Source of the DNA: an uncultured Muribaculaceae bacterium
GTDB taxonomy: Bacteria > Bacillota_I > Bacilli_A > RF39 > UBA660
Direction of reading: 5' to 3'
DNA length: 64,000 nt
NCBI GenBank assembly: GCA_964473455.1
Contig: CAYYQX010000001.1
Coordinates: 133,380 to 197,379 of the forward strand
Positions 1-64,000 of the stretch are shown one piece after another (within the stretch, counting starts at the first letter, position 1; the number at the start of each line of letters is the position of its first letter). A program made the position numbers and the translations under genes. Below the pieces are notes generated by a model. It was not told the origin of the DNA. It made no database searches and worked only from the letters and a program-made list of their open reading frames with translations.

Positions 1-1
1 T

Positions 2-736
2 GAAAATTTTGATAGTGTAATAGCTATTACAAAAAGACCACAGTATCTTACTTATAACACAAAAAGATATTATGATTATCTAGTAAAAAATCCAAGTTTT
101 TCTTTAGATTATATTATTAGTCTAGTAAATTGTAATAGAGATTACGCTTATTACAGTAATATGAAAGAAAGCGATTTAAGTAAAAATGAACTTGTCTTAG
201 TTAATAAATATTATAAACTATCAAGCACCTATGTTCCAGAAGGTTTAGTACAGATTGCGGAAGCATATGGCGGTTGTGGTCAATATATTAGTGAGCTTGC
301 TTATAACAGCTATATTGAAATGTATTTGGCTATGAAGGAAGAAGGACTAGAAATTCTTGCTACTTCTGGATATCGTAGTTATCAAACACAAGTAACTGTT
401 TACAATTATTACTTCAGTATAGATGGATATCGGGCTGATACTTATTCAGCAAGGCCAGGTAGTTCTGAACATCAAACAGGACTTGCCATAGACATTGGAA
501 GAAATAATGCTTATTTAAATGATTTTAAATATACTAAAGAGTATACTTGGCTTATAAACAATTCTTACAAATATGGATTTATTATAAGATATCCAGAAGG
601 CAAAACAGACATAACTGGATATTCAACAGAATACTGGCACTATCGTTATGTTGGAGTTGAAGTGGCTAAAGAAATATATAATGGAAACATAACATTTGAT
701 GAATATTATGCCTATTATATAGAAAAAAGTGTTTAA
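2..736 (+). CDS. VanY-like zinc D-alanyl-D-alanine carboxypeptidase (peptidase M15B). N-terminus lies beyond the window start, because the frame is open to position 2
   Basis: SEHQTGLAIDI metal-binding motif and overall VanY/M15 pattern. The in-frame ORF continues upstream of the listed ATG at 161 with no stop. Confidence 0.65.
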   Translation, partial: ENFDSVIAITKRPQYLTYNTKRYYDYLVKNPSFSLDYIISLVNCNRDYAYYSNMKESDLSKNELVLVNKYYKLSSTYVPEGLVQIAEAYGGCGQYISELAYNSYIEMYLAMKEEGLEILATSGYRSYQTQVTVYNYYFSIDGYRADTYSARPGSSEHQTGLAIDIGRNNAYLNDFKYTKEYTWLINNSYKYGFIIRYPEGKTDITGYSTEYWHYRYVGVEVAKEIYNGNITFDEYYAYYIEKSV

Positions 737-1914
737 AAGAACACTTTTTTTATGATCAAAATTAAAATTATTAAGACTACTACTGAAAGAATTATATTGT
801 TTTTTATAAAAACAAATAAAGAAAAATGTAAATCTTCCGTTAAAAACACATCTATCGTTTTTAAAATCTTTTCTTCATAAATAATATCTATAGTACCTAA
901 TTTTGTTCCAACTTTTTCATTATATTTTATTTCTTCCATTCCATTATATTTATATACAATCTTTGTTGAATCAAAAGTATTATTCATATATTTCAATATG
1001 TCTTTATCGGCTGTTATTTTTACTTCTTTTTCTCTGGCATTCTTAGTTTTGATAGTTGTAAGAATGTCTCCACTATTTACAATATTATGATAGGAATAAT
1101 TATTAAAGTAATATTCATATATACTTTTAGCATCCAACAAATGATAGTAATTGGTATCTGTTGGCGCTCTTAGCGTAACTAACAAGTAATATATATCATT
1201 ATTCTCATCATAGCCAACCGATGCCAAACAGCGTCCTGCTTCTGTCGTATAGCCTGTTTTCCCTCCGAGGATATAATCAACCGGTATTTCATAATATTTT
1301 GAATACTTTTCTAATGTTGATTCAAAAGTTATACTGCCATCACTTGTCACATATTTCTTGGAATAAAATATTTCAGAAAATTTTTTGTTTTCTAAAGCCG
1401 CCTTGAGTAAAACTGCAATATCATAAGCTGAAGAATAATTGTCATCCGTGTCTAACCCTATTACATTAGAAAAATGAGTATTTAAAAGGCCTAGTTCTTC
1501 GGCTTTTTGATTCATAAGCTCTAAAAAGCCACTTAAACTGCCACCCACGTTAACAGCAATAGCGTTAGCTGCTTCAGCGCCACTTGGAAGAAGTAAGGCA
1601 TATAAAAGATCATTATATGTGACAGCGTCCCCCACTTCAAAACCAACCAGAGCGGCATTTATTTCATATAGATTCGCAAAAAAATCTTTTTTCATAATAA
1701 TTTTTTTATCAAAATTATCTATATTTTCAATTGCGACTAATCCCGTCATGATTTTGGTTAAGGAAGCTACACTAACTCGTTCTTCCATGTCTTTTTCAAA
1801 AATTATTTCATTGTCATTTAAATTATATAAAACAACATTTTTCGATTTCATTTCTAGCCCCTTAACGTTAATTAAAAAAAAGAAGAACAAACAAAAAATA
1901 ATAAGTTTTTTCAC
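733..1914 (-). CDS. Serine-type D-alanyl-D-alanine carboxypeptidase (peptidase S11, PBP5/DacA-like)
   Basis: SLTK (SxxK) active-site motif; signal peptide/TM at the N-terminus; C-terminal membrane anchor. Confidence 0.7.
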   Translation of the reverse strand: MKKLIIFCLFFFFLINVKGLEMKSKNVVLYNLNDNEIIFEKDMEERVSVASLTKIMTGLVAIENIDNFDKKIIMKKDFFANLYEINAALVGFEVGDAVTYNDLLYALLLPSGAEAANAIAVNVGGSLSGFLELMNQKAEELGLLNTHFSNVIGLDTDDNYSSAYDIAVLLKAALENKKFSEIFYSKKYVTSDGSITFESTLEKYSKYYEIPVDYILGGKTGYTTEAGRCLASVGYDENNDIYYLLVTLRAPTDTNYYHLLDAKSIYEYYFNNYSYHNIVNSGDILTTIKTKNAREKEVKITADKDILKYMNNTFDSTKIVYKYNGMEEIKYNEKVGTKLGTIDIIYEEKILKTIDVFLTEDLHFSLFVFIKNNIILSVVVLIILILIIKKVFF

Positions 1915-2087
1915 TTTATTACTCTCTTTGATTTTTTGTTAAGTTGTAAGGTTAGTATCACTACTTCTTCTTTAATTCCCTTGTTTATCTTCTTCATATA
2001 ATCACCAAACTTATTTTAACATAATTATTTATCTTAAACAACTTTAATTATTGGAAATTTTTTGTTATAATCTTTTGGGAGGACACT

Positions 2088-3470
2088 ATGTACGATGTCG
2101 TTATAATAGGAGCTGGACCAGCCGGCTTGTTTAGTGCTTATGAATTAATAACCCAAAACAAAAACTTAAAAATTGCTTTATTAGAAAAAGGCAAAAAAGC
2201 TGATAAAAGAAGTTGTCCTATGTATAAAAAAGGGACTAACTGTCTAAACTGTAGCCCATGTGAGATATTGTCTGGATTTGGAGGAGCTGGAACATTTTCT
2301 GATGGTAAACTAAATTTCATTCCCAAACACGGAAAATCAGATTTGTTCAAATATTTAAGTTCTAAAGAAGCCTATAAAATTATCGATGACACAGAAAATA
2401 TATTTAATTTTTTTGGCATGAATAGCGATGTGTTTCCATCTGACATGAATGAAGCTTATAAAATAAAAGAAAAAATTGCGAAACTGGGGCATAATTTACT
2501 TATAATAAAACAAAAACATTTAGGATCAGATAAATTACCAGATTATATAAAAACTTTTACAGCTTTTTTAGAAAAAAATGGTGTTGAACTTTTTGAAAAT
2601 ACTTCAGCAATAGATATTGTAAAAAGAAAAGGATATTACGAAGTTCTTTGTGATAAAACATCTTTTAAAGGTCAAAAAATCATTGTTGCGCCAGGCAGAA
2701 CAAGCGCTAAATGGGTTCAAGAACTAGCTGATAAATATAAAATACCATATACTTCTCAAAGTATTGAAATTGGCGTTAGAATAGAAGTTAGAAAAGAAAT
2801 ACTAAAAGAAATCACTAGTATCATTTACGATCCAACAATATTTATTAAAACAGACACTTATAATGATGAAGTGAGAACTTTTTGTACCAATCCAGAAGGA
2901 TTTGTAGCCAAAGAAAATTATGAAGGATATATTTGTGTTAATGGTTTTGCTCAAAAAGAGATAAAGTCAGAAAATTCTAACTTTGCCTTCCTTTCCAAAG
3001 TAAATTTAACTCATCCAACAACTAATACTAGACAATATGGTGAATCTATTGCTAGAATCGCAAGTGTTTTAGGAGCAGGGAAACCAATAATTCAAACGTT
3101 GAAAGATTTAAAGCAAGGTCACAGAAGCGACTGGAATAAAATAAAAAAAGGTTTTATTGAACCAACACTAACAGACTGTGTGGCTGGTGATTTAGCACTA
3201 GTATTGCCACATAGAATAATAAAAAACATCCTTGAAGGATTAGAAAAGCTAGATGAAATAATTCCGGGCGTTAATAATGGTGAAACTCTATTATATGGAC
3301 CTGAAATCAAATTTTTCAGTAATGAAATATCAACAAATGACAACATGAAGTTAGAAGATGATGACATTTATTTTGTCGGAGATGGAGCCGGAAAGGCTGG
3401 TAATATTGTGGTTGCTGCTGCAACTGGATTAATTGCTGCAAGAGATATATTAAAAAACGTTAATCAATAA
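2088..3470 (+). CDS. FAD-dependent oxidoreductase (COG2509-like NAD(FAD)-utilizing dehydrogenase)
   Basis: N-terminal GAGPAG dinucleotide-binding motif; C-terminal GDGAG; cysteine cluster. Confidence 0.55.
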   Translation: MYDVVIIGAGPAGLFSAYELITQNKNLKIALLEKGKKADKRSCPMYKKGTNCLNCSPCEILSGFGGAGTFSDGKLNFIPKHGKSDLFKYLSSKEAYKIIDDTENIFNFFGMNSDVFPSDMNEAYKIKEKIAKLGHNLLIIKQKHLGSDKLPDYIKTFTAFLEKNGVELFENTSAIDIVKRKGYYEVLCDKTSFKGQKIIVAPGRTSAKWVQELADKYKIPYTSQSIEIGVRIEVRKEILKEITSIIYDPTIFIKTDTYNDEVRTFCTNPEGFVAKENYEGYICVNGFAQKEIKSENSNFAFLSKVNLTHPTTNTRQYGESIARIASVLGAGKPIIQTLKDLKQGHRSDWNKIKKGFIEPTLTDCVAGDLALVLPHRIIKNILEGLEKLDEIIPGVNNGETLLYGPEIKFFSNEISTNDNMKLEDDDIYFVGDGAGKAGNIVVAAATGLIAARDILKNVNQ

Positions 3471-3480
3471 CGTTTTTTTA
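3453..3480. terminator. Bidirectional rho-independent terminator (AAAAACGTTA-ATCAA-TAACGTTTTT)
   Basis: Perfect 10 bp stem with T-run between convergent genes. Confidence 0.5.
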
Positions 3481-3481
3481 T

Positions 3482-3982
3482 TTAATCACCTAATATATCA
3501 ATAATTTGATCTAGTTTATTTATAACTGGGTATCCTTTATCTTTAAGTGCTTTAGAAAATAGAATAGATATTCCTCCTTCTTTAGCCCATTCGTCTAGAT
3601 TACCAACATAATCATCTACTAAAATTTCTCCTTTTGTATGAACCATTTGTGTTTTTGATATTATTTTTGGAACTAAAATTATTGTAATATCTTTAAAAGT
3701 CTGCCTAATAAATTTTATTTTTTCTATGCCCTCATTTAATGAACTTATGTGGGTTAAAATATTTATATTAAATTTATTTGTTTTTATTAACTTTTTAATG
3801 CACTTAAAACTTTCGTTTATTTCTGGCGTTGTTTTTAGAATATTATGCCAATCTACAGAAGCAATAAAACTATTTGTTTCTTTAAAATTTTTTCGATCGA
3901 TATTTGCTTTTTCCAGCATTGCATATAATATCTCTATTGTATCTAATATTACCCCATCAAAATCAATATATAAGTTTCTCAT
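3482..3982 (-). CDS. HAD-superfamily hydrolase, 5'(3')-deoxyribonucleotidase-like
   Basis: N-terminal DFDGV (HAD motif I); ~165 aa, a size typical of the NT5C-like family. Confidence 0.4.
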   Translation of the reverse strand: MRNLYIDFDGVILDTIEILYAMLEKANIDRKNFKETNSFIASVDWHNILKTTPEINESFKCIKKLIKTNKFNINILTHISSLNEGIEKIKFIRQTFKDITIILVPKIISKTQMVHTKGEILVDDYVGNLDEWAKEGGISILFSKALKDKGYPVINKLDQIIDILGD

Positions 3983-4029
3983 TTTTGTCTCCTATTTATA
4001 TTATAACAAATATTACAAAAAATCTTTGA

Positions 4030-5379
4030 TTAATTTATCAAAGATTTTGTTGTTTCATTAACATAAATGGTTATTTTCACATCATCTAACAAGTGATAAT
4101 CATATACTTTTTTGTTTTTTAGTTCTTCAATAAAAGTTTCATATAATTCTTTATTTCTTTCTAAAATTGTTGAAGATATTTTTATTGTATCATTGTTTTT
4201 TTCAACTTCAATAGTTCTTAATACATAGTAATCTATTTTGATGACTATTTGATTGTCTAAAAGAGTATCATCTACCTCAATATTTGTTTCATAACCATTC
4301 GCATTTATCGTTGTTTCATTAGAAATATTTTCTTGGTAAATCAACTCTTTTTTAAAACTGCTTTCATCTAATTGATTTGAATATGAATAAGATAACGATT
4401 CTTCAACAGTTAAAATACAACCGAAAGTAATTAAAATAATACTAATTATAAAAGGTACTATACTATTTACTTTGAATTTGTAAATTAAGTTTTTTATTAA
4501 GCTTGCTAAAAAACCAAACATAAAATTTAATCCAATCAGTAACACTAGTATTCCTAAAAGAGCTACTCCCTTTATCAGTAAATAAATAACTATAGTTAAT
4601 GCGATAGCTATTGAAAAATTTATAAACCATATTGGTAAAAGAAAAATGAAAGACATAAATAGTTGTATGATTTTGGTAACAACATTACTTCCTTTTGTTA
4701 TCTTTTTTTCTTCAATTTTTTCTTCAATTTTGTCTTCTACTTTTTCTGCTTTTATTGACTTTTTTTCTTTTTTTGTAATTTCTTCTTTTAAAAAATATTT
4801 TTTAAATACCTGCATTATAATAAACACTGAACATCCTAAATATGAAATGGCAATCAACAGTGCCCAAATCCAATAAACAAACTTATCTAGAGGGCTAAAA
4901 AGCAATGTGTATATTAATTCTTTACCTACACTTTTTATAAAATCAAAAGGTAATTTTAGTATCACTAAACCAAGAAAGATTATAATCACTTTAAAGATTA
5001 TTTCAAACAAAAGCTCAAAATTAAATTCTCCATTTTTCTCTTCAAACCCTTTATATAATTTTTTAAATCCTTTACTAGCTTTTTTTGCAACATCCGAAAT
5101 TGTATTTTCAATACTTTTTACTACTTCTTCTGTCTTTGTTGCTGACTCTTTTATATAATTAGGGTTAATTTTATATGCCTTTAGTATTTCTTTTGCAAGT
5201 TCATCTATATTTTCAAAATCGGCAATAGCTTCTTCTTCCGTTTTTCCTTTTTTAATCTTTTCATCTATCATATTACTATATTCATCTAATATGTCTTTTA
5301 TTTCTTTTTCTTCCAGAACTTTTAATTTTATTTCCAGTAACTTTAAAAATTTTTTCTTATTCATTTTGATTCTCCTCAA
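4030..5379 (-). CDS. DUF1700-like membrane protein, PadR-associated
   Basis: N-terminal DUF1700-like helical domain (FLKLLEIKL...EEEAIADFENIDELAKEI); multiple TM segments; directly downstream of a PadR regulator with overlapping start. Confidence 0.45.
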   Translation of the reverse strand: MRRIKMNKKKFLKLLEIKLKVLEEKEIKDILDEYSNMIDEKIKKGKTEEEAIADFENIDELAKEILKAYKINPNYIKESATKTEEVVKSIENTISDVAKKASKGFKKLYKGFEEKNGEFNFELLFEIIFKVIIIFLGLVILKLPFDFIKSVGKELIYTLLFSPLDKFVYWIWALLIAISYLGCSVFIIMQVFKKYFLKEEITKKEKKSIKAEKVEDKIEEKIEEKKITKGSNVVTKIIQLFMSFIFLLPIWFINFSIAIALTIVIYLLIKGVALLGILVLLIGLNFMFGFLASLIKNLIYKFKVNSIVPFIISIILITFGCILTVEESLSYSYSNQLDESSFKKELIYQENISNETTINANGYETNIEVDDTLLDNQIVIKIDYYVLRTIEVEKNNDTIKISSTILERNKELYETFIEELKNKKVYDYHLLDDVKITIYVNETTKSLIN

Positions 5380-5677
5380 TAAACTTATTAATTGACTTTG
5401 AAAATTTCATCCATTCTTTTACTTTTTCAGCAGTATACTTTTCGCCTAAAATAGTTAATTTATAATACTTTCTTGGTGGACCGTATGTTGATTCTACTAA
5501 ATAAGTTTCAAAATAATTCTCATTAGTTAACCTTTTTAATATTGGATAAATTGTTCCATCGTTAACACCAACTACCTTAGAAACTTCTTCTATAAGCTCA
5601 TACCCATACATATCCTTTTTTTGGACATAAAGCAAAACTATTAACTCTAAAACACCCTTCTTAAATTGTGTATCCAT
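5357..5677 (-). CDS. PadR family transcriptional regulator
   Basis: GYELIEEV...GTIYPILKRL winged-helix PadR signature; ~105 aa. Confidence 0.7.
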   Translation of the reverse strand: MDTQFKKGVLELIVLLYVQKKDMYGYELIEEVSKVVGVNDGTIYPILKRLTNENYFETYLVESTYGPPRKYYKLTILGEKYTAEKVKEWMKFSKSINKFIEENQNE

Positions 5678-5769
5678 AGTTCACCTCAAATACATTTTAT
5701 AATAGGTATCGTGTATTGTCAAGTAGCTGGTATAAAATAGTAGATGATTAGCCAATAAAAAAACTAGAA

Positions 5770-6168
5770 TTATTTTTCTTCTAGTTTATTTAGGACTTCT
5801 TTTGTAACTTCAACTGCTTTTTTTCGAACTTCTTCAACAGTTTCTTCTAAAAGTGGCGCACCTTTTTCTTTAACATAATCAAAAAGTTCATCAGCCATTT
5901 CTTTTACTTTAGAAGCTTTTTCCTTAGCTATTTTTAAAACCTTTTCTTCATCTAAATCTTCTAAGTTCATTTTAATGGTGTTTATTTTATTTTCTATTTC
6001 GCTTTTTACTTCATCAACATCAATGTTTTTAATTTTTAATAAAAGTTCATCTAGTTTTACCTTTAACTCTTCTCTTGTTTTTTGCCCTTCCTTGGGTGCG
6101 AATAGAAATCCTAGTCCAACACCAACGATTGCTCCTGATAAAAATCTTCTAAATCCTTTTTTACTCAT
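5770..6168 (-). CDS. YtxH-like membrane-anchored protein
   Basis: N-terminal TM (AIVGVGLGFLFAP) followed by a charged coiled region. The likely start is the internal MSKKGF rather than the upstream in-frame Met. Confidence 0.45.
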   Translation of the reverse strand: MSKKGFRRFLSGAIVGVGLGFLFAPKEGQKTREELKVKLDELLLKIKNIDVDEVKSEIENKINTIKMNLEDLDEEKVLKIAKEKASKVKEMADELFDYVKEKGAPLLEETVEEVRKKAVEVTKEVLNKLEEK

Positions 6169-6472
6169 CTTCTTTTTCTCCTTTTTTCTTTTTAAATACA
6201 CTGGAAAGCTTTTCAACAATAAAGCTTGTTAGTTTGTCACTTACTAAAGCAACATCATCTGTTAGTTTATCAACCAAATCAAAAGCTTTATTTAATTTTT
6301 TTTGTTTTTCTTGTACATCTTCAACTATATTATTAACTTTTCTAAGCAAGCTTATTAAATGAATAATAAAGACAATCAGAACAAGTATCAAAATTCCTAA
6401 TAGTACGTATAAAACTATCGGTAATACTTCACTGCACATCATCTTCTTCCTCCTTCTCATACATTGAATCAA
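6161..6472 (-). CDS. DUF948 (YtxG-like) family protein
   Basis: Single N-terminal TM, then the DVQEKQKKLNKAFDLVDKLTDDV pattern typical of DUF948. Gene order matches ytxG-ytxH. Confidence 0.4.
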   Translation of the reverse strand: MIQCMRRRKKMMCSEVLPIVLYVLLGILILVLIVFIIHLISLLRKVNNIVEDVQEKQKKLNKAFDLVDKLTDDVALVSDKLTSFIVEKLSSVFKKKKGEKEDE

Positions 6473-7085
6473 TTAAATTAAACAAATCTTCTTCTTCCAT
6501 TTTAATGTCTTCCAAATTTTCATCTGTTTTATTTAATTCTTCTAAAGTCATATTTTCTTCTGTTCTTCTTGGCTTATAATCTTCAATTATCTTTTCTTCT
6601 ATTATATTTAGTGGTTCTTCTTTTTCTACCTCAATTATAGAAGTTTCAATTTCATCCTCAAGCGAACCATAGGCCTTTCTTCTAACCATTTCTAGAGTGG
6701 TAATTTTTGTACCTATTGATTTTTTTTCTACTCGGCTCAATTTAACATCTTCTTTGTTGTAGTTTTTCTCTAAAACCCCATATACTGGAGATATAATTGG
6801 TGAAAGCTTGAATTTTTTTGCTTCTTCTGCTTTTTTAAAATTGTACATCTCTTTTTCAGGCTTTTTCTTTTTCTCACCGTAGTCTTTAAAATCATCATCG
6901 TCAAAATAAACTGGAAAAACAAATTTTTCTTCTTTTGGCTCGGTTTTAGTTTCTACCTTTGTTTCCACTGCTTTCTCAATTTCTTCTGTTCCTGGTATTG
7001 TAACATGCGTAACTTCTTTTTTTATAGGAACTTCTGTTTCTTCAGTAAAAACGTTTTTCAATTTTTCAAAAAGACTTACCTTCAT
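6429..7085 (-). CDS. Hypothetical acidic (Glu/Lys-rich) protein
   Basis: ORF with no recognisable motif. Co-oriented and overlapping with the DUF948 gene. Confidence 0.3.
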   Translation of the reverse strand: MKVSLFEKLKNVFTEETEVPIKKEVTHVTIPGTEEIEKAVETKVETKTEPKEEKFVFPVYFDDDDFKDYGEKKKKPEKEMYNFKKAEEAKKFKLSPIISPVYGVLEKNYNKEDVKLSRVEKKSIGTKITTLEMVRRKAYGSLEDEIETSIIEVEKEEPLNIIEEKIIEDYKPRRTEENMTLEELNKTDENLEDIKMEEEDLFNLIDSMYEKEEEDDVQ

Positions 7086-7087
7086 TA

Positions 7088-7702
7088 TTATTCCTCACTT
7101 TCTTCTTCAACATATTGTAGAAATTTATTTGTACTTTGTTTGGAAGTGAAAATATCATATTTTTGTTCCACACTAGTAAAGTAATCATCATTTAACATAA
7201 TTCTAATAACGTTGTCATTAAATTTTATAGTTGACAATATATATGAAGAGTTTAAGACCACTAATTTTATATCCTCAAAAGCTACTAGAGCTTCAATTTT
7301 GGCATAGTTGTACATAAACTCAATAAAATAATTGCCTTCGATTTCATTAATTTCTAAGTATCCTATTTTATTATTAATATTGATTTTTTTTGAGTAAAAA
7401 GCTTTTTCATCTACAGTATAATCAACTTGTTTATTATAATAATAACTTATAATATCAATATATAAATAATAATAGTTGCCGTTAGAATACAACTTGTCAT
7501 TTAATCCATTACTTTCAATATAATTAACATCTCTAGGTACGTAATATTTATAGCCTTTACCTATTTGATTAAATAATTCATTGTTCTTTGATAATACAAC
7601 ATTAACTGTCGTATCTATGTTTTCTGTATCTATTCTAACTAGAGTACATCCAGAAAGCAAAAGTAACAGTAGTAAAACCAATATTTTTTTCATGCTTATC
7701 AC
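7088..7702 (-). CDS. Lipoprotein, unknown function
   Basis: Signal peptide with LSGC lipobox. Confidence 0.45.
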   Translation of the reverse strand: MISMKKILVLLLLLLLSGCTLVRIDTENIDTTVNVVLSKNNELFNQIGKGYKYYVPRDVNYIESNGLNDKLYSNGNYYYLYIDIISYYYNKQVDYTVDEKAFYSKKININNKIGYLEINEIEGNYFIEFMYNYAKIEALVAFEDIKLVVLNSSYILSTIKFNDNVIRIMLNDDYFTSVEQKYDIFTSKQSTNKFLQYVEEESEE

Positions 7703-7773
7703 TTCCCTTTTATTATATCAAAGATATGGTCAAATAAAAAGACATTTAATTATTTGACATGTAAATGTGGTGT

Positions 7774-8394
7774 CTATTTATAAACTATTGTTTTAAATAT
7801 CTTAAAATTCTTCTTGCAAAACTTTTCTTCATACTCTGTTTCAATATTAAATATATTTTCCTTATGAAGATCAAAAGTTATATATTCTATCTTATAACTG
7901 TGCTCACTAAATTTAACAATTGAATATTTAAATAGTTCTTCGTTGTCTGTTTTTAAAACAATCTTTTGCTTATCATAAAAAATATGATCATACTTTTCTA
8001 AAAACAAATCACTTGTTAATCTTCGTTTTTGGTGACGTTTTTTTGGCCAAGGATCAGAAAAGTTCAAATATAAGACATCTATATCTTTATAAAAAACATC
8101 TAATATGTCTTTCGCATCAAGGCGCATTATTTTTAAATTGTCAAGATGGTCATTTTCTAATTTTTTAATTAGCTTTAATAAAACACTAGCGTGAATATCT
8201 ATTGCGATAAAAAGGATTTTGGGATTTTGTTTTGCCATTTCATAAATAAAACGCCCTCTTCCAGAACCTATCTCAACATGAATCTCTTTTTTAAACATAC
8301 TTTTATAGTTCCCTTTAAAAGCACTAAAATCATTAATCGTGTATATTGAGTTTTTTACTGTTTCTTCAGAACCCTTTATATTTTTCAATCTCAT
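7774..8394 (-). CDS. trmB: tRNA (guanine46-N7)-methyltransferase
   Basis: GSGRGRF SAM-binding motif and the DPWPKKRHQKRR motif. Confidence 0.85.
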   Translation of the reverse strand: MRLKNIKGSEETVKNSIYTINDFSAFKGNYKSMFKKEIHVEIGSGRGRFIYEMAKQNPKILFIAIDIHASVLLKLIKKLENDHLDNLKIMRLDAKDILDVFYKDIDVLYLNFSDPWPKKRHQKRRLTSDLFLEKYDHIFYDKQKIVLKTDNEELFKYSIVKFSEHSYKIEYITFDLHKENIFNIETEYEEKFCKKNFKIFKTIVYK

Positions 8395-8436
8395 ATTAAA
8401 ACTCCTTATATATATAATAACAAAATAAAAAAAGAA

Positions 8437-8679
8437 TTAAAATGCTTCGACATTAATTCTTATCTTTTTTAATCCTTCTACAAAAGCTGCTGCTTGAACT
8501 ATTGTTCTAATTGATTTAATCATATTGCCACCTTTACCAATAACGCGGCCTATTTCTGCTTCACTAACTAGAACTTCTATTGTTATGTATTCTTCATCTT
8601 CATACTCTTTTAAAGATATCGAATCTTCGTCCTTTACAACGCTTTTAATTAAAAATTCAGTCAATTTTAGTGGGTTCAT
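8437..8679 (-). CDS. khpA: KH-domain RNA-binding protein (KhpA/YlqC-like)
   Basis: IGRVIGKGGNMIKSIR KH motif; directly downstream of rpsP. Confidence 0.7.
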   Translation of the reverse strand: MNPLKLTEFLIKSVVKDEDSISLKEYEDEEYITIEVLVSEAEIGRVIGKGGNMIKSIRTIVQAAAFVEGLKKIRINVEAF

Positions 8680-8948
8680 TATTTATCTCCTTTTTTTTGA
8701 TTGTGGAATTTTTCCATAATTTTTGCTTTACTAAATAATGATCTTACTGTATCTGTTGGAACAGCGCCGTTACTTAACCACTTTAAAACACTAGCTTCAT
8801 CAATTTTTACGTCTCCAGTTAGTGGATTATAAGTTCCAACTGTTTCAATAAATTTTCCATCTCTTGGGCTTCTTGAGTCTGCTACAACTACTCGATAAAA
8901 AGGACTCTTTTTTGCTCCCATTCTTCTTAATCTAAGTTTTACTGCCAT
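8679..8948 (-). CDS. rpsP: 30S ribosomal protein S16
   Basis: [31 protein letters not shown] signature. Confidence 0.9.
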
Positions 8949-9009
8949 TTTATTTCCTCCTCATTAAATTGATTTTACCACATATATAAAAAATGTCAAC
9001 TCTTTTTGG

Positions 9010-9044
9010 TTGACGTTTGAATTTTTTAAACTTTGTGCTATAAT
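9010..9044 (+). promoter_or_regulatory. Putative sigma-A promoter for def (TTGACG ... extended -10 TGCTATAAT)
   Basis: TGcTATAAT at 9036-9044, about 20 nt upstream of the GGTGG RBS and ATG at 9064. Confidence 0.45.
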
Positions 9045-9063
9045 ATGCTTGTTGGTGGTTTTT

Positions 9064-9612
9064 ATGTTTAAAAACATTAGTATATTAGATGAAAAAAACA
9101 AAATTTTACGCACTGTATCAAAAGATGCGGTTTTTCCTATATCCGAAAAAGAAAAAGATTTAATTGCCGATATAATTAAATACTTAAAATATAGTCAAAT
9201 TGAAAAATTTGCTGAAAAATATGATCTTAGAGCAGGCATGGGACTGGCCTTTCCTCAAGTTGGAATACAAAAAAGAATTATAATTATCGTCCATGAATAT
9301 GAAGAGGGCAAATTTAAAAACTACGTCATAGTAAATCCTAGAATCATTAGTCACTCTGAAGAACAAATTGCTGCTGAAGTCGGTGAAGGATGTCTTAGTG
9401 TCAATAGAGAGGTAGAGGGCCACGTTATAAGGTGGGCTAGGATCACTGTTGACGGATTTGACGTTGATGGCAACAAACTGCAAATTAGGGCAAGAGAAGA
9501 GCTGGCAATTGCCATCCAGCATGAAATAGATCACTTAAACGGTATACTCTTTTTTGATCACATTAATAAAAATAAACCGTTTATTACAGATTCAAAAATA
9601 AGGTTAATATAA
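9064..9612 (+). CDS. def: Peptide deformylase
   Basis: GLAFPQVG, EGCLSV and HEIDHLNG motifs. Start placed at the internal ATG after the RBS and promoter. Confidence 0.9.
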   Translation: MFKNISILDEKNKILRTVSKDAVFPISEKEKDLIADIIKYLKYSQIEKFAEKYDLRAGMGLAFPQVGIQKRIIIIVHEYEEGKFKNYVIVNPRIISHSEEQIAAEVGEGCLSVNREVEGHVIRWARITVDGFDVDGNKLQIRAREELAIAIQHEIDHLNGILFFDHINKNKPFITDSKIRLI

Positions 9613-9638
9613 AAAAGCGTATAACGCTTTTTATTTTT
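9612..9638. terminator. Bidirectional rho-independent terminator (AAGCGTATAACGCTT hairpin flanked by A/T runs)
   Basis: Palindrome with T-runs on both sides, between convergent def and the Big_2 gene. Confidence 0.55.
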
Positions 9639-10557
9639 GAACATTAACTGGAACACTTAAAGATACTACTTCACCATCACTTGTTTCCATATCAAAATTT
9701 ATTTTAGTCTCTCCGATACCCATTCCTTTAACAATAAATGAAATAGTAGAATCCTCATCGTTAACTATTGGTCTTCTAATAATTTGAATAATATTAATGT
9801 TTTCTTCTGAAGCCGCTATTTGTTTTACTGAAACATTTTTGTCTGAAACAGTTAAATAATATACTCCAGTTGCTCCATTTTTTACGTTAATTGAGTTTCC
9901 TTTAGACAAAGAAAGGGTTGTTGCTTTTGTTACATTAACGTTACTAGAAGTGCTCATATAGTTTCCGTCTTTTAACTTTATCGTCGCACTTATTACAGCT
10001 TTCCCTACTTTAACACCTGTTACTACTCCGTTTTTAGAAACGGTGGCAACTAAATCATTGCTACTTTCCCAAGTCACACTTGAATAGGATACTTCACTCG
10101 GCTCAAAAAGAAAATAAAGATTTCTTGATGTGTTGATTTTTAAATCGAAATTTTCAATGTTAAAAGTGACAGTTGTTGTTATTTTATTTTCCTCAACAAC
10201 AACAACATCAATGTTTGCGTAAGCTTTGCTTTCTGCTTTAGCAACTATTACAGCAGAACCCGGCTTGATAGCTGTTATAAGGCCAGCTTGATCTACTGTT
10301 GCTACAGTTTCATCAGTTGAAGTCCAAGTTAAAGTGGCATCTGCCGCACTGTCAGGTAAAATTATATACTTTACTTGATACGTCTTTGTTTCTTCTATTT
10401 GAATAGATGAAGTTGTAGTAACTATTTCTAATACTTTCTCACTAGATGTTGACGGCAAAGAAGAAGCAAAACCAATAATTGCTATAACAACTACTATTAC
10501 TGCCCCTAAAATTATAATATTCTTTTTATTGTTAGTATATATGTCTTTTAAATTCAT
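9631..10557 (-). CDS. Cell-surface protein with bacterial Ig-like (Big_2) domains, N-terminal membrane anchor
   Basis: Repeated TWTSTDETVATVDQAGLITAIKPGSAVI-type Big_2 motifs; N-terminal TM. Confidence 0.55.
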   Translation of the reverse strand: MNLKDIYTNNKKNIIILGAVIVVVIAIIGFASSLPSTSSEKVLEIVTTTSSIQIEETKTYQVKYIILPDSAADATLTWTSTDETVATVDQAGLITAIKPGSAVIVAKAESKAYANIDVVVVEENKITTTVTFNIENFDLKINTSRNLYFLFEPSEVSYSSVTWESSNDLVATVSKNGVVTGVKVGKAVISATIKLKDGNYMSTSSNVNVTKATTLSLSKGNSINVKNGATGVYYLTVSDKNVSVKQIAASEENINIIQIIRRPIVNDEDSTISFIVKGMGIGETKINFDMETSDGEVVSLSVPVNVQK

Positions 10558-10608
10558 TTTTCCACCCTTTAGATTATAATATAATTTTTATTGTCTTTAG
10601 TCAACGTT

Positions 10609-11331
10609 TTAATTTTCAAGATCAACATTGTGATAAACTTTAACAACATCTTCAATATCATCAAGTAAATTTAATAATTTTTCAAAATCCTCTAAGTCTT
10701 CACCCATTAAATTTACTTTTGATTTTGGAATCATTGTTATTTCATCGATTTCAAAAGTAATGTTTCCAAGGTTTTTAATAACACATTCCTTGATTATGTA
10801 TAAATCTTTTGGTTCAGCATAAATAATTATTTCTTCGTTTTCTTTTTCTATATCTATTGGAGTAATATCATCCGTCAATAAAAATTCTAAAACTTTTTCT
10901 TCATTATTATACTTAAAACCTACAACACATAGATTTTCGTACATAAAACTAGCACTACCACTTACTCCTAGTTTACATTTTGTCTTATTTAGTGCGGCCC
11001 TAATAAGACTTATACTTCTATTAACATTATCTGTCAAACAATCTACAAGAACAGTTGATCCATTTGGTCCGAATATTTCATAACGAACTGGTTCATATGC
11101 TTCACTGATTCCACTATTTGCTTTATCTATTGCTCGCTTAATAATATCTGATGGGATTTGTTCTTTTTTGGCCTTATCAATAATTCGTTTTAAACTGATG
11201 TTTGTATCTGCTTCTGATCCACCATTTTTAGCTGCCATATATATTTCTTTAGCATACATTGAATATAATTTTGCTTTTACTGCCCCTGTCTTTTGAATGC
11301 TTGCTTTTCTAACTTCATACGCTCTTCCCAT
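10609..11331 (-). CDS. YebC/PmpR family DNA-binding transcriptional regulator
   Basis: MGRAYEVRKASIQKTGAVKAKLYS... N-terminus, ~240 aa. Confidence 0.85.
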   Translation of the reverse strand: MGRAYEVRKASIQKTGAVKAKLYSMYAKEIYMAAKNGGSEADTNISLKRIIDKAKKEQIPSDIIKRAIDKANSGISEAYEPVRYEIFGPNGSTVLVDCLTDNVNRSISLIRAALNKTKCKLGVSGSASFMYENLCVVGFKYNNEEKVLEFLLTDDITPIDIEKENEEIIIYAEPKDLYIIKECVIKNLGNITFEIDEITMIPKSKVNLMGEDLEDFEKLLNLLDDIEDVVKVYHNVDLEN

Positions 11332-11342
11332 ATCTTCACCTT

Positions 11343-11999
11343 CTATTTTACACTTTTTTCAATTGCTTCTTTTGCAGCTAGTCTCTCTGCTTCTTTCTTA
11401 CTTCCGGCACTTCCTCTTCCATAAACAATTCCATCTACTTTTACTATTACTGTAAACTTTTTATTATGAGATGGTCCTTCTTCTTTTTCAATAATATATT
11501 TTAAACTCTTTTTATCAGTTTGAATTAATTCTTGTAGTTCTGACTTATAGTCTCTAAAAAAATCTATTTCTTTTTTTTCAATTAATGGAATAACATAACT
11601 ATATATAAATCTTTTTACAGATTCTAGTCCTTTGTCCAAATAAAGCGCACCAATAAATGATTCAAAAACATCTGCAATTATTGCTTTATGATTTTTTTCG
11701 TTAGCTACTTCTCCGTTACCAAATAGAATTGCTTTATCTAATTCTATTTTCCTTGAATATTCATATAAAGCATCTTCACAAACATAATAACTTCTGAGTT
11801 TCGTCATTTTTCCTTCTTCAAAGATGTCTTTCTTATATAAATAATCACTTATAATAAGCTCCAGTACAGCGTCTCCCAAATACTCAAGTCGTTCATAACT
11901 ATCAGAATCATTCTCATTTGCAAAAGAAGTATGAGTGAGTGCTTTAACATATAACTTCTCATTATTTGTTTTTATATTTAATTTTTCTAATATTTCCAT
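11343..11999 (-). CDS. rnc: Ribonuclease III
   Basis: ERLEYLGDAVLELIISDYLY catalytic motif; C-terminal dsRBD. Start taken at MEILEK after a GGTGA RBS. Confidence 0.85.
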   Translation of the reverse strand: MEILEKLNIKTNNEKLYVKALTHTSFANENDSDSYERLEYLGDAVLELIISDYLYKKDIFEEGKMTKLRSYYVCEDALYEYSRKIELDKAILFGNGEVANEKNHKAIIADVFESFIGALYLDKGLESVKRFIYSYVIPLIEKKEIDFFRDYKSELQELIQTDKKSLKYIIEKEEGPSHNKKFTVIVKVDGIVYGRGSAGSKKEAERLAAKEAIEKSVK

Positions 12000-12094
12000 A
12001 ATTTCACCATTACAATTATACAATACTTTGTATTGTTTTTCAATAAAAGGCTTTTCTAATTTACTTTTATTTTTTTATTTAGTATAATTGTTTT

Positions 12095-12316
12095 ATGAAA
12101 AAAATAATAATTAAGTTAATAAAATTTTATCAAAAAATTCCAGGAAACTTTCACTACACCTGTAGACACGTTCCAACGTGCTCGGAATATGCGTGTATTG
12201 CTTTAGATAGATTTGGCATTATAAAAGGCTCTTTTTTATCAATCAAACGAATTTTAAAATGTAATCCATTAGGAACTAGCGGAATAGATTTAGTCCCAGA
12301 AAGGAAGAAAAAATGA
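12095..12316 (+). CDS. yidD: Membrane protein insertion efficiency factor YidD
   Basis: CRHVPTCSEYA motif, 73 aa. Confidence 0.8.
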   Translation: MKKIIIKLIKFYQKIPGNFHYTCRHVPTCSEYACIALDRFGIIKGSFLSIKRILKCNPLGTSGIDLVPERKKK

Positions 12317-13164
12317 AATTAAAATACTTTTTTTTAATATTTGTTTGCCTATTTGTTTTGTCAGGTTGTTTAAAAAGAGATAATTTGGAAAACATTGACA
12401 TATATACAACAATCTATCCGATAAGATATGTAACAGAAGAATTATATGGAGCAAATAGTAATGTTTACAGCATTTATCCAAGTGGGGTTGATGTAAGTAA
12501 ATATGAGTTAACAGAAAAGCTTATTAATGATTACAGTAAAGCAGGAATGGCAATATTTAATGGTCAAAGCGTTGAAAAAAACTATATTATATCTATGTAT
12601 AAATTAAACAACAATTTAAAAATAATCGACGCCACTATGAGTATAGAATTTAATAGCTCATATGAGGAAATGTGGTTAGACCCGTTAAACTTTTTAATGA
12701 TTGCTCAAAATATCAAAACTGGTCTAAAACAATATATCAGTAATAGTTATTTAAAAAATGAAATAGAACAAAATTATGAAACCTTAAAACTGGCCATTTC
12801 TAATCTAGATGCCAAAATAAAATTAATGGCAACAAATGCTTCTAGCCAGACTATTGTTGTTTCTAAAGACTTCTTAAAATACTTAGAAAAATACGATTTA
12901 CGAGTTATTTCTTTAGAAAATGCGAACGAAAAAACAATCAATGAAGTAAAATCATTAATAAACAGCGGGAATATTAAATATATTTTTATTACTAGTAACG
13001 AAGAACTAAACGAGACAATAACATCCTTTACAACAACTGGAGTTCAAACATTAACATTTAATACAATGGTAAATTTAACTAGTGAGGAATTAAAAAATGG
13101 TGAGGATTACTTATCAATTATGAGTGAAAATATTGAGTTATTGAAAGAGGAATTATACAAATAA
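12313..13164 (+). CDS. Lipoprotein, unknown function
   Basis: Signal peptide plus LSGC lipobox. Confidence 0.4.
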   Translation: MKLKYFFLIFVCLFVLSGCLKRDNLENIDIYTTIYPIRYVTEELYGANSNVYSIYPSGVDVSKYELTEKLINDYSKAGMAIFNGQSVEKNYIISMYKLNNNLKIIDATMSIEFNSSYEEMWLDPLNFLMIAQNIKTGLKQYISNSYLKNEIEQNYETLKLAISNLDAKIKLMATNASSQTIVVSKDFLKYLEKYDLRVISLENANEKTINEVKSLINSGNIKYIFITSNEELNETITSFTTTGVQTLTFNTMVNLTSEELKNGEDYLSIMSENIELLKEELYK

Positions 13165-13190
13165 AAAAGAGCGTATGCTCTTTTATTTTG
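13164..13190. terminator. Bidirectional rho-independent terminator (AAGAGC-GTAT-GCTCTT)
   Basis: Hairpin plus T-run between the convergent lipoprotein gene and rny. Confidence 0.5.
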
Positions 13191-14748
13191 CCTCTTCTAT
13201 TGCTCTTGTTTCTCTTATTACAGTAACCTTTATTGTTCCTGGATACTGTAAATTTTCTTCTATTCTTTTTTTTACTTCTCTTGCTATTTTTTGACTTCCT
13301 AAATCATCTATATCTTCTGGTTTAACAATAATTCTTAGTTCTCTTCCTGCTTGAACGGCAAAAGCTTTTTCAACACCGTGAACATCTTTTGTAATTCCTT
13401 CAAGATCTTCTAACCTTTTAATATAGTTTTCTAGTGAATCACTTCTAGCTCCTGGACGAGATGCTGAAAGTGCATCTGCGATAGCAACAAGTGATGCTAT
13501 TATGCTTGTTGATTCTTTATCTCCGTGATGGGATTCAATAGCATTTAAAACCACTTTATCTTCTTTAAATTTTTTGGCAAGTTCATAACCAAGCTCAATA
13601 TGTGAACCTTCAACTTCGTGATCTATTGCTTTTCCAATATCGTGAAAAAGACCCGCTCTTTTTGCTAAAACTTGATTCTCATCAATCTCTGCTGCCATAA
13701 TTCCGGCAAGATGAGCTACTTCAATTGAATGCTTTAAAACATTCTGTCCAAAACTTGTTCTAAAATGAAGCCTTCCTAAATAACTAACTAATTCAGGCTC
13801 TACTTTGGTAATACCAAGTTCAAAAAGTGCTCCTTCTCCTAGTTCTCTTATTCTAACTTGCATATCTTTTGATGTTTTATCATAAAGTTCTTCTATTCTG
13901 GTCGGATGAATTCTACCATCCTTTATTAATGTTTCAATTGTTAATCTAGCAATTTCTCTTCTCAAAGGATCAAAACTAGATAACACGATAGCTTCAGGTG
14001 TATCATCAATAATTAAATCTACTCCTGTTACAGCCTCTATCGTTCTTATATTTCTTCCTTCTCTACCGATGATTCTACCCTTCATTTCATCGTTTGGTAA
14101 AGTTACAACTGTAATTGTTTGCTCATTTGCAACATCACCCGCATATTTTTGCATACTACTAACAATTAAATCTTTCGCATATTTATCAGCTTCTAATTTT
14201 GATTGTACTTCTCTTTCATTAATGTATGAAGAAACTTCTAAATCCATCATTTCTTCTACTTTTTTTAATACCAAATCTTTGGCTTCTTGTTTTGAATAGC
14301 CCGCGATTTTTTCTAATAGTTCAACTTGTTCTTTTTTTATATTTTCTACTTTTACTTGTTCTTCTTGGATATTTTTTTGCTTATCTATTAAATTTGTTTC
14401 TTTTTCCTCTAGTGTTTGTTCACGTTTTTGCAACATTTCATCTCTTCTATCAATGTTGTTTTCACGCGTCAAAAGTCGCTCTTCCGCTTCTTTTACTTCA
14501 GATTTTCTTTCCTTTATTTCTACTTCTGTTTCATTTTTTATTTTGTGTGCTTCTTCTTTAGCTTCTAATAGATATTCTCTTTTGATTTTCTCGGCTTCTT
14601 TTTTTGCCTTTTCCATCTCAGAATTTATCTTTTTAGAAACACTATTTCCTTTAATATAATTGATAATAAACATTACTATAATGCCCAAAAAAATTCCAAC
14701 AAGTACTAGTAAAGCAGGAAATAATATACCTTCCATATATTCCTCCAT
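13183..14748 (-). CDS. rny: Ribonuclease Y
   Basis: N-terminal TM, coiled-coil, KH domain ([11 protein letters not shown]) and HD domain (HHGDKE). Confidence 0.9.
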
Positions 14749-14863
14749 CTATACTAAAAGTTTTTACACTTCTACTTCTATTTTAATCTTTATTGGCATT
14801 TTAGTCAAGGAATTTAGAAACTTAAATAAGTCATCCTAAATTAAAAAAATAGCCTTTATATGG

Positions 14864-15673
14864 CTATAATTTCTGACATTTATTACAGTAATATGTGCTT
14901 CTTCCATTAATCTTTTCTTTAATTAACTTTTCGTTACAAACTGGGCATATTGTTTTTGTATGTACTAGCAAGTTATTTTGAAAGCTACCTTGAACTCCCT
15001 CACTTGATTCATAAGTTCGAATGGTTGTTCCACCCAATTCAATAGCTTTTTCAAATGTTTTCTTAGTACTTTCAATTATCCTACTTATTTCCTCTTCATT
15101 TAAGTCTACCCCTTTTTTTTGAGGATTTACCTTGGCTAAAAAAAGTATTTCATCCGCATAAATATTTCCTACTCCAGTAATTATACTTTGGTCAAGAAGT
15201 AAGGATTTAATAGGCAAATTTCTATTTAGTTTGTTTTTTAAATAAGTAACATTTAATTTGTCATCCCAGATTTCTAACCCTAATTTGTTTAAGGGTCTGA
15301 CATCAAAAGCTTTATCCTTATCTACTATATACATTCTTCCAAATTTTCTAGTATCAACGTAACTTAGTTTAAAATCATCAAAAACAAATGCAACATGTTC
15401 ATGTTTTAATTTTGCTTCGTCTATTTTTCTGATTTTGTATTTTCCTTCCATCCTAAGATGACTTAACATATAAAAATCAGCAAATTCAAACATTAAAATT
15501 TTGCCTCTTCTTTTAATGTCTAATATTTTATTGTTTTTTATTTTGTTAACAAACTCTACTGTTGGATATTCTATTATCTTTTCATAAAAGACGAAAACAT
15601 CTTTAATTACTTTATTTAATAGTATTTTTTTCAAAGTGTTTTTTACTGTTTCAACTTCTGGCAATTCTGGCAT
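14864..15673 (-). CDS. mutM: Formamidopyrimidine-DNA glycosylase
   Basis: MPELPEVETV N-terminus; C-terminal CxxC...CxxC zinc finger. Confidence 0.85.
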   Translation of the reverse strand: MPELPEVETVKNTLKKILLNKVIKDVFVFYEKIIEYPTVEFVNKIKNNKILDIKRRGKILMFEFADFYMLSHLRMEGKYKIRKIDEAKLKHEHVAFVFDDFKLSYVDTRKFGRMYIVDKDKAFDVRPLNKLGLEIWDDKLNVTYLKNKLNRNLPIKSLLLDQSIITGVGNIYADEILFLAKVNPQKKGVDLNEEEISRIIESTKKTFEKAIELGGTTIRTYESSEGVQGSFQNNLLVHTKTICPVCNEKLIKEKINGRSTYYCNKCQKL

Positions 15674-15676
15674 AAA

Positions 15677-16945
15677 TTATTTCCTATCTATTTTTGTTAA
15701 TCCGCCCATATAAGGTTTTAAAACCTCTGGTATATTTATACTTCCATCCTCGTTATAATTGTTTTCTAAAAAGGCGATTAACATACGTGGTGGGGCAACT
15801 ACCGTATTATTTAAAGTATGCGGATGATTACCATCGCTTAATTTTATATTTAATCTTCTTGCTTGAGCATCTCCTAAGTTAGAACAACTACCAACTTCAA
15901 AATACTTCTTTTGTCTTGGACTCCATGCTTCTATATCTAAACTTTTTACTTTTAAATCCGCTAAGTCTCCACTACAACATTCTAGCGTTCTAACAGGAAT
16001 GTCTAGACTTCTAAATAACTCAACAGTATACTTCCACATTTTATTAAACCATTCCATCGAGTCTTTTGGTTCACATATAACAATCATTTCTTGTTTTTCA
16101 AACTGATGAATTCTATATACTCCACGTTCTTCTATTCCATGAGCTCCTTTTTCTTTTCTAAAACAAGGTGAATAAGAAGTCAGCGTTAAGGGTAATTGGG
16201 AAAGTGTTTTATTAACAAATCTGCCTATCATTGTATGCTCACTTGTTCCAATTAGATAAAGATCTTCGCCTTCGATTTTATACATCATTGCATCCATCTC
16301 TTCAAAGCTCATTACGCCTTCAACACAACTTCTTTTAATCATAAAAGGAGGTATTACATAAGTAAAACCCTTATTAATCATAAAGTCTCTTGCATAAGAT
16401 AATACGGCTGAATGAAGTCTTGCAACATCACCAGTTAAATAATAAAAGCCATTTCCAGCTACTTCCCTTGCTGAGTCTAAATCCAATCCACATAACTTTT
16501 CCATAATATCTGTGTGATAAGGAATTTCATAGCTAGGAACCTTTGGTTCACCAAATTTTTCAATCTCAACATTTTCTGTATCGTCTTTGCCTACTGGCAC
16601 ACTTGAATCTATTATATTTGGAATTTGCTTCCAAATTTCCAATCTTTTTTGTTGAAAAATTATCTCTTGTTCTCTATTCAATGCTTCTTTAGTCTTTAAA
16701 GCTGTAGTTTCTTGTTTTATATTCTCTACATCTTCGTTTTTTTGATCTCTAACCAGCTCGCCTATTCTTGAACTTAATTCATTAATAGTTTTTCTTAAAT
16801 CATCCCCTATTTGTTTGGCATTCCTATATTGTTTATCTACTTCTAAAAAATCATCTACCAAATGTAACTTATGTTCCTTAAATTTTCTTTTAATATTTGC
16901 TTTTACTAATTCTGGATTCTCTCTTATTAATTTTATATCTATCAT
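15677..16945 (-). CDS. serS: Seryl-tRNA synthetase
   Basis: N-terminal coiled-coil arm; class II motifs; ~420 aa. Confidence 0.9.
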   Translation of the reverse strand: MIDIKLIRENPELVKANIKRKFKEHKLHLVDDFLEVDKQYRNAKQIGDDLRKTINELSSRIGELVRDQKNEDVENIKQETTALKTKEALNREQEIIFQQKRLEIWKQIPNIIDSSVPVGKDDTENVEIEKFGEPKVPSYEIPYHTDIMEKLCGLDLDSAREVAGNGFYYLTGDVARLHSAVLSYARDFMINKGFTYVIPPFMIKRSCVEGVMSFEEMDAMMYKIEGEDLYLIGTSEHTMIGRFVNKTLSQLPLTLTSYSPCFRKEKGAHGIEERGVYRIHQFEKQEMIVICEPKDSMEWFNKMWKYTVELFRSLDIPVRTLECCSGDLADLKVKSLDIEAWSPRQKKYFEVGSCSNLGDAQARRLNIKLSDGNHPHTLNNTVVAPPRMLIAFLENNYNEDGSINIPEVLKPYMGGLTKIDRK

Positions 16946-16955
16946 TTTTTACCTC

Positions 16956-18761
16956 CTATTCCTCATCTGTTTTCAAAATAGCTAGAAAAGCTTCACTTGG
17001 AACTTCAACATTTCCAACCATTTTCATTCGTTTTTTTCCTTCTTTTTGTTTCTCTAAAAGTTTTCTTTTTCTTGAAACGTCTCCACCGTAGCATTTGGCT
17101 AAAACATTCTTTCTCATTGCTTTTATATCACTTCTAGCTATTATTTTGCTTCCTACAGAAGCTTGTATAGGCACCTCAAACTGCTGCCTTGGAATAATAT
17201 CTTTAAGTTTTTCAACAATCGCTTTACCTCTTTTATAAGCAAAGTCTTTGTGAACAATAATACTAAAAGCATCAATTATTTCGTCATTTAATAAAATGTC
17301 CATTTTCACTAAATTGCTTTCTTTATACCCAATAAGTTCATAATCAAATGAAGCATATCCTTTTGTGTAAGATTTTAATCTATCAAAAAAATCATACACT
17401 ATTTCTGATAAAGGAAGTTCATAATGAATATTTACTCTTGTTTTATCTAAATAATCCATCGATATATATATTCCTCTTTTATCTTGACACAATTTCATAA
17501 TATCACCAATATAATCATTTGGCACAAATATACTGGTTCTGATGTAAGGTTCTTCAATAGAAGAAATCAAAGTCTTTTCAGGATACTTTGTTGGACTATC
17601 AATATATATAGTACTTTCATTAGTTAAATTTACTTTATATATAACCGATGGACTTGTAGCGATTATATCTATTTTAAATTCTCTTTCAATTCGTTCTTTT
17701 ATAATCTCCATATGAAGTAGCCCAAGAAATCCACATCTAAATCCAAATCCAAGAGCTTTTGATGTTTCTGGTTCAAATTCTAAAGATGCATCATTTAATT
17801 TTAATTTTTCTAGTGCCTCTCTTAAATCAGCATATTTGTTTGTTTCCGTTGGATAAAGCCCCGTAAAAACCATGGCTTTAATTTTTTTATATCCAAAAAG
17901 TGGAGTAATATTTGAATCAACATTAGCAATAGTATCTCCTACTGCAACATCACTAATATATTTTATCCCACCACACAAATATCCTACTTCTCCAGCTGTC
18001 AATTCTGTAAGCTTCTTCTCTTTTGGAGTATGAACACCAATTTCTATTACTTCGTGTGTTGTGTTTGCTTTGATCATTTTGATTTGATCTTTTAGTCTTA
18101 CTTTTCCATCCATTACTCTAATGTATGAAACAACGCCTCGATATGAATCATAAAAACTATCAAAAATAAGAGCTTTTAAAGGATTATTAACATCTCCCTT
18201 AGGTGCGGGGATAACTTCAATTACTTTTTTTAATAATTCTTCTATCCCTATCCCATTTTTAGCGCTAGTTAAAACAATATCTTCTTCAAGAAATCCTAAG
18301 TTGTCTATTATTTCTCTTTTTACTTTTTCAATATTCGCATTAGGTAAATCTATTTTGTTGATGACTGGAATTACTGCCAAGTTGTTTTCTAGTGCGAGAT
18401 AATAATTAGCTAGAGTTTGAGCTTCTATTCCTTGAGCTGCATCAACCACTAAAATAGCCCCTTCACAAGCCGCTAGACTTCTGCTTACTTCATAAGTAAA
18501 GTCGACATGTCCAGGAGTGTCTATTAAATGAAAAGTGTATTCCTCATCATTATACTTGTATTTTAGTTGAACAGAGTTGAGTTTTATTGTTATTCCTCTT
18601 TCTCTTTCAATATCCATATTGTCTAATAATTGTTCCTTTTTTTCTCTCTCACTAATAGCGCCAGTAATATCTAATATTCTGTCTGCTAAAGTACTTTTCC
18701 CGTGATCTATGTGAGCTATTATTGAAAAGTTTCTTATGTTTTGTTGTTTCATTTTGTTCAC
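16956..18761 (-). CDS. lepA: Elongation factor 4 (LepA)
   Basis: [14 protein letters not shown]-domain; ~600 aa with LepA C-terminal domain. Confidence 0.9.
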
Positions 18762-18813
18762 CTGTTTATATTATATCATTTTTTTGCCATAAAAAAAGAT
18801 TTAAAAATAAATC

Positions 18814-19545
18814 TTATTTTAATATTACAAGCATCGCCACTGCTGTTCCAACTGTTACTAAAAGGGTTATTATAGAAAGCAAAATAACATTTACAAAAGC
18901 AGCTTCGCCAATAAATATCGGTTTTTTTTCTTCTAACGTACTATGACCATTTGAAAGGGTTAGTACTTTTGGCTTATCGCCCAATCCATTGCTTTGTGTT
19001 TGACTTTCCTGTTGTGGAAATTCTACTTCATTACTAGGCATTGTTGAAACACTTTGTTGTTGTCTAACTAATTCTTCTCTTAATTCAGCCAAATCCTGTA
19101 CAGTCTTTGAAGGCAACTGTTCTTCTATTTTTTTTACCTTCCCTATTTTTGCACTAACAAGCCAGGCTTCTAAATCCAAATTTGTTGATAAAAAGACAAT
19201 ATCTTCTTCAAAAACAACGCTTTTTGATTTTAAAAACTCTTTGGCAACAGATATAATGTTTTCAAGAATTCCCGCTAAAACTTCTCTTTTATTCTCATTT
19301 GACAAGTCTTCTTGTAAAAAAGATTTGGCAACTAATATTACACCATTTTCATTTTCAATGTCTCCAGTTAAACCATAGTTTTTCATCATTTTGTTTACAT
19401 TAGCATCTACAAGAAAACGAATTCTTAAATCTCTTTGATTTAAAGCTTTTGGAATCCCAATATAAAAAGAACCTTTATTGGTTTCAATAGTATAAACAGT
19501 TACCTGTTCATCATTAATTATTCCTACATTTTCCAAAAAAACCAC
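18814..19545 (-). CDS. Hypothetical protein with C-terminal TM anchor
   Basis: ORF only. Confidence 0.3.
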   Translation of the reverse strand: MVFLENVGIINDEQVTVYTIETNKGSFYIGIPKALNQRDLRIRFLVDANVNKMMKNYGLTGDIENENGVILVAKSFLQEDLSNENKREVLAGILENIISVAKEFLKSKSVVFEEDIVFLSTNLDLEAWLVSAKIGKVKKIEEQLPSKTVQDLAELREELVRQQQSVSTMPSNEVEFPQQESQTQSNGLGDKPKVLTLSNGHSTLEEKKPIFIGEAAFVNVILLSIITLLVTVGTAVAMLVILK

Positions 19546-19548
19546 TAC

Positions 19549-20007
19549 CTATTCTTCTATTGTTCCACTACTCAATGCGTATTTTATAGTTGTTGCAGTC
19601 TCACTGTAAATTATTTCTATGATTAAAATTTTATCACCATTTGTTTCTTTGGCAACTTGGACCATATTTTCTTCTTGTTCAATTAAAAGATATCCTTCTT
19701 CTTTCAAATCCCAAAAATACGCATTTATTTCTTCGGGTGTCAATTCACTATAAACAACTGTAACATAGTAACTTTTATCATCAGATCCTTTACTTGCAGA
19801 TATTATTGTTTTTTCTCCAACACTTGGATATAAAGTTGTAAACGTTTCTTCTTTTATTTTTATTAATGCATCTGTGTTTGAAACTTGAATATTTGAACCA
19901 TCAAAAATCAAATTTAATACAAATAAAACGATAGTCAAAAAAATACAAATTAATAATACTTGATTTCTTCTCTCTTTAAATACTTCTTTTTTAAACATAT
20001 TCTTCAC
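19549..20007 (-). CDS. Hypothetical membrane-anchored protein
   Basis: N-terminal TM; no recognisable motif. Confidence 0.3.
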   Translation of the reverse strand: MKNMFKKEVFKERRNQVLLICIFLTIVLFVLNLIFDGSNIQVSNTDALIKIKEETFTTLYPSVGEKTIISASKGSDDKSYYVTVVYSELTPEEINAYFWDLKEEGYLLIEQEENMVQVAKETNGDKILIIEIIYSETATTIKYALSSGTIEE

Positions 20008-20054
20008 CTAGTATAATAATAGCACAAAAAAACAATATGTAAAAGTACAAATTG

Positions 20055-21647
20055 TTAATTTTCTATTCTATTAAATAAAATATCAATATTTTTCAAATTT
20101 AAATTTTGTTTTACTTGTATATATTCCCAGTTGCTTTCTTTTATATCAAGCATTTCTTTTAGCTTTTTAGATGAATTTGGAATAAATACTTCAAGTAAAT
20201 TAGCAAGATTTGCCATAATGTTTAAGCAAGTATATGTAACATTGTTAAATAGTTCAATGTTTTCTTTAACAAGATTCCAAGGAGCGTTCTCATCATAGTA
20301 CTTATTAGCTTTGGTAACTAAATTCCAAACTGTATCTAAAGACGAACGAAGTTCTCCTTTTTTTATTTGTTCTCCAGCTTCTAAATAAGTTTTTTTGATT
20401 TCTTTTTCAATTTCAAAATCCATTATACCTTCACTAACGACACCATTGAATTTTTTATTGATAAAAGCTAAATTTCGATTTACAAAATTGCCATATTCAC
20501 CAACTAAATGTTTATTGTGATAAAAAATAAAGTCTTCAAAAGAAAAATTAGTATCTTTTTTTTCAGGATTGTTTGCCATTATATAGTATCTGATTGTATC
20601 ACTTTCATACTTTTCAAGCATGTCTTTTATATAAACACCAGTTCCTTCACTTTTACTCATTTTAGCGCTTCCCAAGTTCAAATACTCACTAGATATTATA
20701 TAATCTGGAAGTTTATAATTGTGCTTAATAGCTAACAATAATGCCGAATAAATAATTGTATGAAAAACAATATTATCCTTACCGTGAACATAATAAGTAA
20801 CTAAATCTTCTGACGTGAAAAATTTTTCAAAATCAATATTGTTTTGTTCACAATATTTATGAGCAGCAGTTAAATAGCCCATTACGGCTTCTACCCAAAC
20901 ATAAATTTTTTTATTCTCATAACCAATAACAGGCGTATCAATACCCCAATCTATTTCTCTAGTAACAGCTCTATCTAATAAACCACTATCAAGATATTTT
21001 TGAGTTTCACCAATCGCATTAGGTCTCCATTTATCTTTGTTTTTATTTAATAATTCTTGGATTTCGTTTTGAAAGTCTGATAATTTAAAATAAAGATGTT
21101 TGTTGTTTCTTTTTTCTGTAGGAGTTCCACAAATCTTACATTTTTTATCTAATATTTCATTTGAAGTAAGCGCTCTTAGGCAATTATCACATTGATCTCC
21201 CTTAGCTTTCCCACCACAATGTGGACAAATTCCTTCTATTTCTCTATCTGACAAAAATTTGTTACACTTAACACAATAATCTTGTTCTTCTTCTTTTTCA
21301 TAAATATAACCATTATTCATTATTTCTAAAAAATATTTTTTAACTTCTTCTTTGTGAAAAGGATCTGTTGTTTTATTATATAAATCATATGAAAAGTTTA
21401 GTTTATTAAAACACTCTACGAATTCAGCGTGATACTTTTCAGCAATACTTTCCGGAGATACCCCTTCTTCTTTTGCTCTTAAAGTTATCGGTGTTCCGTG
21501 GCAGTCCGTTCCCGAATCAAATATAACCTCTATATTGTTTTTTCTGTAAAATCTAGCGATTACATCTCCTGGTAAAAGAGCAGCTAAGTGTCCTATATGA
21601 GCAGATGAGTTTCCATACAACCATGCATTTCCGATAAATACTTTCAT
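20055..21647 (-). CDS. metG: Methionyl-tRNA synthetase (short form)
   Basis: HIGH-type motif (SAHIGH), KMSKS, zinc knuckles. Start at MKVFIG after an AAGGAGG RBS. The upstream in-frame extension is a translation of the tRNA-Ala gene. Confidence 0.9.
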   Translation of the reverse strand: MKVFIGNAWLYGNSSAHIGHLAALLPGDVIARFYRKNNIEVIFDSGTDCHGTPITLRAKEEGVSPESIAEKYHAEFVECFNKLNFSYDLYNKTTDPFHKEEVKKYFLEIMNNGYIYEKEEEQDYCVKCNKFLSDREIEGICPHCGGKAKGDQCDNCLRALTSNEILDKKCKICGTPTEKRNNKHLYFKLSDFQNEIQELLNKNKDKWRPNAIGETQKYLDSGLLDRAVTREIDWGIDTPVIGYENKKIYVWVEAVMGYLTAAHKYCEQNNIDFEKFFTSEDLVTYYVHGKDNIVFHTIIYSALLLAIKHNYKLPDYIISSEYLNLGSAKMSKSEGTGVYIKDMLEKYESDTIRYYIMANNPEKKDTNFSFEDFIFYHNKHLVGEYGNFVNRNLAFINKKFNGVVSEGIMDFEIEKEIKKTYLEAGEQIKKGELRSSLDTVWNLVTKANKYYDENAPWNLVKENIELFNNVTYTCLNIMANLANLLEVFIPNSSKKLKEMLDIKESNWEYIQVKQNLNLKNIDILFNRIEN

Positions 21648-21699
21648 AAAATTCCTCCTTGTTATAAAAAAAGGACCTAAAAAGTCCCAATAATCACAT

Positions 21700-21776
21700 T
21701 GGTGGAGAATAAGGGATTCGAACCCTTGACCCCCTGCGTGCAGGGCAGGTGCTCTAGCCAGCTGAGCTAATTCCCC
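21700..21776 (-). tRNA. tRNA-Ala (anticodon TGC), CCA encoded
   Basis: Cloverleaf read by eye, with the G3:U70 Ala identity pair and a TTCGAAT T-loop. The anticodon loop is CCTGCAC, with C at positions 32 and 33. Confidence 0.75.
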
Positions 21777-21790
21777 AAAGCGATAAGATA

Positions 21791-21819
21791 ATTCTAGCAT
21801 ATGACCTTTTTTATGTCAA
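21791..21819 (-). promoter_or_regulatory. Putative promoter for tRNA-Ala (TTGACA-17nt-TAGAAT)
   Basis: Consensus -35 with 17 nt spacing, about 13 nt upstream of the tRNA 5' end. Confidence 0.45.
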
Positions 21820-21901
21820 TGAATTATTCCTTGCTTTATATAACTTTTTTATATGTTACAATTTTATTTTATCATATTTTTATAACTTTTTAATTATTTT
21901 T

Positions 21902-22774
21902 TTATAAAATAAATTGTCTATCTTTGGGTGAAAGAGAAGCTTTGCCTAACAATAAATCGTTTAATTCAGTAAAACTCTCATTTGGTTGACTATTGTTTAT
22001 AAGATAGCATAAGTCTTTAAATTGTGGTGAAAGACTACAAAGAGCTCCTATCAAATTTGGTGTTTCCTCTTCGACAAATTGGCATAAGTCAAAAAACATT
22101 GCTTTTGCCCAATCTGTTGCTAAGAGTCCTTCAATATATTCTTTTAAGTTACTTACTGTAGTTAAGGATTCAGTTAAACTGTCTTTTTTTGTCGCGTGTG
22201 TTTTTACCAGTAATCCCTGTTTTTCTATAACATCAATATCTACATAATCATAGCTACCTTCGTTAGAAAATTCGCTGTATGCATGTGCGTATGGATAAAA
22301 TTTATCTCTCGCAAAAGATTTCTGATTTATTATTAATTTTTTTAGATGCATTTGATTTTTAAAGCTCACTTCTGTTTTTTCTTCAGTTTCACTTTTTATT
22401 TGAAAGAAGCTACACGTTTGCATCAAACATGAATTTAATTCTTTTTTACCATACTTTAAGCATACACTTATAATTTCTCCGGTTTTTTTATCAAAAATTA
22501 AGCAAATATCCGCTAGAACGGTCCCTGTATTTATAGAATATCTTATCTCTACATTTTGATTACTATAAGATATTTTAATATTTTTTTTAGTTGGTCCTTT
22601 TTCTAAAATAAACTCTAAAACCTCTCCGTTATAAGTTTGAGAGATAAAAATTTCATTTGACTTGCTTTGCATAATTATTGTGTCTAAAGAACTATTGCAA
22701 ATTAGGTTCCATCCAAAACAATTTAAAATTTTATTGTTTATTTTTAATGTTTTATTTAGTTCATCTATTGTCAT
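21902..22774 (-). CDS. Hypothetical protein
   Basis: ORF only; lies between two tRNA genes. Confidence 0.3.
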   Translation of the reverse strand: MTIDELNKTLKINNKILNCFGWNLICNSSLDTIIMQSKSNEIFISQTYNGEVLEFILEKGPTKKNIKISYSNQNVEIRYSINTGTVLADICLIFDKKTGEIISVCLKYGKKELNSCLMQTCSFFQIKSETEEKTEVSFKNQMHLKKLIINQKSFARDKFYPYAHAYSEFSNEGSYDYVDIDVIEKQGLLVKTHATKKDSLTESLTTVSNLKEYIEGLLATDWAKAMFFDLCQFVEEETPNLIGALCSLSPQFKDLCYLINNSQPNESFTELNDLLLGKASLSPKDRQFIL

Positions 22775-22923
22775 TTATTTATTACCTTTCTTGGCTGCTT
22801 TATTACTTTATCACGTTTTATGAAAAAGTCAATTTTTTATTAATTTACGATGAAGTTAATATTTTAATAAAATTTGGCAAACAAAAACTCGACACCTTAT
22901 CAGTTCGAGTTCATAAAACTATT

Positions 22924-23007
22924 TGGTGCTCGTGAAGAGAATCGAACTCTTACATCATAGATACACGATTTTGAGTCGTGCGCGTCTACCAGTTCCGCCA
23001 CACAAGC
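22924..23007 (-). tRNA. tRNA-Leu (anticodon CAA), type II with long variable arm, CCA encoded
   Basis: Acceptor GCTTGTG/CACGAGC, anticodon loop CTCAAAA, long variable arm, T-loop TTCGATT. Confidence 0.75.
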
Positions 23008-23039
23008 ACAGAAAAATTGTATCATAAAACCAAATCCTT

Positions 23040-23717
23040 TTAAAGTGTTTTAACAAAATAATCAAATATTTTATTGGCATCTTCGTCATAATCTAACATC
23101 TTTTCTGGGTGCCATTGAACTCCTAGCACAAAATTCTCACCAGGTAATTCTAAAGCTTCAATTAAACCGTCCTCAGAATATGCTGAAACAATAAGATTCT
23201 TAGCGCTTGGAATATTAAGTTTGTGTATACTATTTACTTTAATTTTTTCTTTACCAGTAATTTTACTTAATAAAGTGTCTTTTACTATTGAAACCTCATG
23301 AACGTATTTTATACCTTCTTGTCTATGATTTATTAAAGTTTCATTAGCAATCGTTTTTACTCCATCATAAATTCTTGCAAGAATCTGCATTCCCATACAA
23401 ATACCTAAAACTGGTTTTCCCTTTTCAATAGCATACCTCACTACATATTCATCGTACTCAAACCATTTATACCCACCAGGTATAATAATCCCATCACACA
23501 TATTGACCATTTTTCTATACATTTTTTTCTCTTTTTCTGTTAATGCCGGCATTTCAGACTTTTTAGCGCCTTTATACTCCAATAAATCTAATGGGACAAT
23601 CAATAAAGGAAGACAATTTTTCTTAATAATTGCTTTTCTTGTAGCGTCATATATCCCTACTATACCAAATCCTTCATCATCTATTGTTGGTCTTCCAAGT
23701 ACTCCAATTATTTTCAT
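23040..23717 (-). CDS. Class I glutamine amidotransferase-like peptidase C26 (gamma-glutamyl-GABA hydrolase family)
   Basis: GICMGMQ catalytic Cys motif and WHPE. Confidence 0.65.
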   Translation of the reverse strand: MKIIGVLGRPTIDDEGFGIVGIYDATRKAIIKKNCLPLLIVPLDLLEYKGAKKSEMPALTEKEKKMYRKMVNMCDGIIIPGGYKWFEYDEYVVRYAIEKGKPVLGICMGMQILARIYDGVKTIANETLINHRQEGIKYVHEVSIVKDTLLSKITGKEKIKVNSIHKLNIPSAKNLIVSAYSEDGLIEALELPGENFVLGVQWHPEKMLDYDEDANKIFDYFVKTL

Positions 23718-23758
23718 AAAAGATCTCCTTTAAAAAAATTATATCTGATGATATAATT

Positions 23759-24991
23759 TTAAACTTTTTCTGACATTTTGTCTATTGATATATCTCTTGT
23801 GTGTTTGATTTGTTCCCATTTGGCGTTCTTTTTAAATAAACAAACAACATTAATTGGGATCCAAGAAATTAAAAATAATGGATAAGTTAAAAGACCGGCC
23901 AAAACGTTTTTTACACCTTTTTTGTTATATCTTACAACAAATACAGCAATAAATATTGTAAATAAATATGATGCGGCAAAAAAGAAATATCTCCATGCGA
24001 ACATAAAAGCAAATAAATCAGATAATTTTATGCCAATCATATTATATACAAGCAATATTGCTAACGCAATAACACTTACTACTTGAACAATAGGAGCTAA
24101 AAAGAATAAACTCATATCAAGGCAAGCTAAGCTTTTCTTCTTTAATGAGGCAACGAATAGCCTCCAAGAATACTTTATACAGCATTGATAATTTCCAATA
24201 GTCCATCTACTTCTTTGTTTCCAAGAAACTTTAAAACTAAATGGTTGTTCATCATATGTAATAGCATCTTCAATAAATACTATTTTCTTGTCATTTAACG
24301 CACACTGTGCTGTAAATTCAACATCTTCAGTTAATGTTGTCGTATTAAATCCATATTTTTCTAATACGCCTTTTTTAACCATAAAGCCTGTTCCGTTAAT
24401 AGAAGCTGATGAATTCATACTCATTCTTGCCTTACTAAAAAATAAATTTTGAACCCAATAGAATAAAGAATAGCCACCACTTATCCAACTATCTGAAGGA
24501 TTCTTACTGTCCCTATATCCTTGCGCTACTTCATATCCTTCACACAAAGCATCATTCATTCTAGATAAAAAATTTGCATGAACAATATTATCTGCATCAA
24601 AAATAATAAATGCATCAAAATCTCTATTCTTTATTAAATAATTAAAAGAATATTTTAAAACGTCTCCCTTGCAAGTAACTTTTACTTTACAATCAATTAT
24701 ACTTGCTCCAGCTTTTTCTGCTGCTCCTTTAGTATCGTCTGTACAATTATTTGGTACAACAAAAATTTCAAATAGGTTTTTTGGGTAATTTTGCTTTAAT
24801 AAGCTTTCAACCAATTTACCTATAACTTTTTCTTCGTTTCTGGACGCTATTAAAACCGCAATTTTATGTTTCGGCGCATGCTTCCCTATTTTTATTTTTG
24901 CCTTTTTAAATACAAAAAGTCCTGTTATTAAAAAATAAAAACCATATAAAATTGTTGGTATAAATATTAAATAATAAATTGCTTGAAACAT
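23759..24991 (-). CDS. Family 2 glycosyltransferase, processive synthase type (IcaA/NodC/BcsA-like), integral membrane
   Basis: DxD region (IIFDADN) and QRSRW (QxxRW) motif, with N- and C-terminal TM helices. Confidence 0.65.
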   Translation of the reverse strand: MFQAIYYLIFIPTILYGFYFLITGLFVFKKAKIKIGKHAPKHKIAVLIASRNEEKVIGKLVESLLKQNYPKNLFEIFVVPNNCTDDTKGAAEKAGASIIDCKVKVTCKGDVLKYSFNYLIKNRDFDAFIIFDADNIVHANFLSRMNDALCEGYEVAQGYRDSKNPSDSWISGGYSLFYWVQNLFFSKARMSMNSSASINGTGFMVKKGVLEKYGFNTTTLTEDVEFTAQCALNDKKIVFIEDAITYDEQPFSFKVSWKQRSRWTIGNYQCCIKYSWRLFVASLKKKSLACLDMSLFFLAPIVQVVSVIALAILLVYNMIGIKLSDLFAFMFAWRYFFFAASYLFTIFIAVFVVRYNKKGVKNVLAGLLTYPLFLISWIPINVVCLFKKNAKWEQIKHTRDISIDKMSEKV

Positions 24992-25054
24992 ATTGTCCCT
25001 CTTTTTCTTTCCTAATTATACTTATATATGTGCCTTTTGTCAAATCACAAAATA

Positions 25055-25768
25055 CTAGAGTTTTTTGTTTGAAATAAACACATATCTGTCTAAATTTGCT
25101 AAATCCTTCTCTATTTTTATATAAATGCTTCCAAAATGTTCTTCAATTATCTTTTTTACTTCTAAACTTTTAGTTTCACTTATTTCAAAAGCAATTAAAA
25201 ATGTTTCATTTAGTTTATCTTTAATATTTTTTAATATTTCTTCATAAAAATAAAGTCCATTGTTTTTAGCAAACAAAGCTATATAAGGCTCGTTATTTTT
25301 AACAATGTCCATTATATTTTCACTTTCGTCAATATATGGGGGATTGGAAATAATAACATCATATTTTTTAAAAACATTAGATAGAATATCACTTTCGAAA
25401 AAATTAACATTTGTTTTATTTCTTTCGTTGTTTTCTTTAGCTACAGCTAGTGCGTCTCTACTAATATCTACCGCATCTACTTCGCTTTCTACTTTTTTAT
25501 TTAAAGTGATTGCGATACAACCACTACCTGTTCCAATGTCCAAAATTGAAATTTTCCGATTGAATATCTTCTTAATATAATCAATTGTTTTACTTACTAG
25601 TTCTTCTGTTTCAAATCTAGGTATTAAAACAGTTTCATCGACTTTAAAATTCAAATCAAAAAAGTCAACATTGCCTATAATATATTGGACAGGAACTCCT
25701 TTTTTTAACAATTCGAAAGCTTTTTTTAAGTCACCTTTATAATATTTTCTTAGATACTCTTCTTCCAT
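25055..25768 (-). CDS. prmC: Release factor glutamine N5-methyltransferase
   Basis: DIGTGSG SAM motif and NPPY; immediately downstream of prfA. Confidence 0.75.
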   Translation of the reverse strand: MEEEYLRKYYKGDLKKAFELLKKGVPVQYIIGNVDFFDLNFKVDETVLIPRFETEELVSKTIDYIKKIFNRKISILDIGTGSGCIAITLNKKVESEVDAVDISRDALAVAKENNERNKTNVNFFESDILSNVFKKYDVIISNPPYIDESENIMDIVKNNEPYIALFAKNNGLYFYEEILKNIKDKLNETFLIAFEISETKSLEVKKIIEEHFGSIYIKIEKDLANLDRYVFISNKKL

Positions 25769-26835
25769 TATTCCCCTTTTATTAACCTTTTTTGGTCTTC
25801 AGCAACAAGCGCTTCAATAATTTCATCTAAAGCACCTTCCATTATTCTGTCTAACTGTTTTATTGTTAAGCCTATTCTGTGATCAGTAACTCTGTTTTGG
25901 GGATAATTATAGGTTCTTATTTTTTCTGACCTGTCTCCTGAACCAATTTTATTTTTTCTATCTGCTCCTTCTTGTTCTTCTTTTTCTCTTAGTTCTTTTT
26001 CATATAAACGTGTTTTAAGCATTTGCATACAAGATTCTTTATTTTGAATTTGACTTCTTTCATTCTGGCAAGTTACAACAATATTACTTGGTAAATGGGT
26101 TATTCGAACGGCAGAATCCGTTGTATTAACACCTTGTCCTCCTTTACCACCACTCCTAAATATATCAACTCTAATATCTTCATTTCTTATTTCAACTTCT
26201 AAATCCTCTGCTTCTGGCATAACAAGAACTGTTGCAATAGAGGTGTGTATTCTTCCTTGTGTTTCTGTTTCAGGAACTCTTTGTACTCTATGAGCTCCAC
26301 TTTCATATTTAAGTTTAGAATAAACATTTTTCCCTTTTACTTTAAACTCTATTTGAGAAGAACCGCCACCTTCTTTTTTTTCTTCATTTAAAAGTTCGTA
26401 TTTCCAACCTTGTCTTTCTATATATTTAGCATACATTCTAAAAAGATCACTTGCAAAAAGATTTGCTTCATCCCCTCCGGCTGCACCTCTAATTTCAATA
26501 ATTACATCTTTTCCATCATTAGGATCTTTTGGTAATAAAAGAGTTTCTAATTCTTGCTCTAATAAGACTTTTTTATTAGTTAAACCTTCTAGTTCTTCTT
26601 TTGCCATTTCATACATTTCAGCGTCTTTCATCATTTCTTGCACGTCTAAAATAGAATCCAATATCTTTTTGTATTCCATATAACAGTTATAAGCTTCTTC
26701 TAAGCTTGCTTTTTCTTTTGTAAGCTTTAACGTGTCGCCAATTTTACCAATCATACTCTCACTCATTAATAAATTAGTAAGCTCAAGATATCTTGTTTCT
26801 ATAGAATCTAATCTTTCAATCATGTTTTCACTCAT
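25768..26835 (-). CDS. prfA: Peptide chain release factor 1
   Basis: GGQ motif (RSGGKGGQGVNTT); PxT-type region. Confidence 0.9.
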   Translation of the reverse strand: MSENMIERLDSIETRYLELTNLLMSESMIGKIGDTLKLTKEKASLEEAYNCYMEYKKILDSILDVQEMMKDAEMYEMAKEELEGLTNKKVLLEQELETLLLPKDPNDGKDVIIEIRGAAGGDEANLFASDLFRMYAKYIERQGWKYELLNEEKKEGGGSSQIEFKVKGKNVYSKLKYESGAHRVQRVPETETQGRIHTSIATVLVMPEAEDLEVEIRNEDIRVDIFRSGGKGGQGVNTTDSAVRITHLPSNIVVTCQNERSQIQNKESCMQMLKTRLYEKELREKEEQEGADRKNKIGSGDRSEKIRTYNYPQNRVTDHRIGLTIKQLDRIMEGALDEIIEALVAEDQKRLIKGE

Positions 26836-26880
26836 TTCTATTCAAATTATACTATATTATATATGAAAAAACTACTATGT

Positions 26881-28197
26881 CTAGTAATTTTCTTCGCCTT
26901 TGTTTTTAAATTGAATCTTTATTGGTGTACCGGAAAAGTCAAAAGATTCTCGGATTTTATTTTCAATATATCTTTCGTACGAAAAATGAACCAATCCCTT
27001 ATCATTTACTTGAATATTAAACGTTGGTGGACATACTCCCGATTGACTAATAAAGTACATTTTTAGTCGTCTTCCTTTATATGATGGGGGTAAATTAAGT
27101 TCATAACTCTCTCTTAAGCAGTTATTTAATAAACTTGTTTTAATCTGCTTTCTACTATTTTCATAAGATTTAATAATACTTGGAATTAAGGTGTGGATTC
27201 TCTTTTTAGTAAGAGCAGATAAAAATACAATATCCGCATAAGGCATAAATTTGAAATCACTTCTAATATTTTCTATAAATGCTTTCATAGTTTCATCTTT
27301 GTCTTCTATTAAATCCCACTTATTAACAACGATTATGACTGGTTTTCCTGCTTCAAGAGCATATCCCGCAATATGTGTGTCGTGTTCAATAATACCTTCA
27401 GAAGCATTGATTAAAAGGGCGCACACGTCAGATCTATCAATAGCTTTTAAGCTTCTTAATAAGCTGTATCTTTCAACAGATTCGTAAATTTTTCCTTTTT
27501 TTCTCATTCCAGCAGTATCAATAACAACAAATTCTTGATTATTATAGGTAAACTCTGTATCAATCGCATCTCTTGTTGTCCCTGGAACTTCACTTACAAT
27601 TACTCTTTCTTCATTTAAAAGAGCATTTACTAGACTACTTTTCCCTACATTTGGTCGTCCTATTACCGAAAATCTTATTTTATCATCGATTTTTTCTTCT
27701 ATATCTTTAAAGCCCTTTGTTATTTCATCAAGCAAGTCTTCAAAACCTGTATTTTGTTCTCCACTTACAGCAAAAATCTTTTTAAACCCTAATTCATAAA
27801 AATCATATTGATTTTGAACATAACTTTTACTATCTGTTTTGTTAATAACTAGAATAACTTTTTTATTGGCTTTTTTAAGCATATCTTTGATGACATAATC
27901 GTTTGAATTAAGCCCTTCTTTTCCATCAACAATAAAAAGAATGACATCTGCTTCATCGATTGCCAATTCCGCTTGGATTTTTATTTCAGTACTGAAAACT
28001 TCATTACCACTATCAATTCCCCCTGTATCAACAAGGTGAAAGCCAAAATTCTTATATCTTGCGAAACTATATATTCTATCTCTTGTAATACCGGGAGTAT
28101 CTTCAATTATTGATATTTTTTTACCAACAATTCTGTTAAAAATAGTTGATTTACCAACATTTGGTCTACCAACTAAAGCAACTACATTCTTTTTCAT
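26881..28197 (-). CDS. der: Ribosome biogenesis GTPase Der (EngA)
   Basis: Two tandem GTPase domains (GRPNVGKST and GRPNVGKSS) plus a KH-like C-terminus. Confidence 0.9.
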   Translation of the reverse strand: MKKNVVALVGRPNVGKSTIFNRIVGKKISIIEDTPGITRDRIYSFARYKNFGFHLVDTGGIDSGNEVFSTEIKIQAELAIDEADVILFIVDGKEGLNSNDYVIKDMLKKANKKVILVINKTDSKSYVQNQYDFYELGFKKIFAVSGEQNTGFEDLLDEITKGFKDIEEKIDDKIRFSVIGRPNVGKSSLVNALLNEERVIVSEVPGTTRDAIDTEFTYNNQEFVVIDTAGMRKKGKIYESVERYSLLRSLKAIDRSDVCALLINASEGIIEHDTHIAGYALEAGKPVIIVVNKWDLIEDKDETMKAFIENIRSDFKFMPYADIVFLSALTKKRIHTLIPSIIKSYENSRKQIKTSLLNNCLRESYELNLPPSYKGRRLKMYFISQSGVCPPTFNIQVNDKGLVHFSYERYIENKIRESFDFSGTPIKIQFKNKGEENY

Positions 28198-28205
28198 ATT
28201 TACTC

Positions 28206-28787
28206 CTATATTATTCTATCTATTTTTTCATATATTTCTTTTTTACCTATCTTTGTTATACTAGAAAAAACTACAAAATCATCGCCCACAACCAAATCAA
28301 GGCCATTAAGCATTATACTTCTTTGTTTTTGATGATTTGCATTAGCAATCTTATCTGCTTTTGTGGCAACGATAGTTACTGGTAGTTCATAGTGTTTTAA
28401 AAATTCATACATCAAAACATCATCTTGTGTTGGTTTGTGTCTAAAATCAACAAGCATAAAAACTTGTTGTAAATTTTTTCTATTAACTAAATAGTCTTCC
28501 ATCATTAAGCCAAACTTTTTTTGCTTTTTTTTACTTATATTCGCATATCCATATCCAGGCGCATCTACTAGATAAAATTCATCATTTACTAAATAAAAGT
28601 TTATTGTTTGAGTTTTTCCTGGAGTAGCCGATGTTCTGGCATAATTTTTTCTATTAATTAAAGTGTTTATAAAGCTGCTTTTACCTACATTACTTCTTCC
28701 AACAAGCAAAAATTCTGGCTTGTTATCTTCAGGATATTGACTTCTTCTAACAGCACTAATAATTAATTCTGTTTTATTTATCTTCAT
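28206..28787 (-). CDS. engB: Ribosome biogenesis GTP-binding protein YsxC/EngB
   Basis: GRSNVGKSSFIN P-loop; ~190 aa. Confidence 0.85.
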   Translation of the reverse strand: MKINKTELIISAVRRSQYPEDNKPEFLLVGRSNVGKSSFINTLINRKNYARTSATPGKTQTINFYLVNDEFYLVDAPGYGYANISKKKQKKFGLMMEDYLVNRKNLQQVFMLVDFRHKPTQDDVLMYEFLKHYELPVTIVATKADKIANANHQKQRSIMLNGLDLVVGDDFVVFSSITKIGKKEIYEKIDRII

Positions 28788-28868
28788 AAGATCTCCCTCA
28801 TTCGACTAATAAATTATAACAGTTAAGGCCTTTATTGTCAAAAGTTATTACTTGTGATAAAAAAAAGA

Positions 28869-29651
28869 TTATTTTAAATCTTTCATTTTTTTATTAATAA
28901 GTTTAATTGCTCTTTTTGGACTTAGTTTATACATCAAGTTCATCATTTTAGCATCATTTCCAATATAAAGTTGGAATTTGTTTTTTTCAATTGCTTTTAT
29001 TATTTGTTTTGCGGCGTCACTTGCTGAAGTTGTTTTATAATTACTACTTGTTGTTTTTATTTCAACATTAGAGTTCTTCACAATATTTGTTGCAACTGCC
29101 CCAGGGAAAACTACTGTAACACCAACGTTTGTATCTAAAAGTTCAGCATACAATCCTTCAGAAAAAAGTTTTAATGCGGATTTTGAAGCTCCATATATTG
29201 TTTGTTTTGGAAAAGGAAAAAATCCCCCCATACTAGAAACATTAACAATATGAGCTTCTTTTCTTTCAAACATTTTTGGTAAAAACATTTTTATTAATTT
29301 GACAGGTCCGAAAAAGTTTATTTTCATAACTTTACTTCCAGTGTTCATATCTAGCTCATTGAATTTAACAAAAGGCTGAATAATTCCAGCATTATTAATA
29401 ACACCGTCTACGCCTTCATATTTATTAAAATATTCATTATAAAATTTTTCAATTTCTTCACTACTTGCCATATCAACAACAAAACTATCAAAGTTCTTTC
29501 CAGCAACTAGTGCCTTTGTTTCATTTAATCCTTTTTCACTAATATCTAATCCAATTACAAAAGCTCCCTTTTTTATTAAGTCAATTACTAGTTCTCTTCC
29601 TATTCCACTTCCAGCTCCTGTAACTATGATTTTTTTGTTTTTTACTTTCAC
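28869..29651 (-). CDS. Short-chain dehydrogenase/reductase (SDR) family oxidoreductase
   Basis: TGAGSGIG Rossmann motif; YxxxK region. Confidence 0.7.
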   Translation of the reverse strand: MKVKNKKIIVTGAGSGIGRELVIDLIKKGAFVIGLDISEKGLNETKALVAGKNFDSFVVDMASSEEIEKFYNEYFNKYEGVDGVINNAGIIQPFVKFNELDMNTGSKVMKINFFGPVKLIKMFLPKMFERKEAHIVNVSSMGGFFPFPKQTIYGASKSALKLFSEGLYAELLDTNVGVTVVFPGAVATNIVKNSNVEIKTTSSNYKTTSASDAAKQIIKAIEKNKFQLYIGNDAKMMNLMYKLSPKRAIKLINKKMKDLK

Positions 29652-29691
29652 TTTTCCTCCTTATATATTTTTTACAAATTAGGGGTATTTT

Positions 29692-30075
29692 TTATAGTAC
29701 TAAAAACAGCCCAAGCAATACAATAATAGAAACAATAATTGCGATGATTGATCCTTTAATAAATTTTACATTTCGTGTTAACTCTTTAACATTACCTAAC
29801 CAATGTGGGAATTCATCTAATATCAACCCTATTCCAAAACCATACAATATTACAATTAAAAGTGTGGTTTTTATATTTAATACTATTACTAAAAAGCTTG
29901 TTAATATTACTAAAATATTTCCATAAACAAAGTGATGCGGTCTTTTATTATTTGATAAAACATTCTTTGGCAATACATGAAAATGTAAAACTAACAGTGT
30001 AATAATTCTGGATATCACAAACGTTAAAACAATTGCTGCTGCTAGAACCGCTATATTTCGTTGAACATCATTCAT
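29692..30075 (-). CDS. Small integral membrane protein
   Basis: Four predicted hydrophobic helices; ORF only. Confidence 0.3.
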   Translation of the reverse strand: MNDVQRNIAVLAAAIVLTFVISRIITLLVLHFHVLPKNVLSNNKRPHHFVYGNILVILTSFLVIVLNIKTTLLIVILYGFGIGLILDEFPHWLGNVKELTRNVKFIKGSIIAIIVSIIVLLGLFLVL

Positions 30076-30076
30076 A

Positions 30077-31792
30077 TTATTTTTCCTCCTTATATTTTTT
30101 TCTTTCTTGATATTTTGTATGAAGTAATTCTTCTGCTTTATTACTTCCTGGATAATCTAAATAATTATCATACAATTCATGTATATTTGGATTTTCATGA
30201 GCTTTTCTAATAACTTTATTTCCATCTTCATTTAATAACCCTTGCATTCTAAGGTTAATTACTTCTTCTGAATTATATTTACTAAAATCAATATATGGCT
30301 GTCCTCCACCATTGATGCATCCACCAGGGCATGCCATAAATTCAACGAAATCATAGTTTACTTCTTTATTTTTAATTTTTTTAAGTATTTCTTTAGCATT
30401 TTTAATACCGCTTACCGCAGCCACACTTATTTTTCTACCATTTACATTATAACACGCTTCCTTAACTCCTTTTAAACCTCTTACTTCATTAAATTCTATT
30501 TTTTCAAGAAGTTTTTTTGTCGATAGTTCTACAAGAGTTCTTAAAGCAGCTTCCATTACTCCTCCAGTCGAACCAAATATAATTGATGCACCTATTCCAA
30601 AGGGGTTATCATATTCTTCATCCGTTAAATTCGAAAAATTTATGTTTTTTTCTTTAATTAACCTAGCTAGTTCTCTAGTTGTCAAAACCGCATCTACTTC
30701 GTTATCTTTTGTTTTTTCAAACTTTTTGGCAATACAAGGCATGATCATTACTACAAATAGCTTTGAAGGATCAATGTTATTTTTTTTAGCGTAATATGTT
30801 TTTATAACAGAGCCTAACATTTGTTGAGGTGACTTACACGTAGATAAATTCTTAATCATGTCTGGGTGATAATACTCAACATATCTTACCCATCCCGGGC
30901 TGCAAGACGTAAACAAAGGTAAATTTTTGTTCTCTTTTATTCTGTCTACCAATTCTTTTGCTTCTTCCATAACAGTTAAATCAGCGCCAAAACTAACATC
31001 AAACACTTTATCAAAACCTAATTTTCTTAATGAAGCAATCATTTTTCCTTTAACATTTGTCCCTATTGGAAAATTAAACTCTTCACCTAGAGAAACACAA
31101 ATTGAAGGAGCGATACAAGCAATTACTTTTAAATCTTTGCTTAGTGCTTCTTTTACTGCCTTTGTGTCATCCTTTTCCATTAAAGCACCAGTTGGACAAA
31201 CTAAAACACATTGTCCACAACCAATACATGGAGAATCAACTAAATTATTATCAAAAGCACAACCTATATTTGTTTTAATTCCTCTTTTGTTTTTTCCTAT
31301 TACCTCAATGCTTTGAATATTTTTACATACTTCAACACATCTTCCACACAAAATACATTTATTTGAATCTCTTACTATATATGAGGTACTAGTATCTTTT
31401 TCTTTTAATCTGCCAATTTTCCCATATTTACCGTCAGTTATATGATATTCATCAAATAAGTGCTGCAAATTACATTTGGTGTTTTTTAAACAGTTTAAAC
31501 ATTCCCTGTTGTGATTCGACAAAAGAAGCTCTAAGTTTTCCTTTCTCGCATCTAATATTTTTTCTGTATTAGTAAATACTTCCATTCCTTCTTTAACAAA
31601 AGTTGAACACGCTGTGACTAGTTTTGGACTTCCCTTTACTTCTACCAAACACATTCTGCAAGAAGCATTATTGTTTATTCCTTTTAAATAACACAAATGA
31701 GGAATATTTATGCTTAATTTTTTAGCAACATCTAATACAGTTATATTGTCTTCTACTAAAACTTCTTTATCATCTATTTTTATATTAACCAT
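30077..31792 (-). CDS. hydA: [FeFe] hydrogenase catalytic subunit (HydA, trimeric/bifurcating type) with an atypical L1 motif
   Basis: N-terminal 2Fe-2S and 4Fe-4S ferredoxin-like Cys clusters. H-cluster motifs L2 MPCIAKKFE and L3 EFMACPGGCINGGGQP are present. L1 reads TSCSPGW rather than TSCCPxW. Confidence 0.8.
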   Translation of the reverse strand: MVNIKIDDKEVLVEDNITVLDVAKKLSINIPHLCYLKGINNNASCRMCLVEVKGSPKLVTACSTFVKEGMEVFTNTEKILDARKENLELLLSNHNRECLNCLKNTKCNLQHLFDEYHITDGKYGKIGRLKEKDTSTSYIVRDSNKCILCGRCVEVCKNIQSIEVIGKNKRGIKTNIGCAFDNNLVDSPCIGCGQCVLVCPTGALMEKDDTKAVKEALSKDLKVIACIAPSICVSLGEEFNFPIGTNVKGKMIASLRKLGFDKVFDVSFGADLTVMEEAKELVDRIKENKNLPLFTSCSPGWVRYVEYYHPDMIKNLSTCKSPQQMLGSVIKTYYAKKNNIDPSKLFVVMIMPCIAKKFEKTKDNEVDAVLTTRELARLIKEKNINFSNLTDEEYDNPFGIGASIIFGSTGGVMEAALRTLVELSTKKLLEKIEFNEVRGLKGVKEACYNVNGRKISVAAVSGIKNAKEILKKIKNKEVNYDFVEFMACPGGCINGGGQPYIDFSKYNSEEVINLRMQGLLNEDGNKVIRKAHENPNIHELYDNYLDYPGSNKAEELLHTKYQERKKYKEEK

Positions 31793-31794
31793 AC

Positions 31795-33552
31795 CTACTC
31801 CTTTTCTACAGCATTAAAGTTGCATGCAGAATAGCACGCACCACATTTAATACATTTCACATTATCTATTTCATATTTATTTTCTTTTATACTGATTGCG
31901 CCAACAGGACACCTTTTCGCGCACAAACCACATGCCCTACACATTTCTTTATTTATTTTATACATAATTAAACTTTTACACACTTTAGCTGGACATTTTT
32001 TATTATTAATGTGAGCCAAATATTCATCTTTAAAATATTTTAAAGTTGATAAAACAGGATTTGTAGCTGATGCACCAAGTCCACAAAAGGATGTTTCTTT
32101 TATATGATTTGATAAATCTTCTAGTGTTTTCAAGTCTTTTTCTTCCCCACTGCCACGCGTTATTCTATCTAATATTTCATATACTCTTTTTGTTCCTATT
32201 CGACAAGGTGTACATTTCCCACATGATTCTTCCACTGTAAACTCTAAGAAAAATTTAGAAATATCTACCATACAAGTGTCTTCATCCATTACGATAAGCC
32301 CACCCGATCCCATCATAGATCCTATACTTTTTAAATTGTCATAATCCATTGGAATATTAATCTCACTAGCTGGAATACATCCTCCTGATGGTCCTCCTGT
32401 TTGTGCTGCCTTAAATTGCTTATTATTGGCTATCCCACCACCAATTTCATAAATTATTTCTTTTAAGCTTGTTCCAATTGGGACTTCAACTAAACCTGTA
32501 TTTAGACTTTTCCCGCCTAGAGCAAAAACCTTCGTACCACTAGAACTACTTGTCCCAAAAGAGTTAAACCATTCTGAACCCTTCAAAATTATTTTAGGTA
32601 TATTGGCATATGTTTCAACATTGTTAAGTAAAGTTGGACTTTGGTACAACCCTTTATCTGTTGGATATGGAGGCCTATTTCTCGGTTCTCCTCTCTCTCC
32701 TTCAATTGAGGCCATTAAAGCCGTTTCTTCACCACACACAAAAGCTCCAGCTCCTAACCTTAAACTTAATTTAAAGTTAAAATTACTGTTTAATATATTG
32801 TCACCTAAATAGCCTTTGTTTTTTGCTTGTTCTAAAGCTACTTTTAGTCTTTTAACTGCTAGAGGGTATTCTTCTCTAACATAAATAAATCCTTCATTTG
32901 CTCCTACTGTATAGGCCGCAATAATCATTGCTTCAATTACTGAATGAGGGTCTCCTTCAAGGATTGCCCTATCCATAAAAGCTCCTGGATCTCCTTCATC
33001 TGCATTACAAACAACAAACTTTTTCTCACCAGTAGCCTTTTTAGCAAGTTCCCATTTTGTACCTGTTAAAAATCCTGCGCCACCTCTACCTCTTAGCTTA
33101 GAATTTTTCACTACAGTAACTATCTCATCTCTATCCATAGCTAAAGCTTTTTTTAGTGCTTCATAGTTACCATATTCGTTGATATTTTCTGGATCAATAT
33201 TTCCACATTTATCCAATACTATCCTTGTTTGTTTATTCAAAAACGGATCATTAGTAATATTATAATTTAAAGTTTTTACAGCTAGTTCTTCTATTACTTC
33301 GTTTCCTTTAATCGTTTTGTCTATTATTGATAAAACATTTTCTTCTTTGACATTAATGTAGGTTATCCTTTGATTATTTTTATATACTTCAACAATCGGT
33401 TCATATTTGCAGATGCCAATACAACCAACTTTTATAACAGAAACATTTAGCTCTTTTGTTTCTTCTAATAGTTTATTGTATATAATATCTGCTCCAGCAG
33501 CTATGCCACAAGAACCTAGGCCAACAGTTATTCTAATATTTTCCATAAACAC
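31795..33552 (-). CDS. hydB: NADH-binding flavoprotein subunit of the hydrogenase (NuoF-like, HydB) with extra ferredoxin-like Fe-S domains
   Basis: GGAGF FMN/NADH region and the cysteine motifs of the 51 kDa family. C-terminal CxxCxxCxxxCP pairs. Confidence 0.8.
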   Translation of the reverse strand: MFMENIRITVGLGSCGIAAGADIIYNKLLEETKELNVSVIKVGCIGICKYEPIVEVYKNNQRITYINVKEENVLSIIDKTIKGNEVIEELAVKTLNYNITNDPFLNKQTRIVLDKCGNIDPENINEYGNYEALKKALAMDRDEIVTVVKNSKLRGRGGAGFLTGTKWELAKKATGEKKFVVCNADEGDPGAFMDRAILEGDPHSVIEAMIIAAYTVGANEGFIYVREEYPLAVKRLKVALEQAKNKGYLGDNILNSNFNFKLSLRLGAGAFVCGEETALMASIEGERGEPRNRPPYPTDKGLYQSPTLLNNVETYANIPKIILKGSEWFNSFGTSSSSGTKVFALGGKSLNTGLVEVPIGTSLKEIIYEIGGGIANNKQFKAAQTGGPSGGCIPASEINIPMDYDNLKSIGSMMGSGGLIVMDEDTCMVDISKFFLEFTVEESCGKCTPCRIGTKRVYEILDRITRGSGEEKDLKTLEDLSNHIKETSFCGLGASATNPVLSTLKYFKDEYLAHINNKKCPAKVCKSLIMYKINKEMCRACGLCAKRCPVGAISIKENKYEIDNVKCIKCGACYSACNFNAVEKE

Positions 33553-33554
33553 CT

Positions 33555-33995
33555 CTAGTTATACTTTTCTAATATTTCTTTTACTTGTTTTTTGGTCACA
33601 AAACCATGAATATCTTCATTTATTTTTACAACTGGCGCCATAGAGCAACACCCCAAACACCTTGTCGTGTCTAGAGAAAACTTACCGTCCTTTGTACATT
33701 CTCCGTTTTTTATTCCTAAGATTTCTGTTATTTCACTAGCTATCTCTTCTGCTCCCTTGACATAACAAACTGTTCCTAAACAAATATTTATTTGGTATTT
33801 TCCTCGAACATTAAAATTAAAACCGTTATAAAAAGTTGCAGTACTGTAGATTTTTTCTAAAGAAATATCTAATCTTTCAGATAAATAAGAAAGCACTTCA
33901 AAAGATAAATAATTATATTTCTTTTGAATTGCTTGTAGCATTGATATAAGTGATTCACCGTTGTTTTCGATGATATTATTTATTTCTATTTCCAT
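33555..33995 (-). CDS. hydC: NuoE-like thioredoxin-fold 2Fe-2S subunit (HydC)
   Basis: CLGTVCY...CLGCCSMAPV 2Fe-2S motif. Confidence 0.75.
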   Translation of the reverse strand: MEIEINNIIENNGESLISMLQAIQKKYNYLSFEVLSYLSERLDISLEKIYSTATFYNGFNFNVRGKYQINICLGTVCYVKGAEEIASEITEILGIKNGECTKDGKFSLDTTRCLGCCSMAPVVKINEDIHGFVTKKQVKEILEKYN

Positions 33996-34086
33996 AAGTA
34001 CCCTCTATTCTTTTATTATTATATCAAAAAAATTGATACAAAAGTATCAATTTAATTATTAAAGTAAATTTATCTGTAAAGTTTTT

Positions 34087-34797
34087 TTAATCTTTTTGTC
34101 TGTGCTTTATTAGCATTTCTTTATCTTCCTTTGAAACTCTAAAGCTATCTCTACATTTACTTATTCCTTTATTAATTGTAAATTTATTTAATTTATGAGT
34201 CTTTAAAAATTCAATCGTCTTTTCTCTTCTTTTAATAAAACATTCACAAAATAACCAAGCATTCATCATATTAACATAGTAATGAGTTTCCTTATAAAAT
34301 TTGTTCATGATTGTATAAATTTTATCAAGATAACAATCTTTTTCTATGTACTTAAATAAGATACTTAATCCAAGCCTTCTAACAAAGGGTTTATCACTTT
34401 TTATATAAGTTAGAACAAGGTCAAAAAAAAGTTCTTCTCTATTCTCAACATCAAAAGACATTAAGTCACAATTTGCCCAGTTATCTATTTTGTTGGCATA
34501 ATCGTCTAAATATTTTTTCATAGTGGTAAAATCTTTTATTTGACATATTAAAAATCCATTTATAGCTTCGTTTTCATAATAGTCACTTAAGTTTAAATCT
34601 AAAAAAGACATAAAGTTTCCTTTAGATATTTCTTTTACGAGCTCTTTTATTTTTGGCGTAGCAATAGCTAAAACCCTTTTTTCAGTATTGATTATTCTTC
34701 TAGCCCACTCAACTTTATCTGGATTGCCAAGACTCTCTAAATATTTTATAAATTCTATTCCATCTTTTTTAGTCCAATTTTCTTTTTTAAGTTCCAC
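34087..34797 (-). CDS. DNA alkylation repair enzyme (AlkD/AlkC-like HEAT-repeat glycosylase family)
   Basis: Length, Trp pattern and KVEWARRII...ATPKIKEL resemble the AlkD family (pfam08713-like). Moderate similarity only. Confidence 0.45.
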   Translation of the reverse strand: MELKKENWTKKDGIEFIKYLESLGNPDKVEWARRIINTEKRVLAIATPKIKELVKEISKGNFMSFLDLNLSDYYENEAINGFLICQIKDFTTMKKYLDDYANKIDNWANCDLMSFDVENREELFFDLVLTYIKSDKPFVRRLGLSILFKYIEKDCYLDKIYTIMNKFYKETHYYVNMMNAWLFCECFIKRREKTIEFLKTHKLNKFTINKGISKCRDSFRVSKEDKEMLIKHRQKD

Positions 34798-34831
34798 ATT
34801 CTCACCTATCTACATTGTATCATTTTAAAAA

Positions 34832-35728
34832 CTAATTGTTTAATTTTTTTGACATAATAGCAATTAACTTTTTAACACTGTAATTAGGAATCTTTTTGTT
34901 CATTATAACAACACCAATAAATCTTTTTGGAACATGAGGTACAACTTCTATTTCATATAAAAAGTTTTTTTCTAATTCAATTTTAATAAATTCTTTTGTA
35001 GCATACCCAATTCCAAAACCCGCTCTAACTAAATCCATTATTAAATTATAACTTACTACCTCTAATTTTGGTTTTAAACAAACGTTATTGCTTTTTAAAT
35101 ATTTATTTAAATATACCCTAGTATTTGAAGGTTCTTTTTGGAAAAGCAAAGGAAAATTTTCTAAATCTTTTAAGTTTATTTTCCCTTTTGTCAAATTATA
35201 ATATTTTTTATTTCCAACGAAAATATCTTGTACATCTAAAACTGGTATTATTTTTAAATCTTTATCCTCATTCATTGGTAAATTTAAAATTAACATATCA
35301 AGATTTCCGTTTCGTAACTCTTTGATTAAAGTGTCAGTAAGATTGTTAACTATTTGAATGTCTATTTTTGGATACGTTTCGTGAAAAGTTTCCAAATACG
35401 GAATTAAAACGTGTCTACTAACTGTTGTTGATGCGCCGATTCTGATAATACCACTATCTAAATTTTTTAAATTAGTTATGGCATTTTCTCCGTTATTAAT
35501 ACTCTCAATTCCGCTTTTTACATATTCATATAATACTTTTCCTTCTTCTGTTAATGTTACGCCTCTTTTAGTTCTTATGAAGAGGCTAACCCCCATTTGT
35601 TCTTCTAGTTTTTTTATTTGAAAAGAAACTGCTGGTTGTGAGATAAAAAGGTTAACTGAAGCTAACGAGATACTACCACTGTTTGCTACTACATAAAAAA
35701 CATGATACAAATCCAAACTAACATTCAT
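34832..35728 (-). CDS. LysR family transcriptional regulator
   Basis: N-terminal wHTH (SISLASVNLFISQPAVSFQIKKLEEQMG) and a LysR substrate-binding domain. Confidence 0.8.
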   Translation of the reverse strand: MNVSLDLYHVFYVVANSGSISLASVNLFISQPAVSFQIKKLEEQMGVSLFIRTKRGVTLTEEGKVLYEYVKSGIESINNGENAITNLKNLDSGIIRIGASTTVSRHVLIPYLETFHETYPKIDIQIVNNLTDTLIKELRNGNLDMLILNLPMNEDKDLKIIPVLDVQDIFVGNKKYYNLTKGKINLKDLENFPLLFQKEPSNTRVYLNKYLKSNNVCLKPKLEVVSYNLIMDLVRAGFGIGYATKEFIKIELEKNFLYEIEVVPHVPKRFIGVVIMNKKIPNYSVKKLIAIMSKKLNN

Positions 35729-35795
35729 GTTATAAACACTCCTTATATCTAATATAAATAATATATATTATACTTATATCACAAATTGTCATATA

Positions 35796-36347
35796 ATGCA
35801 AATGGAGGGGAAAAATATGGCAAATTCAAAACAGTGGTGGGAAGTAGAAGACATAGCTACTATGACAGCGCTCATGGAAGAAGATCTTAAGCGTGATGCA
35901 GAAACTAAGAAAGTTGAAGTTTCACCAGAAACAGCTAGGCTTTTTTACGAACAAATAAAAGCCTTTGCTTTGTCAAAAGAGAATGTAAAATATTCAAAGG
36001 AATTATACGATATACGTGATTTATATATAAAGGAAGAAGAAAGAGCAGAATATTTTACTGAGGACGGCTATTTAGAATTTCAAAATGAAGAAGGACAAAC
36101 TGTTGCAATTAAATTTAGTCGTTTTCATGCACATAGATCTAACGGATATGGATGTTTAAATGGCAATCCTTGTCTCTTTGTAACTATTAGCATTATGGGT
36201 GAAACCATTTGGGAACTACACGTTAAACACGGCACTATGTATTATGAGGGATGGGCAACTGAAGACAAGCTTCCAAAGATGATTGATTCAGCACTTTTAA
36301 GTAACAATGAAGGTTATCAAAAAATCCTACAGCCTTATCATGCTTAA
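35796..36347 (+). CDS. Hypothetical protein (divergently transcribed from LysR)
   Basis: ORF only. Confidence 0.3.
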   Translation: MQMEGKNMANSKQWWEVEDIATMTALMEEDLKRDAETKKVEVSPETARLFYEQIKAFALSKENVKYSKELYDIRDLYIKEEERAEYFTEDGYLEFQNEEGQTVAIKFSRFHAHRSNGYGCLNGNPCLFVTISIMGETIWELHVKHGTMYYEGWATEDKLPKMIDSALLSNNEGYQKILQPYHA

Positions 36348-36379
36348 ATGAGTTTCTTAAATCTTAGTAAATAAAAACA

Positions 36380-36420
36380 TAATAAAAAAATAGTTTTGGT
36401 AATACCCTAACTATTTTTTA
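36380..36420. terminator. Putative bidirectional terminator (AAAATAGTT...AACTATTTT hairpin)
   Basis: Inverted repeat with T-runs between convergent genes. Confidence 0.35.
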
Positions 36421-36449
36421 TATTGGTTTTATTTTTCTGTATTTTTATT

Positions 36450-37106
36450 TTAATCCTTTAATATATATGGCATATCTTCCATCACTTTGTCTATATTAAA
36501 TCTTCCGTTACCTACTGGATAATAAACAGAATAAGTATCATAAATATCTTTATTAATTATCTTTTTAAACTTCTTTTTTCTTACTTGTGAGACGTTTATT
36601 TTTTCTTTTAAAAACAAACTGCTTACTTGATTTCCAAAACAAATTATTTTTTTTGGATTAACTATACTTATTTCTTCATCTAACAATGATAGATACTCTT
36701 TGAATTGCGAGTCTTTTAAAGGCCTGGCGTCTTTTTGTGTGCATTTACCTAAATTAGTTATGTATATACTTTTGCTTTTGACATGATTATAAATTATTTC
36801 AGCAAAGGAAGGTGTCCATTCAGAGTTTTTTAGCTTCTTAATTTCATCATAAATGTTATTATCAATTAATTTCAAATCATTTAAAATCTTCCAAATTGTT
36901 TTAGTACCTATCCAAGGACTTTTAATCCCCTTCCATTCTTTACTCGCAGCAATATTTTTGCCAGTTGGGTTCATAAATATTAAACACAACTCAGGATTTT
37001 TTGTTTCTCCACCGTTCAGTATGGCGTCTAGGTTCTTATCGCCGTATTTGTTTTGTAATTTTATATATTTTTTGTTTAACTCATTTAGTTCTTCGCTTTT
37101 TTTCAT
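36450..37106 (-). CDS. Uracil-DNA glycosylase superfamily-like protein (putative)
   Basis: FMNPTG resembles the GMNPGP/GINPGL motif of SMUG/MUG-type UDGs. The assignment is tentative. Start set at MKKSEEL; the upstream GTG extension is repeat sequence. Confidence 0.3.
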   Translation of the reverse strand: MKKSEELNELNKKYIKLQNKYGDKNLDAILNGGETKNPELCLIFMNPTGKNIAASKEWKGIKSPWIGTKTIWKILNDLKLIDNNIYDEIKKLKNSEWTPSFAEIIYNHVKSKSIYITNLGKCTQKDARPLKDSQFKEYLSLLDEEISIVNPKKIICFGNQVSSLFLKEKINVSQVRKKKFKKIINKDIYDTYSVYYPVGNGRFNIDKVMEDMPYILKD

Positions 37107-37121
37107 AATAACACCAATATA

Positions 37122-37242
37122 AATTATAACATAAAAAATGAGCACAAATAGTAAACCATTTATGCTCAGTAGACGAACTTAATAAATTAAATGCGTCTAG
37201 GTAGTACTATACGTTGTTAAAGTTTCTTTGTCAACCTTTTTT
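37122..37242. repeat. ~122 bp direct repeat, copy 1 (family 2), containing a compensated hairpin, a T-run and TGTTATAAT
   Basis: Near-identical to 38404-38527. Contains TGAGCACAAAT-N8-ATTTATGCTCA. Confidence 0.8.
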
Positions 37243-38371
37243 CCGAAACTTTTAAAACTTCTTTTATTATTTTTTTCAGTTGCGTAGCACTATCAATGTA
37301 TTCTTGAATAATTTGTTTAAAAAAATCGTCAACATTTATTTCAAACCTATGAGAAAATTTTCTTTTGCTAATTTCGGCTAAAAGCTCGTTGCTTAGTTTA
37401 TATCTATAATAATGTTCAAAGAAAGCTTCGGAATTCATTTTTTCTATAAAAGCACTTGTATTGTCGAATTGAATAGTAATGATGGCAAGATCATTTATCA
37501 TTTGATCTAAGCCTTCTACAAATTTTTCCAATGTTTCAGGACTGTTTTCAGCAATTTTCATAATAGTCGCTTTAATAAATGGCAACTCTTCTAACAATAT
37601 CTTATAACTGCCAACTAAAAGATTATGTGCTTCTATTTGATCCGGATAAATAAACATCAAAGAGTATTCTTGATCACTTGGTGGAACTACTCCTGTTATT
37701 CGATTATCTTTAGTTTTAAAATTGAAGTTTTCATAGTGAAAATTATGATTTCTAGTTAATAAAGAAAGCAAATACTGAAGCGCTAATTGGTTCATATATT
37801 CTTTATTGTCCAAAAAAATTTCTACATTAAACATAAAAAAGAAATTGTATATTGCCATTCCATAGTTAATATACTCATTTAAAATTGAAGGTTCTGCAAA
37901 ATCACAAGATAAGCTATACTTATAAATATCATCTTGTATACTGTTGACGTGGCAGCCGTTATGAAAGCAATAAATTACTAAATCATTAATAGGATTGTTT
38001 TTTGATAAATTATTTCTTAGATACTCCATCAAATTTAACGTTTTTTCGCCCTCTTCTAAATATGATGGAACAATAACACCTTTTTCATAGGCTTTGGGTT
38101 GCAATTCTGTTATTCCTTTACAAATGGCAAGCCTGTATTGAGGAGAGTTGGGTTCAAAATATGTTCTTGCAATATAAGAACTAAAAACTTCAGAAAAAGT
38201 AAACATAATTGTACTATTTGGTTTTGTTTTTGATAATGGTTTGAAAATATATTTTTTGCCATCAAAAATATAAAAAGGAAATTCTTTTTTTGATTGCCCG
38301 GCTGCTTTTGTATCAACAGAAATGTTCCCACTTCTATCCTTATAGTCTAATTCTGTTATAGTATCAAACAT
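37217..38371 (-). CDS. Hypothetical protein (gene flanked by family-2 direct repeats)
   Basis: ORF only. Start taken at MFDTITEL, because the upstream in-frame codons are repeat sequence. Confidence 0.3.
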   Translation of the reverse strand: MFDTITELDYKDRSGNISVDTKAAGQSKKEFPFYIFDGKKYIFKPLSKTKPNSTIMFTFSEVFSSYIARTYFEPNSPQYRLAICKGITELQPKAYEKGVIVPSYLEEGEKTLNLMEYLRNNLSKNNPINDLVIYCFHNGCHVNSIQDDIYKYSLSCDFAEPSILNEYINYGMAIYNFFFMFNVEIFLDNKEYMNQLALQYLLSLLTRNHNFHYENFNFKTKDNRITGVVPPSDQEYSLMFIYPDQIEAHNLLVGSYKILLEELPFIKATIMKIAENSPETLEKFVEGLDQMINDLAIITIQFDNTSAFIEKMNSEAFFEHYYRYKLSNELLAEISKRKFSHRFEINVDDFFKQIIQEYIDSATQLKKIIKEVLKVSEKRLTKKL

Positions 38372-38403
38372 ATTAAAATTTTCCACATTATTCCCCCTAA
38401 AAA

Positions 38404-38527
38404 AATTATAACATAAAAAAATGATCACAAATAGTAAACTATTTATGATCAGTAGACGAACTTAATAAATTAAATGCGTCTAGGTAGTACTATACGGCAT
38501 TAAAGATTCTTTGTCAATCTTTTTTTA
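38404..38527. repeat. ~122 bp direct repeat, copy 2 (family 2)
   Basis: Near-identical to 37122-37242. Its hairpin is TGATCACAAAT-N8-ATTTATGATCA, with compensatory changes relative to copy 1. Confidence 0.8.
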
Positions 38528-39089
38528 TGCTTTTTATATATTGATCTATTTCTTCTCTTTCACTTTGAAACAAAATAGGCAAAAAGCCTGCCACAATCGC
38601 ATCTTTATCTACATCAATTCTACTATACAAACCATTACTTAAATATCCTGTTATTCCTTGATCTTGTTTATTATTTACAACTCCTGTTATTGCTTCAATT
38701 ATTTTATTTAATGACCCTCCCTTTTGGGCAAAATCAAACATAGTTTGACTTATTCTTATACTAATTGATTTGCCAACAGATTTTTCACCTAGCAAATCTT
38801 CTATCGCACAATATGTAACTATAAAAGGTAATCCCATTTCGTCTAAAGCAAAGCCACCTTCAATGGAACAAAGATAATCATATTTTATATTATTATCAAT
38901 AGCCCGTTTTTTTAACTCTTGGTTTCTGTTATCTGCTCCTCTAATAATCTCACTATCTATTGGTTTACTACTAACACCAGAATCGACTTTAACAGTTATA
39001 ATCTCATATTCAACTATACCGAGTTTTTCTAGTGCTTTTTCAAGAGCTAATTTTTTGCCTGGATTTTCGCTTCCTAATAATATTTTCAT
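38514..39089 (-). CDS. Inosine/xanthosine triphosphatase (YjjX/DUF84 family, non-canonical NTP house-cleaning)
   Basis: VKVDSGVSSKPIDSEIIRGADNR parallels the E. coli YjjX region [26 protein letters not shown] (recalled from memory); ~190 aa. Confidence 0.5.
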   Translation of the reverse strand: MKILLGSENPGKKLALEKALEKLGIVEYEIITVKVDSGVSSKPIDSEIIRGADNRNQELKKRAIDNNIKYDYLCSIEGGFALDEMGLPFIVTYCAIEDLLGEKSVGKSISIRISQTMFDFAQKGGSLNKIIEAITGVVNNKQDQGITGYLSNGLYSRIDVDKDAIVAGFLPILFQSEREEIDQYIKSIKKD

Positions 39090-39177
39090 AAATTCACCTA
39101 CCAATAATTATTCCCTTTGAAGCACTATTATAACACAAAAAAACAATAAATATATTTTAAAATTAACACTTACTATA

Positions 39178-39206
39178 TTGATTTATTAAAAAGAGCATGC
39201 TACAAT
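39178..39206 (+). promoter_or_regulatory. Putative sigma-A promoter (TTGATT-17nt-TACAAT) for the MarR-ABC operon
   Basis: Near-consensus hexamers with 17 nt spacing, upstream of the AAAGGAGG RBS. Confidence 0.45.
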
Positions 39207-39236
39207 TGCAAGGTACCTTACAAAAGGAGGAAAAGT

Positions 39237-39673
39237 TGGAAAATACAAAATATATTGGATATGAAATAAAAGTATTAGACAATTTGATCGCAAGAAAAAT
39301 AATTTGTGAATCAAAATTAAAAGAAAAAAAATTGTTAAATCCTATACAAGGAAAAATACTACAATATTTATTTGAAAACTTTAATAAAGATGTGTATCAA
39401 AACGATATTGAAAAGCAGTTTAATTTTAGAAGATCAACCATTTCAGGGATACTACAAACAATGGAAAAAAATAAATTAATCATACGTACTAATTCAACAA
39501 AAGACGCCAGATCAAAGAAAATAGAACTGACTAATGAGAGTTTAGATATCGGGAAAGAAATAAAAAAAATAATCGCCAGATTTGACAAAACACTTAGAAA
39601 TGAAATTAGCCCAGAAGAACTAGATATATTTTTTAAAGTGATTAATAAAATAAAGAATAATATTACAAACTAG
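39237..39673 (+). CDS. MarR family transcriptional regulator (probable TTG start after AAAGGAGG)
   Basis: Winged-helix pattern RSTISGILQTMEKNKLIIRT...DARSKKIELT. The 5' end of the listed ORF overlaps the promoter. Confidence 0.5.
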
Positions 39674-39687
39674 GAAGGGAACAAAAT

Positions 39688-41433
39688 ATGATTAAAATAT
39701 TAAAAAGGTTAGAAAAGAAAGAATTTGGATTAATTGCTATTATTATCGTCTTCATTGTCGCGCAAGTTTGGTTAGACCTTAAATTACCAGACTATATGGC
39801 AGAAATTACGACTTTAATTCAGCAAAGTAACCCTACTGTATCAAAGATTTTAACTCCTGGATTCTATATGTTATTGTGTGCTTTTGGAAGCTTAGCTTTT
39901 TCGGCTATTGCCGGTTTTTTTGCCGCAACAGTTGCGGCAAGTTTTTCAAAGAAAATAAGAGGAGATGTTTTTAGAAAAGTTGAAAGTTTTGGCATGGAAG
40001 AAGTCAAAAAGTTTTCTACTAGTAGTTTGATAAACCGAACTACGAACGATATAACTCAAGTTCAAACTCTAGTAGTAATAGGCCTTCAAATGATTATTAA
40101 ATCCCCTATTATGGCTATTTGGGCAATTAGTAAAATGGCAAGCAAGAGTTGGCAATGGAGCGCTATTACAGGTGGCGCTGTAATGGTTTTAATCTTGATG
40201 ATTACCGTTCTAGTTTTATTTGCTCTACCAAAATTTAAAAAAATTCAAACTTTAACAGACAACCTTAATATGGTAACAAGAGAAGGATTAACTGGCATTA
40301 GAGTTATTAGAGCATTTAATGCTGAAGGCTATCAAGAAAACAGATTTGAAAAAGCAAACAAAGAATTAACAAAAAACAATATGTTTACTCAACGATTAAT
40401 GGCTATAATGTTTCCGGTGATGACATTTACTATGTCTGTTTTAACTTTAGCGATATATTTTGTTGGAGCATATTTAATTGACGCAGCCAATATGGCAGAT
40501 AAGATTGGACTATTTAGTAATATGATTATTTTTTCTTCATATGCTATGCAAGTTGTAATGGCATTTATGATGCTAGTCTTAATTTTTATTATTTACCCAA
40601 GATCAAGTGTTTCTGCTAAAAGAATTGTAGAAGTTTTAAATAGTGAATCTAGTATTAAAGACGGTACTATAACAAAAAGTAAAATCAAGGGAACTGTTGA
40701 ATTTAAAGACGTCTCTTTTAAATATCCTGATGCAGAAGAATATATTTTAAAAGATATTTCTTTTACGGCTAATAAAGGAGAAGTTATTGCCTTTATCGGT
40801 TCAACAGGTTCAGGAAAATCAACACTAATTAATTTAATACCAAGATTTTATGATGTTACTGAAGGAAAAGTTCTTGTTGATGGAGTTGATGTTAGAGACT
40901 TTAAACAAGAGTACCTTTATAATAAAATTGGATATATCCCTCAAAAAGCCGTAATATTTAACGATACGGTAAAAAATAACGTTGCTTATGGAAGTAAAGT
41001 TAACGAAAAAGAAATAAAAAAAGCTATTAAAATCGCGCAAGGAACTGAGTTCGTTGAAAAGATGGCAAACCAATATGAATCTCACGTTGCTCAAGGAGGA
41101 AACAATATATCTGGTGGCCAAAAACAAAGATTAGCTATTGCTAGAGCTATTGCTAGAAACCCGGAAATATATATATTTGATGATTCTTTTTCAGCACTTG
41201 ACTACAAAACAGATTATAACCTAAGAAAAGAGTTGAAGCGTTATACAAAAGAAGTGACAACTTTAATTGTTGCTCAAAGAATTGGCACAATTAAAAATGC
41301 CGATAAGATTATTGTTTTAGATAAAGGTAGTATTGTGGGGATCGGTACTCATAATGATTTATTAAAGAATTGCCAAGTATATAAAGAAATCGCACTATCA
41401 CAGTTATCAAAGGAGGAGTTGACAAATGAATAA
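39688..41433 (+). CDS. ABC transporter permease/ATP-binding protein, type I exporter half-transporter with consensus ATP site
   Basis: Six TM helices, then Walker A GSTGSGKST, signature ISGGQKQR, Walker B IFDDSFSALD. Confidence 0.85.
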   Translation: MIKILKRLEKKEFGLIAIIIVFIVAQVWLDLKLPDYMAEITTLIQQSNPTVSKILTPGFYMLLCAFGSLAFSAIAGFFAATVAASFSKKIRGDVFRKVESFGMEEVKKFSTSSLINRTTNDITQVQTLVVIGLQMIIKSPIMAIWAISKMASKSWQWSAITGGAVMVLILMITVLVLFALPKFKKIQTLTDNLNMVTREGLTGIRVIRAFNAEGYQENRFEKANKELTKNNMFTQRLMAIMFPVMTFTMSVLTLAIYFVGAYLIDAANMADKIGLFSNMIIFSSYAMQVVMAFMMLVLIFIIYPRSSVSAKRIVEVLNSESSIKDGTITKSKIKGTVEFKDVSFKYPDAEEYILKDISFTANKGEVIAFIGSTGSGKSTLINLIPRFYDVTEGKVLVDGVDVRDFKQEYLYNKIGYIPQKAVIFNDTVKNNVAYGSKVNEKEIKKAIKIAQGTEFVEKMANQYESHVAQGGNNISGGQKQRLAIARAIARNPEIYIFDDSFSALDYKTDYNLRKELKRYTKEVTTLIVAQRIGTIKNADKIIVLDKGSIVGIGTHNDLLKNCQVYKEIALSQLSKEELTNE

Positions 41434-43231
41434 TCAAAATAAGCCAAGACCATTTGGTCCTCCAGGAATGGGTGGTGGAGAAAAAGCCAAGAACTTTAAA
41501 AAATCGATAGCTCGATTAGTAAAATATTTAAAACCTTATTTTTTCATTATTTTTGTAGCTATTTTTTTTGCTATTGCTAGTTCGATATTCTCTATAGTTG
41601 GTCCTAGCAAATTAAAGGAAATAGTTGATGTAATAACTAATGGCTTTATGATCAAAATAGATCTTGATAAAATAAAGGATATTGCTCTTTTCTTAGCAAT
41701 TATTTATGCTTTAAGTTGCTTGTTTGGATACATACAAGGCTTTATTATGGCTACAATAACTAATAAGTTCTCAAAAAAACTTCGCAGTGAGTTATCCTTA
41801 AAAATCAATAAATTACCACTAAAGTTTTTCGATAATAATAGTTATGGAGATACTTTATCAAGATTTACAAACGATGTTGATACAATGGGTCAAACCATGA
41901 ACCAAAGCATCGGATCTCTTGTTAGTGCAATAACACTTCTGATTGGTGTATTAATTATGATGTTTGTAACCAATTGGATTATGGCCTCAACAGCAATTGT
42001 CGCAACTTTTATTGGCTTTGCTTTAATGGTTTTAATTCTCTCAAAATCACAAAAATATTTTGCGATGCAGCAAAAAGAATTAGGTAATATTAATGGTCAC
42101 ATTGAAGAAATATATTCTGGATTAAATGTTGTTAAAGTATATAACGGAATTAATCAATCAAATGAGAAGTTTGATAAAATAAATGATCAGTTATATATAA
42201 GTGCTAAAAAAAGCCAATTTATGTCCGGCTTGATGCACCCTATTATGAGCTTTATTGGTAATTTTGGTTATCTTGCTGTTTGTATTGTAGGAGCTGTTTT
42301 AGTTATCAACAATACAATAACTATTGGAACAATTGTCTCTTTTATGATTTATGTCAGATTATTAACCGGTCCTCTAATTAATTTAGCCCAAGCAGCTACA
42401 CAATTACAGTCAACTGCAGCCGCTAGTGAAAGAGTATTTGAGATTTTAGATGAAAAAGAGATGAGTAAAGACTCTAAAAAACAAGTATTGGACGTTAATA
42501 ACATAAAAGGTAATATCGAATTTGAAAATATTACGTTTGGATACAATGAAGATAAAATGGTAATAAATAACTTTAGTGCCAAAGCAAAGAAAGGGCAAAG
42601 AGTTGCGATTGTTGGGCCAACTGGAGCTGGAAAAACGACAATTGTAAATCTGCTTATGAAATTTTATGATATTAATTTTGGAGATATCAAGATTGATAAT
42701 GTTTCTATTAAAGATTTGACTAGAGAAAATATTCATGACTTATTCATTATGGTTTTACAAGATACTTGGTTATTTAGTGGGACTATAAAAGATAATATTG
42801 TGTATAATAAAAAAAATGTTTCAGATGAACAAGTAAAAGAAATTTGTGAAATTGTTGGTATAGATCACTTTATAAATACTCTACCTGATGGCTACGATAC
42901 CATTTTAAGTGATGCAGAAAGCATATCAGCCGGAGAAAAACAGTTGATTACTATTGCTAGAGGAATGTTAGAAAAAAAACCATTCTTAATTTTTGATGAA
43001 GCAACTAGTTCTGTTGACACAAGAACTGAACAATTGGTTCAAAAGGCAATGGAAAAATTAACCGAAGGAAGAACATCGTTTATAATTGCTCATCGTTTAT
43101 CGACTATCAAAAATTCTGACTTAATATTGGTAATGAAAGATGGCAATGTTGTAGAGCAAGGTAACCATCAAGAATTAATTGAAAAAGACGGGTTTTATGC
43201 TGAACTTTATAATTCACAGTTCCAAAATTAA
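41426..43231 (+). CDS. ABC transporter permease/ATP-binding protein, half-transporter with degenerate signature (heterodimer partner)
   Basis: Walker A GPTGAGKTT; signature ISAGEKQ instead of LSGGQ; Walker B LIFDEATSSVD. Translationally coupled to the upstream gene. Confidence 0.85.
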   Translation: MNNQNKPRPFGPPGMGGGEKAKNFKKSIARLVKYLKPYFFIIFVAIFFAIASSIFSIVGPSKLKEIVDVITNGFMIKIDLDKIKDIALFLAIIYALSCLFGYIQGFIMATITNKFSKKLRSELSLKINKLPLKFFDNNSYGDTLSRFTNDVDTMGQTMNQSIGSLVSAITLLIGVLIMMFVTNWIMASTAIVATFIGFALMVLILSKSQKYFAMQQKELGNINGHIEEIYSGLNVVKVYNGINQSNEKFDKINDQLYISAKKSQFMSGLMHPIMSFIGNFGYLAVCIVGAVLVINNTITIGTIVSFMIYVRLLTGPLINLAQAATQLQSTAAASERVFEILDEKEMSKDSKKQVLDVNNIKGNIEFENITFGYNEDKMVINNFSAKAKKGQRVAIVGPTGAGKTTIVNLLMKFYDINFGDIKIDNVSIKDLTRENIHDLFIMVLQDTWLFSGTIKDNIVYNKKNVSDEQVKEICEIVGIDHFINTLPDGYDTILSDAESISAGEKQLITIARGMLEKKPFLIFDEATSSVDTRTEQLVQKAMEKLTEGRTSFIIAHRLSTIKNSDLILVMKDGNVVEQGNHQELIEKDGFYAELYNSQFQN

Positions 43232-43311
43232 TAATTCAAAAACTTGATATTTTCATATCAAGTCTTATATTTCAATTATGACATAGAATCAAAGGGGGTT
43301 CCCAAATTTTT
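43231..43311. repeat. Family-1 ~85 bp intergenic repeat, copy A (variant; perfect palindrome CTTGATAT-TTTC-ATATCAAG)
   Basis: Shares ...cttgatattttcata...agaatcaaagggggttcccaaattttt with the other copies. Lies between the convergent ABC operon end and the GNAT gene stop. Confidence 0.7.
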
Positions 43312-43313
43312 GT

Positions 43314-43793
43314 TTAAATATGCTTCATCACTTCCAAATTTCTGTCTGAATAATTATTTCTATAATAAAAACTCTTAGCCTTTTCGTTATAACCAAAAAC
43401 TTCTATTAATATTGCCTTACAGCCAACCAATTTAAAATGAGTTTCCATCTCATCCATTAATTGTCTTCCTATTCCTTTTGCTCTACAATTACTAGAAACA
43501 ATTAATTCTGTTATTCTTCCTCGTTTTGGCGCTCTAAACTCATAAGTGTTTTGTTCTTCATTATTAATTAAGCCTACTATTAACCCAATAGCTTTGTCAT
43601 TTTCAACAGCTAAAAACATTTTACCTTCAAAATCATTTATTTCTTTTATAGTCTTTTTAAATTCAATCTCCCTGTATTCATCATTAATTATGTTGTAGCC
43701 ATCTTTATCTATTGAAACTATATATTCTTGTAATTCAACCAATAAATCTTTTATGTCTTCGTCATATTTTGTATTATAATCAATTATATTCAT
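43314..43793 (-). CDS. GNAT family N-acetyltransferase (cassette 6)
   Basis: Acetyl-CoA-binding motif RAKGIGRQLM. Confidence 0.7.
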   Translation of the reverse strand: MNIIDYNTKYDEDIKDLLVELQEYIVSIDKDGYNIINDEYREIEFKKTIKEINDFEGKMFLAVENDKAIGLIVGLINNEEQNTYEFRAPKRGRITELIVSSNCRAKGIGRQLMDEMETHFKLVGCKAILIEVFGYNEKAKSFYYRNNYSDRNLEVMKHI

Positions 43794-43810
43794 TATTGCA
43801 CCTCTATATT

Positions 43811-43894
43811 TATTATATCAAAAAACTTGATATTCTCATACCAAGTTCAACTAATTCATATTTGGCATGGAATCAAAGGGGATTCCCAAATTTT
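43811..43894. repeat. Family-1 ~85 bp repeat, copy B (full length)
   Basis: attatatcaaaaaacttgatattctcataccaagttcaactaattcatatttggcatggaatcaaaggggattcccaaatttttt. Confidence 0.85.
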
Positions 43895-44482
43895 TTATTT
43901 CTTATTTTCCACTACAGCTTTTTTATATTTATCATATTCTTTTCGTAAATAATCAAAGGTAACTTCTTTTTTTAATACGACAGGTAATTTCAATAAATAT
44001 TCATAAATTGGCTTTTCATCTCTATATGTTTTCTTATTTTCCCAATAATATTTGGCATTTATTATTGTATCGTAGTTTGACCATCCTCTTATTAAATTCA
44101 TATCATGTTTTTCATAATAATCATATTCTACTTCATAGACTTTAAAGAATTCAAAATCCAATTCCTTTTTTTCAATAAATTGAAATAATCCTTCAATATC
44201 AAAAGCAAAAAAGGATTGGAATCGAGATAGTTTATCAGGATAGTTAATTATTCTTTCATATTCAAATATAATATCCATCCCACTACTTTTTGTATCGTAT
44301 TCATTTAAAAAGTAACGTCTACCATGGAGTGATAACTTGTCATCATATCTTTTTTTAATAATTTCTAAATTTTCTTTAAATACTGGCTTCAAATAGTCAT
44401 ATTTGTCTATATACTCTATTTTTTGATTTTCTTGTAATAAACCGCTTCTATCAATATGATAAAGTTTCATATTTTTCACCAC
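43895..44482 (-). CDS. Hypothetical protein (cassette 5)
   Basis: ORF with an AAGTGGTGA RBS. The stop codon abuts the repeat. Confidence 0.3.
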   Translation of the reverse strand: MVKNMKLYHIDRSGLLQENQKIEYIDKYDYLKPVFKENLEIIKKRYDDKLSLHGRRYFLNEYDTKSSGMDIIFEYERIINYPDKLSRFQSFFAFDIEGLFQFIEKKELDFEFFKVYEVEYDYYEKHDMNLIRGWSNYDTIINAKYYWENKKTYRDEKPIYEYLLKLPVVLKKEVTFDYLRKEYDKYKKAVVENKK

Positions 44483-44577
44483 TTTCTCTTTTATTATAAC
44501 AAAAAACTTGATATTTTCATACCAAGTTCGACTAATTCATATTTGGCATGGAATCAAAGGGGTTTCCCAAATTTTCA
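44483..44577. repeat. Family-1 repeat, copy C (full length; -10 variant TGTTATAAT)
   Basis: ttattataacaaaaaacttgatattttcataccaagttcgactaattcatatttggcatggaatcaaaggggtttcccaaattttca. Confidence 0.85.
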
Positions 44578-44976
44578 TTTATCTTTTTTTTCGATCTTTA
44601 TATGCTTAGCCATATCACCAATTCTTATTGTCTTATCGCCATCACCAGAAATTTCTGTCGGCTCAATTTCTAGTTTTTTCTGTTTAGAACCAAAGATGTT
44701 ATTTGAAAATATAGAAGACATATATTCTGATATATATGCTGTTTCACAAACACACATTTTTTCATAAACTTCAGTAACGTTTAATCTAGCTTTTACTATT
44801 TCTAGATTGCCTAAATTTTCTTTTGTTTCAGGGTCTATAATAGTTTCTCCTTTGCCGATAATTTGCATCATATCGCCTCGGGATATACCATTATTTGAAC
44901 CACCATTTACTATTAACGAAGTATCATTAATTATTTTTATTACTTTAAAATCATTGCTCATTTTCTTTCCCTCCAT
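44575..44976 (-). CDS. Hypothetical soluble protein (cassette 4, second gene)
   Basis: ORF; overlaps the upstream membrane-protein gene by 26 nt. Confidence 0.3.
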   Translation of the reverse strand: MEGKKMSNDFKVIKIINDTSLIVNGGSNNGISRGDMMQIIGKGETIIDPETKENLGNLEIVKARLNVTEVYEKMCVCETAYISEYMSSIFSNNIFGSKQKKLEIEPTEISGDGDKTIRIGDMAKHIKIEKKDK

Positions 44977-45385
44977 TTATATTACCTATGAAATTTTTAA
45001 TAATTGTATTAGTCACTTGCAATTTCTGTTCTTTTGTAATTTTGTCAAATGATATTAATACAGCCATAGTATCAAAAAAAAATTTTTGAAGCATTTCATT
45101 TTTATATATTTCGTTTTTTAACTCTATTTGATTTTCTTTAAAATTATTACTTAAAGCTTGATAATTCATATATTGTTTTTCATATTCTTTATAAAATTTG
45201 TTTACATTTATAACATATATTATCCCATTAATAATCAAACCCAAAATAATTGAACCAATAATAAATGTTATCTTGTAAGAATCAGGAATCTTATTCCAAA
45301 AACTAAACAAAGCAAGAACATTTACTATTGATATAATAAATGTTATCTTCCCTGTAAAAAAACGAGGTTTTTCTCTTATAACCAT
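44951..45385 (-). CDS. Hypothetical membrane protein with two TM helices and a coiled-coil tail (cassette 4, first gene)
   Basis: ORF with an AGGTGA RBS. Hydrophobic segments at residues ~12-30 and ~38-60. Confidence 0.3.
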   Translation of the reverse strand: MVIREKPRFFTGKITFIISIVNVLALFSFWNKIPDSYKITFIIGSIILGLIINGIIYVINVNKFYKEYEKQYMNYQALSNNFKENQIELKNEIYKNEMLQKFFFDTMAVLISFDKITKEQKLQVTNTIIKNFIGNINGGKENEQ

Positions 45386-45620
45386 AAAATCACCTACTGT
45401 ATTAAAACTTTAATATCCTTTTTCTTTATATATCGATATTATATCATTTTTACATAATATAATCCATACTTTCTATTTGCAAAGTTTCAATTCATAGACT
45501 TATGTTCTTCTATGGTTTTCTTAGACAATACTTTTTTCACTTCTCGTTATTATAATAAAAAGTATGATACTCCATTACCATTGTAATTCCGTACCTTTTT
45601 AATATTCCAGCCCATATTTG

Positions 45621-45692
45621 CTTGAAACTTTTAATTATATTGTAAAATTAAATATGAACGTGGATTTCCAAGTTTTACAATATTTATTTTCA
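45621..45692. repeat. Family-1 repeat, degenerate copy D
   Basis: Begins aattatattg, then ...cgtggatttccaagttttacaat, which resembles ...catggaatcaaaggggattcccaaatttt; weak. Confidence 0.35.
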
Positions 45693-45696
45693 AATA

Positions 45697-46191
45697 TTAA
45701 TGTTCTAAATGTTTATGCACTGAATGGGGTAATATTTCAATCTTTTCATCTAAAGATAAGTCATCTCTTTTAATGATGTGTGCAATGCATGATTTCTTAA
45801 TTTTAGCTTTATTTTTAATTAAATAGTCAGCTGATGGTTTCATATATTGAACTATCATTTCAAAGGAACATTTTTCTTCTTCTAATAAAGATAATATTTG
45901 TTCATAAGATAATTCCTTTAATATTTTTATCTTATTTGTTGTAAAATAATATCCTTTTTCATACCCGTCATTTCTGGCTTTGAATTTACATATCTCACCA
46001 AGAGGTGTAACTATACAAACTCTAATATTTTTACTATTACTAAAATTAATTAGTGTTGAACTTATATGCTCTGCATAATGAAACCATTCCCAATTATCAA
46101 TGTTATCGGTTTGATACGTTTTCCCTATCTCAAATTGATAACCGCCATATCCCATAAATTCGCTGTCAAAAGCTTTATAGTATTTAATCAT
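45697..46191 (-). CDS. Hypothetical protein (cassette 3)
   Basis: ORF with a GGAGG RBS. Confidence 0.3.
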   Translation of the reverse strand: MIKYYKAFDSEFMGYGGYQFEIGKTYQTDNIDNWEWFHYAEHISSTLINFSNSKNIRVCIVTPLGEICKFKARNDGYEKGYYFTTNKIKILKELSYEQILSLLEEEKCSFEMIVQYMKPSADYLIKNKAKIKKSCIAHIIKRDDLSLDEKIEILPHSVHKHLEH

Positions 46192-46274
46192 TTAGTACCT
46201 CCAATATACAACTATATTTTACTTTATCTTTCAATCAATCAAATATAAGCATATTGTTTTTCTTTTTTCCACCG

Positions 46275-46303
46275 CATGGAATCAAAGGGGATTCCCAAAT
46301 TTT
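46275..46303. repeat. Family-1 repeat, truncated copy E (3' hairpin half only)
   Basis: catggaatcaaaggggattcccaaatttt immediately after the stop of cassette 2. Confidence 0.6.
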
Positions 46304-46703
46304 ACATTTTTTTGTGATTATTTATATCGTTTAAACCTTCTTCATCAACAATACCAAATGTCTCTCTCAAAAAGTCCATTTCACTATGTTTTAAATTAGA
46401 AAATACAGCTCTATTTATTAAAACACCAGTGTGTTTGTTAAATCTCCAAGGAATATATTTATTTTCCTCGTAGACATTTAGATTACCATCAACAATTTGG
46501 GTACCTATAATCTTGCATTGAGTTGCATAGGCCTCTTTGCTTTCTTTTCCTTCATAATCTACAATTAGATTAAATCCGTAATGCTCTGTACCAAGCATAA
46601 CACCGTTATCTAAAGAAAGATTTTCTTCATTAGTAATCATCACGTTATCTTTAGTACTTAGTTTTAATGTAATTGGATCTAACATTTTTGGTTCTAAAAT
46701 CAT
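46302..46703 (-). CDS. Hypothetical protein (cassette 2)
   Basis: ORF. Start placed at the ATG after an AGAGGTG RBS; the listed GTG is 3 codons upstream. Confidence 0.3.
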   Translation of the reverse strand: MILEPKMLDPITLKLSTKDNVMITNEENLSLDNGVMLGTEHYGFNLIVDYEGKESKEAYATQCKIIGTQIVDGNLNVYEENKYIPWRFNKHTGVLINRAVFSNLKHSEMDFLRETFGIVDEEGLNDINNHKKM

Positions 46704-46722
46704 TATAAACACCTCTATAATA

Positions 46723-46806
46723 ATTATATCAAAAAACTTGATATTTAGATACCAAGTTCAACTAATTTATATATGGCATGGAATCAAAGGGGATTCCCAA
46801 ATTTTT
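46723..46806. repeat. Family-1 repeat, copy F (full length)
   Basis: attatatcaaaaaacttgatatttagataccaagttcaactaatttatatatggcatggaatcaaaggggattcccaaattttt. Confidence 0.85.
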
Positions 46807-46828
46807 AATTTACTCTATATTTTTTGCA

Positions 46829-47848
46829 TTATAATAAATTTTTCATATCATAATCAACTTTATATATAGTATTGTCTAAATAACTAACAATCACTAGTTC
46901 TTTATCAGTATTATATATAAATGTAGCAGCAGTAATACTATTATCATCCTCGATGGTCATATTTCTAATTGATAATTTATAATCATCTGTATGATACTGT
47001 AAAATCTTTAAGATATCTTCTTTATTCTCTATTTTTAATTTTTCTAAAAGGTCTTCACTTTTTTGCAATCTGAATTTTGTATTTGACCCAGGCTCCGCAA
47101 TTGGGAATCCTACTTCTTTTCTAGTAAGATGATTGGAGTGAGCAAACTTATCTTTGACTTCTAATACAGATAAATTATTTAGTCTCCATTCAATTGAATA
47201 AGCTCTTTTGGCGTTTGTATCAATAATATTAACATTACAGCCGCTCGCTGCATCCTCAATATTTAAATGTTCTAATACTTCTTCTATATTTTTACATTCA
47301 ATTAAATTTCTTAAGATAAACCATGTAGGAATGCCGTTAATATTTTTATGGTGAATATATATATAATTACAAGTAAAAATTAAACCATGACTATTCCAGC
47401 TGAAAGTAGAACCTGGCAATGTATCATTACAATAATATTCACAAAAGAAGCCATAATTCGTTATATACTTTATTAAACCTGTATTTTTTAATGAATAAGG
47501 TCCGTCTTCGTTATGACCTCCAATTATTTTGTTACCAATCTTTGCTATAACATCAGTACATCTTTCCCTTTCAGTATATATTTCATAACAAATAAATAAT
47601 AAATAAGCATCTCTGTCTACTTTTGCCCCATCAGCTTTACCATAAGCTTCTTGCAAATATTCGGGATACAATTTTTCTAGCTTTCCTTTTACTATATTCA
47701 AAGTGTCTTTTATTAAAGTGTTTTCAAGTAATTCTCTTGTTATTTTGCAGTTTTCTTGTATATCATCCTTATAAATTTCACCCAATTTATATGAACGTGA
47801 ATACAAATCACCCTCAACTTGACCAATATATAACTTATCAAATCTCAT
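46829..47848 (-). CDS. Hypothetical protein (cassette 1; possible hydrolase, weak)
   Basis: ORF with a GGTGGTGA RBS. GGHNEDG and Cys-rich segments vaguely recall Ntn-hydrolase/C45-like proteins. No confident assignment. Confidence 0.3.
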   Translation of the reverse strand: MRFDKLYIGQVEGDLYSRSYKLGEIYKDDIQENCKITRELLENTLIKDTLNIVKGKLEKLYPEYLQEAYGKADGAKVDRDAYLLFICYEIYTERERCTDVIAKIGNKIIGGHNEDGPYSLKNTGLIKYITNYGFFCEYYCNDTLPGSTFSWNSHGLIFTCNYIYIHHKNINGIPTWFILRNLIECKNIEEVLEHLNIEDAASGCNVNIIDTNAKRAYSIEWRLNNLSVLEVKDKFAHSNHLTRKEVGFPIAEPGSNTKFRLQKSEDLLEKLKIENKEDILKILQYHTDDYKLSIRNMTIEDDNSITAATFIYNTDKELVIVSYLDNTIYKVDYDMKNLL

Positions 47849-47863
47849 ACTATCACCACCATT

Positions 47864-47914
47864 ATTATATCAAAAAACTTGATATTTTCATACCAAGTTC
47901 AACTAATTCATATT
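47864..47914. repeat. Family-1 repeat, copy G (promoter/terminator half) fused directly to the tRNA-Trp 3' end
   Basis: attatatcaaaaaacttgatattttcataccaagttcaactaattcatatt runs into tggca. tggca is both repeat sequence and the complement of the tRNA 3'-TGCCA. Confidence 0.8.
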
Positions 47915-47988
47915 TGGCAGGGGCGGAGAGAATTGAACTCCCAACCACGGTTTTGGAGACCGCTATTATACCATTTAACTACGCCCCT
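47915..47988 (-). tRNA. tRNA-Trp (anticodon CCA), CCA encoded
   Basis: AGGGGCGTAGTTAAATGGTA...GGTCTCCAAAACCGT...GGGAGTTCAATTCTCTCCGCCCCTGCCA closely resembles Bacillus tRNA-Trp. Anticodon loop CTCCAAA. Confidence 0.85.
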
Positions 47989-48082
47989 AAAAAATGCAGC
48001 AAATAAAGTTTATCATACCCATATACAAAAGTCAAAAACTATTATATAATATTTCTAGGTTTTTAAATTAAAGGAGAATAAA

Positions 48083-49039
48083 ATGAAAAAAACAATTATT
48101 ATAGGTCTTATTGCAGTAATACTTTTAACAGGATGTACAAGAATTCCGACAATGGAAAACGGAGATGAAATTGTTGCCGAAATAGATGGAAAACAAATTT
48201 CAACATCCGAACTATATAACGAAATAAAAGAAGATTACGGAACAAATTATCTTATCAATATGCTAGATAATTATATCTTATCAAAAGAATTTTCCGATGA
48301 AGATGAAGCAACAACTTACGCTGAAGAAACTTACGCATATTATGAAACTTATTACAAAAGCTTAGATCAAGATTTTGAAGAACTAGTAATCACTAATTAT
48401 GGTAGTGTAGCTTCATTTAAAAGTCTACTAATAAATGATTATAAAAGAGAACAAGTAGCTAAAAAATATGTCAAAAACAACTTAACAGAAGAAGAAAAGA
48501 ATGCATACTATGAGAGTGACATTTATGGAACAATGACAGTTAGACATATTTTAATAATACCAGACACTACAAGTACTATGACAGATGCTGAAAAAGCTAC
48601 CGCTGAAGAAGAAGCGTTCAATACAGCAAAAGAACTAATAAACAAACTAAATAACGGTGAAGACTTTAGTACTCTTGCAACAACATACTCAGAAGATACA
48701 GGAACAGCTTCCAATGGAGGCTTATTTGAAAACTTCAGTAAAGATACAACCGATTCAGCATTTTGGCAAGCATCATACAATCTAGAAGATAATAAATATA
48801 CATTAACCCCTGTTGAAAGTACTTATGGTTATCACATAATACTTAAAATTAGTTCAAGCGAAAAGCCATCAATAGAAGAAGCTTTAGAAACTATTGAAAA
48901 TGCTTTAGTTGATGAAAAAATGAGTGAAGATAACGCTATTGATAAATACTGGGTTGAAATAAGAAAAAGCTATAATTTAACAATATATGATACAGATATT
49001 CAGTCTTCTTATAATGAAACGATCAATACAATAGAATAA
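48083..49039 (+). CDS. prsA: Foldase PrsA-like lipoprotein, parvulin-type peptidyl-prolyl isomerase
   Basis: Signal peptide plus LTGC lipobox; PpiC/parvulin region (MTVRHILI...YGYHIILK). Confidence 0.65.
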   Translation: MKKTIIIGLIAVILLTGCTRIPTMENGDEIVAEIDGKQISTSELYNEIKEDYGTNYLINMLDNYILSKEFSDEDEATTYAEETYAYYETYYKSLDQDFEELVITNYGSVASFKSLLINDYKREQVAKKYVKNNLTEEEKNAYYESDIYGTMTVRHILIIPDTTSTMTDAEKATAEEEAFNTAKELINKLNNGEDFSTLATTYSEDTGTASNGGLFENFSKDTTDSAFWQASYNLEDNKYTLTPVESTYGYHIILKISSSEKPSIEEALETIENALVDEKMSEDNAIDKYWVEIRKSYNLTIYDTDIQSSYNETINTIE

Positions 49040-49047
49040 ATGTTAAA

Positions 49048-49080
49048 TAAAACATATCAAAATAATTGATATGTTTTTTA
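49048..49080. terminator. Bidirectional rho-independent terminator (AAAACATATCAA-AATAA-TTGATATGTTTT)
   Basis: Perfect 12 bp stem plus T-run between convergent prsA and the PNPOx-like gene. Confidence 0.55.
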
Positions 49081-49575
49081 ATTACCCCTTAATTTATTTA
49101 TATCTATTTGAACTCTTCTATCGCAGTCAGTATTAATGGTATCTCTTTTATATATTTCAAGTGGCAATACCTGAAAAAAGCGATATACAGGAAAATCATT
49201 TTTCATAAAGTTTTCTGGCTCTGCCTCCCACTCTTTTCTTTCAATAGGATCTGGGAAAACATGCGCATAATATATATTTACAATCTCTGGCAATTTTTCT
49301 TTTTCAACCTCACCAACCAGTCCTTTTATTTGAAGTCCATCAACCTCGCTTACTCTTCTTGTTGAATCAAAAATAGTAAAAGCAACATAAGGGTTTTCTT
49401 TAATATGCTCAATGTGTTTAGAATCTATTGCTGTTACAAAATAAAAATTATAATCCACATCAAACGCATATGAAAGAGGTGTTGCCCAAATTTCTCCACT
49501 ACTATTACTTGTTGCTAAAGAAAAAAATCGATTCTCTTTAATAATATTTCTTGTAAGTTCATAAATGTCTGTCAT
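49078..49575 (-). CDS. Pyridoxamine 5'-phosphate oxidase-like FMN-binding split-barrel protein
   Basis: N-terminal FSLATSNSSGEIWATPLSYAFD pattern typical of the PNPOx/general stress protein 26 family. Confidence 0.55.
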   Translation of the reverse strand: MTDIYELTRNIIKENRFFSLATSNSSGEIWATPLSYAFDVDYNFYFVTAIDSKHIEHIKENPYVAFTIFDSTRRVSEVDGLQIKGLVGEVEKEKLPEIVNIYYAHVFPDPIERKEWEAEPENFMKNDFPVYRFFQVLPLEIYKRDTINTDCDRRVQIDINKLRGN

Positions 49576-51308
49576 TTTTCCTCCATTTTTCTTATTATTA
49601 ATGGGATAACTTCATTAATATCCCCCACTATTCCAAAATTGGCATACTTAAATATTGGAGCTTCTTTATCAACATTGATAGCTATAATGACGTTACTATT
49701 TATGCCTATCATGTGTTCCATAGCTCCTGATATACCACACGCTAAATAAACATTTGGAGCTACATACTTGCCTGTCAATCCGACTTGACTTTGATAAGGT
49801 AAAACACCATTATCTACTGCTTTTCTAGAAGCTACTACAACCCCATTTAATTTTTTTGCTAAAACTTCAAGAATTTCTTTATTCTTTACACCATTCCCGC
49901 AAGCTACAATAAACTTTGCCATACTTAAATTTTCATTTAAAATTACATCAGCTATTTTTACTTTAGATGCGTGATTGGTATATTTTTCATATCTAATTAT
50001 TTCTCCAGTATTATTTTCATTATACATTAAATTAGAAACTTTGCCAACAAAAGTTGCCATTTGTGGTCTTTTTACTTGGCAAATAATATCTGCCATTTTA
50101 GTTCCACCATAAACTATTCTTCTTTGTATAAGCAGTTTGTCAGAACTGATGCCAAAATCCGCACAATCTCCAGCTAATCCTGTATCTAATTTTCCAGCAA
50201 TAAATGCAGATATTATTTTACTATTAAAAGTCTTGCCAAACAAGAAAATTTCCGGTTTTAAGTCAAGTACTAAATCAGTTAATATTTCAGCCTCCTGATA
50301 ATAATCACTTTTTTTAACATAAAAAACTTTATTAGCGCCATATTTAAAGAATTCATTTAACAATACTTTATCTTCACTTATTACTACCGCTGTAATACCT
50401 TTGTTTAAACTTAAAGATAATTCATACGCCTTAGCTAAAAGTTCCAAAGATTTGGAACAAATCTTGTTATTACTAATTTCACAAAGAACAAAAATATCGT
50501 TTTCTTGATTTTTTATTGGTTCAAAAAAAACTCTTTTTTTATCTTCTTCTTTAACTAAACTGCTTTTGATAATCTCAGCCAATTTTTTTGTTTGCTCCTC
50601 TAAGCTTCCTTCAAAAAAAGTACAGGCCGAATTCTTTTCAACATTATTGATTGTTGCAACTCTTGTTGGCGAACCATTTATTCCACATAAGTTAGAATCT
50701 ATTTTTAAATCAGTTGATGATAAAATTTTTATTTCTCTTTTTTCTGCCTTTAAAATATTGGCAATAGTTGAAATTCTAGGCTCATTTATATCCTTATGAA
50801 CAGAGATTAAAGCGGGTAAAGTAAGCTCTACAATTAAGTAGCCTTCATCTATTATGCATTTACATTTTATTTTTTTATCAAACACTTCGGTTTCAACTAC
50901 ATTAATAGCCATAGGGATATCCAGTTTAGAAGCAAGCTCTACCGGGACCTGCCCTGTTGCACTATCTGTTGTATAATTACCACATATTATTAGATCATAG
51001 TTCATTACTGCTTTACTTAAAACATAAGAGGTTGCGACAGTATCAGAACCTGCAAAAACACGATCACTTATCAATGTAACATTATCCGCTCCCATACTTA
51101 ATGCATCTTTTAAAACATTAGATGAAGAAAGTACTCCCATTGAAAAAACATCAACCGTTCCACCTACTTTTTCTTTTATTCTAAGAGCCTCTTCAAGTGC
51201 ATTTTTATCTAATGGGTTAATAACACTCTTATTTTCTCTTATTATTTTGCCCGTAACATCAACAATCATTTTGCCTGGGACTGGCTTTACACAAACAGCT
51301 ATAGTCAT
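49572..51308 (-). CDS. Fused electron transfer flavoprotein, beta domain followed by alpha domain (EtfB-EtfA fusion)
   Basis: N-terminal EtfB pattern (MTIAVCVKPVPG...VINPLDKNALEEALR). C-terminal EtfA FAD-binding region. 578 aa is roughly the sum of both. Confidence 0.7.
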   Translation of the reverse strand: MTIAVCVKPVPGKMIVDVTGKIIRENKSVINPLDKNALEEALRIKEKVGGTVDVFSMGVLSSSNVLKDALSMGADNVTLISDRVFAGSDTVATSYVLSKAVMNYDLIICGNYTTDSATGQVPVELASKLDIPMAINVVETEVFDKKIKCKCIIDEGYLIVELTLPALISVHKDINEPRISTIANILKAEKREIKILSSTDLKIDSNLCGINGSPTRVATINNVEKNSACTFFEGSLEEQTKKLAEIIKSSLVKEEDKKRVFFEPIKNQENDIFVLCEISNNKICSKSLELLAKAYELSLSLNKGITAVVISEDKVLLNEFFKYGANKVFYVKKSDYYQEAEILTDLVLDLKPEIFLFGKTFNSKIISAFIAGKLDTGLAGDCADFGISSDKLLIQRRIVYGGTKMADIICQVKRPQMATFVGKVSNLMYNENNTGEIIRYEKYTNHASKVKIADVILNENLSMAKFIVACGNGVKNKEILEVLAKKLNGVVVASRKAVDNGVLPYQSQVGLTGKYVAPNVYLACGISGAMEHMIGINSNVIIAINVDKEAPIFKYANFGIVGDINEVIPLIIRKMEEK

Positions 51309-51350
51309 AAAATACCTCTATATAATAATTATACACTAATTCAAAAAGTA

Positions 51351-52151
51351 TTAGAATAAATCTTCTAATACTTTATTTATTGAATTCATATCAAATCCTT
51401 TTTGATATAGTTTTTCTTTCATTTTTTGTTTTAAAGTAAATCCACTATACTGCTTACTTAATTTTGAGTATATTTTTTCATACTCTTTTTTTATCAAATC
51501 ATCTTCATTAATATTAACTCGTTCTAAAATCTCAAGTATATCTTCTTTCTCATAGCCCAAATTAATAAAACTATATAAAATCTTTTCTTTCAACACCTTA
51601 AATGATTTCTTATTATTCTTTAGTGATTTTTTTATTAATCGGTCTAATTTTTCTAAGACTTTATCTCTTGTAATCTGTTCTAACTCTCTATTTATCGTTT
51701 CTTCATTAATATTGTGCTCAAAAAGTTCCTTTTTAATCCTAAGAGGACCATAATTAGACAAATTAAATTTATCATTAATAAAAGCTTTAACAAAAGCAAT
51801 ATCATTTATTAGTCTTAAATCTTCAAGCTTTTTAATAATTTTTTTATTTAAATTTTTATCAAGATCTTGTTTTTCTAAAAACTCTTCTATTTCCCTTTTA
51901 CTCCTAAGTTTTATACCAATCATTTTTATAGCCTTATTATAAACATCAAAAAACAAAGAGTTTTTCTTAATCTCATCTACATCCAATTCACTTATTTCTT
52001 CTTTATACAAAATATTTTTTTCAATCACTACATCATCATATGTAGTTAAACTATCATTGTTATCAAAAAATATCTTATATTTATTGTTTGCAATTTTTTT
52101 TAACTTAACTATCTTCATAAATTCACCAAATAAATTATAAAACAAAAACAT
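51351..52151 (-). CDS. RecX-like regulatory protein
   Basis: Three-helix-repeat pattern with LRSKREIEEFLEKQ; moderate. Confidence 0.4.
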   Translation of the reverse strand: MFLFYNLFGEFMKIVKLKKIANNKYKIFFDNNDSLTTYDDVVIEKNILYKEEISELDVDEIKKNSLFFDVYNKAIKMIGIKLRSKREIEEFLEKQDLDKNLNKKIIKKLEDLRLINDIAFVKAFINDKFNLSNYGPLRIKKELFEHNINEETINRELEQITRDKVLEKLDRLIKKSLKNNKKSFKVLKEKILYSFINLGYEKEDILEILERVNINEDDLIKKEYEKIYSKLSKQYSGFTLKQKMKEKLYQKGFDMNSINKVLEDLF

Positions 52152-52181
52152 TTGTTTGTAAATGCTTTTAAAAAAAATAAC

Positions 52182-52373
52182 TTATTCAGTTACTTTATTT
52201 TCTTCTACTACTACTGTTTTTCCTTTATATGTTCCACATTTTGGACATACACGGTGTGGTTTTACATCTGCTCCACATTTTGGACATTTGCTAGTTAAAT
52301 TCGCACTTATTTTATAGTGTGTTCTTCTTTTTCTTCCTCTTGTTTTACTAACTTTTCTAAATGGTACAGCCAC
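52182..52373 (-). CDS. rpmF: 50S ribosomal protein L32
   Basis: MAVPFRKVSKTRGRKRRTHYK plus a CxxC...CxxC zinc ribbon. Confidence 0.85.
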   Translation of the reverse strand: MAVPFRKVSKTRGRKRRTHYKISANLTSKCPKCGADVKPHRVCPKCGTYKGKTVVVEENKVTE

Positions 52374-52389
52374 TTAGCTCACCTCTTTC

Positions 52390-52851
52390 TTATTTTAATA
52401 AATCTTCAAGCTTATCTAAAGGTGTATTTGCTTTTACATCAGTAACAAGCTCCCACCCATCACCTTTAATGCATCTATCTTTAGCATCTTCACTTACAAT
52501 TTTACTTGGGATTTCCAGTAATATATTTTCCCATACTATTGGAAAAATATCAAGTGAATTTTGATCTTTTTTAACATTTTCCTCTATTTCTTTTATGATT
52601 TGTTCTAATCCTGTTTCAACTTTAATGGTAAAAGGGTAAGATACTGGCTTTAGCGTTACCGAACAAGGCAAAACCATAACCCCTTCAATATTTATATATA
52701 TATCAAATAAATCAATACTATTTTTCTTAATATATCCTGTTATTTTTGCATCTAACTTCAACAATTCTGTCATTTTAAGTTCTTCTTCTTTAAATGAATA
52801 AGAAAACTCAAAATTTTTAGTGTCTTGAATATCAAAAAGAGTTACTATCAT
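52390..52851 (-). CDS. yceD: YceD/DUF177 family protein (23S rRNA accumulation factor)
   Basis: Conserved position immediately upstream of rpmF; acidic ~150 aa; CxxC. Confidence 0.55.
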   Translation of the reverse strand: MIVTLFDIQDTKNFEFSYSFKEEELKMTELLKLDAKITGYIKKNSIDLFDIYINIEGVMVLPCSVTLKPVSYPFTIKVETGLEQIIKEIEENVKKDQNSLDIFPIVWENILLEIPSKIVSEDAKDRCIKGDGWELVTDVKANTPLDKLEDLLK

Positions 52852-53795
52852 ACACCAAGTCTCCTTAATCTTTTTTCAGTACTGTTTCTATCAATAAAAA
52901 TCCCTATCACATTCATAAATAATATACTGTATAAAATGGCTTCATTAATATTAAATACTATTTTTAGTGTGAAAGTAATAATACCAAGTAATATTCCAAA
53001 AATCAACTGTCCTTCTTTTGTAATTGGAGAAGTTGTAGAGTCAGGAGCAATAAATATCGCATGAAAGATAAAATTTCCAATTAATAATTCATATATTGGG
53101 TACCAAAACCCTATGTTTTTTATTAAAGAATATAAAATTAAAATTATTCCAAAAGTTAAAACATAACTAATAGTTACTGTTGTTTTAATACTTTTAGTAG
53201 CAATTAAATATATAAAACCTACTAAGCACAAAACAACACTTGGGCCTATATTACTAACGCCTAAAAACATATCTAATAAGCTATTATGAGCTAAAAGTTC
53301 TTCAAAAGAAGTTATAGTTTGATAATTGAAATAGGCTTCCTTTAATACAAGTATAGAAAAACCAAGTATAAATAGTTTTCCAATCAAGGTTGGGTTTAGT
53401 CTGTTTTTGCCAAAACCACCAAGGATATTTTTGATAATTACCATTAATACTGCTCCAATTACAAGTAAATACAGAGGCACATTTATTGGAATTAATAGTC
53501 CTAGAAATAGACCTGGAAATATTACAAAAGTTGTTTTAATGTGGTTAAATATCTCGTTAATTCTTTTTTTATAAAAAATAAGAGCCCAAAGCATTTCTAA
53601 AACAAAACAAACTATTACCGGCACAAAAACAAATATAAGTGGGTAAAACAAATTACCAACGCTTATTTCACCATTACTATATGGAACATAGCCATTAATA
53701 TAAAAGCTATAAATAATCAAGGGGATTAAAGCAATTAAGTAATTTCTCGCTATTTTGGCATTAGAATTACCATCTTTAATAAATGGAGCTATCAT
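52848..53795 (-). CDS. RnfD/NqrB-like integral membrane protein
   Basis: Polytopic membrane protein with a GGFGKNRLNPTL motif resembling the RnfD GG-x-NPAL region. Confidence 0.55.
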   Translation of the reverse strand: MIAPFIKDGNSNAKIARNYLIALIPLIIYSFYINGYVPYSNGEISVGNLFYPLIFVFVPVIVCFVLEMLWALIFYKKRINEIFNHIKTTFVIFPGLFLGLLIPINVPLYLLVIGAVLMVIIKNILGGFGKNRLNPTLIGKLFILGFSILVLKEAYFNYQTITSFEELLAHNSLLDMFLGVSNIGPSVVLCLVGFIYLIATKSIKTTVTISYVLTFGIILILYSLIKNIGFWYPIYELLIGNFIFHAIFIAPDSTTSPITKEGQLIFGILLGIITFTLKIVFNINEAILYSILFMNVIGIFIDRNSTEKRLRRLGV

Positions 53796-55009
53796 ATTTC
53801 ACTCTCCTTGATCTTTTCCTTGGCTTCTCTAATATATCTCATCATATCGCTTTTAGCAGGGCAAATATATGCACACAAGCCACACTCAATACATTTTTCT
53901 ACATGCATTTTTTTCAGCTTATTAATGTTATTAATGTTTTTTCTTATTTCCAAAGGGAATAGTCCCACAGGACATACGTTTATACATTTTCCACATCTCA
54001 TGCAAGCACTTTCTCTGTTTTTATTGTGATTCATAACTATAACACTCTTTAAATCCTTAGTCACTATTAAGTCTTCATCCGCTTGAAAACCTTTCATTGG
54101 TCCACCAGAGATAATAATTTTATTTTCAACATCAATATTAAAAATACTTTTTAAAACTTCTGTTACTTGCGCGCCTACTTTCACTAAAACATTTTGTCTT
54201 GTATTTCCTTCAAAATCTATAAAAGTAATGATCTTTTGAGTTAAAAAATCTCCCTTTATAGCTTTATAAATATCATAAATTGTATAAACATTATTTACAA
54301 TCACTTCGTCATTAAGCTTTAAGACTTCTTTAACAAGTTTATTTTCATATCCTATTGGGTAAATATTAGAAACACACACAATTTTCATCCTTAAATATGT
54401 TCCAATATAATCATTTAAAACTTCCATCAGGCGATAGTTATTTTCTTTTATTACAATTATGGCATTATTAATTTCATTTATATCTAATAAATTATCAATA
54501 CATTCTAAAATTTCTTCAGCGTGATTAGCAAGTAAATCTTGGTCAGAAAACAAAAGCGGCTCTGATTCTACGGCATTAATTACTAATGTTTTAGCATTTT
54601 TAGCATATTTTTGATAAACTAAAACATTACTTTCTAAGCCAATAATATTATTGTCTTGTAGTAATTTAATAAAAGATTTTTTTGTCATTTTAGAAGAAGC
54701 AGTAACTTCTTCTTTTTTTTCTCTAAAATCGTTCTTAATTTTGATGCACTTGATTTTTTTGTTTTTATAAGTCATCGCAACATAATCGACAACTTCTCCG
54801 CTAACTGTCGATACTATAGCCATTTTAACGTCACCCTTTGTTTTAGCAATAGGAGTCCCTATTAAAACCTTATCTTTTTTTTTGGCTAAAACAGTTGGTT
54901 CTGTATCATTAATGCTCAATAACGGAATATAAACAAATTTTGGCTTATCAAATTTTAATAACTCGCTTTTTTTGGCGATATTCTTTTCTATCTTTATCCC
55001 TTTTGCCAT
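53792..55009 (-). CDS. RnfC-like electron transport subunit (NADH-binding SLBB domain plus 2x[4Fe-4S])
   Basis: SGGPMKG (GGPMMG-like) motif; C-terminal CMRCGKCINVCP and CIECGLCAYICP. Confidence 0.6.
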   Translation of the reverse strand: MAKGIKIEKNIAKKSELLKFDKPKFVYIPLLSINDTEPTVLAKKKDKVLIGTPIAKTKGDVKMAIVSTVSGEVVDYVAMTYKNKKIKCIKIKNDFREKKEEVTASSKMTKKSFIKLLQDNNIIGLESNVLVYQKYAKNAKTLVINAVESEPLLFSDQDLLANHAEEILECIDNLLDINEINNAIIVIKENNYRLMEVLNDYIGTYLRMKIVCVSNIYPIGYENKLVKEVLKLNDEVIVNNVYTIYDIYKAIKGDFLTQKIITFIDFEGNTRQNVLVKVGAQVTEVLKSIFNIDVENKIIISGGPMKGFQADEDLIVTKDLKSVIVMNHNKNRESACMRCGKCINVCPVGLFPLEIRKNINNINKLKKMHVEKCIECGLCAYICPAKSDMMRYIREAKEKIKESEI

Positions 55010-55028
55010 TCTTACTCTGCTTTCTATT

Positions 55029-55580
55029 TTATTCTTCTTTATATATTGAATTAAATATTTCTAATTCTTCTTGTTTTGCTTCTTCTACTTTTATATTTGG
55101 TAATTCTTCTTTGCTTTTTAAATTAAAATAATCTAAAAATTTATTTGTTATTCTATACAAACTTGGTCTTCCTGGAGCATCTAGCTTATCACTGTTGTCT
55201 ATCAGCCCTTTAAGTAAAAGTCTTCTAATTTGATAGCTGGCATCTGTTCCTCGGATGTCTTCAATATCGTTTCTAGTAATTGGTTCATTGTAAGCTATGA
55301 TTGCTAAAACTTCTAACAACGATTCACTTAAGTCTTTATTGTTTTCAATATCGACTAACTTTTGATAATAGTTCATATGTTTATCTTTAGTAACAAACTT
55401 GTACTTTTCTCCAAGACATTCTATCGCTAAAGCTCTATCTTGCTTCTCATAATAGTTAATTAAATCATTTACTATAGTTTTTGCCTTTTCCTCATCTACT
55501 TCAAGTAAAGAAGCTATTTCAGTTAAAGCCAGTCCTTCATCTCCAACGATAAAAAGCATCCCTTCTAATATTATGTCCAT
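55029..55580 (-). CDS. scpB: Segregation and condensation protein B
   Basis: N-terminal EGMLFIVGDEGL... wHTH pattern; downstream of scpA. Confidence 0.8.
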   Translation of the reverse strand: MDIILEGMLFIVGDEGLALTEIASLLEVDEEKAKTIVNDLINYYEKQDRALAIECLGEKYKFVTKDKHMNYYQKLVDIENNKDLSESLLEVLAIIAYNEPITRNDIEDIRGTDASYQIRRLLLKGLIDNSDKLDAPGRPSLYRITNKFLDYFNLKSKEELPNIKVEEAKQEELEIFNSIYKEE

Positions 55581-55582
55581 TT

Positions 55583-56281
55583 TTATTTCTCCTTGTTTAA
55601 TAAATATATATCTTTAAAATTATTTTCCTGTTCAATACTTATCTCTTGTTTTTTTGCTAAATCTAAAATCGATAAGAAAGTTACAATAACATAGTCTTTA
55701 ACAAAATTATCAAATAAGCTTAAGAAGTTAACCTTATTTTTACTTTTTAAAATTGATTTTATTTCTTTACATCTCTCATTAATTGAATATTCTTTAAGTA
55801 AGATCTTCGTATCTAGAGGCTTTTCTAAAACTTGCTTTTCCAACAATCTTCTAAATGCTTCTAACAATACCGAAACTTCTTCGTGCTTTTCAGTAATAGT
55901 ATTTAAATCCTCTAAAATAGAAGGATTTTTTGTATATATTTTGCCTCTCTTAGTTTCTAATTCTTTTAATTTCTCAGTTACTTCCTGGTAGTTTTTATAT
56001 TCGATAAGTCGCGCAATTAAGTTTTCTTTTTCCTCTATTATTTCTACACTTGGAAGTAGTATTAGTGATTTCATTTCAATTAGTTCTGATGCCATAACCA
56101 AGTACTCACTAGCAACATCTAGATTTAACTTTTCCATATGTTTTATATAATCTAAATACTGCTTTGTAATTTTTTCAATATTGATGTCTTCAATTTTAAC
56201 ATCATCTTTTTTTAAAAGATATAAGAGTAAGTCTAGGGGACCATTAAAATTATCAATTGTCACAATATACAAATATATCAC
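55583..56281 (-). CDS. scpA: Segregation and condensation protein A
   Basis: FNGPLDLLLYLLKKDDVKIEDINI kleisin N-terminus. Confidence 0.8.
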   Translation of the reverse strand: MIYLYIVTIDNFNGPLDLLLYLLKKDDVKIEDINIEKITKQYLDYIKHMEKLNLDVASEYLVMASELIEMKSLILLPSVEIIEEKENLIARLIEYKNYQEVTEKLKELETKRGKIYTKNPSILEDLNTITEKHEEVSVLLEAFRRLLEKQVLEKPLDTKILLKEYSINERCKEIKSILKSKNKVNFLSLFDNFVKDYVIVTFLSILDLAKKQEISIEQENNFKDIYLLNKEK

Positions 56282-56400
56282 CTACTCATATAGTTTATTA
56301 TAACAAAAAAAGAAGCAAAAATCTATTTCTTAGCTTCTTTTTCAAAAGTTTATGATATTGATATGTATTATTTTTATGTTATAATTTATAAGGTGAATTT

Positions 56401-56700
56401 ATGAAAAGATTTAATATGGTAGATGAAAATTTTATTTGTGAAAATTGTGGCAAGAAAGTATCTTCGCTAAAATACAGCGCTAGAGATCACTGCCCTTACT
56501 GCTTGTACTCTAAACATGTCGATATTATGCCTGGAGATAGGCAAAATGAATGCTTAGGGCTAATGATGCCCATTGATATTGAAAAACATAAAAACACCTA
56601 TAAAATCGTTTATAGGTGTCTAAAATGCCATTCGATTCATAAGAACATTATGGCAAAAGACGATAATTTTGATTTAATAGTTAAATTGTCTACTAAATAA
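56401..56700 (+). CDS. RNHCP-domain zinc-ribbon protein
   Basis: CENCGK...ARDHCPYC...CLKCHSIHKN pattern. Confidence 0.5.
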   Translation: MKRFNMVDENFICENCGKKVSSLKYSARDHCPYCLYSKHVDIMPGDRQNECLGLMMPIDIEKHKNTYKIVYRCLKCHSIHKNIMAKDDNFDLIVKLSTK

Positions 56701-57037
56701 TTTCTTCAATAAATGTAGTTATTTGTGGTAAAAACACTATTACTGCAACAATTATTAATACTATTACAATTAATAGAGCAAGGCCACCTTTGCTTTTTTT
56801 AGCTTTTTCTACTGCTGCATCAACATTTTCTTGAACTATACTTGGTTTTACTTCTTCTTGGTAAACTGGTTGTTGTACTGGTTCAACTGTTGGAACAGGA
56901 GTAACTGGAGCTTGTTCAGTATAAGTTCCTTGATTTACTGGTTGTTCGTATTCATTCATTGGTGTTTGTGGAGCTACATTGTTATTTTGTACTCCATTTT
57001 CAGGGTTCATTTCGTTGAATTTATTTTCTTCATTCAT
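56693..57037 (-). CDS. Hypothetical Pro/Gln-rich protein with C-terminal TM anchor
   Basis: ORF only. Confidence 0.3.
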   Translation of the reverse strand: MNEENKFNEMNPENGVQNNNVAPQTPMNEYEQPVNQGTYTEQAPVTPVPTVEPVQQPVYQEEVKPSIVQENVDAAVEKAKKSKGGLALLIVIVLIIVAVIVFLPQITTFIEEII

Positions 57038-57112
57038 TTTATCTTCCTACTTTCATTTAAATTATATCAAAAATTAAAAAAAAAGCAAAGACTTTTTACT
57101 TATTTGCTTTTT

Positions 57113-57283
57113 TTAGTAAATTTTTGGCACTTGAGCTCGTCTAAATTGAAGGCTTCTTCCTACTCCTCCAGCTATTCTTATCTGCTGATATTCCAAATAT
57201 TTTATTGCATGTAATACTTCTAATGTTAATCTTAATCGCTCTATTTGTCCTTTGTGATTTAAATTTGTTTTTTTTCTACTCAT
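57113..57283 (-). CDS. Possible small protein (56 aa), not in the ORF track
   Basis: ATG preceded by AAAAGGAAAA; translates to MSRKKTNLNHKGQIERLRLTLEVLHAIKYLEYQQIRIAGGVGRSLQFRRAQVPKIY. Confidence 0.2.
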   Translation of the reverse strand: MSRKKTNLNHKGQIERLRLTLEVLHAIKYLEYQQIRIAGGVGRSLQFRRAQVPKIY

Positions 57284-57398
57284 TTTCCTTTTTATACAAA
57301 ACAGGTTTTTTTACAAAATCCCCTATTTTATAAAAACCTCCCTCTTTTAAAAATATATATTATTATTATATCAAACTTTAAAGCCAAAAAAAAGATGT

Positions 57399-57749
57399 TT
57401 ATTTTACATCCTCTTCAACAAGTTCAATAATACACATTAATGCATCATCGCCCTTTCTTTCATCTAACTTATATATTCTTGTATAACCACCATTTCTAGT
57501 AGCATATCTTTTTACTAGATCATCAAATACTTTCTTAGTTACTTCATTATCATTTTCTAAGAATGCTAGTACTTGTCTTCTAGCGACTAAAGTTCCCTTT
57601 TTTCCATAAGTTATCATTTTATCAACAAATTTTCTAACTTCTTTGGCTCTTGTTTCTGTTATTTCTATTTTTTCATGTTTAATTAATTCTTTTGTCAAAT
57701 TAGCTAGCATACTTCTTCTATGCTTGTTTGATACTCCTAATTTTCTCAT
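57399..57749 (-). CDS. rplQ: 50S ribosomal protein L17
   Basis: MRKLGVSNKHRRSMLANL N-terminus. Confidence 0.9.
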   Translation of the reverse strand: MRKLGVSNKHRRSMLANLTKELIKHEKIEITETRAKEVRKFVDKMITYGKKGTLVARRQVLAFLENDNEVTKKVFDDLVKRYATRNGGYTRIYKLDERKGDDALMCIIELVEEDVK

Positions 57750-57758
57750 ATTGTCCTC

Positions 57759-58709
57759 CTAGTCTTCTTCGTGGAACTTAAGCCCCAAATCTTTCACTTT
57801 ATCTACAACTTCTTTTAATGATTTTTTACCTAAATTACGTATTTTCATCATTTCAACTTCTGTTTTTTCAGTTAAATCACCCAAAGTATATATGTTGTCT
57901 CTTTTTAAACAGTTATACGCTCTAACAGATAGATCAAGTTCTTCAATAGGCATTTCAAGTTTCTTTTGCTTTGAATCCTCTTGTTTAGCACTCATAACTC
58001 CTGTTAAATCAGATATTTCTGACAAATCAGTTATTATTTTGAAGTGCTCAATAAGAATTTTTGCCCCTAAAGACATTGCTTCTTCTGGTCTAATTGAGCC
58101 ATTTGTATAAACATCAATTATTAATTTATCATAATTTGAGTCTTGCCCTACACGAGCATTATCAATATCATACTTAATTAATTCAATTGGTGAATATAAA
58201 GCATCTATTGAAATATAACCAATCTTACTATTTTCAATATATTTTTTGTTTTCATTTGATGGAACATAACCACGCCCGTTGGCAATAATAAATTCCATGT
58301 CTAATTTACCACCTTTTGATACGGTAGCAATTACTTGATCTTTATTTATAATTTCAATATCAGATGAAACTTCTATATCACCTGCAGTTACAACTTTTTC
58401 TTTGTCTACGTATAGTTTTGCAACAACTTCTTCTTCTGTGTGATTTTTAACAACTATATTTTTAAGATTTAAAATTATTTGTGTTACATCTTCCACAATT
58501 CCTTCAATTGTTTGAAATTCATGATCAACTCCATCAATTTTCACAGCTACTATTGCAGATCCTGGCATTGATGATAACATTACTCTTCTAAGAGCATTTC
58601 CTATTGTATTACCAAATCCTCTTTCAAGTGGTTCTAACTCAAACCTACCATAATTATTACTATCTACATACTCTACTATTTTAAATACTGGTTTTTCAAA
58701 ATCTAACAT
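57759..58709 (-). CDS. rpoA: DNA-directed RNA polymerase subunit alpha
   Basis: N-terminal dimerisation domain and the alpha-CTD. Start at MLDFEKP after an AAGGAG RBS. Confidence 0.9.
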   Translation of the reverse strand: MLDFEKPVFKIVEYVDSNNYGRFELEPLERGFGNTIGNALRRVMLSSMPGSAIVAVKIDGVDHEFQTIEGIVEDVTQIILNLKNIVVKNHTEEEVVAKLYVDKEKVVTAGDIEVSSDIEIINKDQVIATVSKGGKLDMEFIIANGRGYVPSNENKKYIENSKIGYISIDALYSPIELIKYDIDNARVGQDSNYDKLIIDVYTNGSIRPEEAMSLGAKILIEHFKIITDLSEISDLTGVMSAKQEDSKQKKLEMPIEELDLSVRAYNCLKRDNIYTLGDLTEKTEVEMMKIRNLGKKSLKEVVDKVKDLGLKFHEED

Positions 58710-58725
58710 TTTAACTCCTTTCAAA

Positions 58726-59109
58726 TTAGCCACGTGGGCGTTTTGGTGGACGACATCCATTGTGTGGTACTGGTGTAACATCAGAAATTGATGTTATTTC
58801 AAGTCCTGGTGTTTGAAGTGATCTTATCGCTGTTTCACGACCAGATCCCAATCCCTTTACATAAACTTCAACTCTCTTCATACCCATATCAACTGCAGCT
58901 TTTGCAGCGGCTTCTGATGCCATACCGGCAGCAAATGGAGTTGATTTCTTGCTTCCTTTGAATCCAAGCTTACCTGGAGCAGACCAGCAAAGTGAATTGC
59001 CGTCTTTATCACAGATTGTTACTATTGTGTTGTTAAATGTTGCTTTTATGTATGCTTTGCCTTCAGGAATGTTCTTATTTACTTTCCTTTTTCTTGACTT
59101 ATAAGCCAT
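58726..59109 (-). CDS. rpsK: 30S ribosomal protein S11
   Basis: Typical S11 sequence ([11 protein letters not shown]...[10 protein letters not shown]). Confidence 0.9.
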
Positions 59110-59126
59110 TTAATCTTCCTCCTTAC

Positions 59127-59495
59127 TTATACTTTCTTCTTATTAGCTACTACTTTTCCTCTGCCTTTACGAGTACGAGCATTTCTGTTTGTTCTTTGAC
59201 CCCTTACTGGTAGTCCTTTTTTATGACGAGTTCCTTGATATGAATTAATTTCCATTTTTGTTTTTATATTCATTGTAACTTCTCGTCTTAGTTCTCCCTC
59301 AATAACATACTTGTTAAGAGCGTCTCTAATACTTGCAAGCTCTTCGCTTGATAAACTAGAAGTCTTTCTAGCTCCTTCAATTTTTGCTTCTTCTAATATT
59401 GTTTTTGATAAATTTCTTCCAACACCATAAATATATGTAAGTGAAATTTCAATTGCTTTTTCGTTTGGAATGTCTACTCCTTTAATACGTGCCAT
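59127..59495 (-). CDS. rpsM: 30S ribosomal protein S13
   Basis: MARIKGVDIPNEK...YIYGVG. Confidence 0.9.
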   Translation of the reverse strand: MARIKGVDIPNEKAIEISLTYIYGVGRNLSKTILEEAKIEGARKTSSLSSEELASIRDALNKYVIEGELRREVTMNIKTKMEINSYQGTRHKKGLPVRGQRTNRNARTRKGRGKVVANKKKV

Positions 59496-59509
59496 TTTTT
59501 AATTCCTTT

Positions 59510-59623
59510 CTACCCTTGCTTCTGCTTATGTTTTGGGTTTTCACAAATAACTACTATTTTCCCTTTTCTTTTAATAATTTTGCATTTTTCGCATATTTTT
59601 TTTACTGATGGTCTTACTTTCAT
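59510..59623 (-). CDS. rpmJ: 50S ribosomal protein L36 (not in the ORF track)
   Basis: AGGAGG RBS plus ATG. Translates to [37 protein letters not shown]. Confidence 0.8.
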
Positions 59624-59632
59624 ACTTTCCTC

Positions 59633-59848
59633 CTAAAATCTATATGTTATGCGCCCACGTGTTAAATCATATGGTGAGAGCTCCAATTTTACTGTATCAC
59701 CTTCCAAAATACGAATCTTGTTCATTCGAATTTTGCCAGAAACGTGAGCTATTACAGTATGTTTGTTTTCAAGCTCGACTTTAAATATATATCCAGGCAT
59801 TACTTTTAATACCTTTCCACTTATTTCTATACAGTCTTCTTTCGTCAA
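59633..59848 (-). CDS. infA: Translation initiation factor IF-1
   Basis: S1-like OB fold ([19 protein letters not shown]...). Confidence 0.9.
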
Positions 59849-59852
59849 TTTA

Positions 59853-60596
59853 TCACCTCTTTGTTAATATTTCATACCCATCTTTTGTTACTAATATTGT
59901 GTGTTCAAAATGGGCTGAACAACTTGAATCATTTGTTACGATAGTCCAATCATTTTCCAAAATGTTGACAAATCTTTTTCCTAAGTTAAGCATTGGTTCA
60001 ACAGCTATTACCGTTCCTTCTTTTAGTAATGCGCCACTTCCTTTTTTACCATAATTTGGAACATCTGGTTCTTCGTGTAAATTTGTTCCAACCCCATGGC
60101 CAACAAGTTCTCTTACAACACTTAAATTATTTATTTTTGCAAAGCTTTCTATAGCTTCACCTATGTCACCAACTCGACTACCATCTTTTATAGTAGATAA
60201 GCCAATAAATAAAGCTTCTTCTGTTTTTTCTAGTAATCTTTGATTTTCTGTACTAATATTTCCAACCGGATAAGTCCAAGCTGAATCTCCGTGGTATCCT
60301 TTATAATTTGCTCCAATATCTATTGATATAATGTCTCCATTTTTTAGTGCTCTATTACTTGGGATACCATGGACAACTTCATCATTAATTGACGTACATG
60401 TACTAGCTGGAAACCCTTCAAATCCCAGAAATGACGGCGTTGCATCTTTACTTTTTATAAAATCATAAGCCAGTTTATCCAACTCTTTTGTTGTTATACC
60501 TGGTTTGATATGGTTTTTCAAATGTTGATGTGTTTCAAAAACTATTTTACCAGCTTCTCTTAATAATTTTATCTCTTCTTTTGTCTTAGCTAACAC
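59853..60596 (-). CDS. map: Methionine aminopeptidase type I
   Basis: Metal-binding D, D, H, E, E pattern; ~247 aa. Confidence 0.9.
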
Positions 60597-61235
60597 TTAT
60601 TCAAGACCTTCTAAAACTTTTTCAATATTTCTAAATGTCTCTTCTTTTGCAGCTGCTGAATCAATAATATATAAAATTCCTTTTTCTTTATAATAATCTA
60701 AAACTGATGTTACGTTTGCGATATAAGTACTAAATCTTTTTTTAAATGATTCTTCATTGTCATCACTTCTGCTTGACAAATTTCCACCACAAACATCACA
60801 TATGTTTTCAACTTTTGGCTTTAATTCAGTAAAATATTTATGAAATATTTTTCCACATCCATCGCAAGTCAATCTACCTAAACTTCTCTTCATTGCTTCT
60901 TCTTCTGAAATGTTAATGTTAACTATTATATAGTTTTCAAAAAAATCATCTAAAATTTTTGCTTGATTTAAATTTCTAGGAAATCCATCAAGTAAAACAG
61001 GTAATCCTTTAAATTCATCAAGTTTGTTTTTTAAAAGTTGCGCAGTTGTAACGTCATCAATTAAAATACCTTTAGCAATTTTATCATGAATTTCTCTGTT
61101 GAATTCTGTTGAATCATCTAGTTCTCTAAATAATTGTCCTGTTGAAATGTGTTTATAACCATATTTTTCTACTAACATCTCACATTGTGTTCCTTTGCCT
61201 GCAGCTGGAGCACCATATAAAATTATATTTTTCAT
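60597..61235 (-). CDS. adk: Adenylate kinase (zinc-lid type)
   Basis: GAPAAGKGTQ P-loop; CDGCG...CDVCG lid. Confidence 0.9.
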   Translation of the reverse strand: MKNIILYGAPAAGKGTQCEMLVEKYGYKHISTGQLFRELDDSTEFNREIHDKIAKGILIDDVTTAQLLKNKLDEFKGLPVLLDGFPRNLNQAKILDDFFENYIIVNINISEEEAMKRSLGRLTCDGCGKIFHKYFTELKPKVENICDVCGGNLSSRSDDNEESFKKRFSTYIANVTSVLDYYKEKGILYIIDSAAAKEETFRNIEKVLEGLE

Positions 61236-62497
61236 CTTTTTCTTCCTTTCACATAACTCCTACTAAGTAGAGTTCCCTCAATTTGTTTATATATTTCAAG
61301 AACAACTCCGACAACAATTATTAATCCTGTTCCACCAACACTAACACTAGTTGGAAGACTTGTAATCATTCCAAATATTGTTGGTAAAATTGCTATAATT
61401 GCTAGGAAAGACGTTCCTACAAAAGTTATCTTTTTTAATACACTTTTTATATATATTTGTGTTTCTTCTCCTGGCCTTACTGCTGGAATGTATCCACCAT
61501 TTTTCTGAAGGCGCTCAGTTAATTCTTTGATATCAAATACTTTAAAAGTATATAGATATGAAAATAAAAATATAAATACTACATAAAGTCCTAATCCGGT
61601 AACAGTATTGTAATTAATCCACTTATTATAAAATAAGCTTAATCCATCACTTTTGATAAGTGTTATTAACATACCAAAGATCATATACAATACTGATGCA
61701 AAAATTACTGGCATTACGTTTGCTGTATTTAATTTAAACGGAATAAAATTTTGATTGCTTGATGCGGTTGATTTATTCGCATATTGAATAGGTATTCTTC
61801 TTTCAGCTGAACCGATATATATGATACCTAATACTATTGCAAGATAAACAACAATAAATATTATAAAAGATAGTATTCCGATAAAAATTGTCTGTACATT
61901 TGCAAAGTCTGTTAATGATGTAAATGCGGTACTAAACATTATAGGAATATTTGAGATAATTCCTGCCATAATTATTACAGAAATTCCATTGCCAACACCT
62001 TTCGCTGTTATTCGATCTCCCAACCAAAGCAAAAATGCTGTTCCGGCTGTTAGCATCAAAGCATATTCAACATATTGAAATGGAGTTCCATTACCAATAT
62101 ATGTAAATGATAGAATAAATCCTTGAATCAAAGCTATTGCAATTCCTGCCATACGAGTTATTTGATTTAGTTTTGCTCTTCCAGTATATCCTTGATTATA
62201 TAATTCGGAAAAATACGGAATTTTACTCTTTTCTAAAAACTGCATAACAATAGTTGCTGAAATGTATGGAGTTACACCAAGAGAAAAAATCGAAAATTTT
62301 TCTAATGCTCCTCCACCCATAACATTAATAAGCTCTAAAAATCCTAAATTACCTACTCCTAAGCTATCTTTATCTATTCCCGGAACAACTATTGCTGCTC
62401 CAAGCCTAAATACAAATAAAACAATAAAAGTAAATAATATTCTTTTTTGAATATCTTTATTTTTGGGATTAAATATTTGCCTTATTGTTGCAAACAT
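61232..62497 (-). CDS. secY: Preprotein translocase subunit SecY
   Basis: 10-TM SecY pattern. Confidence 0.9.
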   Translation of the reverse strand: MFATIRQIFNPKNKDIQKRILFTFIVLFVFRLGAAIVVPGIDKDSLGVGNLGFLELINVMGGGALEKFSIFSLGVTPYISATIVMQFLEKSKIPYFSELYNQGYTGRAKLNQITRMAGIAIALIQGFILSFTYIGNGTPFQYVEYALMLTAGTAFLLWLGDRITAKGVGNGISVIIMAGIISNIPIMFSTAFTSLTDFANVQTIFIGILSFIIFIVVYLAIVLGIIYIGSAERRIPIQYANKSTASSNQNFIPFKLNTANVMPVIFASVLYMIFGMLITLIKSDGLSLFYNKWINYNTVTGLGLYVVFIFLFSYLYTFKVFDIKELTERLQKNGGYIPAVRPGEETQIYIKSVLKKITFVGTSFLAIIAILPTIFGMITSLPTSVSVGGTGLIIVVGVVLEIYKQIEGTLLSRSYVKGRKR

Positions 62498-62498
62498 A

Positions 62499-62942
62499 TT
62501 AGATCACCTCAGCTTTTCCACCATTTTTTTCTATTTCTCTTTTTGCAGAAGCTGAAAATTTATTTGCTTTTACTATTAGTTTTTTTTCTAATTTTCCTGC
62601 TCCAAGAACTTTTAAACCATCTAATTCTTTACTAATTAGTTTCATGTCTTTTAATATTTCTGATGTAATAACTGTTTCATTGTCAAAGTTGTTCAAATCA
62701 CTTAAATTAATTACAGCATATACTGTCTTAAATCTAGCATTTGAAAATCCCCTTTTTGGTAATCTTCTAAATAAAGGTAATTGTCCACCTTCAAAGCCTG
62801 GTCTTACTCCGCCACCGCTTCTGGCATTTTGTCCTTTGTGGCCTTTGCCGCTGGTTTTACCATGACCGCTGCTTGTTCCTCTACCAATTCTTTTTCTTGA
62901 TTTAATTGCTCCTTGTGGGGCAGATATTGATTCTAATTTCAT
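62499..62942 (-). CDS. rplO: 50S ribosomal protein L15
   Basis: Gly/Arg-rich N-terminus ([19 protein letters not shown]). Confidence 0.9.
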
Positions 62943-63442
62943 ATAATCTCCTCCACTTTTTTGCCTCTAAGAGCTGCGATTTGTTCTATTGTTTTTTCTG
63001 CTCTTAAAGCTTTTAATGTTGCATAAGCAACGTTAATCTTTGTATTTGCTCCTAATGATTTTGATAGTATATCTTTTACTCCAGCAAGTTCAAGAACACT
63101 TCTAACAGGTCCTCCTGCTTTTACACCGGTTCCTTTTGAAGCTGGTTTTAGTAAAACTTTACTTGCCCCTTGAGCACCTATTACTTCATGAGGAATTGTA
63201 CCATCAACAACTGATACAGTCACTACATCTTTAGTAGCAGCAGATACAGCTTTTTTTATAGCATCAGGTACTTCATTTGCTTTACCTGTTCCTATTCCAA
63301 CTTTTCCGTTTCTATCACCAACAGCTACTGTTGCAGAAAAACGAAATGTTCTACCACCTTTTGTTACTTTTGTAACTCTACCAATGTTTATAATTTCTTC
63401 GTCATATAACTTTGGGCGAGGCTCTCTTGTTCTTTTTTCCAT
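62939..63442 (-). CDS. rpsE: 30S ribosomal protein S5
   Basis: S5 dsRBD and C-terminal domain. Confidence 0.9.
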
Positions 63443-63451
63443 TTTTCCTCC

Positions 63452-63811
63452 TTAGAATTTTAATCCGTTTTCACGAGCTGCATTAGCAAGTGATTCAACA
63501 CGACCGTGATATTGGTATCCACCTCTATCAAAAACTACTTTTTCTATTTTTTGCTTTTTAGCTCTCTTAGCTAATAATTCTCCAACCTTAGCAGCTGCTT
63601 CTATATTTCCACCGTTTTCAAGTTTCAATTCTTTATCAATAGAAGATGCACTAACTAAAGTAACTCCTGCTTCGTCATCTATTAACTGAGCAAAAATATT
63701 AGCATTTGATCTAAAAACATTTAATCTTGGAACTTCTTTAGTTCCAGCGATATTTTTTCTTACACGAGCATGTCTTGCTATACGCTTAACATTTCGAGAT
63801 ACTTTTTTCAT
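63452..63811 (-). CDS. rplR: 50S ribosomal protein L18
   Basis: L18 pattern ([18 protein letters not shown]). Confidence 0.9.
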
Positions 63812-63835
63812 AAGTATTCCTCTCCTTTACTTTTT

Positions 63836-64000
63836 TTATTTAGCTGCCTTTTTTCCTTCTTTACGAATAATGTGTTCATCTTTATATCTTATTCCTTTGC
63901 CTTTGTATGGCTCTGGTGGTCTAATTTTTCTAACATTTGCTGCATATTCTCCAACTTGTTGTTTGTCTATTCCTTTTATTGTTAATTCAGTATTACTTGG
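63836..64000 (-). CDS. rplF: 50S ribosomal protein L6, C-terminal fragment (5' part beyond the window)
   Basis: Reverse translation gives ...[28 protein letters not shown]. Confidence 0.75.

What the first reader, a model, noticed from the sequence alone, without database searches (positions are those of the whole stretch)
37122..38527. Second repeat family: ~122 bp direct repeats flanking a 1.2 kb gene, with compensatory mutations in a hairpin and the same terminator-plus-TGnTATAAT design
Two near-identical ~122 bp copies bracket the 403-aa hypothetical gene. Each contains an 11 bp stem hairpin. Copy 1 reads TGAGCACAAAT-N8-ATTTATGCTCA and copy 2 reads TGATCACAAAT-N8-ATTTATGATCA. The G/C to T/A changes are compensatory and preserve pairing, which argues for selection on the structure. 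In gene orientation the hairpin is followed by a T-run and TGTTATAAT (an extended -10), then the RBS of the downstream gene. A second palindrome (GACG...CGTC) and TAGTACTA also occur. The repeat supplies the last codons and stop of the upstream gene in both positions. This is the same insulator logic as the 85 bp family but with unrelated sequence. It suggests the genome uses modular terminator-promoter repeats to stitch acquired genes together. The bracketed gene looks like a single inserted cassette.
Basis: seen in the sequence. Interest (0 to 1): 0.65.

Follow-up and report, generated by a model that had tools for sequence, protein, structure and literature searches.

The report
Duplicated promoter-terminator module flanking one gene
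Two 93%-identical copies of one ~121-bp intergenic control region sit in front of two unrelated neighbouring genes of an uncultured low-GC bacterium. Each holds a strong promoter, a short two-hairpin transcript ending in a terminator, and a second promoter; it looks like an ordinary pairwise case of promoter reuse, because no third copy was found anywhere searchable.

Summary
Two direct copies lie 1283 bp apart (R1 37123-37242, R2 38405-38525, minus strand). They are 93% identical with a 48-nt identical core, and they bracket one gene. The terminator hairpin carries one G-C to U-A double change and one G.U to A-U change.

It is a near-consensus promoter (A-tract, TTGACA-17-TATAGT) that overlaps the stop codon of the upstream gene. 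Each copy therefore reads: promoter P1, a ~65-nt RNA of two hairpins whose second is an intrinsic terminator, the extended -10 TGTTATAAT (P2), then the RBS.

All substitutions between the copies spare the promoter hexamers and the base pairing (p ~0.004-0.02).

No third copy turned up in the window, in 21 related loci, or in pattern scans of GTDB genomes, JGI metagenomes and IMG/VR. BLAST against plasmid and phage records also found nothing. There is no Rfam match. The closest relatives are not syntenic, so the empty-site test could not be run.

The bracketed gene encodes a CtkA/HipA-like kinase-fold protein.

Best reading: one intergenic expression module was reused upstream of two unrelated genes, matching the "putative mobile promoter" pairs described in the literature. 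It is not a demonstrated repeat family. Interest is modest.

The parts
38405..38525 (-). Repeat copy R2 (about 121 nt), between the DUF84/ITPase-like gene and the kinase-fold gene
37123..37242 (-). Repeat copy R1 (about 120 nt), between the kinase-fold gene and the UDG-family gene
38489..38517 (-). R2 promoter P1: TTGACA-17-TATAGT, preceded by the A-tract 38520-38525. The DUF84 stop codon TGA (38514-38516) lies inside the -35 hexamer.
37206..37234 (-). R1 promoter P1: TTGACA-17-TATAGT, preceded by the A-tract 37237-37242. The stop codon TAA of the kinase-fold gene (37217-37219) lies in the spacer.
38453..38482 (-). R2 hairpin 1 (UAGACG.CAUUUAA-UUUA-UUAAGU.CGUCUA, 12 bp), identical in both copies
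37170..37199 (-). R1 hairpin 1
38415..38451 (-). R2 hairpin 2 (13 bp, U-A variant, 38422-38451) plus U7 (38415-38421): intrinsic terminator
37133..37168 (-). R1 hairpin 2 (13 bp, G-C variant, 37139-37168) plus U6 (37133-37138): intrinsic terminator
38405..38413 (-). R2 promoter P2: extended -10 TGTTATAAT. It is followed, outside the repeat, by SD GGGGG (38393-38397) and the GTG start at 38386.
37123..37131 (-). R1 promoter P2: extended -10 TGTTATAAT. It is followed, outside the repeat, by SD GGTG (37112-37115) and the ATG start at 37106.
37217..38386 (-). Bracketed gene, 389 aa: protein-kinase-like fold (CtkA/HipA-like), no Pfam or PADLOC family
38514..39089 (-). Upstream gene, 191 aa, NTPase_I-T/DUF84 (ITPase/XTPase-like). 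Its own promoter, TTTTTTGTGTTATAAT, is at 39127-39142.
36450..37106 (-). Downstream gene, 218 aa, uracil-DNA glycosylase superfamily. A terminator hairpin follows at about 36400-36440.

Best explanation
R is a compact intergenic expression module that has been copied once, so that it now precedes two unrelated adjacent genes. This is promoter reuse, probably linked to the gain of the kinase-fold gene.

In gene orientation each copy has these parts, in order:
(a) An A-tract and a near-consensus sigma-A/sigma-70 promoter P1, which overlaps the last codons and stop of the upstream gene.
(b) About 65 transcribed nucleotides that fold into two independent hairpins. The second hairpin, with its U-run, is an intrinsic terminator.
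(c) An extended -10 promoter P2 fused to the U-run, 16-19 nt before the start codon.

How it would work:
- The terminator ends the upstream mRNA and any P1 transcript.
- P1 therefore yields a short two-hairpin RNA with the same 3' end as the upstream mRNA.
- P2 re-initiates transcription for the downstream gene.

What is shown and what is inferred:
- Shown: the sequence elements, their geometry, the fold and its strand asymmetry, the duplication, and the pattern of substitutions.
- Inferred: that P1 and P2 fire, that the hairpin terminates, that a ~65-nt RNA accumulates, and that the duplication came from recombination when the kinase-fold gene was acquired.
For: - Two copies at 93% identity upstream of non-paralogous genes.
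- The repeat boundaries coincide with module boundaries. They run from the A-tract to the last base of TGTTATAAT, and the SD and start codons are not part of the repeat.
- P1 is the top promoter hit in 33-49 kb (11/12). Only 4 sites in 64 kb match within 1 mismatch, against 0.76 expected. The other two lie 24-26 nt upstream of gene starts.
- The two hairpins fold at -25.3 and -23.6 kcal/mol, with z-scores of -6.8 and -7.5.
- The antisense strand folds much worse because of G.U pairs.
- The terminator scan detects both copies.
- T-run + TGnTATAAT is enriched in the window (9 found, 2.2 expected). It also precedes the DUF84 gene without any hairpin.
- All 7 substitutions avoid the 20 promoter positions and break no pair: p ~0.004, or ~0.02 if CAA>TGC counts as one event.
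- The pair meets the operational description of putative mobile promoters, which are mostly pairs averaging 92% identity upstream of unrelated genes (PMC3575422).
- ORF-internal promoters that make an sRNA corresponding to the mRNA 3' end are known, e.g. MicX (PMC9438474).
Against: - There are no expression data.
- With only two copies, the covariation evidence is one pair, and the tool's shuffle control is uninformative. Template switching can create such double changes in one step.
- A strong promoter placed just before a terminator is odd unless the short RNA matters, and its function is unknown.
- No relative is close enough to show the ancestral state, so the link to acquisition of the gene is conjecture.
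- The G+C content of the bracketed gene (~0.28) does not differ from its surroundings.
Confidence: 0.55

Rival explanations
1. R is one member of a dispersed family of mobile terminator-promoter 'insulator' repeats that the genome uses to stitch in acquired genes, and the kinase-fold gene is a cassette delivered with it.
For: - The lineage does own such a dispersed module. The ACTTGRTAT-loop-ATCAAGT + T-run + TGnTATAAT module has 5 copies in the window and recurs in relatives L003, L012 (5 or more in 20 kb) and L013.
- The regulatory module upstream of the UDG orthologue differs between genomes: R here, the 85-type module in L012.
- Homologues of the bracketed gene sit in varied contexts.
Against: - No third copy of R was found in the window or in 21 loci with an nhmmer profile.
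- Exact-pattern scans of 185,579 species genomes, JGI metagenomes and IMG/VR gave 0 hits. BLAST against plasmids and phages found nothing.
- There is no recombinase or transposase within about 10 kb.
- There is no target-site duplication, and the only 'terminal inverted repeat' is made of the A-run and the T-run (I17).
Confidence: 0.15
2. The selected product is a trans-acting small RNA of about 65 nt and two hairpins, encoded in two copies. The promoter-terminator layout is simply an sRNA gene nested at the 3' end of the upstream genes.
For: - A near-consensus promoter with an A-tract, followed after about 65 nt by a strong terminator.
- Hexamers and pairing are preserved while the spacer varies.
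- Strand-specific G.U pairs.
- Multicopy sRNAs, and sRNAs made from ORF-internal promoters, are known.
Against: - No Rfam match, even at E<=10.
- No homologue in any collection.
- No outstanding complementary target in the 64-kb window other than itself.
- The loops are UUUA and the single-stranded regions are very short, so there is no obvious seed.
Confidence: 0.12
3. R is a regulated leader (attenuator). P1 is the real promoter of the downstream gene and hairpin 2 is a conditional terminator, so the kinase-fold gene and the UDG gene are co-regulated.
For: The order promoter - leader - terminator - RBS is the classic attenuator order. Two genes share an identical leader.
Against: - No alternative antiterminator pairing exists. 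With the 3' arm blocked, hairpin 1 is unchanged and the terminator's 5' arm stays essentially unpaired. The nascent RNA folds only into hairpin 1.
- No conserved leader peptide: the AUG inside hairpin 2 of R1 is AUA in R2.
- The leader is too short for known riboswitch classes, and Rfam finds nothing.
- A separate promoter, P2, lies downstream of the terminator.
Confidence: 0.08
4. R is a recombination or transposition site: an integron attC, MITE ends, or IS200/IS605-type subterminal hairpins bracketing a passenger gene.
For: Direct repeats with hairpins bracket a single accessory-looking gene. The size, about 120 bp, resembles chromosomal attC sites.
Against: - No RYYYAAC or GTTRRRY core sites.
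- There are two separate hairpins rather than one long imperfect palindrome.
- No integrase or transposase nearby.
- The bracketed protein is a kinase fold, not TnpB or TnpA.
- No target-site duplication.
Confidence: 0.03

Closest known systems
Putative mobile promoters / promoter reuse (Matus-Garcia, Nijveen & van Passel 2012; PMC3575422)
   Same: Highly similar upstream non-coding sequence (at least 80% over at least 50 nt) in front of non-paralogous genes of one genome. Most such families are pairs with about 92% identity. Most are not associated with any known mobile element or Rfam family, and their mobilisation mechanism is unknown.
   Different: Here the two copies are adjacent and bracket a single gene. 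The element overlaps the 3' end of the upstream coding sequences. It carries a complete promoter-RNA-terminator unit in addition to the downstream gene's promoter.
The window's own '85-bp' hairpin / T-run / TGATATAAT module (43238-47898), shared with related genomes
   Same: The same layout as the 3' half of R: an RNA-type hairpin with G.U pairs, a T-run, an extended -10, and then an SD and start codon 15-19 nt later.
   Different: The sequence is unrelated. It has many copies and is conserved across related genomes. It has no upstream TTGACA-17-TATAGT promoter and no second hairpin.
sRNAs made from an ORF-internal promoter that share the parental mRNA's terminator (e.g. MicX; review PMC9438474)
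   Same: The promoter lies in or over the end of the upstream coding sequence, and a short structured transcript ends at the mRNA's own intrinsic terminator.
   Different: Those are experimentally detected RNAs, mostly Hfq-dependent and proteobacterial, with known seeds and targets. Here nothing is known about expression or targets.
MITE-like intergenic repeats that carry promoters or terminators (Correia, ERIC, BOX, RUP; reviews PMC10969869, PMC3184786)
   Same: Short non-coding repeats of about 100-150 bp that can supply promoters, terminators and even the last codons of neighbouring genes.
   Different: Those have terminal inverted repeats, target-site duplications, and tens to hundreds of dispersed copies. 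R has none of these.
Integron gene cassettes with attC sites
   Same: A single gene bracketed by similar structured repeats of about 120 bp in direct orientation.
   Different: R has no core sites, no single long palindrome and no integrase. Cassettes are normally promoterless, whereas R is promoter-rich.

Membership tests
Intrinsic (Rho-independent) terminator | Stable G+C-containing stem-loop immediately followed by a U-run on the transcribed strand | tested here: met
   13-bp stem with a 4-nt loop, then U6 or U7. Both copies were found by the terminator scan and by folding.
Intrinsic (Rho-independent) terminator | Actual termination of transcription | not testable with these tools
   Needs Term-seq or in vitro transcription.
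Sigma-70/sigma-A promoter | -35 and -10 hexamers close to consensus with a 16-18 bp spacer, or a TGn extended -10 | tested here: met
   P1 is TTGACA-17-TATAGT (11/12), the best hit in 16 kb. P2 is TGTTATAAT.
Sigma-70/sigma-A promoter | Mapped transcription start | not testable with these tools
   No transcript data are available.
Putative mobile promoter (PMP) pair | At least 80% identity over at least 50 nt in the upstream regions of two genes of one genome | tested here: met
   93% over 110 nt, spanning about -17 to -139 from the start codons.
Putative mobile promoter (PMP) pair | The adjacent coding sequences are not paralogous | tested here: met
   BLASTP best E = 3.0. One protein is a kinase fold, the other belongs to the UDG family.
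Putative mobile promoter (PMP) pair | The upstream fragment does not overlap a flanking gene's coding region (a filter used in the original survey) | tested here: not met
   Both copies overlap the last 3-7 codons of the upstream gene.
Dispersed repeat family / MITE | Many dispersed copies in the genome | tested here: inconclusive
   Only 2 copies in the 64-kb window and none in any collection. The rest of the source genome could not be searched.
Dispersed repeat family / MITE | Terminal inverted repeats and a target-site duplication | tested here: not met
   The only end-to-end inverted repeat is 20 nt at 80%, made of the A-run and the T-run (I17). The flanks share no duplication.
Integron attC / gene cassette | Core sites RYYYAAC and GTTRRRY at the ends of one imperfect palindrome | tested here: not met
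   No match to either core in R1 or R2. There are two separate hairpins.
Integron attC / gene cassette | An integron integrase in the neighbourhood | tested here: not met
   No recombinase domain in ORFs from 30 to 49 kb.
Riboswitch / transcription attenuator | Mutually exclusive antiterminator structure, or a match to a known aptamer | tested here: not met
   Constrained folding gives no competitor for the terminator's 5' arm. Rfam finds nothing.
Type III toxin-antitoxin (ToxIN-like) | Tandem array of antitoxin RNA repeats, then a terminator, then an endoribonuclease toxin gene | tested here: not met
   There is a single unit and no tandem array. The downstream protein is a kinase fold. The same element also precedes a UDG gene.
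Any curated RNA family (Rfam 15) | A covariance-model hit at the gathering threshold | tested here: not met
   Only three tRNAs in the window. Nothing credible at E<=10 in 37050-38600.

The most novel reading that the evidence does not exclude
R encodes a previously undescribed, strongly expressed ~65-nt two-hairpin RNA that is functionally tied to the CtkA/HipA-like kinase-fold gene it brackets. It could be an RNA regulator or antidote of a toxin-like kinase that lacks the HTH partner seen next to a homologue (L004). On this reading the R - gene - R unit moves by recombination between its flanking copies. A weak hint: the apex of hairpin 1 (ATTTAATTTATTAA[G/A]TTC) recurs exactly about 40 nt upstream of a 45%-identical homologue in another lineage (p ~0.015).
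Probability: 0.08. Interest if true: 0.6.

Novelty: new member of a known kind. Interest (0 to 1): 0.3.

Why it matters
If the reading is right, this is a clean, fully parsed example of how a compact promoter / short RNA / terminator / promoter unit gets reused to give an accessory gene and its neighbour independent, insulated expression in a tiny-intergenic, 28% G+C genome. Together with the lineage-wide hairpin/TGnTATAAT module seen in passing, it suggests that this group of uncultured Bacilli builds much of its intergenic space from a few reusable modules. That makes the group a tractable place to study promoter propagation. On its own, a two-copy duplication with no expression data does not change what is known.

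Tried and rejected
- **Further copies.** I looked for them several ways and found none:
  - a 45-mer with up to 3 mismatches in the window;
  - whole-window repeat detection;
  - an nhmmer profile over the window plus all loci fetched up to that point (L001-L016);
  - gapped and IUPAC patterns covering hairpin 1 with its flanks, hairpin 2, and the P1 promoter, scanned against GTDB species genomes, JGI metagenomes and IMG/VR;
  - blastn against plasmid and phage records.
- **Empty-site test.**
  - Exact-protein look-ups for the three genes found only unitigs of the same strain.
  - The nearest relatives found through DUF84 (63%) and through UDG (74-76%) are not syntenic and lack R. The test could not be run.
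- **Known RNA family.** Rfam at the gathering threshold and at E<=10 gave nothing.
- **Attenuator.** Constrained and nascent-RNA folds show no antiterminator.
- **Trans target.** An RNAduplex scan of the window found only R itself and its own antisense strand.
- **attC, MITE or IS.** No core sites, no convincing terminal inverted repeats or target-site duplication, and no recombinase.
- **Small ORFs in the repeat.**
  - A 14-codon ORF on the + strand is kept in both copies, but all three differences are non-synonymous and it has no RBS.
  - An 11-codon ORF on the minus strand loses its AUG in R2.
  - I rejected both (read).
- **'HEPN' label.** One JGI homologue of the bracketed protein carries this name. 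It is not supported, because the model is a kinase fold.
- **Formal covariation statistics.** They are uninformative with two sequences.
Full report
**1. What is there**

All genes in 34-39 kb run on the minus strand. In gene order they are:
- a DUF84/NTPase_I-T gene (38514-39089);
- repeat copy R2;
- a 389-aa gene (GTG at 38386, ending at 37217);
- repeat copy R1;
- a UDG-superfamily gene (37106-36450);
- a terminator hairpin shared with a convergent ORF.

The repeat finder gives two copies of 110 nt at 93% identity, 1283 bp apart. Alignment extends the similarity to about 121 nt. A 45-mer from the core occurs exactly twice, with 0 expected. The longest identical stretch is 48 nt. The similarity starts at an A-tract inside the last codons of the upstream gene and ends with the last base of TGTTATAAT. 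The Shine-Dalgarno sequences and start codons that follow are different.

**2. Anatomy in gene orientation**

From 5' to 3' each copy holds the following elements.
- AAAAAAG(G/A) followed by TTGACA, a 17-nt spacer and TATAGT. This is the best sigma-70-type match in 33-49 kb (11 of 12).
  - Only four sites in the whole window match within one mismatch (0.76 expected).
  - The other two lie 24-26 nt upstream of gene starts at 24991 and 28787, so in this genome such matches look like real promoters.
  - From general knowledge of UP elements, the A-tract sits roughly where a proximal UP subsite would.
- Hairpin 1 (12 bp, identical in both copies).
- One unpaired base.
- Hairpin 2 (13 bp, 4-nt loop).
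- U6 or U7.
- A, then TGTTATAAT.

The 75-nt stretch folds at -25.3 kcal/mol (R1) and -23.6 kcal/mol (R2), with z-scores of -6.8 and -7.5 against dinucleotide shuffles. The opposite strand reaches only -14.6 and -16.7 kcal/mol, because three pairs are G.U. The structure is therefore an RNA feature of the gene-sense strand. The terminator scan finds hairpin 2 in both copies.

The two upstream genes stop inside the repeat in different frames:
- the DUF84 gene at a TGA that overlaps TTGACA;
- the 389-aa gene at a TAA within the promoter spacer.

**3. Differences between the copies**

Between TTGACA and TATAAT there are seven substitutions and one indel:
- four substitutions in the P1 spacer (A/T, and CAA/TGC);
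- G-C to U-A, on both sides of one pair of hairpin 2;
- G.U to A-U in the same stem;
- one extra U in the U-run.

None touches the 20 promoter-defining positions and none breaks a pair. Random placement achieves that with p ~0.004, or ~0.02 if CAA>TGC counts as one event. For the three changes in the RNA part alone, p is ~0.003-0.005.

This is suggestive of constraint, with three caveats:
- the sample is two sequences;
- the tool's shuffle control cannot discriminate (237/500);
- a double change in a stem can arise in one template-switch event without selection on RNA (PMC8794818).

**4. Is it a family?**

No third copy was found by any of these routes:
- whole-window repeat detection;
- an nhmmer profile over the window and the loci fetched up to that point (L001-L016);
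- exact-pattern scans with three different parts of the element against 185,579 species genomes, JGI metagenomes and IMG/VR;
- blastn against plasmids and phages.

Rfam has nothing.

The source is an uncultured low-G+C Bacilli-like MAG. The NCBI contig is 204,917 nt, and the same strain is present in Logan run SRR8925806. I could not read the rest of that genome, so 'only two copies' holds for what was searchable, not for the whole genome.

Two Logan unitigs are exact substrings of the window and end 30 nt into the 48-nt core, as a k=31 graph requires. This independently confirms both copies and their distinguishing flanks.

**5. Relatives**

- The nearest UDG orthologues (76% in JGI locus L012; 74% in GCA_964396655.1, locus L014) and the nearest DUF84 orthologues (63%) are not syntenic and lack R.
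- Homologues of the bracketed gene (64% in L003, 45% in L004, and others) sit in varied contexts and also lack R.
- The UDG orthologue in L012 and the kinase-gene homologue in L003 are each preceded by the other module of this window: ACTTGGTAT-loop-ATCAAGT + T-run + TGnTATAAT.
- So the hairpin / T-run / extended -10 design is a lineage habit, and the module in front of a given gene is exchangeable between genomes.

**6. The bracketed gene**

- It has no Pfam or PADLOC family.
- An alignment of 42 homologues shows invariant motifs: FKPLSKTKP, NFHYEN and D..E.S.
- HipA_C matches weakly in 11 of the 42 (best E 0.005).
- The AlphaFold model is confident (pLDDT 94, pTM 0.93).
- Its best PDB matches are atypical kinases: H. 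pylori CtkA (E 1.4e-5), CotH, MavQ and HipT.
- It is therefore a divergent CtkA/HipA-like kinase-fold protein and an accessory-looking gene.
- The 'HEPN' label on one homologue is not supported.
- It is unrelated to the UDG gene.

**7. Mechanism**

The best-supported reading is that R is an expression module reused once.
- Hairpin 2 terminates the upstream mRNA.
- P2 restarts transcription for the next gene. T-run + TGnTATAAT is enriched in the window (9 against 2.2 expected) and also drives the DUF84 gene without a hairpin.
- P1, if active, makes a ~65-nt two-hairpin RNA that shares the upstream mRNA's 3' end. That arrangement is known for sRNAs made from ORF-internal promoters (PMC9438474).

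A conditional attenuator is unlikely, because no antiterminator pairing exists. attC, MITE and IS readings fail their defining features.

The pair fits the published description of putative mobile promoters: mostly pairs, mean identity 92%, upstream of unrelated genes, and mostly without a known mobile element or Rfam family (PMC3575422). Because R-geneA-R-geneB cannot arise by a simple tandem duplication, the arrangement implies one of two histories:
- recombination of an R-carrying segment into a resident R;
- independent copying of R.

Which one happened is not known.

**8. Verdict**

- the terminator-plus-promoter logic and the parallel with the other family hold;
- 'family', 'cassette' and 'selection proven by compensation' are not established;
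- the promoter in the 5' half was missed.

Novelty: a new member of a known kind. Interest is about 0.3.

Noticed in passing
window 43238-43263, 43821-43846, 44502-44527, 46732-46757, 47873-47898 (minus strand); L003 340-365; L012 4961-4985 and 9951-9975 (plus looser copies at 3730, 7778, 9527); L013 856-880: The hairpin ACTTGRTAT-loop-ATCAAGT + T-run + TG(A/T)TATAAT (the '85-bp family') has 5 copies in the window, with 0 expected. It also occurs in related genomes from JGI metagenomes, upstream of unrelated genes that include the UDG orthologue and the kinase-gene homologue. It is a lineage-wide, multi-copy terminator/promoter module and looks more interesting than the two-copy repeat studied here.
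   Followed up: partly
window 37217-38386 (minus strand): The bracketed 'hypothetical' gene encodes a confident protein-kinase-like fold (pLDDT 94). It is closest to H. pylori CtkA, CotH, MavQ and HipT, and 11 of 42 homologues give weak HipA_C hits. It has no Pfam or PADLOC family and only about 54 homologues in 5.8 billion proteins.
   Followed up: partly
window 37175-37192 and 38458-38475 (minus strand); L004 5006-5023, also L005-L008: The 18-mer at the apex of hairpin 1, ATTTAATTTATTAA[G/A]TTC, recurs exactly about 40 nt upstream of a 45%-identical homologue of the kinase-fold gene in another lineage. There it forms a perfect 8-bp palindrome just before TGTTATAAT. Local-alignment p is ~0.015, so it could be a shared operator or chance in AT-rich DNA.
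   Followed up: partly
L018 2409-4107; window 36450-38386: A 32%-identical homologue of the kinase-fold gene sits immediately after a DNA glycosylase gene (Adenine_glyco/Tag). In the window the kinase-fold gene sits immediately before a UDG-family glycosylase and after an ITPase-like gene, with a DNA-alkylation-repair gene nearby at 34087-34797. This may be a link to DNA repair or nucleotide sanitation, or it may be coincidence.
   Followed up: no
L012 6158-6224 and 9411-9477: A related genome has its own two-copy repeat of TTGACA-18-TAAAAT directly followed by a hairpin and T8. At 9527 it is followed by an 85-type hairpin/TGATATAAT module in front of a MazG gene. This is the same two-part layout as R, with different sequence.
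   Followed up: no
window 37104-37131, 38384-38413, 43780-43830; L012 9975-10003: The extended -10 boxes of both repeat families sit only 15-19 nt from the start codon, so the Shine-Dalgarno sequence would lie at the extreme 5' end of the mRNA. This compact promoter-RBS geometry recurs in a relative.
   Followed up: no
window 47851-47988 (minus strand): One copy of the 85-bp-family module directly abuts the 3' end of tRNA-Trp(CCA). The 5' part of that 'repeat copy' is in fact the tRNA.
   Followed up: no
L015 and L016 (Logan runs SRR8925774 and SRR8925805), first bases: Unitigs of the sister organism (UDG 74% identical) also begin 91 nt upstream of its UDG gene, next to a hairpin + T-run (L014 9920-9960). 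This may mark another repeated intergenic element in that genome.
   Followed up: no

Follow-up and report, generated by a model that had tools for sequence, protein, structure and literature searches.

A variable row of small gene cassettes 3' of tRNA-Trp in an uncultured biogas-plant bacterium

Introduction

Sedentary chromosomal integrons, such as the Vibrio cholerae superintegron with its VCR attC sites, are long co-directional arrays of unrelated, mostly single-ORF cassettes, in which a structured, array-homogeneous repeat follows each cassette and can overlap its stop codon. A fixed primary site lies at one end and the most diverged copy at the distal end, the order and content of the cassettes vary between relatives, and the cargo is rich in acetyltransferases and unknowns. 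The array described here is similar in these respects, but it has no adjacent intI, no attI and neither the R/L-box attC architecture nor the GTTRRRY core. Its primary site would be the CCA end of a tRNA, and each cassette carries its own promoter and terminator, whereas integron cassettes rely on Pc. Moreover, the host belongs to a Gram-positive-type lineage, where complete integrons have not been found; they are absent from all surveyed Firmicutes and Tenericutes genomes (PMC4889954). Clusters of attC sites lacking integron-integrases (CALINs), whose definition requires bona fide attC sites (Cury et al. 2016, PMC4889954), are likewise cassette arrays without a linked integrase. However, the units described here do not show attC features, and the array is anchored to a tRNA in every informative locus.

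In the tRNA-seeded additive islands, or tycheposons, of Prochlorococcus (bioRxiv 10.1101/2020.12.28.424599), a specific tRNA gene also seeds a hypervariable island with adaptive cargo, and insertions beside the tRNA push older material distally. Those elements are multi-gene, encode their own tyrosine recombinase and leave partial tRNA copies between them. In the present array, by contrast, each unit typically holds one ORF, the repeat is something other than a partial tRNA, and neither the window nor the related loci yielded a recombinase.

Like the genes inserted as phage 'morons', which are autonomous transcription units with their own promoter and intrinsic terminator, each cassette is bounded by both signals. 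Morons are scattered singly within prophages, without a common conserved separating element; here, phage genes are absent and phage records contain nothing that matches the unit. The Xer-dependent pdif modules of Acinetobacter plasmids, flanked by inverted XerC/XerD sites, and the 'minimal mobile elements' of Neisseria, which sit between conserved genes without repeats, are likewise small modules exchanged by a housekeeping recombinase or flanking homology rather than by a module-borne recombinase. Neither type of module forms tandem arrays that are anchored at a tRNA and share one unit.

Organization of the locus

The window, a 64 kb stretch of DNA, comes from an uncultured biogas-plant bacterium, several relatives of which keep a comparable variable row 3' of tRNA-Trp. 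According to the ORF calls, the gap between tRNA-Trp and the stop codon of a convergent ABC exporter gene (43231 to 47915) holds seven minus-strand ORFs in six units (Table 1), one of them an overlapping two-gene unit, as a sequence-only reading had described. The array is anchored by the tRNA, the encoded 3' end of which is ...CCCCTGCCA. Independent Logan unitigs from this sample together cover the array with 100% identity, yet they end within the repeats; the cassette order across the full-length copies is therefore that of the original assembler. One unitig (L026) is contiguous over 44533-46803, and an independent Logan contig (L002) joins the ABC gene, unit A and the GNAT cassette.

The cargo consists mostly of small-molecule-modifying, nucleotide house-cleaning or resistance-like enzymes. 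The sequence-only reading had recognized the GNAT acetyltransferase, correctly, and had regarded the remaining products as anonymous, which does not hold for cassettes 1, 3 and 5. A family search with the product of cassette 2, which probably starts at an ATG a few codons into the ORF, returned no match, and the sole family match of cassette 4 was a weak one to FlgT_C (3.4e-5, below the cut-off). Orthologs of cassette 1 (76-80% identity) lie at unit-less sites in L021 and L023, as does an ortholog of cassette 6 (69%) in L023, and such orthologs at ordinary unit-less sites share the same promoter style. A homolog of cassette 2 (62% identity) is itself a cassette, at 10685-11092 of locus L012.

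Table 1. Features of the array, ordered from the tRNA to the distal boundary
Feature	Position	Strand	Basis
tRNA-Trp (anticodon CCA)	47915..47988	-	ARAGORN; Rfam RF00005 47918-47988, 63.7 bits
Unit G, tRNA-Trp 3' trailer alone, abuts tRNA	47862..47919	-	P-part motif, 0 mismatches; covariance model 47864-47956, E 2.8e-9; fold; promoter scan with TG extension
Cassette 1, C45-family autoproteolytic acyltransferase/hydrolase, 339 aa	46829..47848	-	Pfam AAT 6.8e-26; NCBIfam NF040521 128.9 bits
Unit F, full (T-part and trailer)	46723..46808	-	Covariance model 99.9 bits, E 6.6e-19; alignment
Cassette 2, 136-aa protein	46302..46712	-	ORF
Unit E, T-part only	46275..46306	-	T-part motif, 0 mismatches; covariance model 46229-46306, E 3.3e-5
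Cassette 3, DUF7666 protein, 164 aa	45697..46191	-	Pfam PF24703, 6.3e-12
Unit D, degenerate, T-part-like and trailer-like remnants, longer spacer	about 45549..45680	-	Repeat search 74%; sequence
Cassette 4, two overlapping genes: 144-aa membrane protein (44951-45385), 133-aa protein (44575-44976)	44575..45385	-	ORFs
Unit C, full	44493..44578	-	Covariance model 100.8 bits; alignment
Cassette 5, DUF2441 protein, ADP-ribosyltransferase-like fold	43895..44482	-	
Unit B, full	43812..43897	-	Covariance model 101.2 bits
Cassette 6, GNAT acetyltransferase, 159 aa	43314..43793	-	Pfam Acetyltransf_1, 3e-16
Unit A, full, distal, most diverged	43228..43313	-	Covariance model 86.8 bits; sequence
ABC exporter gene, convergent, distal array boundary	41426..43231	+	ORF; Pfam ABC_membrane, ABC_tran

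Structure of the repeat

The repeated element (~85-90 nt) is composed of a 31-nt hairpin segment, referred to as the T-part, followed by a copy of the tRNA-Trp 3' trailer. The T-part (AAATTTGGGAATCCCCTTTGATTCCATGCCA), placed 3' of the ORF, contains an A/T tract, a 6-bp hairpin and an invariant CCATG(CC)A, and its 3' terminus is CCATGCCA. The trailer copy provides a spacer, an intrinsic terminator and then an extended -10 promoter with an RBS, and every cassette contains a single ORF, in rare cases two, and brings its own RBS and extended -10 promoter of the host type (TGNTATAAT). The terminator hairpins vary in sequence, with the hairpin and T-run kept; the extended -10 is conserved among units and is the generic promoter form of the organism. 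Hence, ordinary gene-expression signals (intrinsic terminator, generic extended -10 promoter and RBS) make up about two thirds of the '85-bp element'.

There are seven copies in the window, as counted previously, although they divide into four full copies (A, B, C and F), one trailer-only (G), one T-part-only (E) and one degenerate copy (D) rather than including five full copies and one truncated. A repeat search returned one 102-nt family with its sub-families. Each half of the element gave five matches at ≤3 mismatches, against 0.00 expected in shuffles, and none elsewhere in the window. A covariance model of 19 aligned copies, run over all 64 kb with filters off, produced six matches at E of about ≤3e-5, all inside 43228-47956, with the next best at E = 0.07; unit D is a weak copy (just 15 bits, E 3.4). 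In unit G, the order is TGCCA, the spacer AATATGAATTAGTTG, the hairpin AACTTGGTAT-GAAA-ATATCAAGTT, T6, TGATATAAT and the RBS. The homology of unit E ends at ...CCATGC, followed by unrelated promoter sequence, and unit A has lost its -10 region, while its terminator abuts the stop codon of the convergent ABC exporter gene.

The earlier claim that the array starts exactly at the tRNA 3' end was confirmed, since the homology between tRNA flank and unit begins at the terminal TGCCA, and does so in every genome. CCATG is invariant in all 19 aligned units, and the same T-part occurs with at least four different trailers, always with TGCCA as the joint.

Such a structure could point to an RNA element, in which the hairpin and ...AUGCCA mimic the 3' end and trailer of tRNA-Trp, so that the tRNA maturation machinery would process or stabilize the 3' ends of cassette mRNAs and the array would be secondary. 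In favour of this very unlikely explanation, the T-part ends in the TGCCA of the tRNA with the tRNA's own trailer next to it, the element is located in the 3' UTR in every case and on the sense strand, and in L012, where stop codons fall inside the T-part hairpin, the hairpin is kept although its sequence is altered. However, the T-parts have no tRNA-like or other Rfam match, even at E ≤ 10, and no ARAGORN call. Hairpin covariation is modest (81.6% of cells paired), with most point changes uncompensated. The stem is followed by six nucleotides (AUGCCA), not NCCA, and so is not a canonical RNase P minihelix. Cassette turnover would also be left unexplained.

Related loci and cassette turnover

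The element occurs in at least seven further public loci (L004, L005, L008, L009, L010, L012-L017 and L024/L025), with a decayed version in L018. The GC content of the clade is about 25-29%, and at least one relative carries its array on a 1.49 Mb contig. The 185,579 species genomes and the JGI metagenomes that were scanned yielded true matches solely in tRNA-Trp-linked arrays; plasmid and phage collections contained no match. Wherever the contig is long enough, tRNA-Trp adjoins the array (7/7 loci: the window, L004, L005, L008, L010, L012/13 and L018), with variable genes across the tRNA from it (PrsA, TrpRS, SleB with a LysM amidase, or a glucosaminidase).

Loci L008 and L010 have an ABC-F gene in common (82.6% nucleotide identity), but between tRNA-Trp and that gene they hold four cassettes and one, respectively, none of them shared; their units are 86-90% identical, compared with 82.6% for the ABC-F coding sequence beside them. 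Across loci, four different pairs of neighbours flank the DUF2441 cassette, and the DUF2441 and 136-aa cassettes, adjacent in L012, are separated and in reverse order in the window. Five JGI samples contain the L012 array in unchanged form. The T-part shows 0-1 differences per 31 nt between genomes in which tRNA-Trp differs at 7-17 of 74 positions (77-91% identity) and type-1 trailers are 86-98% identical. Within L012 and L005, the units resemble their own tRNA trailer, indicating concerted evolution.

The sequence-only reading had named two findings that would overturn it, a repeat scattered through the genome like a generic element and an interval that is invariant among relatives, and neither was observed; its interpretation of the locus as a tRNA-site cassette-accretion or hypervariable accessory locus is therefore supported. 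The locus is not an integron, the defining features of which it lacks.

A classical integron array or CALIN, or a dispersed REP/BOX/MITE-like or IS200/IS605-derived (PATE) repeat, is an extremely improbable identity for the locus, even though unrelated ORFs are each followed by a structured repeat and each cassette is flanked by subterminal hairpins beside a fixed pentanucleotide. No intI was found, every cassette has its own promoter, and the element is without a match in plasmid or phage collections. The integron core GTTRRRY/RYYYAAC is not conserved, as GTTGAAC is present in a minority of units and GTCGAAC or ATAAAAC occurs instead. The element is not scattered in the window, genome or metagenome scans, unlike a REP/BOX-like repeat. 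Unlike IS200/IS605 ends, the two hairpins are unrelated in sequence, one being a variable terminator, and no TnpA was found.

Origin of the array

Neither a transposase nor a recombinase of the tyrosine, serine or HUH type was detected in the 64 kb window, in which all ORFs of ≥130 aa were read and the unrecognized ones scanned with Pfam, and the earlier statement that no integrase or transposase is visible there holds for this set. The same was true of ~100 kb of related loci. Neither a circular cassette nor an empty site nor an alternative junction was observed.

We tentatively favour the explanation that the array is exchanged horizontally and that its cassettes were put together by recombination at the TGCCA junction, through an enzyme that was not found. 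TGCCA appears to be the sole sequence common to the tRNA CCA end, which would serve as the primary site, and every T-part, which would be the cassette-borne site. Cassettes would enter, leave and be shuffled by recombination with a crossover at or beside TGCCA. Insertion beside the tRNA would push older cassettes distally, so that the original tRNA terminator would end at unit A, and the inserted gene would be expressed as an insulated unit between promoter and terminator. The recombinase, none being present nearby, would be encoded away from the locus. Several observations weigh against this explanation: besides the negative searches for a recombinase, circles and empty sites, these are the constancy of the L012 array among five samples, the large share of the unit taken up by terminator and promoter signals, the modest covariation of the T-part hairpin, the concerted evolution of units in L012 and L005, the cassette orthologs at unit-less sites and the dependence of the cassette order in the window on the assembler.

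The chief alternative, possible if somewhat unlikely, is that terminator-promoter modules are turned over through homology. It holds that the locus is an ordinary accessory-gene island with no dedicated capture machinery, in which the T-part is a 3'-UTR, antisense-terminator or stability element, gene conversion keeps the units alike, and RecA-type exchange with DNA of relatives uses the tRNA gene and units as portable homology. The lack of a recombinase in the window and related loci speaks for it, as does the composition of the trailer, a terminator with a generic promoter; read on the opposite strand, the T-part is scored as a hairpin resembling a terminator, with a T-run behind it. Generic homologous recombination would also explain the concerted evolution in L012 and L005, and repeat-mediated exchange would preserve the common direction of the cassettes. 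On the other hand, turnover of this kind leaves unexplained a near-identical 31-nt non-coding T-part between genomes with such divergent tRNA-Trp genes, its constant TGCCA end (by our own estimate, a 5/5 chance match is about 1 in 1000) and the joining of different trailers always at TGCCA. Furthermore, for RecA to exchange DNA efficiently, arms of 30-90 nt are short.

It is quite unlikely that the array represents scars of repeated integrase-mediated insertions of small integrative elements at the tRNA-Trp 3' end, in the manner of an additive tRNA island or tycheposon, with the integrase genes since lost and cargo and att remnants left. The tRNA 3' end is the anchor in all seven informative loci, a separate ~900 bp insertion lies between tRNA-Trp and the trailer in L004, and according to the published model tRNA-seeded islands grow by successive integrations (bioRxiv 10.1101/2020.12.28.424599). 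Nevertheless, none of the repeats is a partial tRNA copy, no remnant of an integrase gene was seen, the T-part is strongly conserved, and single-ORF cassettes of 0.4-1 kb with intact, highly conserved units are not the pattern of decaying elements. Nor is the locus an array of partial-tRNA att sites, as the similarity of the T-part body to tRNA-Trp is not significant (3162 of 5000 shuffles align as well).

Conclusions

The array is best read as a chromosomal, tRNA-Trp-anchored, hypervariable accessory locus of a small uncultured clade of low-GC, anaerobic, Firmicutes-type bacteria. A 'cassette-capture system' is the stronger reading and is unproven. The locus looks like a site that collects genes in the manner of an integron, and the bacterial group to which its host belongs is without integrons.

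Organization and cargo of the array

The 4.7-kb interval between the convergent ABC exporter gene and tRNA-Trp contains seven minus-strand ORFs arranged in six transcription units. A repeat search of the window returned a 102-nt family, and each half of the element has five matches at no more than three mismatches, where shuffled sequences are expected to yield 0.00. R1, a covariance model built from 19 copies of the unit and run with filters off across the whole 64-kb window, gave six hits with E <= 3e-5, all within 43228-47956, while the next best hit had E = 0.07. The repeat-punctuated array described in the sequence-only reading is confirmed.

Features of the array in the window (units are a 31-nt T-part followed by a copy of the tRNA-Trp 3' trailer, copies A to G)
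Feature	Position	Strand	Remarks
Convergent ABC exporter gene	end 43231		Distal bound of the array
GNAT acetyltransferase	43314-43793	minus	
DUF2441 protein	43895-44482	minus	
133-aa protein	44575-44976	minus	Overlaps the 144-aa protein gene
144-aa membrane protein	44951-45385	minus	Overlaps the 133-aa protein gene
DUF7666 protein	45697-46191	minus	
136-aa protein	46302-46712	minus	Without family
C45-family acyltransferase/hydrolase	46829-47848	minus	NF040521, 128.9 bits
tRNA-Trp(cca)	47915-47988	minus	Anchor
Units A, B, C, F			Full
Unit D			Degenerate
Unit E			T-part only
Unit G			Trailer only, abuts the tRNA

The proteins of the window are present in the Logan assemblies of SRR8925806 and SRR8925805, the former being catalogued among full-scale biogas plants (PMC7842101); an exact look-up of protein P0001 returned no record. 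Logan unitigs are 100% identical to the window across the array, but their breaks fall inside units; one unitig is unbroken from unit C to unit F, and the order across the remaining full-length copies depends on the original assembler.

Across the window and the related arrays, the cassettes encode several GNATs, three or four members of the NUDIX family, two MazG-like proteins, APH-like kinases, of which one resembles APH(6), a PNP/UDP-type phosphorylase, a SAM methyltransferase and an adenylosuccinate-synthetase-like protein, as well as DUF2268, CYTH, DUF218, DUF7666 and C45 acylase members and many proteins without a family hit. PADLOC matched no defence-system model to any of the seven cargo proteins of the window. 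As a whole, the cargo centres on modification of small molecules, nucleotide house-cleaning and resistance-like functions, and not on phage defence.

Upstream of the MarR/ABC operon, the window has another stretch of accessory-looking genes (34087-39104), which code for a DNA-alkylation-repair protein, a LysR regulator, a UDG-superfamily protein, an NTPase_I-T protein and two proteins without a Pfam hit (183 aa, 35796-36347; 403 aa, 37217-38428). Homologues of the DNA-alkylation-repair protein occur in or beside two of the related arrays (L012, 15054-15758; L024, 4122-4838). A 290-aa ORF without a Pfam hit (21902-22774) lies between tRNA-Ala (21700-21776) and tRNA-Leu (22924-23007).

Anatomy of the unit

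On the gene strand, the T-part starts from a few to about 25 nt past the stop codon and reads AAATTTGGGAATCCCCTTTGATTCCATGCCA. Its components are an A/T tract, a hairpin of 6 bp (GGAATC/GATTCC) and CCATG(CC)A, within which CCATG is the sole run invariant across all 19 aligned units. Beyond the spacer AATATGAATTAGTYG lies a second hairpin, with a stem of 10-11 bp and a GAAA loop, and then T6-7, which together have the form of an intrinsic terminator and are predicted in every trailer; the sequence of this hairpin varies between trailer types (L004, L005 and L024), and the hairpin and T-run are retained. Straight after the T-run come TGNTATAAT, which is an extended -10 element, an RBS and the next start codon, and a promoter scan of the unit gave 10 of 12 with TG. 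This part of the unit corresponds to a putative module of intrinsic terminator and sigma-70 extended -10 promoter, with a stable predicted hairpin, a T-run, TGNTATAAT and an RBS whose distance from the start codon is typical of the host. Since every full unit places TGNTATAAT with its RBS immediately ahead of the next ORF, the earlier proposal that each cassette carries its own promoter is plausible at the sequence level.

Covariation in the two hairpins is modest, with 86.5% of cells paired overall and 7 of 500 shuffles reaching the covariation score. The T-part of L012 is more diverged, retains the hairpin and contains stop codons. An (AAT)n microsatellite directly follows TGCCA inside the unit in L024 (~905-930) and L025 (~210-230), with seven and six repeats, respectively, and its length is therefore polymorphic between samples. 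Unit identity showed no gradient with distance from the tRNA, the one exception being the distal unit A, which has diverged most.

The layout of T-run, TGNTATAAT, 8-12 nt, RBS and ATG recurs at many housekeeping genes of the window (e.g. 2063, 4008, 18778, 34026, 37131, 38413, 39135, 56305 and 56377), and the preceding T-run is often the tail of a terminator. Leaders at these genes would accordingly be very short, and the promoter part of the unit appears to be the ordinary promoter form of the organism. On the plus strand, at 43869-43896 and 46780-46807, the T-part resembles a terminator, with a hairpin and then a T-run (GGAATCAAAGGGGATTCC, then CAAATTTTTT), so that each cassette may be shielded from antisense read-through as well.

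Relation of the unit to tRNA-Trp

Downstream of its CCCCTGCCA end, the tRNA-Trp gene has the very spacer, terminator, -10 element and RBS that are seen in the units. Because the homology between the tRNA flank and the units begins exactly at TGCCA, the unit can be described as a T-part and a tRNA-Trp 3' trailer joined at five shared bases. Unit E breaks immediately after CCATGC. In other genomes, at least four distinct trailers are attached to the same T-part, in each case at TGCCA. The strict conservation of the T-part, together with a coincidence of roughly 1 in 1000 between its last five bases and the tRNA end, points to either a sequence-specific partner or a shared horizontal pool of cassettes.

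The tRNA-Trp gene adjoins the array in all seven loci whose contig extends far enough, and the genes on its other side vary: the window has PrsA, L005 has TrpRS with RNase J, L004 and L018 both have SleB with a LysM amidase, and L012 has a glucosaminidase. Such anchoring could be expected of scars left by integrase-bearing elements, an explanation that we consider improbable: the T-part is not a decayed partial tRNA-Trp (3162 of 5000 shuffles align equally well), the two have only TGCCA in common, and no tyrosine or serine recombinase was found in the cassettes or flanks of the window and the related loci examined. The shared CCA end could also mean that the T-part serves as a 3'-end RNA mimic of tRNA-Trp, which is quite improbable; with Rfam 15, no tRNA-like, T-box or other match was found at the T-part or unit; the true tRNA alone scores, and all other hits have E >= 0.6, far below gathering scores. 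All Rfam families searched at gathering thresholds in the window and five related loci (the array also at E <= 10) gave only tRNAs. A T-box-like UGGC on the opposite strand was discarded, as that strand carries no gene there and no T-box match.

In L004, an insertion of approximately 900 bp (2620-3520) with a reverse 99-aa ORF (weak Bflower hit) separates tRNA-Trp from its type-1 trailer. The displaced trailer is preceded by TTCAATGTTTCTGCTCTGCCA, which resembles a degenerate tRNA 3' end; with 1289 of 5000 shuffles aligning equally well, the resemblance lacks statistical significance and serves as a hint only. Class Ic aminoacyl-tRNA synthetase genes border two arrays (L005, 1783-2929; L024, 2826-3941), and the TrpRS-like gene of L005 is divergent from tRNA-Trp.

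Distribution and variability of the arrays

Two scans with a 20-22-base T-part pattern, one covering 185,579 species genomes and one covering JGI metagenomes, returned nine stretches, four of which are chance matches in high-GC genomes and five of which carry the whole unit (L004, L005, L008, L009 and L010). Homologues of two cargo proteins led to further arrays (L012, L013-L017, L024, L025 and L018); in L012, which lies on a 417-kb JGI contig, at least 13 unit-flanked cassettes come after tRNA-Trp, L013-L017 are the same array in other samples, and L018 is a decayed version of an array. All of these genomes are uncultured and the taxonomic labels of the related contigs are unreliable, with public labels such as 'Ignavibacteriales' and 'Muribaculaceae' clashing with gene content and GC.

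Across the loci, R1 detected units in arrays only, with none in the unit-less relatives L019, L021 and L023 or in the chance loci. The unit matched none of 72,556 plasmid and 50,697 phage records (blastn), nor was it found in two pattern scans of viral contigs. The sequence-only reading had named a generic REP/BOX-like element as the alternative. A dispersed REP/BOX/MITE-like repeat does not fit these results within the 64-kb window and the scanned collections: outside the array R1 has no hit below E = 0.07, and the true matches in the collections are all linked to tRNA-Trp.

The content of the arrays differs between relatives. L008 and L010 share an Lsa-family ABC-F gene with 82.6% nucleotide identity, and between this gene and tRNA-Trp there is one cassette in L010 and there are four in L008, none in common; the interval is thus not invariant. 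Four arrays contain a DUF2441 cassette whose protein is 76-85% identical to the window copy, and its pair of neighbours is different in each. In L012 the DUF2441 cassette is followed directly by a homologue of the 136-aa cassette, whereas in the window their order is reversed and three genes separate them. Orthologues of the C45 and GNAT proteins of the window (69-80% identical) reside at ordinary unit-less sites in relatives, the C45 gene after an [FeFe]-hydrogenase operon in L021, and in L023 in the order GNAT, 153-aa gene, C45. These differences in content and order support the view of a hypervariable tRNA-anchored cassette locus.

The shared Lsa-type ABC-F gene adjoins its two arrays just distally (L010, 865-2403; L008, 1-1499, minus strand). 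It is of the ribosomal-protection type and scores 716 bits, which is just under the 750 cut-off for Lsa and above that for generic ribosomal-protection ABC-F proteins. In L010 the gene is preceded by some 250 nt of leader containing a 10-codon ORF (MKTYNMYGAN), and L008 has no such leader; a leader with a short ORF is a layout typical of attenuation-controlled resistance ABC-F genes.

The unit is conserved above the level of the tRNA gene. Over its 31 nt, the T-part differs at no more than one position among the window, L004, L005 and L008, the tRNA-Trp genes of which differ at 7-17 of 74 positions, and their type-1 trailers are 86-98% identical. In L012 (six of seven units) and L005 (unit u1), trailers best match the tRNA trailer of their own genome, indicating concerted evolution. 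The unit might be only expression punctuation homogenised by gene conversion, with cassettes turned over by generic homologous recombination for which the tRNA gene and the units supply portable homology. This explanation, which would have to accommodate the fixed TGCCA junction, is the main rival of the preferred reading and is regarded as rather unlikely.

Comparison with known systems

Integrons are the standard model of how bacteria collect and shuffle single genes, and the array resembles them in its unrelated ORFs, each with a repeated site, and in content and order that vary among relatives. Three of four defining features (intI, attC core and promoterless cassettes) are nevertheless lacking. 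No intI lies adjacent to the array; indeed, neither intI nor any other recombinase was found among window ORFs of at least 130 aa (read, with unrecognised ones Pfam-scanned) or in the related loci, in agreement with the sequence-only reading, which saw no integrase in the window. Measured against the attC criterion (R''/L''-L'/R' boxes with an RYYYAAC...GTTRRRY core), the sole GTTRRRY-like heptamer, GTTGAAC, occurs in a minority of the 19 units, the others having GTCGAAC, ATGAAC or ATAAAAC, and there is no conserved R-box. Nor are the cassettes promoterless and expressed from Pc, given their own predicted upstream promoters. Sedentary chromosomal integrons behave alike, but the locus has neither intI nor the attC core and its cassettes are self-promoted, while a CALIN would share the absence of an integrase and is rejected since the units are without attC hallmarks. 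Cury et al. found no complete integrons in any Firmicutes or Tenericutes genome surveyed, nor in Actinobacteria (PMC4889954).

The association with a specific tRNA 3' end, seen at every informative locus, is common to tycheposons and tRNA islands, and the tRNA-seeded, directional logic is shared with the tycheposon-built islands of Prochlorococcus (bioRxiv 10.1101/2020.12.28.424599). The array differs in having no partial-tRNA att repeats separating its elements and no element-borne recombinase. A fixed pentanucleotide (TGCCA) with flanking hairpins is also an attractive geometry for single-strand transposition of the IS200/IS605/PATE type; however, the two hairpins are unrelated, the left one being a sequence-variable terminator, and no TnpA (Y1 HUH) was found in the window. 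It is highly improbable that the array is an integron, a CALIN or a repeat of the REP-like or IS200-like kind. An Xer/dif-like 11-6-11 reading of the T-part was rejected, as recombination inside the hairpin spacer would not yield the observed TGCCA junction. Full-text literature searches found no description of such an array.

Possible mechanism of cassette turnover

Cassettes may be inserted, lost and reordered by recombination with a crossover at or beside TGCCA, with the CCA end of the tRNA serving as primary site and the T-part as the site carried by the cassette. Insertion beside the tRNA would displace older cassettes and leave the original tRNA terminator at the far end of the array, which fits unit A, the most diverged copy, abutting the ABC exporter stop. 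This is the reading that we tentatively prefer, with a likelihood somewhat short of an even chance. Of the two possibilities raised in the sequence-only reading, the hypervariable accessory locus is supported, and a dedicated capture system is no more than plausible; no recombinase was found in the window or the related loci. The fuller proposal is possible but doubtful, namely a new cassette-capture platform of Gram-positive-type bacteria in which the tRNA-Trp CCA is the primary site, the 31-nt hairpin ending in CCATGCCA is an attC analogue, the cassettes are self-expressed, the recombinase is trans-encoded or co-opted, and the pool is horizontally shared between genera.

Significance

The arrays represent a Firmicutes-type locus with integron-like behaviour at the population level, in which unrelated single-ORF cassettes with a common repeat and a fixed anchor vary in content and order, built from parts that differ from those of integrons: the CCA end of a tRNA, a hairpin that is short and conserved, and cassettes that are self-expressed. 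The cargo, including GNAT, APH-like, NUDIX, MazG, ART-fold DUF2441 and C45 acylase proteins, together with the Lsa-type ABC-F gene beside two of the arrays, suggests that anaerobic digesters and sediments hold a reservoir of functions that modify drugs and xenobiotics. Should a recombinase act at the TGCCA junction, the locus would be an independent invention of cassette capture, and insulated gene arrays could be engineered on it as a simple scaffold. Even with turnover driven by homology alone, a conserved terminator-promoter unit together with a tRNA gene would provide portable homology for exchange between diverged genomes.

Follow-up and report, generated by a model that had tools for sequence, protein, structure and literature searches.

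Spacers of a gene array beginning at tRNA-Trp in a low-GC Bacilli-like genome: a predicted terminator and extended -10 promoter next to a motif that ends like the tRNA

Seven small minus-strand genes in a 64-kb window (the whole stretch of DNA analysed here; 28.9% G+C) are separated by copies of a repeated spacer. The locus raises the question of what this spacer is: a self-contained regulatory module, as a preliminary description had it, or the seam between genes inserted one after another. The rest of the window is core chromosome, with genes for ribosomal proteins, RpoA, SecY, RF1, aminoacyl-tRNA synthetases, Rnf and hydrogenase. The small genes, hereafter called cassettes, are slightly richer in AT than the neighbouring genes (22-29% vs. 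28-32% G+C), and none of the seven cassette proteins matched a PADLOC defence model.

The feature under study, copy B, was found on the minus strand with the sequence previously described (Table 1). After the stop codon of the upstream gene it reads AAAATTTGGGAATCCCCTTTGATTCCATGCCA-AATATGAATTAGTT-GAACTTGGTATGAGAATATCAAGTT-TTTT-GATATAAT-AAATATA-GAGGTG-CAATA-ATG. An nhmmer search with an HMM of the unit returned six copies, all within positions 43213-47928 and all on the minus strand, and none in the remainder of the 64 kb. The 18-nt core of the 5′ (stop-codon-proximal) motif had 5 matches in the window (0.03 expected), and the 34-nt hairpin-promoter (3′) motif had 4 (0.00 expected). Most spacers begin within 6 nt of the stop codon; copy F, contrary to the immediate start that had been proposed, begins 22 nt after it, and the 5′ motif of copy C takes in the final A of the TGA that closes the upstream gene. 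Spacers that carry the promoter half terminate at the Shine-Dalgarno sequence (SD). An SD and an ATG do follow the -10 box, although the distance from -10 to ATG in the array copies is 15-22 nt rather than 12-17 nt. The hairpin described as an 8-bp stem with a GAAA loop is present, but in copy B the stem is 11 bp with one G.T pair and the loop is GAGA; GAAA occurs in copies C and G, and CTAA in copy F.

Table 1. Features of copy B, map of the array, and gene starts in the window with the same terminator-promoter layout. A slash marks the junction.
Feature	Position	Strand	Comment
Spacer copy B (feature under study)	43794..43894	-	One of six copies of an 85-115-nt spacer
Copy B, stop codon TAA of upstream gene	43897-43895	-	
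Copy B, 5′ motif AAAATTTGGGAATCCCCTTTGATTCCATGCCA	43894-43863	-	Ends in TGCCA; linker AATATGAATTAGTT next
Copy B, junction TGCCA/A	43863/43862	-	
Copy B, predicted terminator hairpin GAACTTGGTAT-GAGA-ATATCAAGTT	43848-43824	-	
Copy B, T-run	43825-43820	-	
Copy B, extended -10 TGATATAAT	43820-43812	-	
Copy B, SD GAGGTG	43804-43799	-	Downstream ATG at 43793
tRNA-Trp (anticodon CCA), array head	47915..47988	-	ARAGORN; Rfam RF00005, 63.7 bits
Spacer copy G, 3′ half only (tRNA trailer)	47849..47914	-	AATATGAATTAG; hairpin 47876-47900, T-run, TGATATAAT 47864-47872, SD
Cassette 1, C45/AAT-family acyltransferase-hydrolase, 339 aa	46829..47848	-	Pfam PF03417, NCBIfam NF040521
Spacer copy F, full	46713..46828	-	5′ motif 46774-46806, hairpin 46735-46759, TGATATAAT 46723-46731
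Cassette 2, hypothetical, 133 aa from ATG at 46703	46302..46703	-	Without family match
Spacer copy E, 5′ motif only	46192..46301	-	Motif 46274-46303 (...CCATGC), then unrelated sequence without predicted terminator
Cassette 3, DUF7666 protein, 164 aa	45697..46191	-	Pfam PF24703
Spacer D, degenerate unit	45386..45696	-	CTTGGAAATCCACGTTCAT..., TGGTAATGGAGTATCATACTTTTTATTATAAT; second TGATATAAT at 45438-45446
Cassette 4, two overlapping small genes	44575..45385	-	144-aa membrane-like protein and 133-aa protein
Spacer copy C, full	44483..44574	-	5′ motif 44544-44575, hairpin 44505-44529, TGTTATAAT 44493-44501
Cassette 5, hypothetical, 191 aa from ATG	43895..44470	-	Gene 43895-44482
Cassette 6, GNAT acetyltransferase, 159 aa	43314..43793	-	Pfam PF00583, NCBIfam
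Spacer copy A, array end	43232..43313	-	5′ motif variant 43279-43311 (...TCTATGTCA), hairpin 43241-43264, T-run, no promoter
Convergent ABC exporter gene	41426..43231	+	Distal array boundary, outside the array
Gene starts with the same layout	near 2088, 3982, 7702, 18761, 28787, 33995		Boxes near 2063, 4000, 7712, 18770, 28813, 34018
Gene starts with the same layout, among others	near 37145, 38428, 39104, 56281, 57000		Boxes near 37123, 38405, 39127, 56297, 57061

The likeness of spacer D to the unit was judged from the sequence by eye; its score lies under the nhmmer threshold. At the distal end of the array, the perfect palindrome reported for copy A (CTTGATAT/ATATCAAG) is present, 10 nt away from where the convergent ABC gene ends. 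It could plausibly terminate transcription in both directions, as proposed; its tail on the ABC strand, however, is just UCUUAUAUUU.

The 3′ (promoter-proximal) half of the spacer consists, by sequence, of a stem-loop with a U-tract, as expected of an intrinsic terminator, and of TGnTATAAT with a weak or absent -35 and an appropriate distance to the ATG, as expected of an extended -10 SigA promoter. In copy B the predicted hairpin has a folding energy of -10.7 kcal/mol (z = -4.7), and U6 comes next. A simple terminator scan omits it because it has only 2 G-C pairs, the scan requiring at least 3; in a promoter scan, ATGAAA-16-TATAAT with TG scored 10/12. Nine genomes provide 20 type-1 copies, in which the hairpin, the T-run and TGnTATAAT are conserved; in line with the conservation that the earlier proposal implied, 98.5% of cells in the 3′ stem are paired over these 20 copies. 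Variation affects six of ten pairs, on one side only and with no double compensatory changes. Pairing survives nine one-sided substitutions, in eight cases as G.U, and is lost in three cells. The eight G.U changes are read on the cassette-sense strand; the opposite strand would have C.A mismatches.

Replacement of the whole half was also observed. After TGCCA there are at least eight unrelated continuations, five of eight giving a different hairpin with a direct T-run, and three of these five replacements again precede TGTTATAAT. For a putative terminator, the replacement hairpins are stronger evidence than the stem substitutions. TGnTATAAT is near-invariant in type-1 copies and is found also in variant units of two related loci (L001 and L002). 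Comparison of the copies, together with the replacements, thus supports the view that each canonical spacer has a candidate terminator and extended -10 promoter. A presumed transcription start ~7 nt past the -10 box would place the SD at the extreme 5′ end of the mRNA.

The arrangement had been regarded as unusual, which was not borne out. A hairpin and T-run leading into TGnTATAAT, with a start codon 15-25 nt further on, also precede unrelated genes throughout the window (Table 1); the box itself lies at that distance before the start codons of ~15 of them. This genome generally arranges its intergenic regions in that way, with a predicted terminator abutting an extended -10 box and a leader of 8-15 nt, and the arrangement is therefore no special property of the cassettes. 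The claim of a terminator plus extended -10 promoter is largely right on the present evidence, yet describes something ordinary here. Intrinsic terminators and extended -10 (TGn) promoters are known from low-GC Gram-positive bacteria. The 3′ half fits both consensus descriptions, as do sites at housekeeping genes of this genome; unlike those known elements, it lies within a repeat that is near-identical between highly diverged genomes.

The 5′ motif of ~31 nt is conserved as sequence, chiefly CCCTTTGATTCCATGCCA. The GGAATC/GATTCC hairpin that had been described as part of it is weak (-6.9 kcal/mol, z = -1.3), and in copies A and C it is disrupted. Over 22 copies 86.5% of its cells are paired, a value equal to that of shuffled columns, and 17 unpaired cells stand against 7 pair-preserving changes. 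The hairpin was consequently rejected as a selected structure, its pairing being no better than shuffled. The possibility that the motif is the 3′ half of a tRNA in register was also rejected: T-stem pairing fails, and the similarity to a T-arm in a MAFFT alignment is faint and not significant. The motif ends in TGCCA, as does tRNA-Trp, where these letters are the final acceptor base, the discriminator and CCA; all of the differing continuations start directly past the motif. The 3′ half also follows the tRNA, or other sequence with CTCTGCCA or CTCTGCTA at its end. The spacer is best read as two cassette ends joined at TGCCA/A. It is not the self-contained module of the preliminary description, since its halves occur apart, appear to belong to different cassettes and meet at this junction.

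The head of the array, a tRNA-Trp gene, was absent from the preliminary description. Its 3′ end reads ...CCCCTGCCA and is followed at once by AATATGAATTAGTTGAACTTGGTATGAAAATATCAAGTTTTTTGATATAAT, the promoter-proximal half of the repeat; at copy G the tRNA stands in for the first ~31 nt of the spacer. No comparable arrays lie behind the other tRNA genes of the window (Ala, Leu). A motif scan of species-representative genomes yielded four further loci (L001-L004), and a scan of JGI metagenomes yielded five low-GC loci (L010, L011, L012, L015 and L019) besides high-GC chance matches. In total, 29 spacer copies were found in ten loci. The labels Muribaculaceae and Ignavibacteriales of L001-L004 look mis-binned because the G+C content is 25-28% and the genes are of Firmicute type. 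At every locus long enough to tell, tRNA-Trp(CCA) lies upstream and several spacers downstream: the tRNA precedes the repeats in L001-L004, L019, L020/L021 and L022, and L015 opens with the 3′ part of tRNA-Trp. The tRNA TGCCA directly abuts the 3′ half in the window, L003, L004 and L015. There are exceptions, with Trp-type units lacking a tRNA in ~9.5 kb upstream (L028) or lying several kb past it (L020). In L030, a type-1 unit with the rare linker variant of copy A directly precedes an ABC-F gene.

Cassette content is nearly all different between loci. The cassettes of the relatives encode GNATs, MazG-like, nucleotidyltransferase-like, nucleoside-phosphorylase-like and nitrilase-like proteins, and hypotheticals; just two cassette proteins recur in a second locus, as homologues of 91% and 70% identity. 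One cassette common to L003 and L019 carries in both the rare hairpin variant AGTATCAAG in its upstream half-spacer, which links that half to the downstream gene. The core proteins of the window are at most 47-60% identical to those of the other genomes: no relative of RnfC exceeds 47%, and the orthologues in common with L019 show ~60% identity.

Further loci were fetched via the Lsa-like ABC-F gene that lies behind the arrays in L011, L015 and L019. This ~510-aa ORF had been considered as a serine recombinase, a candidate that was rejected when it proved to be the ABC-F ATPase. One of the fetched loci, L022 (GCA_029005115.1, "MAG: Bacilli bacterium"), is an empty site: TrpRS, tRNA-Trp ...CCCCTGCCA/ATTAGTAATTATGCGAACA... 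and ABC-F. In L019 and L011 the right flank is as in L022 and is preceded by ...GATTCCATGCCA/, that is, by the 5′ motif ending in TGCCA; the insert of L019 starts right behind the TGCCA of the tRNA itself. L020 and L021 are also empty, and there the predicted terminator of the tRNA is the type-1 hairpin and T-run.

An analogous array with spacers of different sequence lies behind tRNA-His(GTG) in L024 (GCA_964397275.1). Its four cassettes encode an S51 peptidase, a GNAT, an SDR and a UDG, and the tRNA ends ...TATTCGCCCCA/TCAAGAGAG. Three of the four cassettes are followed by a 33-nt end motif, AAAACGTTTTGTGCCTATTGGAATATCGCCCCA/ or close variants. Two of these three copies end in GCCCCA or TCGCCCCA, the 3′ end of tRNA-His, with TGCCCCA among the variants; the third, decayed, ends in CTCCA. 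Behind the third cassette (SDR) there is just an unrelated stretch ending in GGCCCCA. The sequence TTAAGAGAG..CGAACCTTCCAATAGGATGGTTCG-T-run..TGATATATAAT follows two of the four junctions and the tRNA itself. Two unrelated spacer families thus share one architecture, in which the motif ends in the terminal 5-8 nt of the anchoring tRNA. The identity with the tRNA end is short, 5-8 nt, reaching 10/11 nt with one gap in one tRNA-His unit. We infer that the chance of both tRNA-end matches falling exactly at the junction is below 10^-6.

Among the scanned window ORFs of at least ~100 aa, which were all but two of ~150 aa, there was no integrase, transposase or IS. No recombinase was found in the scanned or identifiable upstream flanking genes of L001-L004, L022 and L024. 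Any recombining enzyme is not encoded locally, and a CALIN-like arrangement with a distant integrase may apply. Viral contig, phage and plasmid collections held no copy of either spacer half, and the sole Rfam match, at gathering and permissive thresholds, was the tRNA. No circular or excised form of a cassette was seen. A Logan contig of 1141 bp, equal to the repeat period (CCAAATATG... to ...GATTCCATG; L005), was considered as an excised circle and rejected; it represents branching of the de Bruijn graph because both ends sit where 31-mers become common to other copies.

From the anatomy of the spacer, its conservation, its link to the tRNA, the variable cassette content and the empty site, we propose, with a probability of about 0.6, that the 84-nt feature is the standard spacer of a variable, integron-like array of co-oriented, mostly single-gene cassettes that starts at the CCA of tRNA-Trp, each cassette being insulated, self-expressed and site-specifically inserted. 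The promoter-proximal half, AATATGAATTAG..GAACTTGGTAT-GAAA-ATATCAAGTT-T6-TGnTATAAT-SD, would be part of the downstream cassette, and its sequence is that of the trailer native to tRNA-Trp. It would stop transcription arriving from the tRNA or from the upstream cassette, and its -35-poor extended -10 box would start transcription of the next gene with an 8-15-nt leader. With a terminator and then a promoter in each head, each cassette would be an insulated transcription unit. The stop-codon-proximal ~31 nt, AAATTTGGGAATCCCCTTTGATTCCATGCCA, would belong to the upstream cassette and ends in TGCCA. Each insertion would recreate ...TGCCA/AATATG... because the distal end copies the tRNA end and the proximal end copies the tRNA trailer. 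TGCCA/A is then probably where a site-specific recombinase, acting in trans, has its crossover or target site. Further cassettes would enter at the tRNA-end-like site, and could be lost or exchanged between genomes. Such a logic would resemble both integron attI × attC recombination and tandem accretion at tRNA genes.

It is unlikely that homology alone shuffled the cassettes, with direct repeats of 85-100 nt as substrates for transformation or RecA-dependent recombination and no dedicated recombinase, TGCCA matching since the first spacer is the tRNA trailer. Repeats of this size are long and alike enough for homologous exchange, conservation extends beyond a short core to both halves, and no recombinase lies near any array examined. 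Gene conversion, however, ought to homogenise the copies within a genome, and unit identity was 0.813 within genomes vs. 0.814 between genomes, so that neither local duplication nor gene conversion accounts for the repeats. Left unexplained by homology are, moreover, a ~31-nt motif that ends in the last 5-8 nt of the anchoring tRNA in two unrelated families, at least eight different sequences that all start exactly past TGCCA, and a motif that stays near-invariant despite core proteins ~45-60% identical.

Rather improbable is a role in RNA punctuation, in which the motif and trailer mimic a tRNA 3′ processing site, or act as a 3′-UTR stabiliser or an antisense terminator, in a vertically inherited gene cluster. 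Every cassette does carry the motif, with its tRNA-like NCCA end, in its 3′ UTR; the opposite strand was flagged as terminator-like (GGAATC..GATTCC, then CAAATTTTT), and in copy B an outer stem AUUUGG/CCAAAU stacks on the inner hairpin. But the outer stem is missing from many copies, the 5′ hairpin is without selection for pairing, and the motif does not align in register to a T-arm/acceptor minihelix. A processing signal, furthermore, need not match the discriminator and last acceptor bases of the neighbouring tRNA, and vertical inheritance cannot account for different cassettes behind identical spacers, nor for the empty site. We regard as very improbable that the spacer is a selfish repeat of MITE, REP or BOX type, inserted between pre-existing genes and terminator- or promoter-like by chance: its size (~100 nt), internal inverted repeats and intergenic position would fit, but the six copies form one 4.7-kb array with none elsewhere in the 64 kb, lie one per gene boundary and always in gene orientation, mostly begin no more than 6 nt from a stop codon (22 nt in F) and, where the promoter half is present, end at the SD, occur as separate halves at the array ends, have no terminal inverted repeats or variable target duplications, and have no match in phage, plasmid or viral collections. 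All three alternatives are less consistent than site-specific insertion at the tRNA end with the tRNA-end rule of two systems, the exact junctions, the empty site and the lack of homogenisation.

The array has much in common with integrons, including chromosomal super-integrons with their homogeneous attC repeats of VCR type. Its cassettes are co-oriented, mostly single genes of unrelated accessory-type function (GNATs, small hydrolases, hypotheticals), a conserved repeat that is a hybrid of two cassette ends stands behind each, and the array grows, as it seems, from a fixed anchor with content highly variable between related genomes. However, it has no IntI or Pc beside it, and the anchor is a tRNA 3′ end rather than attI. 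The R″/R′ cores of attC are missing: GTTGAAC occurs in three window copies but elsewhere is GTCGAAC, ATCAAAC, AATGAAC or GTAGAAC, and the RYYYAAC partner of a GTTRRRY-type core is absent from the spacers. The repeats fold as two local hairpins, not as one long imperfect one, and the host is a low-GC Bacilli-like lineage. Integron cassettes are described as generally promoterless in two sources (PMC11511950; 10.1101/2023.11.21.568050), unlike the cassettes here with their own predicted terminator and promoter. By these defining features the array is not an integron, because it has no IntI or attI, no attC cores and cassettes that are apparently not promoterless.

Elements that target tRNA genes offer the other parallel. 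Tycheposons of Prochlorococcus insert at tRNA 3′ ends, push older inserts distally and leave partial copies of the tRNA end at junctions (10.1101/2020.12.28.424599), and insertion at tRNA ends with tandem accretion is known for other elements (see also PMC5704250; PMC3146451). The array may resemble tycheposons, genomic islands, IMEs, CIMEs and Dehalococcoides ssrA islands in these three respects. Those elements, however, are kilobases long, bring a tyrosine recombinase of their own, frequently along with replication genes, and copy a sizeable part of the tRNA, whereas here single genes of 0.5-1.1 kb without a recombinase carry a standardised terminator-promoter head, and the tRNA copy is just 5-10 nt closing a distinct ~31-nt motif. 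The junction lies exactly at the CCA end of the tRNA; the final letters of the distal motif are TGCCA (Trp) or (TC)GCCCCA (His), an identity of just 5-10 nt. With no element-borne integrase and with single-gene cassettes, the array is not a classical tRNA-integrating island or tycheposon.

REP/BIME, Correia, BOX and RUP sequences are short hairpin repeats able to terminate, stabilise or promote neighbouring transcription. They are dispersed genome-wide in both orientations, whereas here each gene boundary has one repeat, all in a single array of strict orientation; no copies dispersed in both orientations, and no terminal inverted repeats, were found in the window.

Nothing equivalent to such arrays was found in the literature searched; the array combines integron-like cassettes with apparent tRNA-end integration. 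Tentatively, uncultured low-GC Bacilli might carry an undescribed gene-capture platform, with a tRNA 3′ end (mostly Trp, once His) as the insertion site, a ~31-33-nt end motif copying the tRNA terminus, a portable terminator-promoter that lets each captured gene be expressed on its own, and a recombinase, encoded elsewhere, that moves the cassettes both inside a genome and from one genome to another. We know of no integrons in the host group, which to our knowledge has been seen only in metagenomes. Should the cassettes be mobile, they would represent a second, independent solution to the problem solved by integrons, in which genes are captured at a fixed chromosomal site, each insulated and self-expressed and not dependent on its distance from a promoter. 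The cargo includes GNAT acetyltransferases and a nucleotidyltransferase-like protein, and some loci have an Lsa-type ABC-F ribosome-protection gene in or beside the array, so that the system could move resistance-type genes. The pairs of tRNA end and motif (Trp/TGCCA, His/GCCCCA) provide a concrete sequence rule that is testable and usable to seek the enzyme. Regardless of mobility, the compact layout of terminator, TGn promoter and short leader would be a ready-made portable expression unit.

Subterminal inverted repeats were observed in both systems. In the His unit CCTATTGGAA pairs perfectly with TTCCAATAGG over 10 bp, and in the Trp unit the match between TTTGATTCCA and TGGTATGAAA covers 8/10 positions. 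These repeats could be recombinase arm sites or a coincidence.

TGnTATAAT boxes of the kind found in the spacers of the Trp array (the cassettes behind tRNA-Trp) occurred throughout the window, 15-25 nt 5′ of start codons, and in most cases the T-run of the terminator before them was fused to the box. This spacing implies that leaders in the source organism would, as a rule, be very short (~8-18 nt). Within the Trp array, one long spacer contained decayed pieces of the unit, CTTGGAAATCCACGTTCAT... and ...GAGTATCATACTTTTTATTATAAT, and a second TGATATAAT box ~50 nt ahead of the next gene; its sequence suggests an old, degenerated junction.

Coordinates of the features described
Feature	Sequence	Position	Strand or setting
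Cassette array analogous to the Trp array	L024 (NCBI GCA_964397275.1, CAYNHX010000003.1)	1180-4370	behind tRNA-His(GTG)
Lsa-type ABC-F ribosome-protection gene	L019; L015; L022; L024; L030	4144-5664; 865-2403; 10001-11524; 4369-5898; 73-1611	
One-gene replacement between conserved flanks	L026 vs L027	5650-7180 vs 4365-5730	
311-nt spacer with decayed copy of Trp-array unit	window	45386-45696	
TGnTATAAT boxes, examples	window	2063, 4000, 7712, 18770, 28813, 34018, 39127, 56297, 57061	
Second repeat family, two copies	window	37133-37242; 38416-38525	minus

The tRNA-His array of L024, a related locus, had its own 33-nt cassette-end motif with terminus GCCCCA. The stretch from this motif to the loop of the terminator hairpin that follows contained a perfectly matched inverted repeat of 10 bp (CCTATTGGAA / TTCCAATAGG). 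The Lsa-type ABC-F gene, 77-99% identical between loci, was found right after a Trp array, an empty tRNA-Trp site or a His array; elsewhere a type-1 spacer (one sharing the canonical hairpin, T-run and TGnTATAAT) directly preceded it. The gene itself may belong to the cargo of the cassette system. The L026 and L027 genomes encode identical ABC-F proteins and differ in one gene, which was swapped between conserved flanks. Both flanks contained TTTTTACGTAA, and the site may represent a further junction of the cassette type, in a sister lineage.

The two copies of the second repeat family showed 93% identity to each other. The family had a promoter (TTGACA-17-TATAGT) and a two-hairpin RNA of ~65 nt (folding energies -25.3 and -23.6 kcal/mol; z ~ -6). 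The second hairpin, a terminator, carried a single compensatory change (GAGCA/TGCTC vs GATCA/TGATC); downstream of it lay TGTTATAAT, the promoter of the next gene. A search of Rfam gave no match to the family. The repeats are candidates for a duplicated small RNA gene ahead of two adjacent genes.

A Logan contig of run SRR8925806 (L005, 1141 bp) corresponded to window 46777-47917; its length matched the repeat period and its ends coincided with cassette boundaries. Its interpretation as a circle was rejected, the appearance being accounted for by 31-mers common to several copies.

Four related contigs (L001-L004), labelled as Ignavibacteriales or Muribaculaceae MAGs, had a G+C content of 25-28% and carried genes of Firmicute type (SleB, GlmM, TrpRS and RNase J). 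These labels probably reflect mis-binning or mislabelling.
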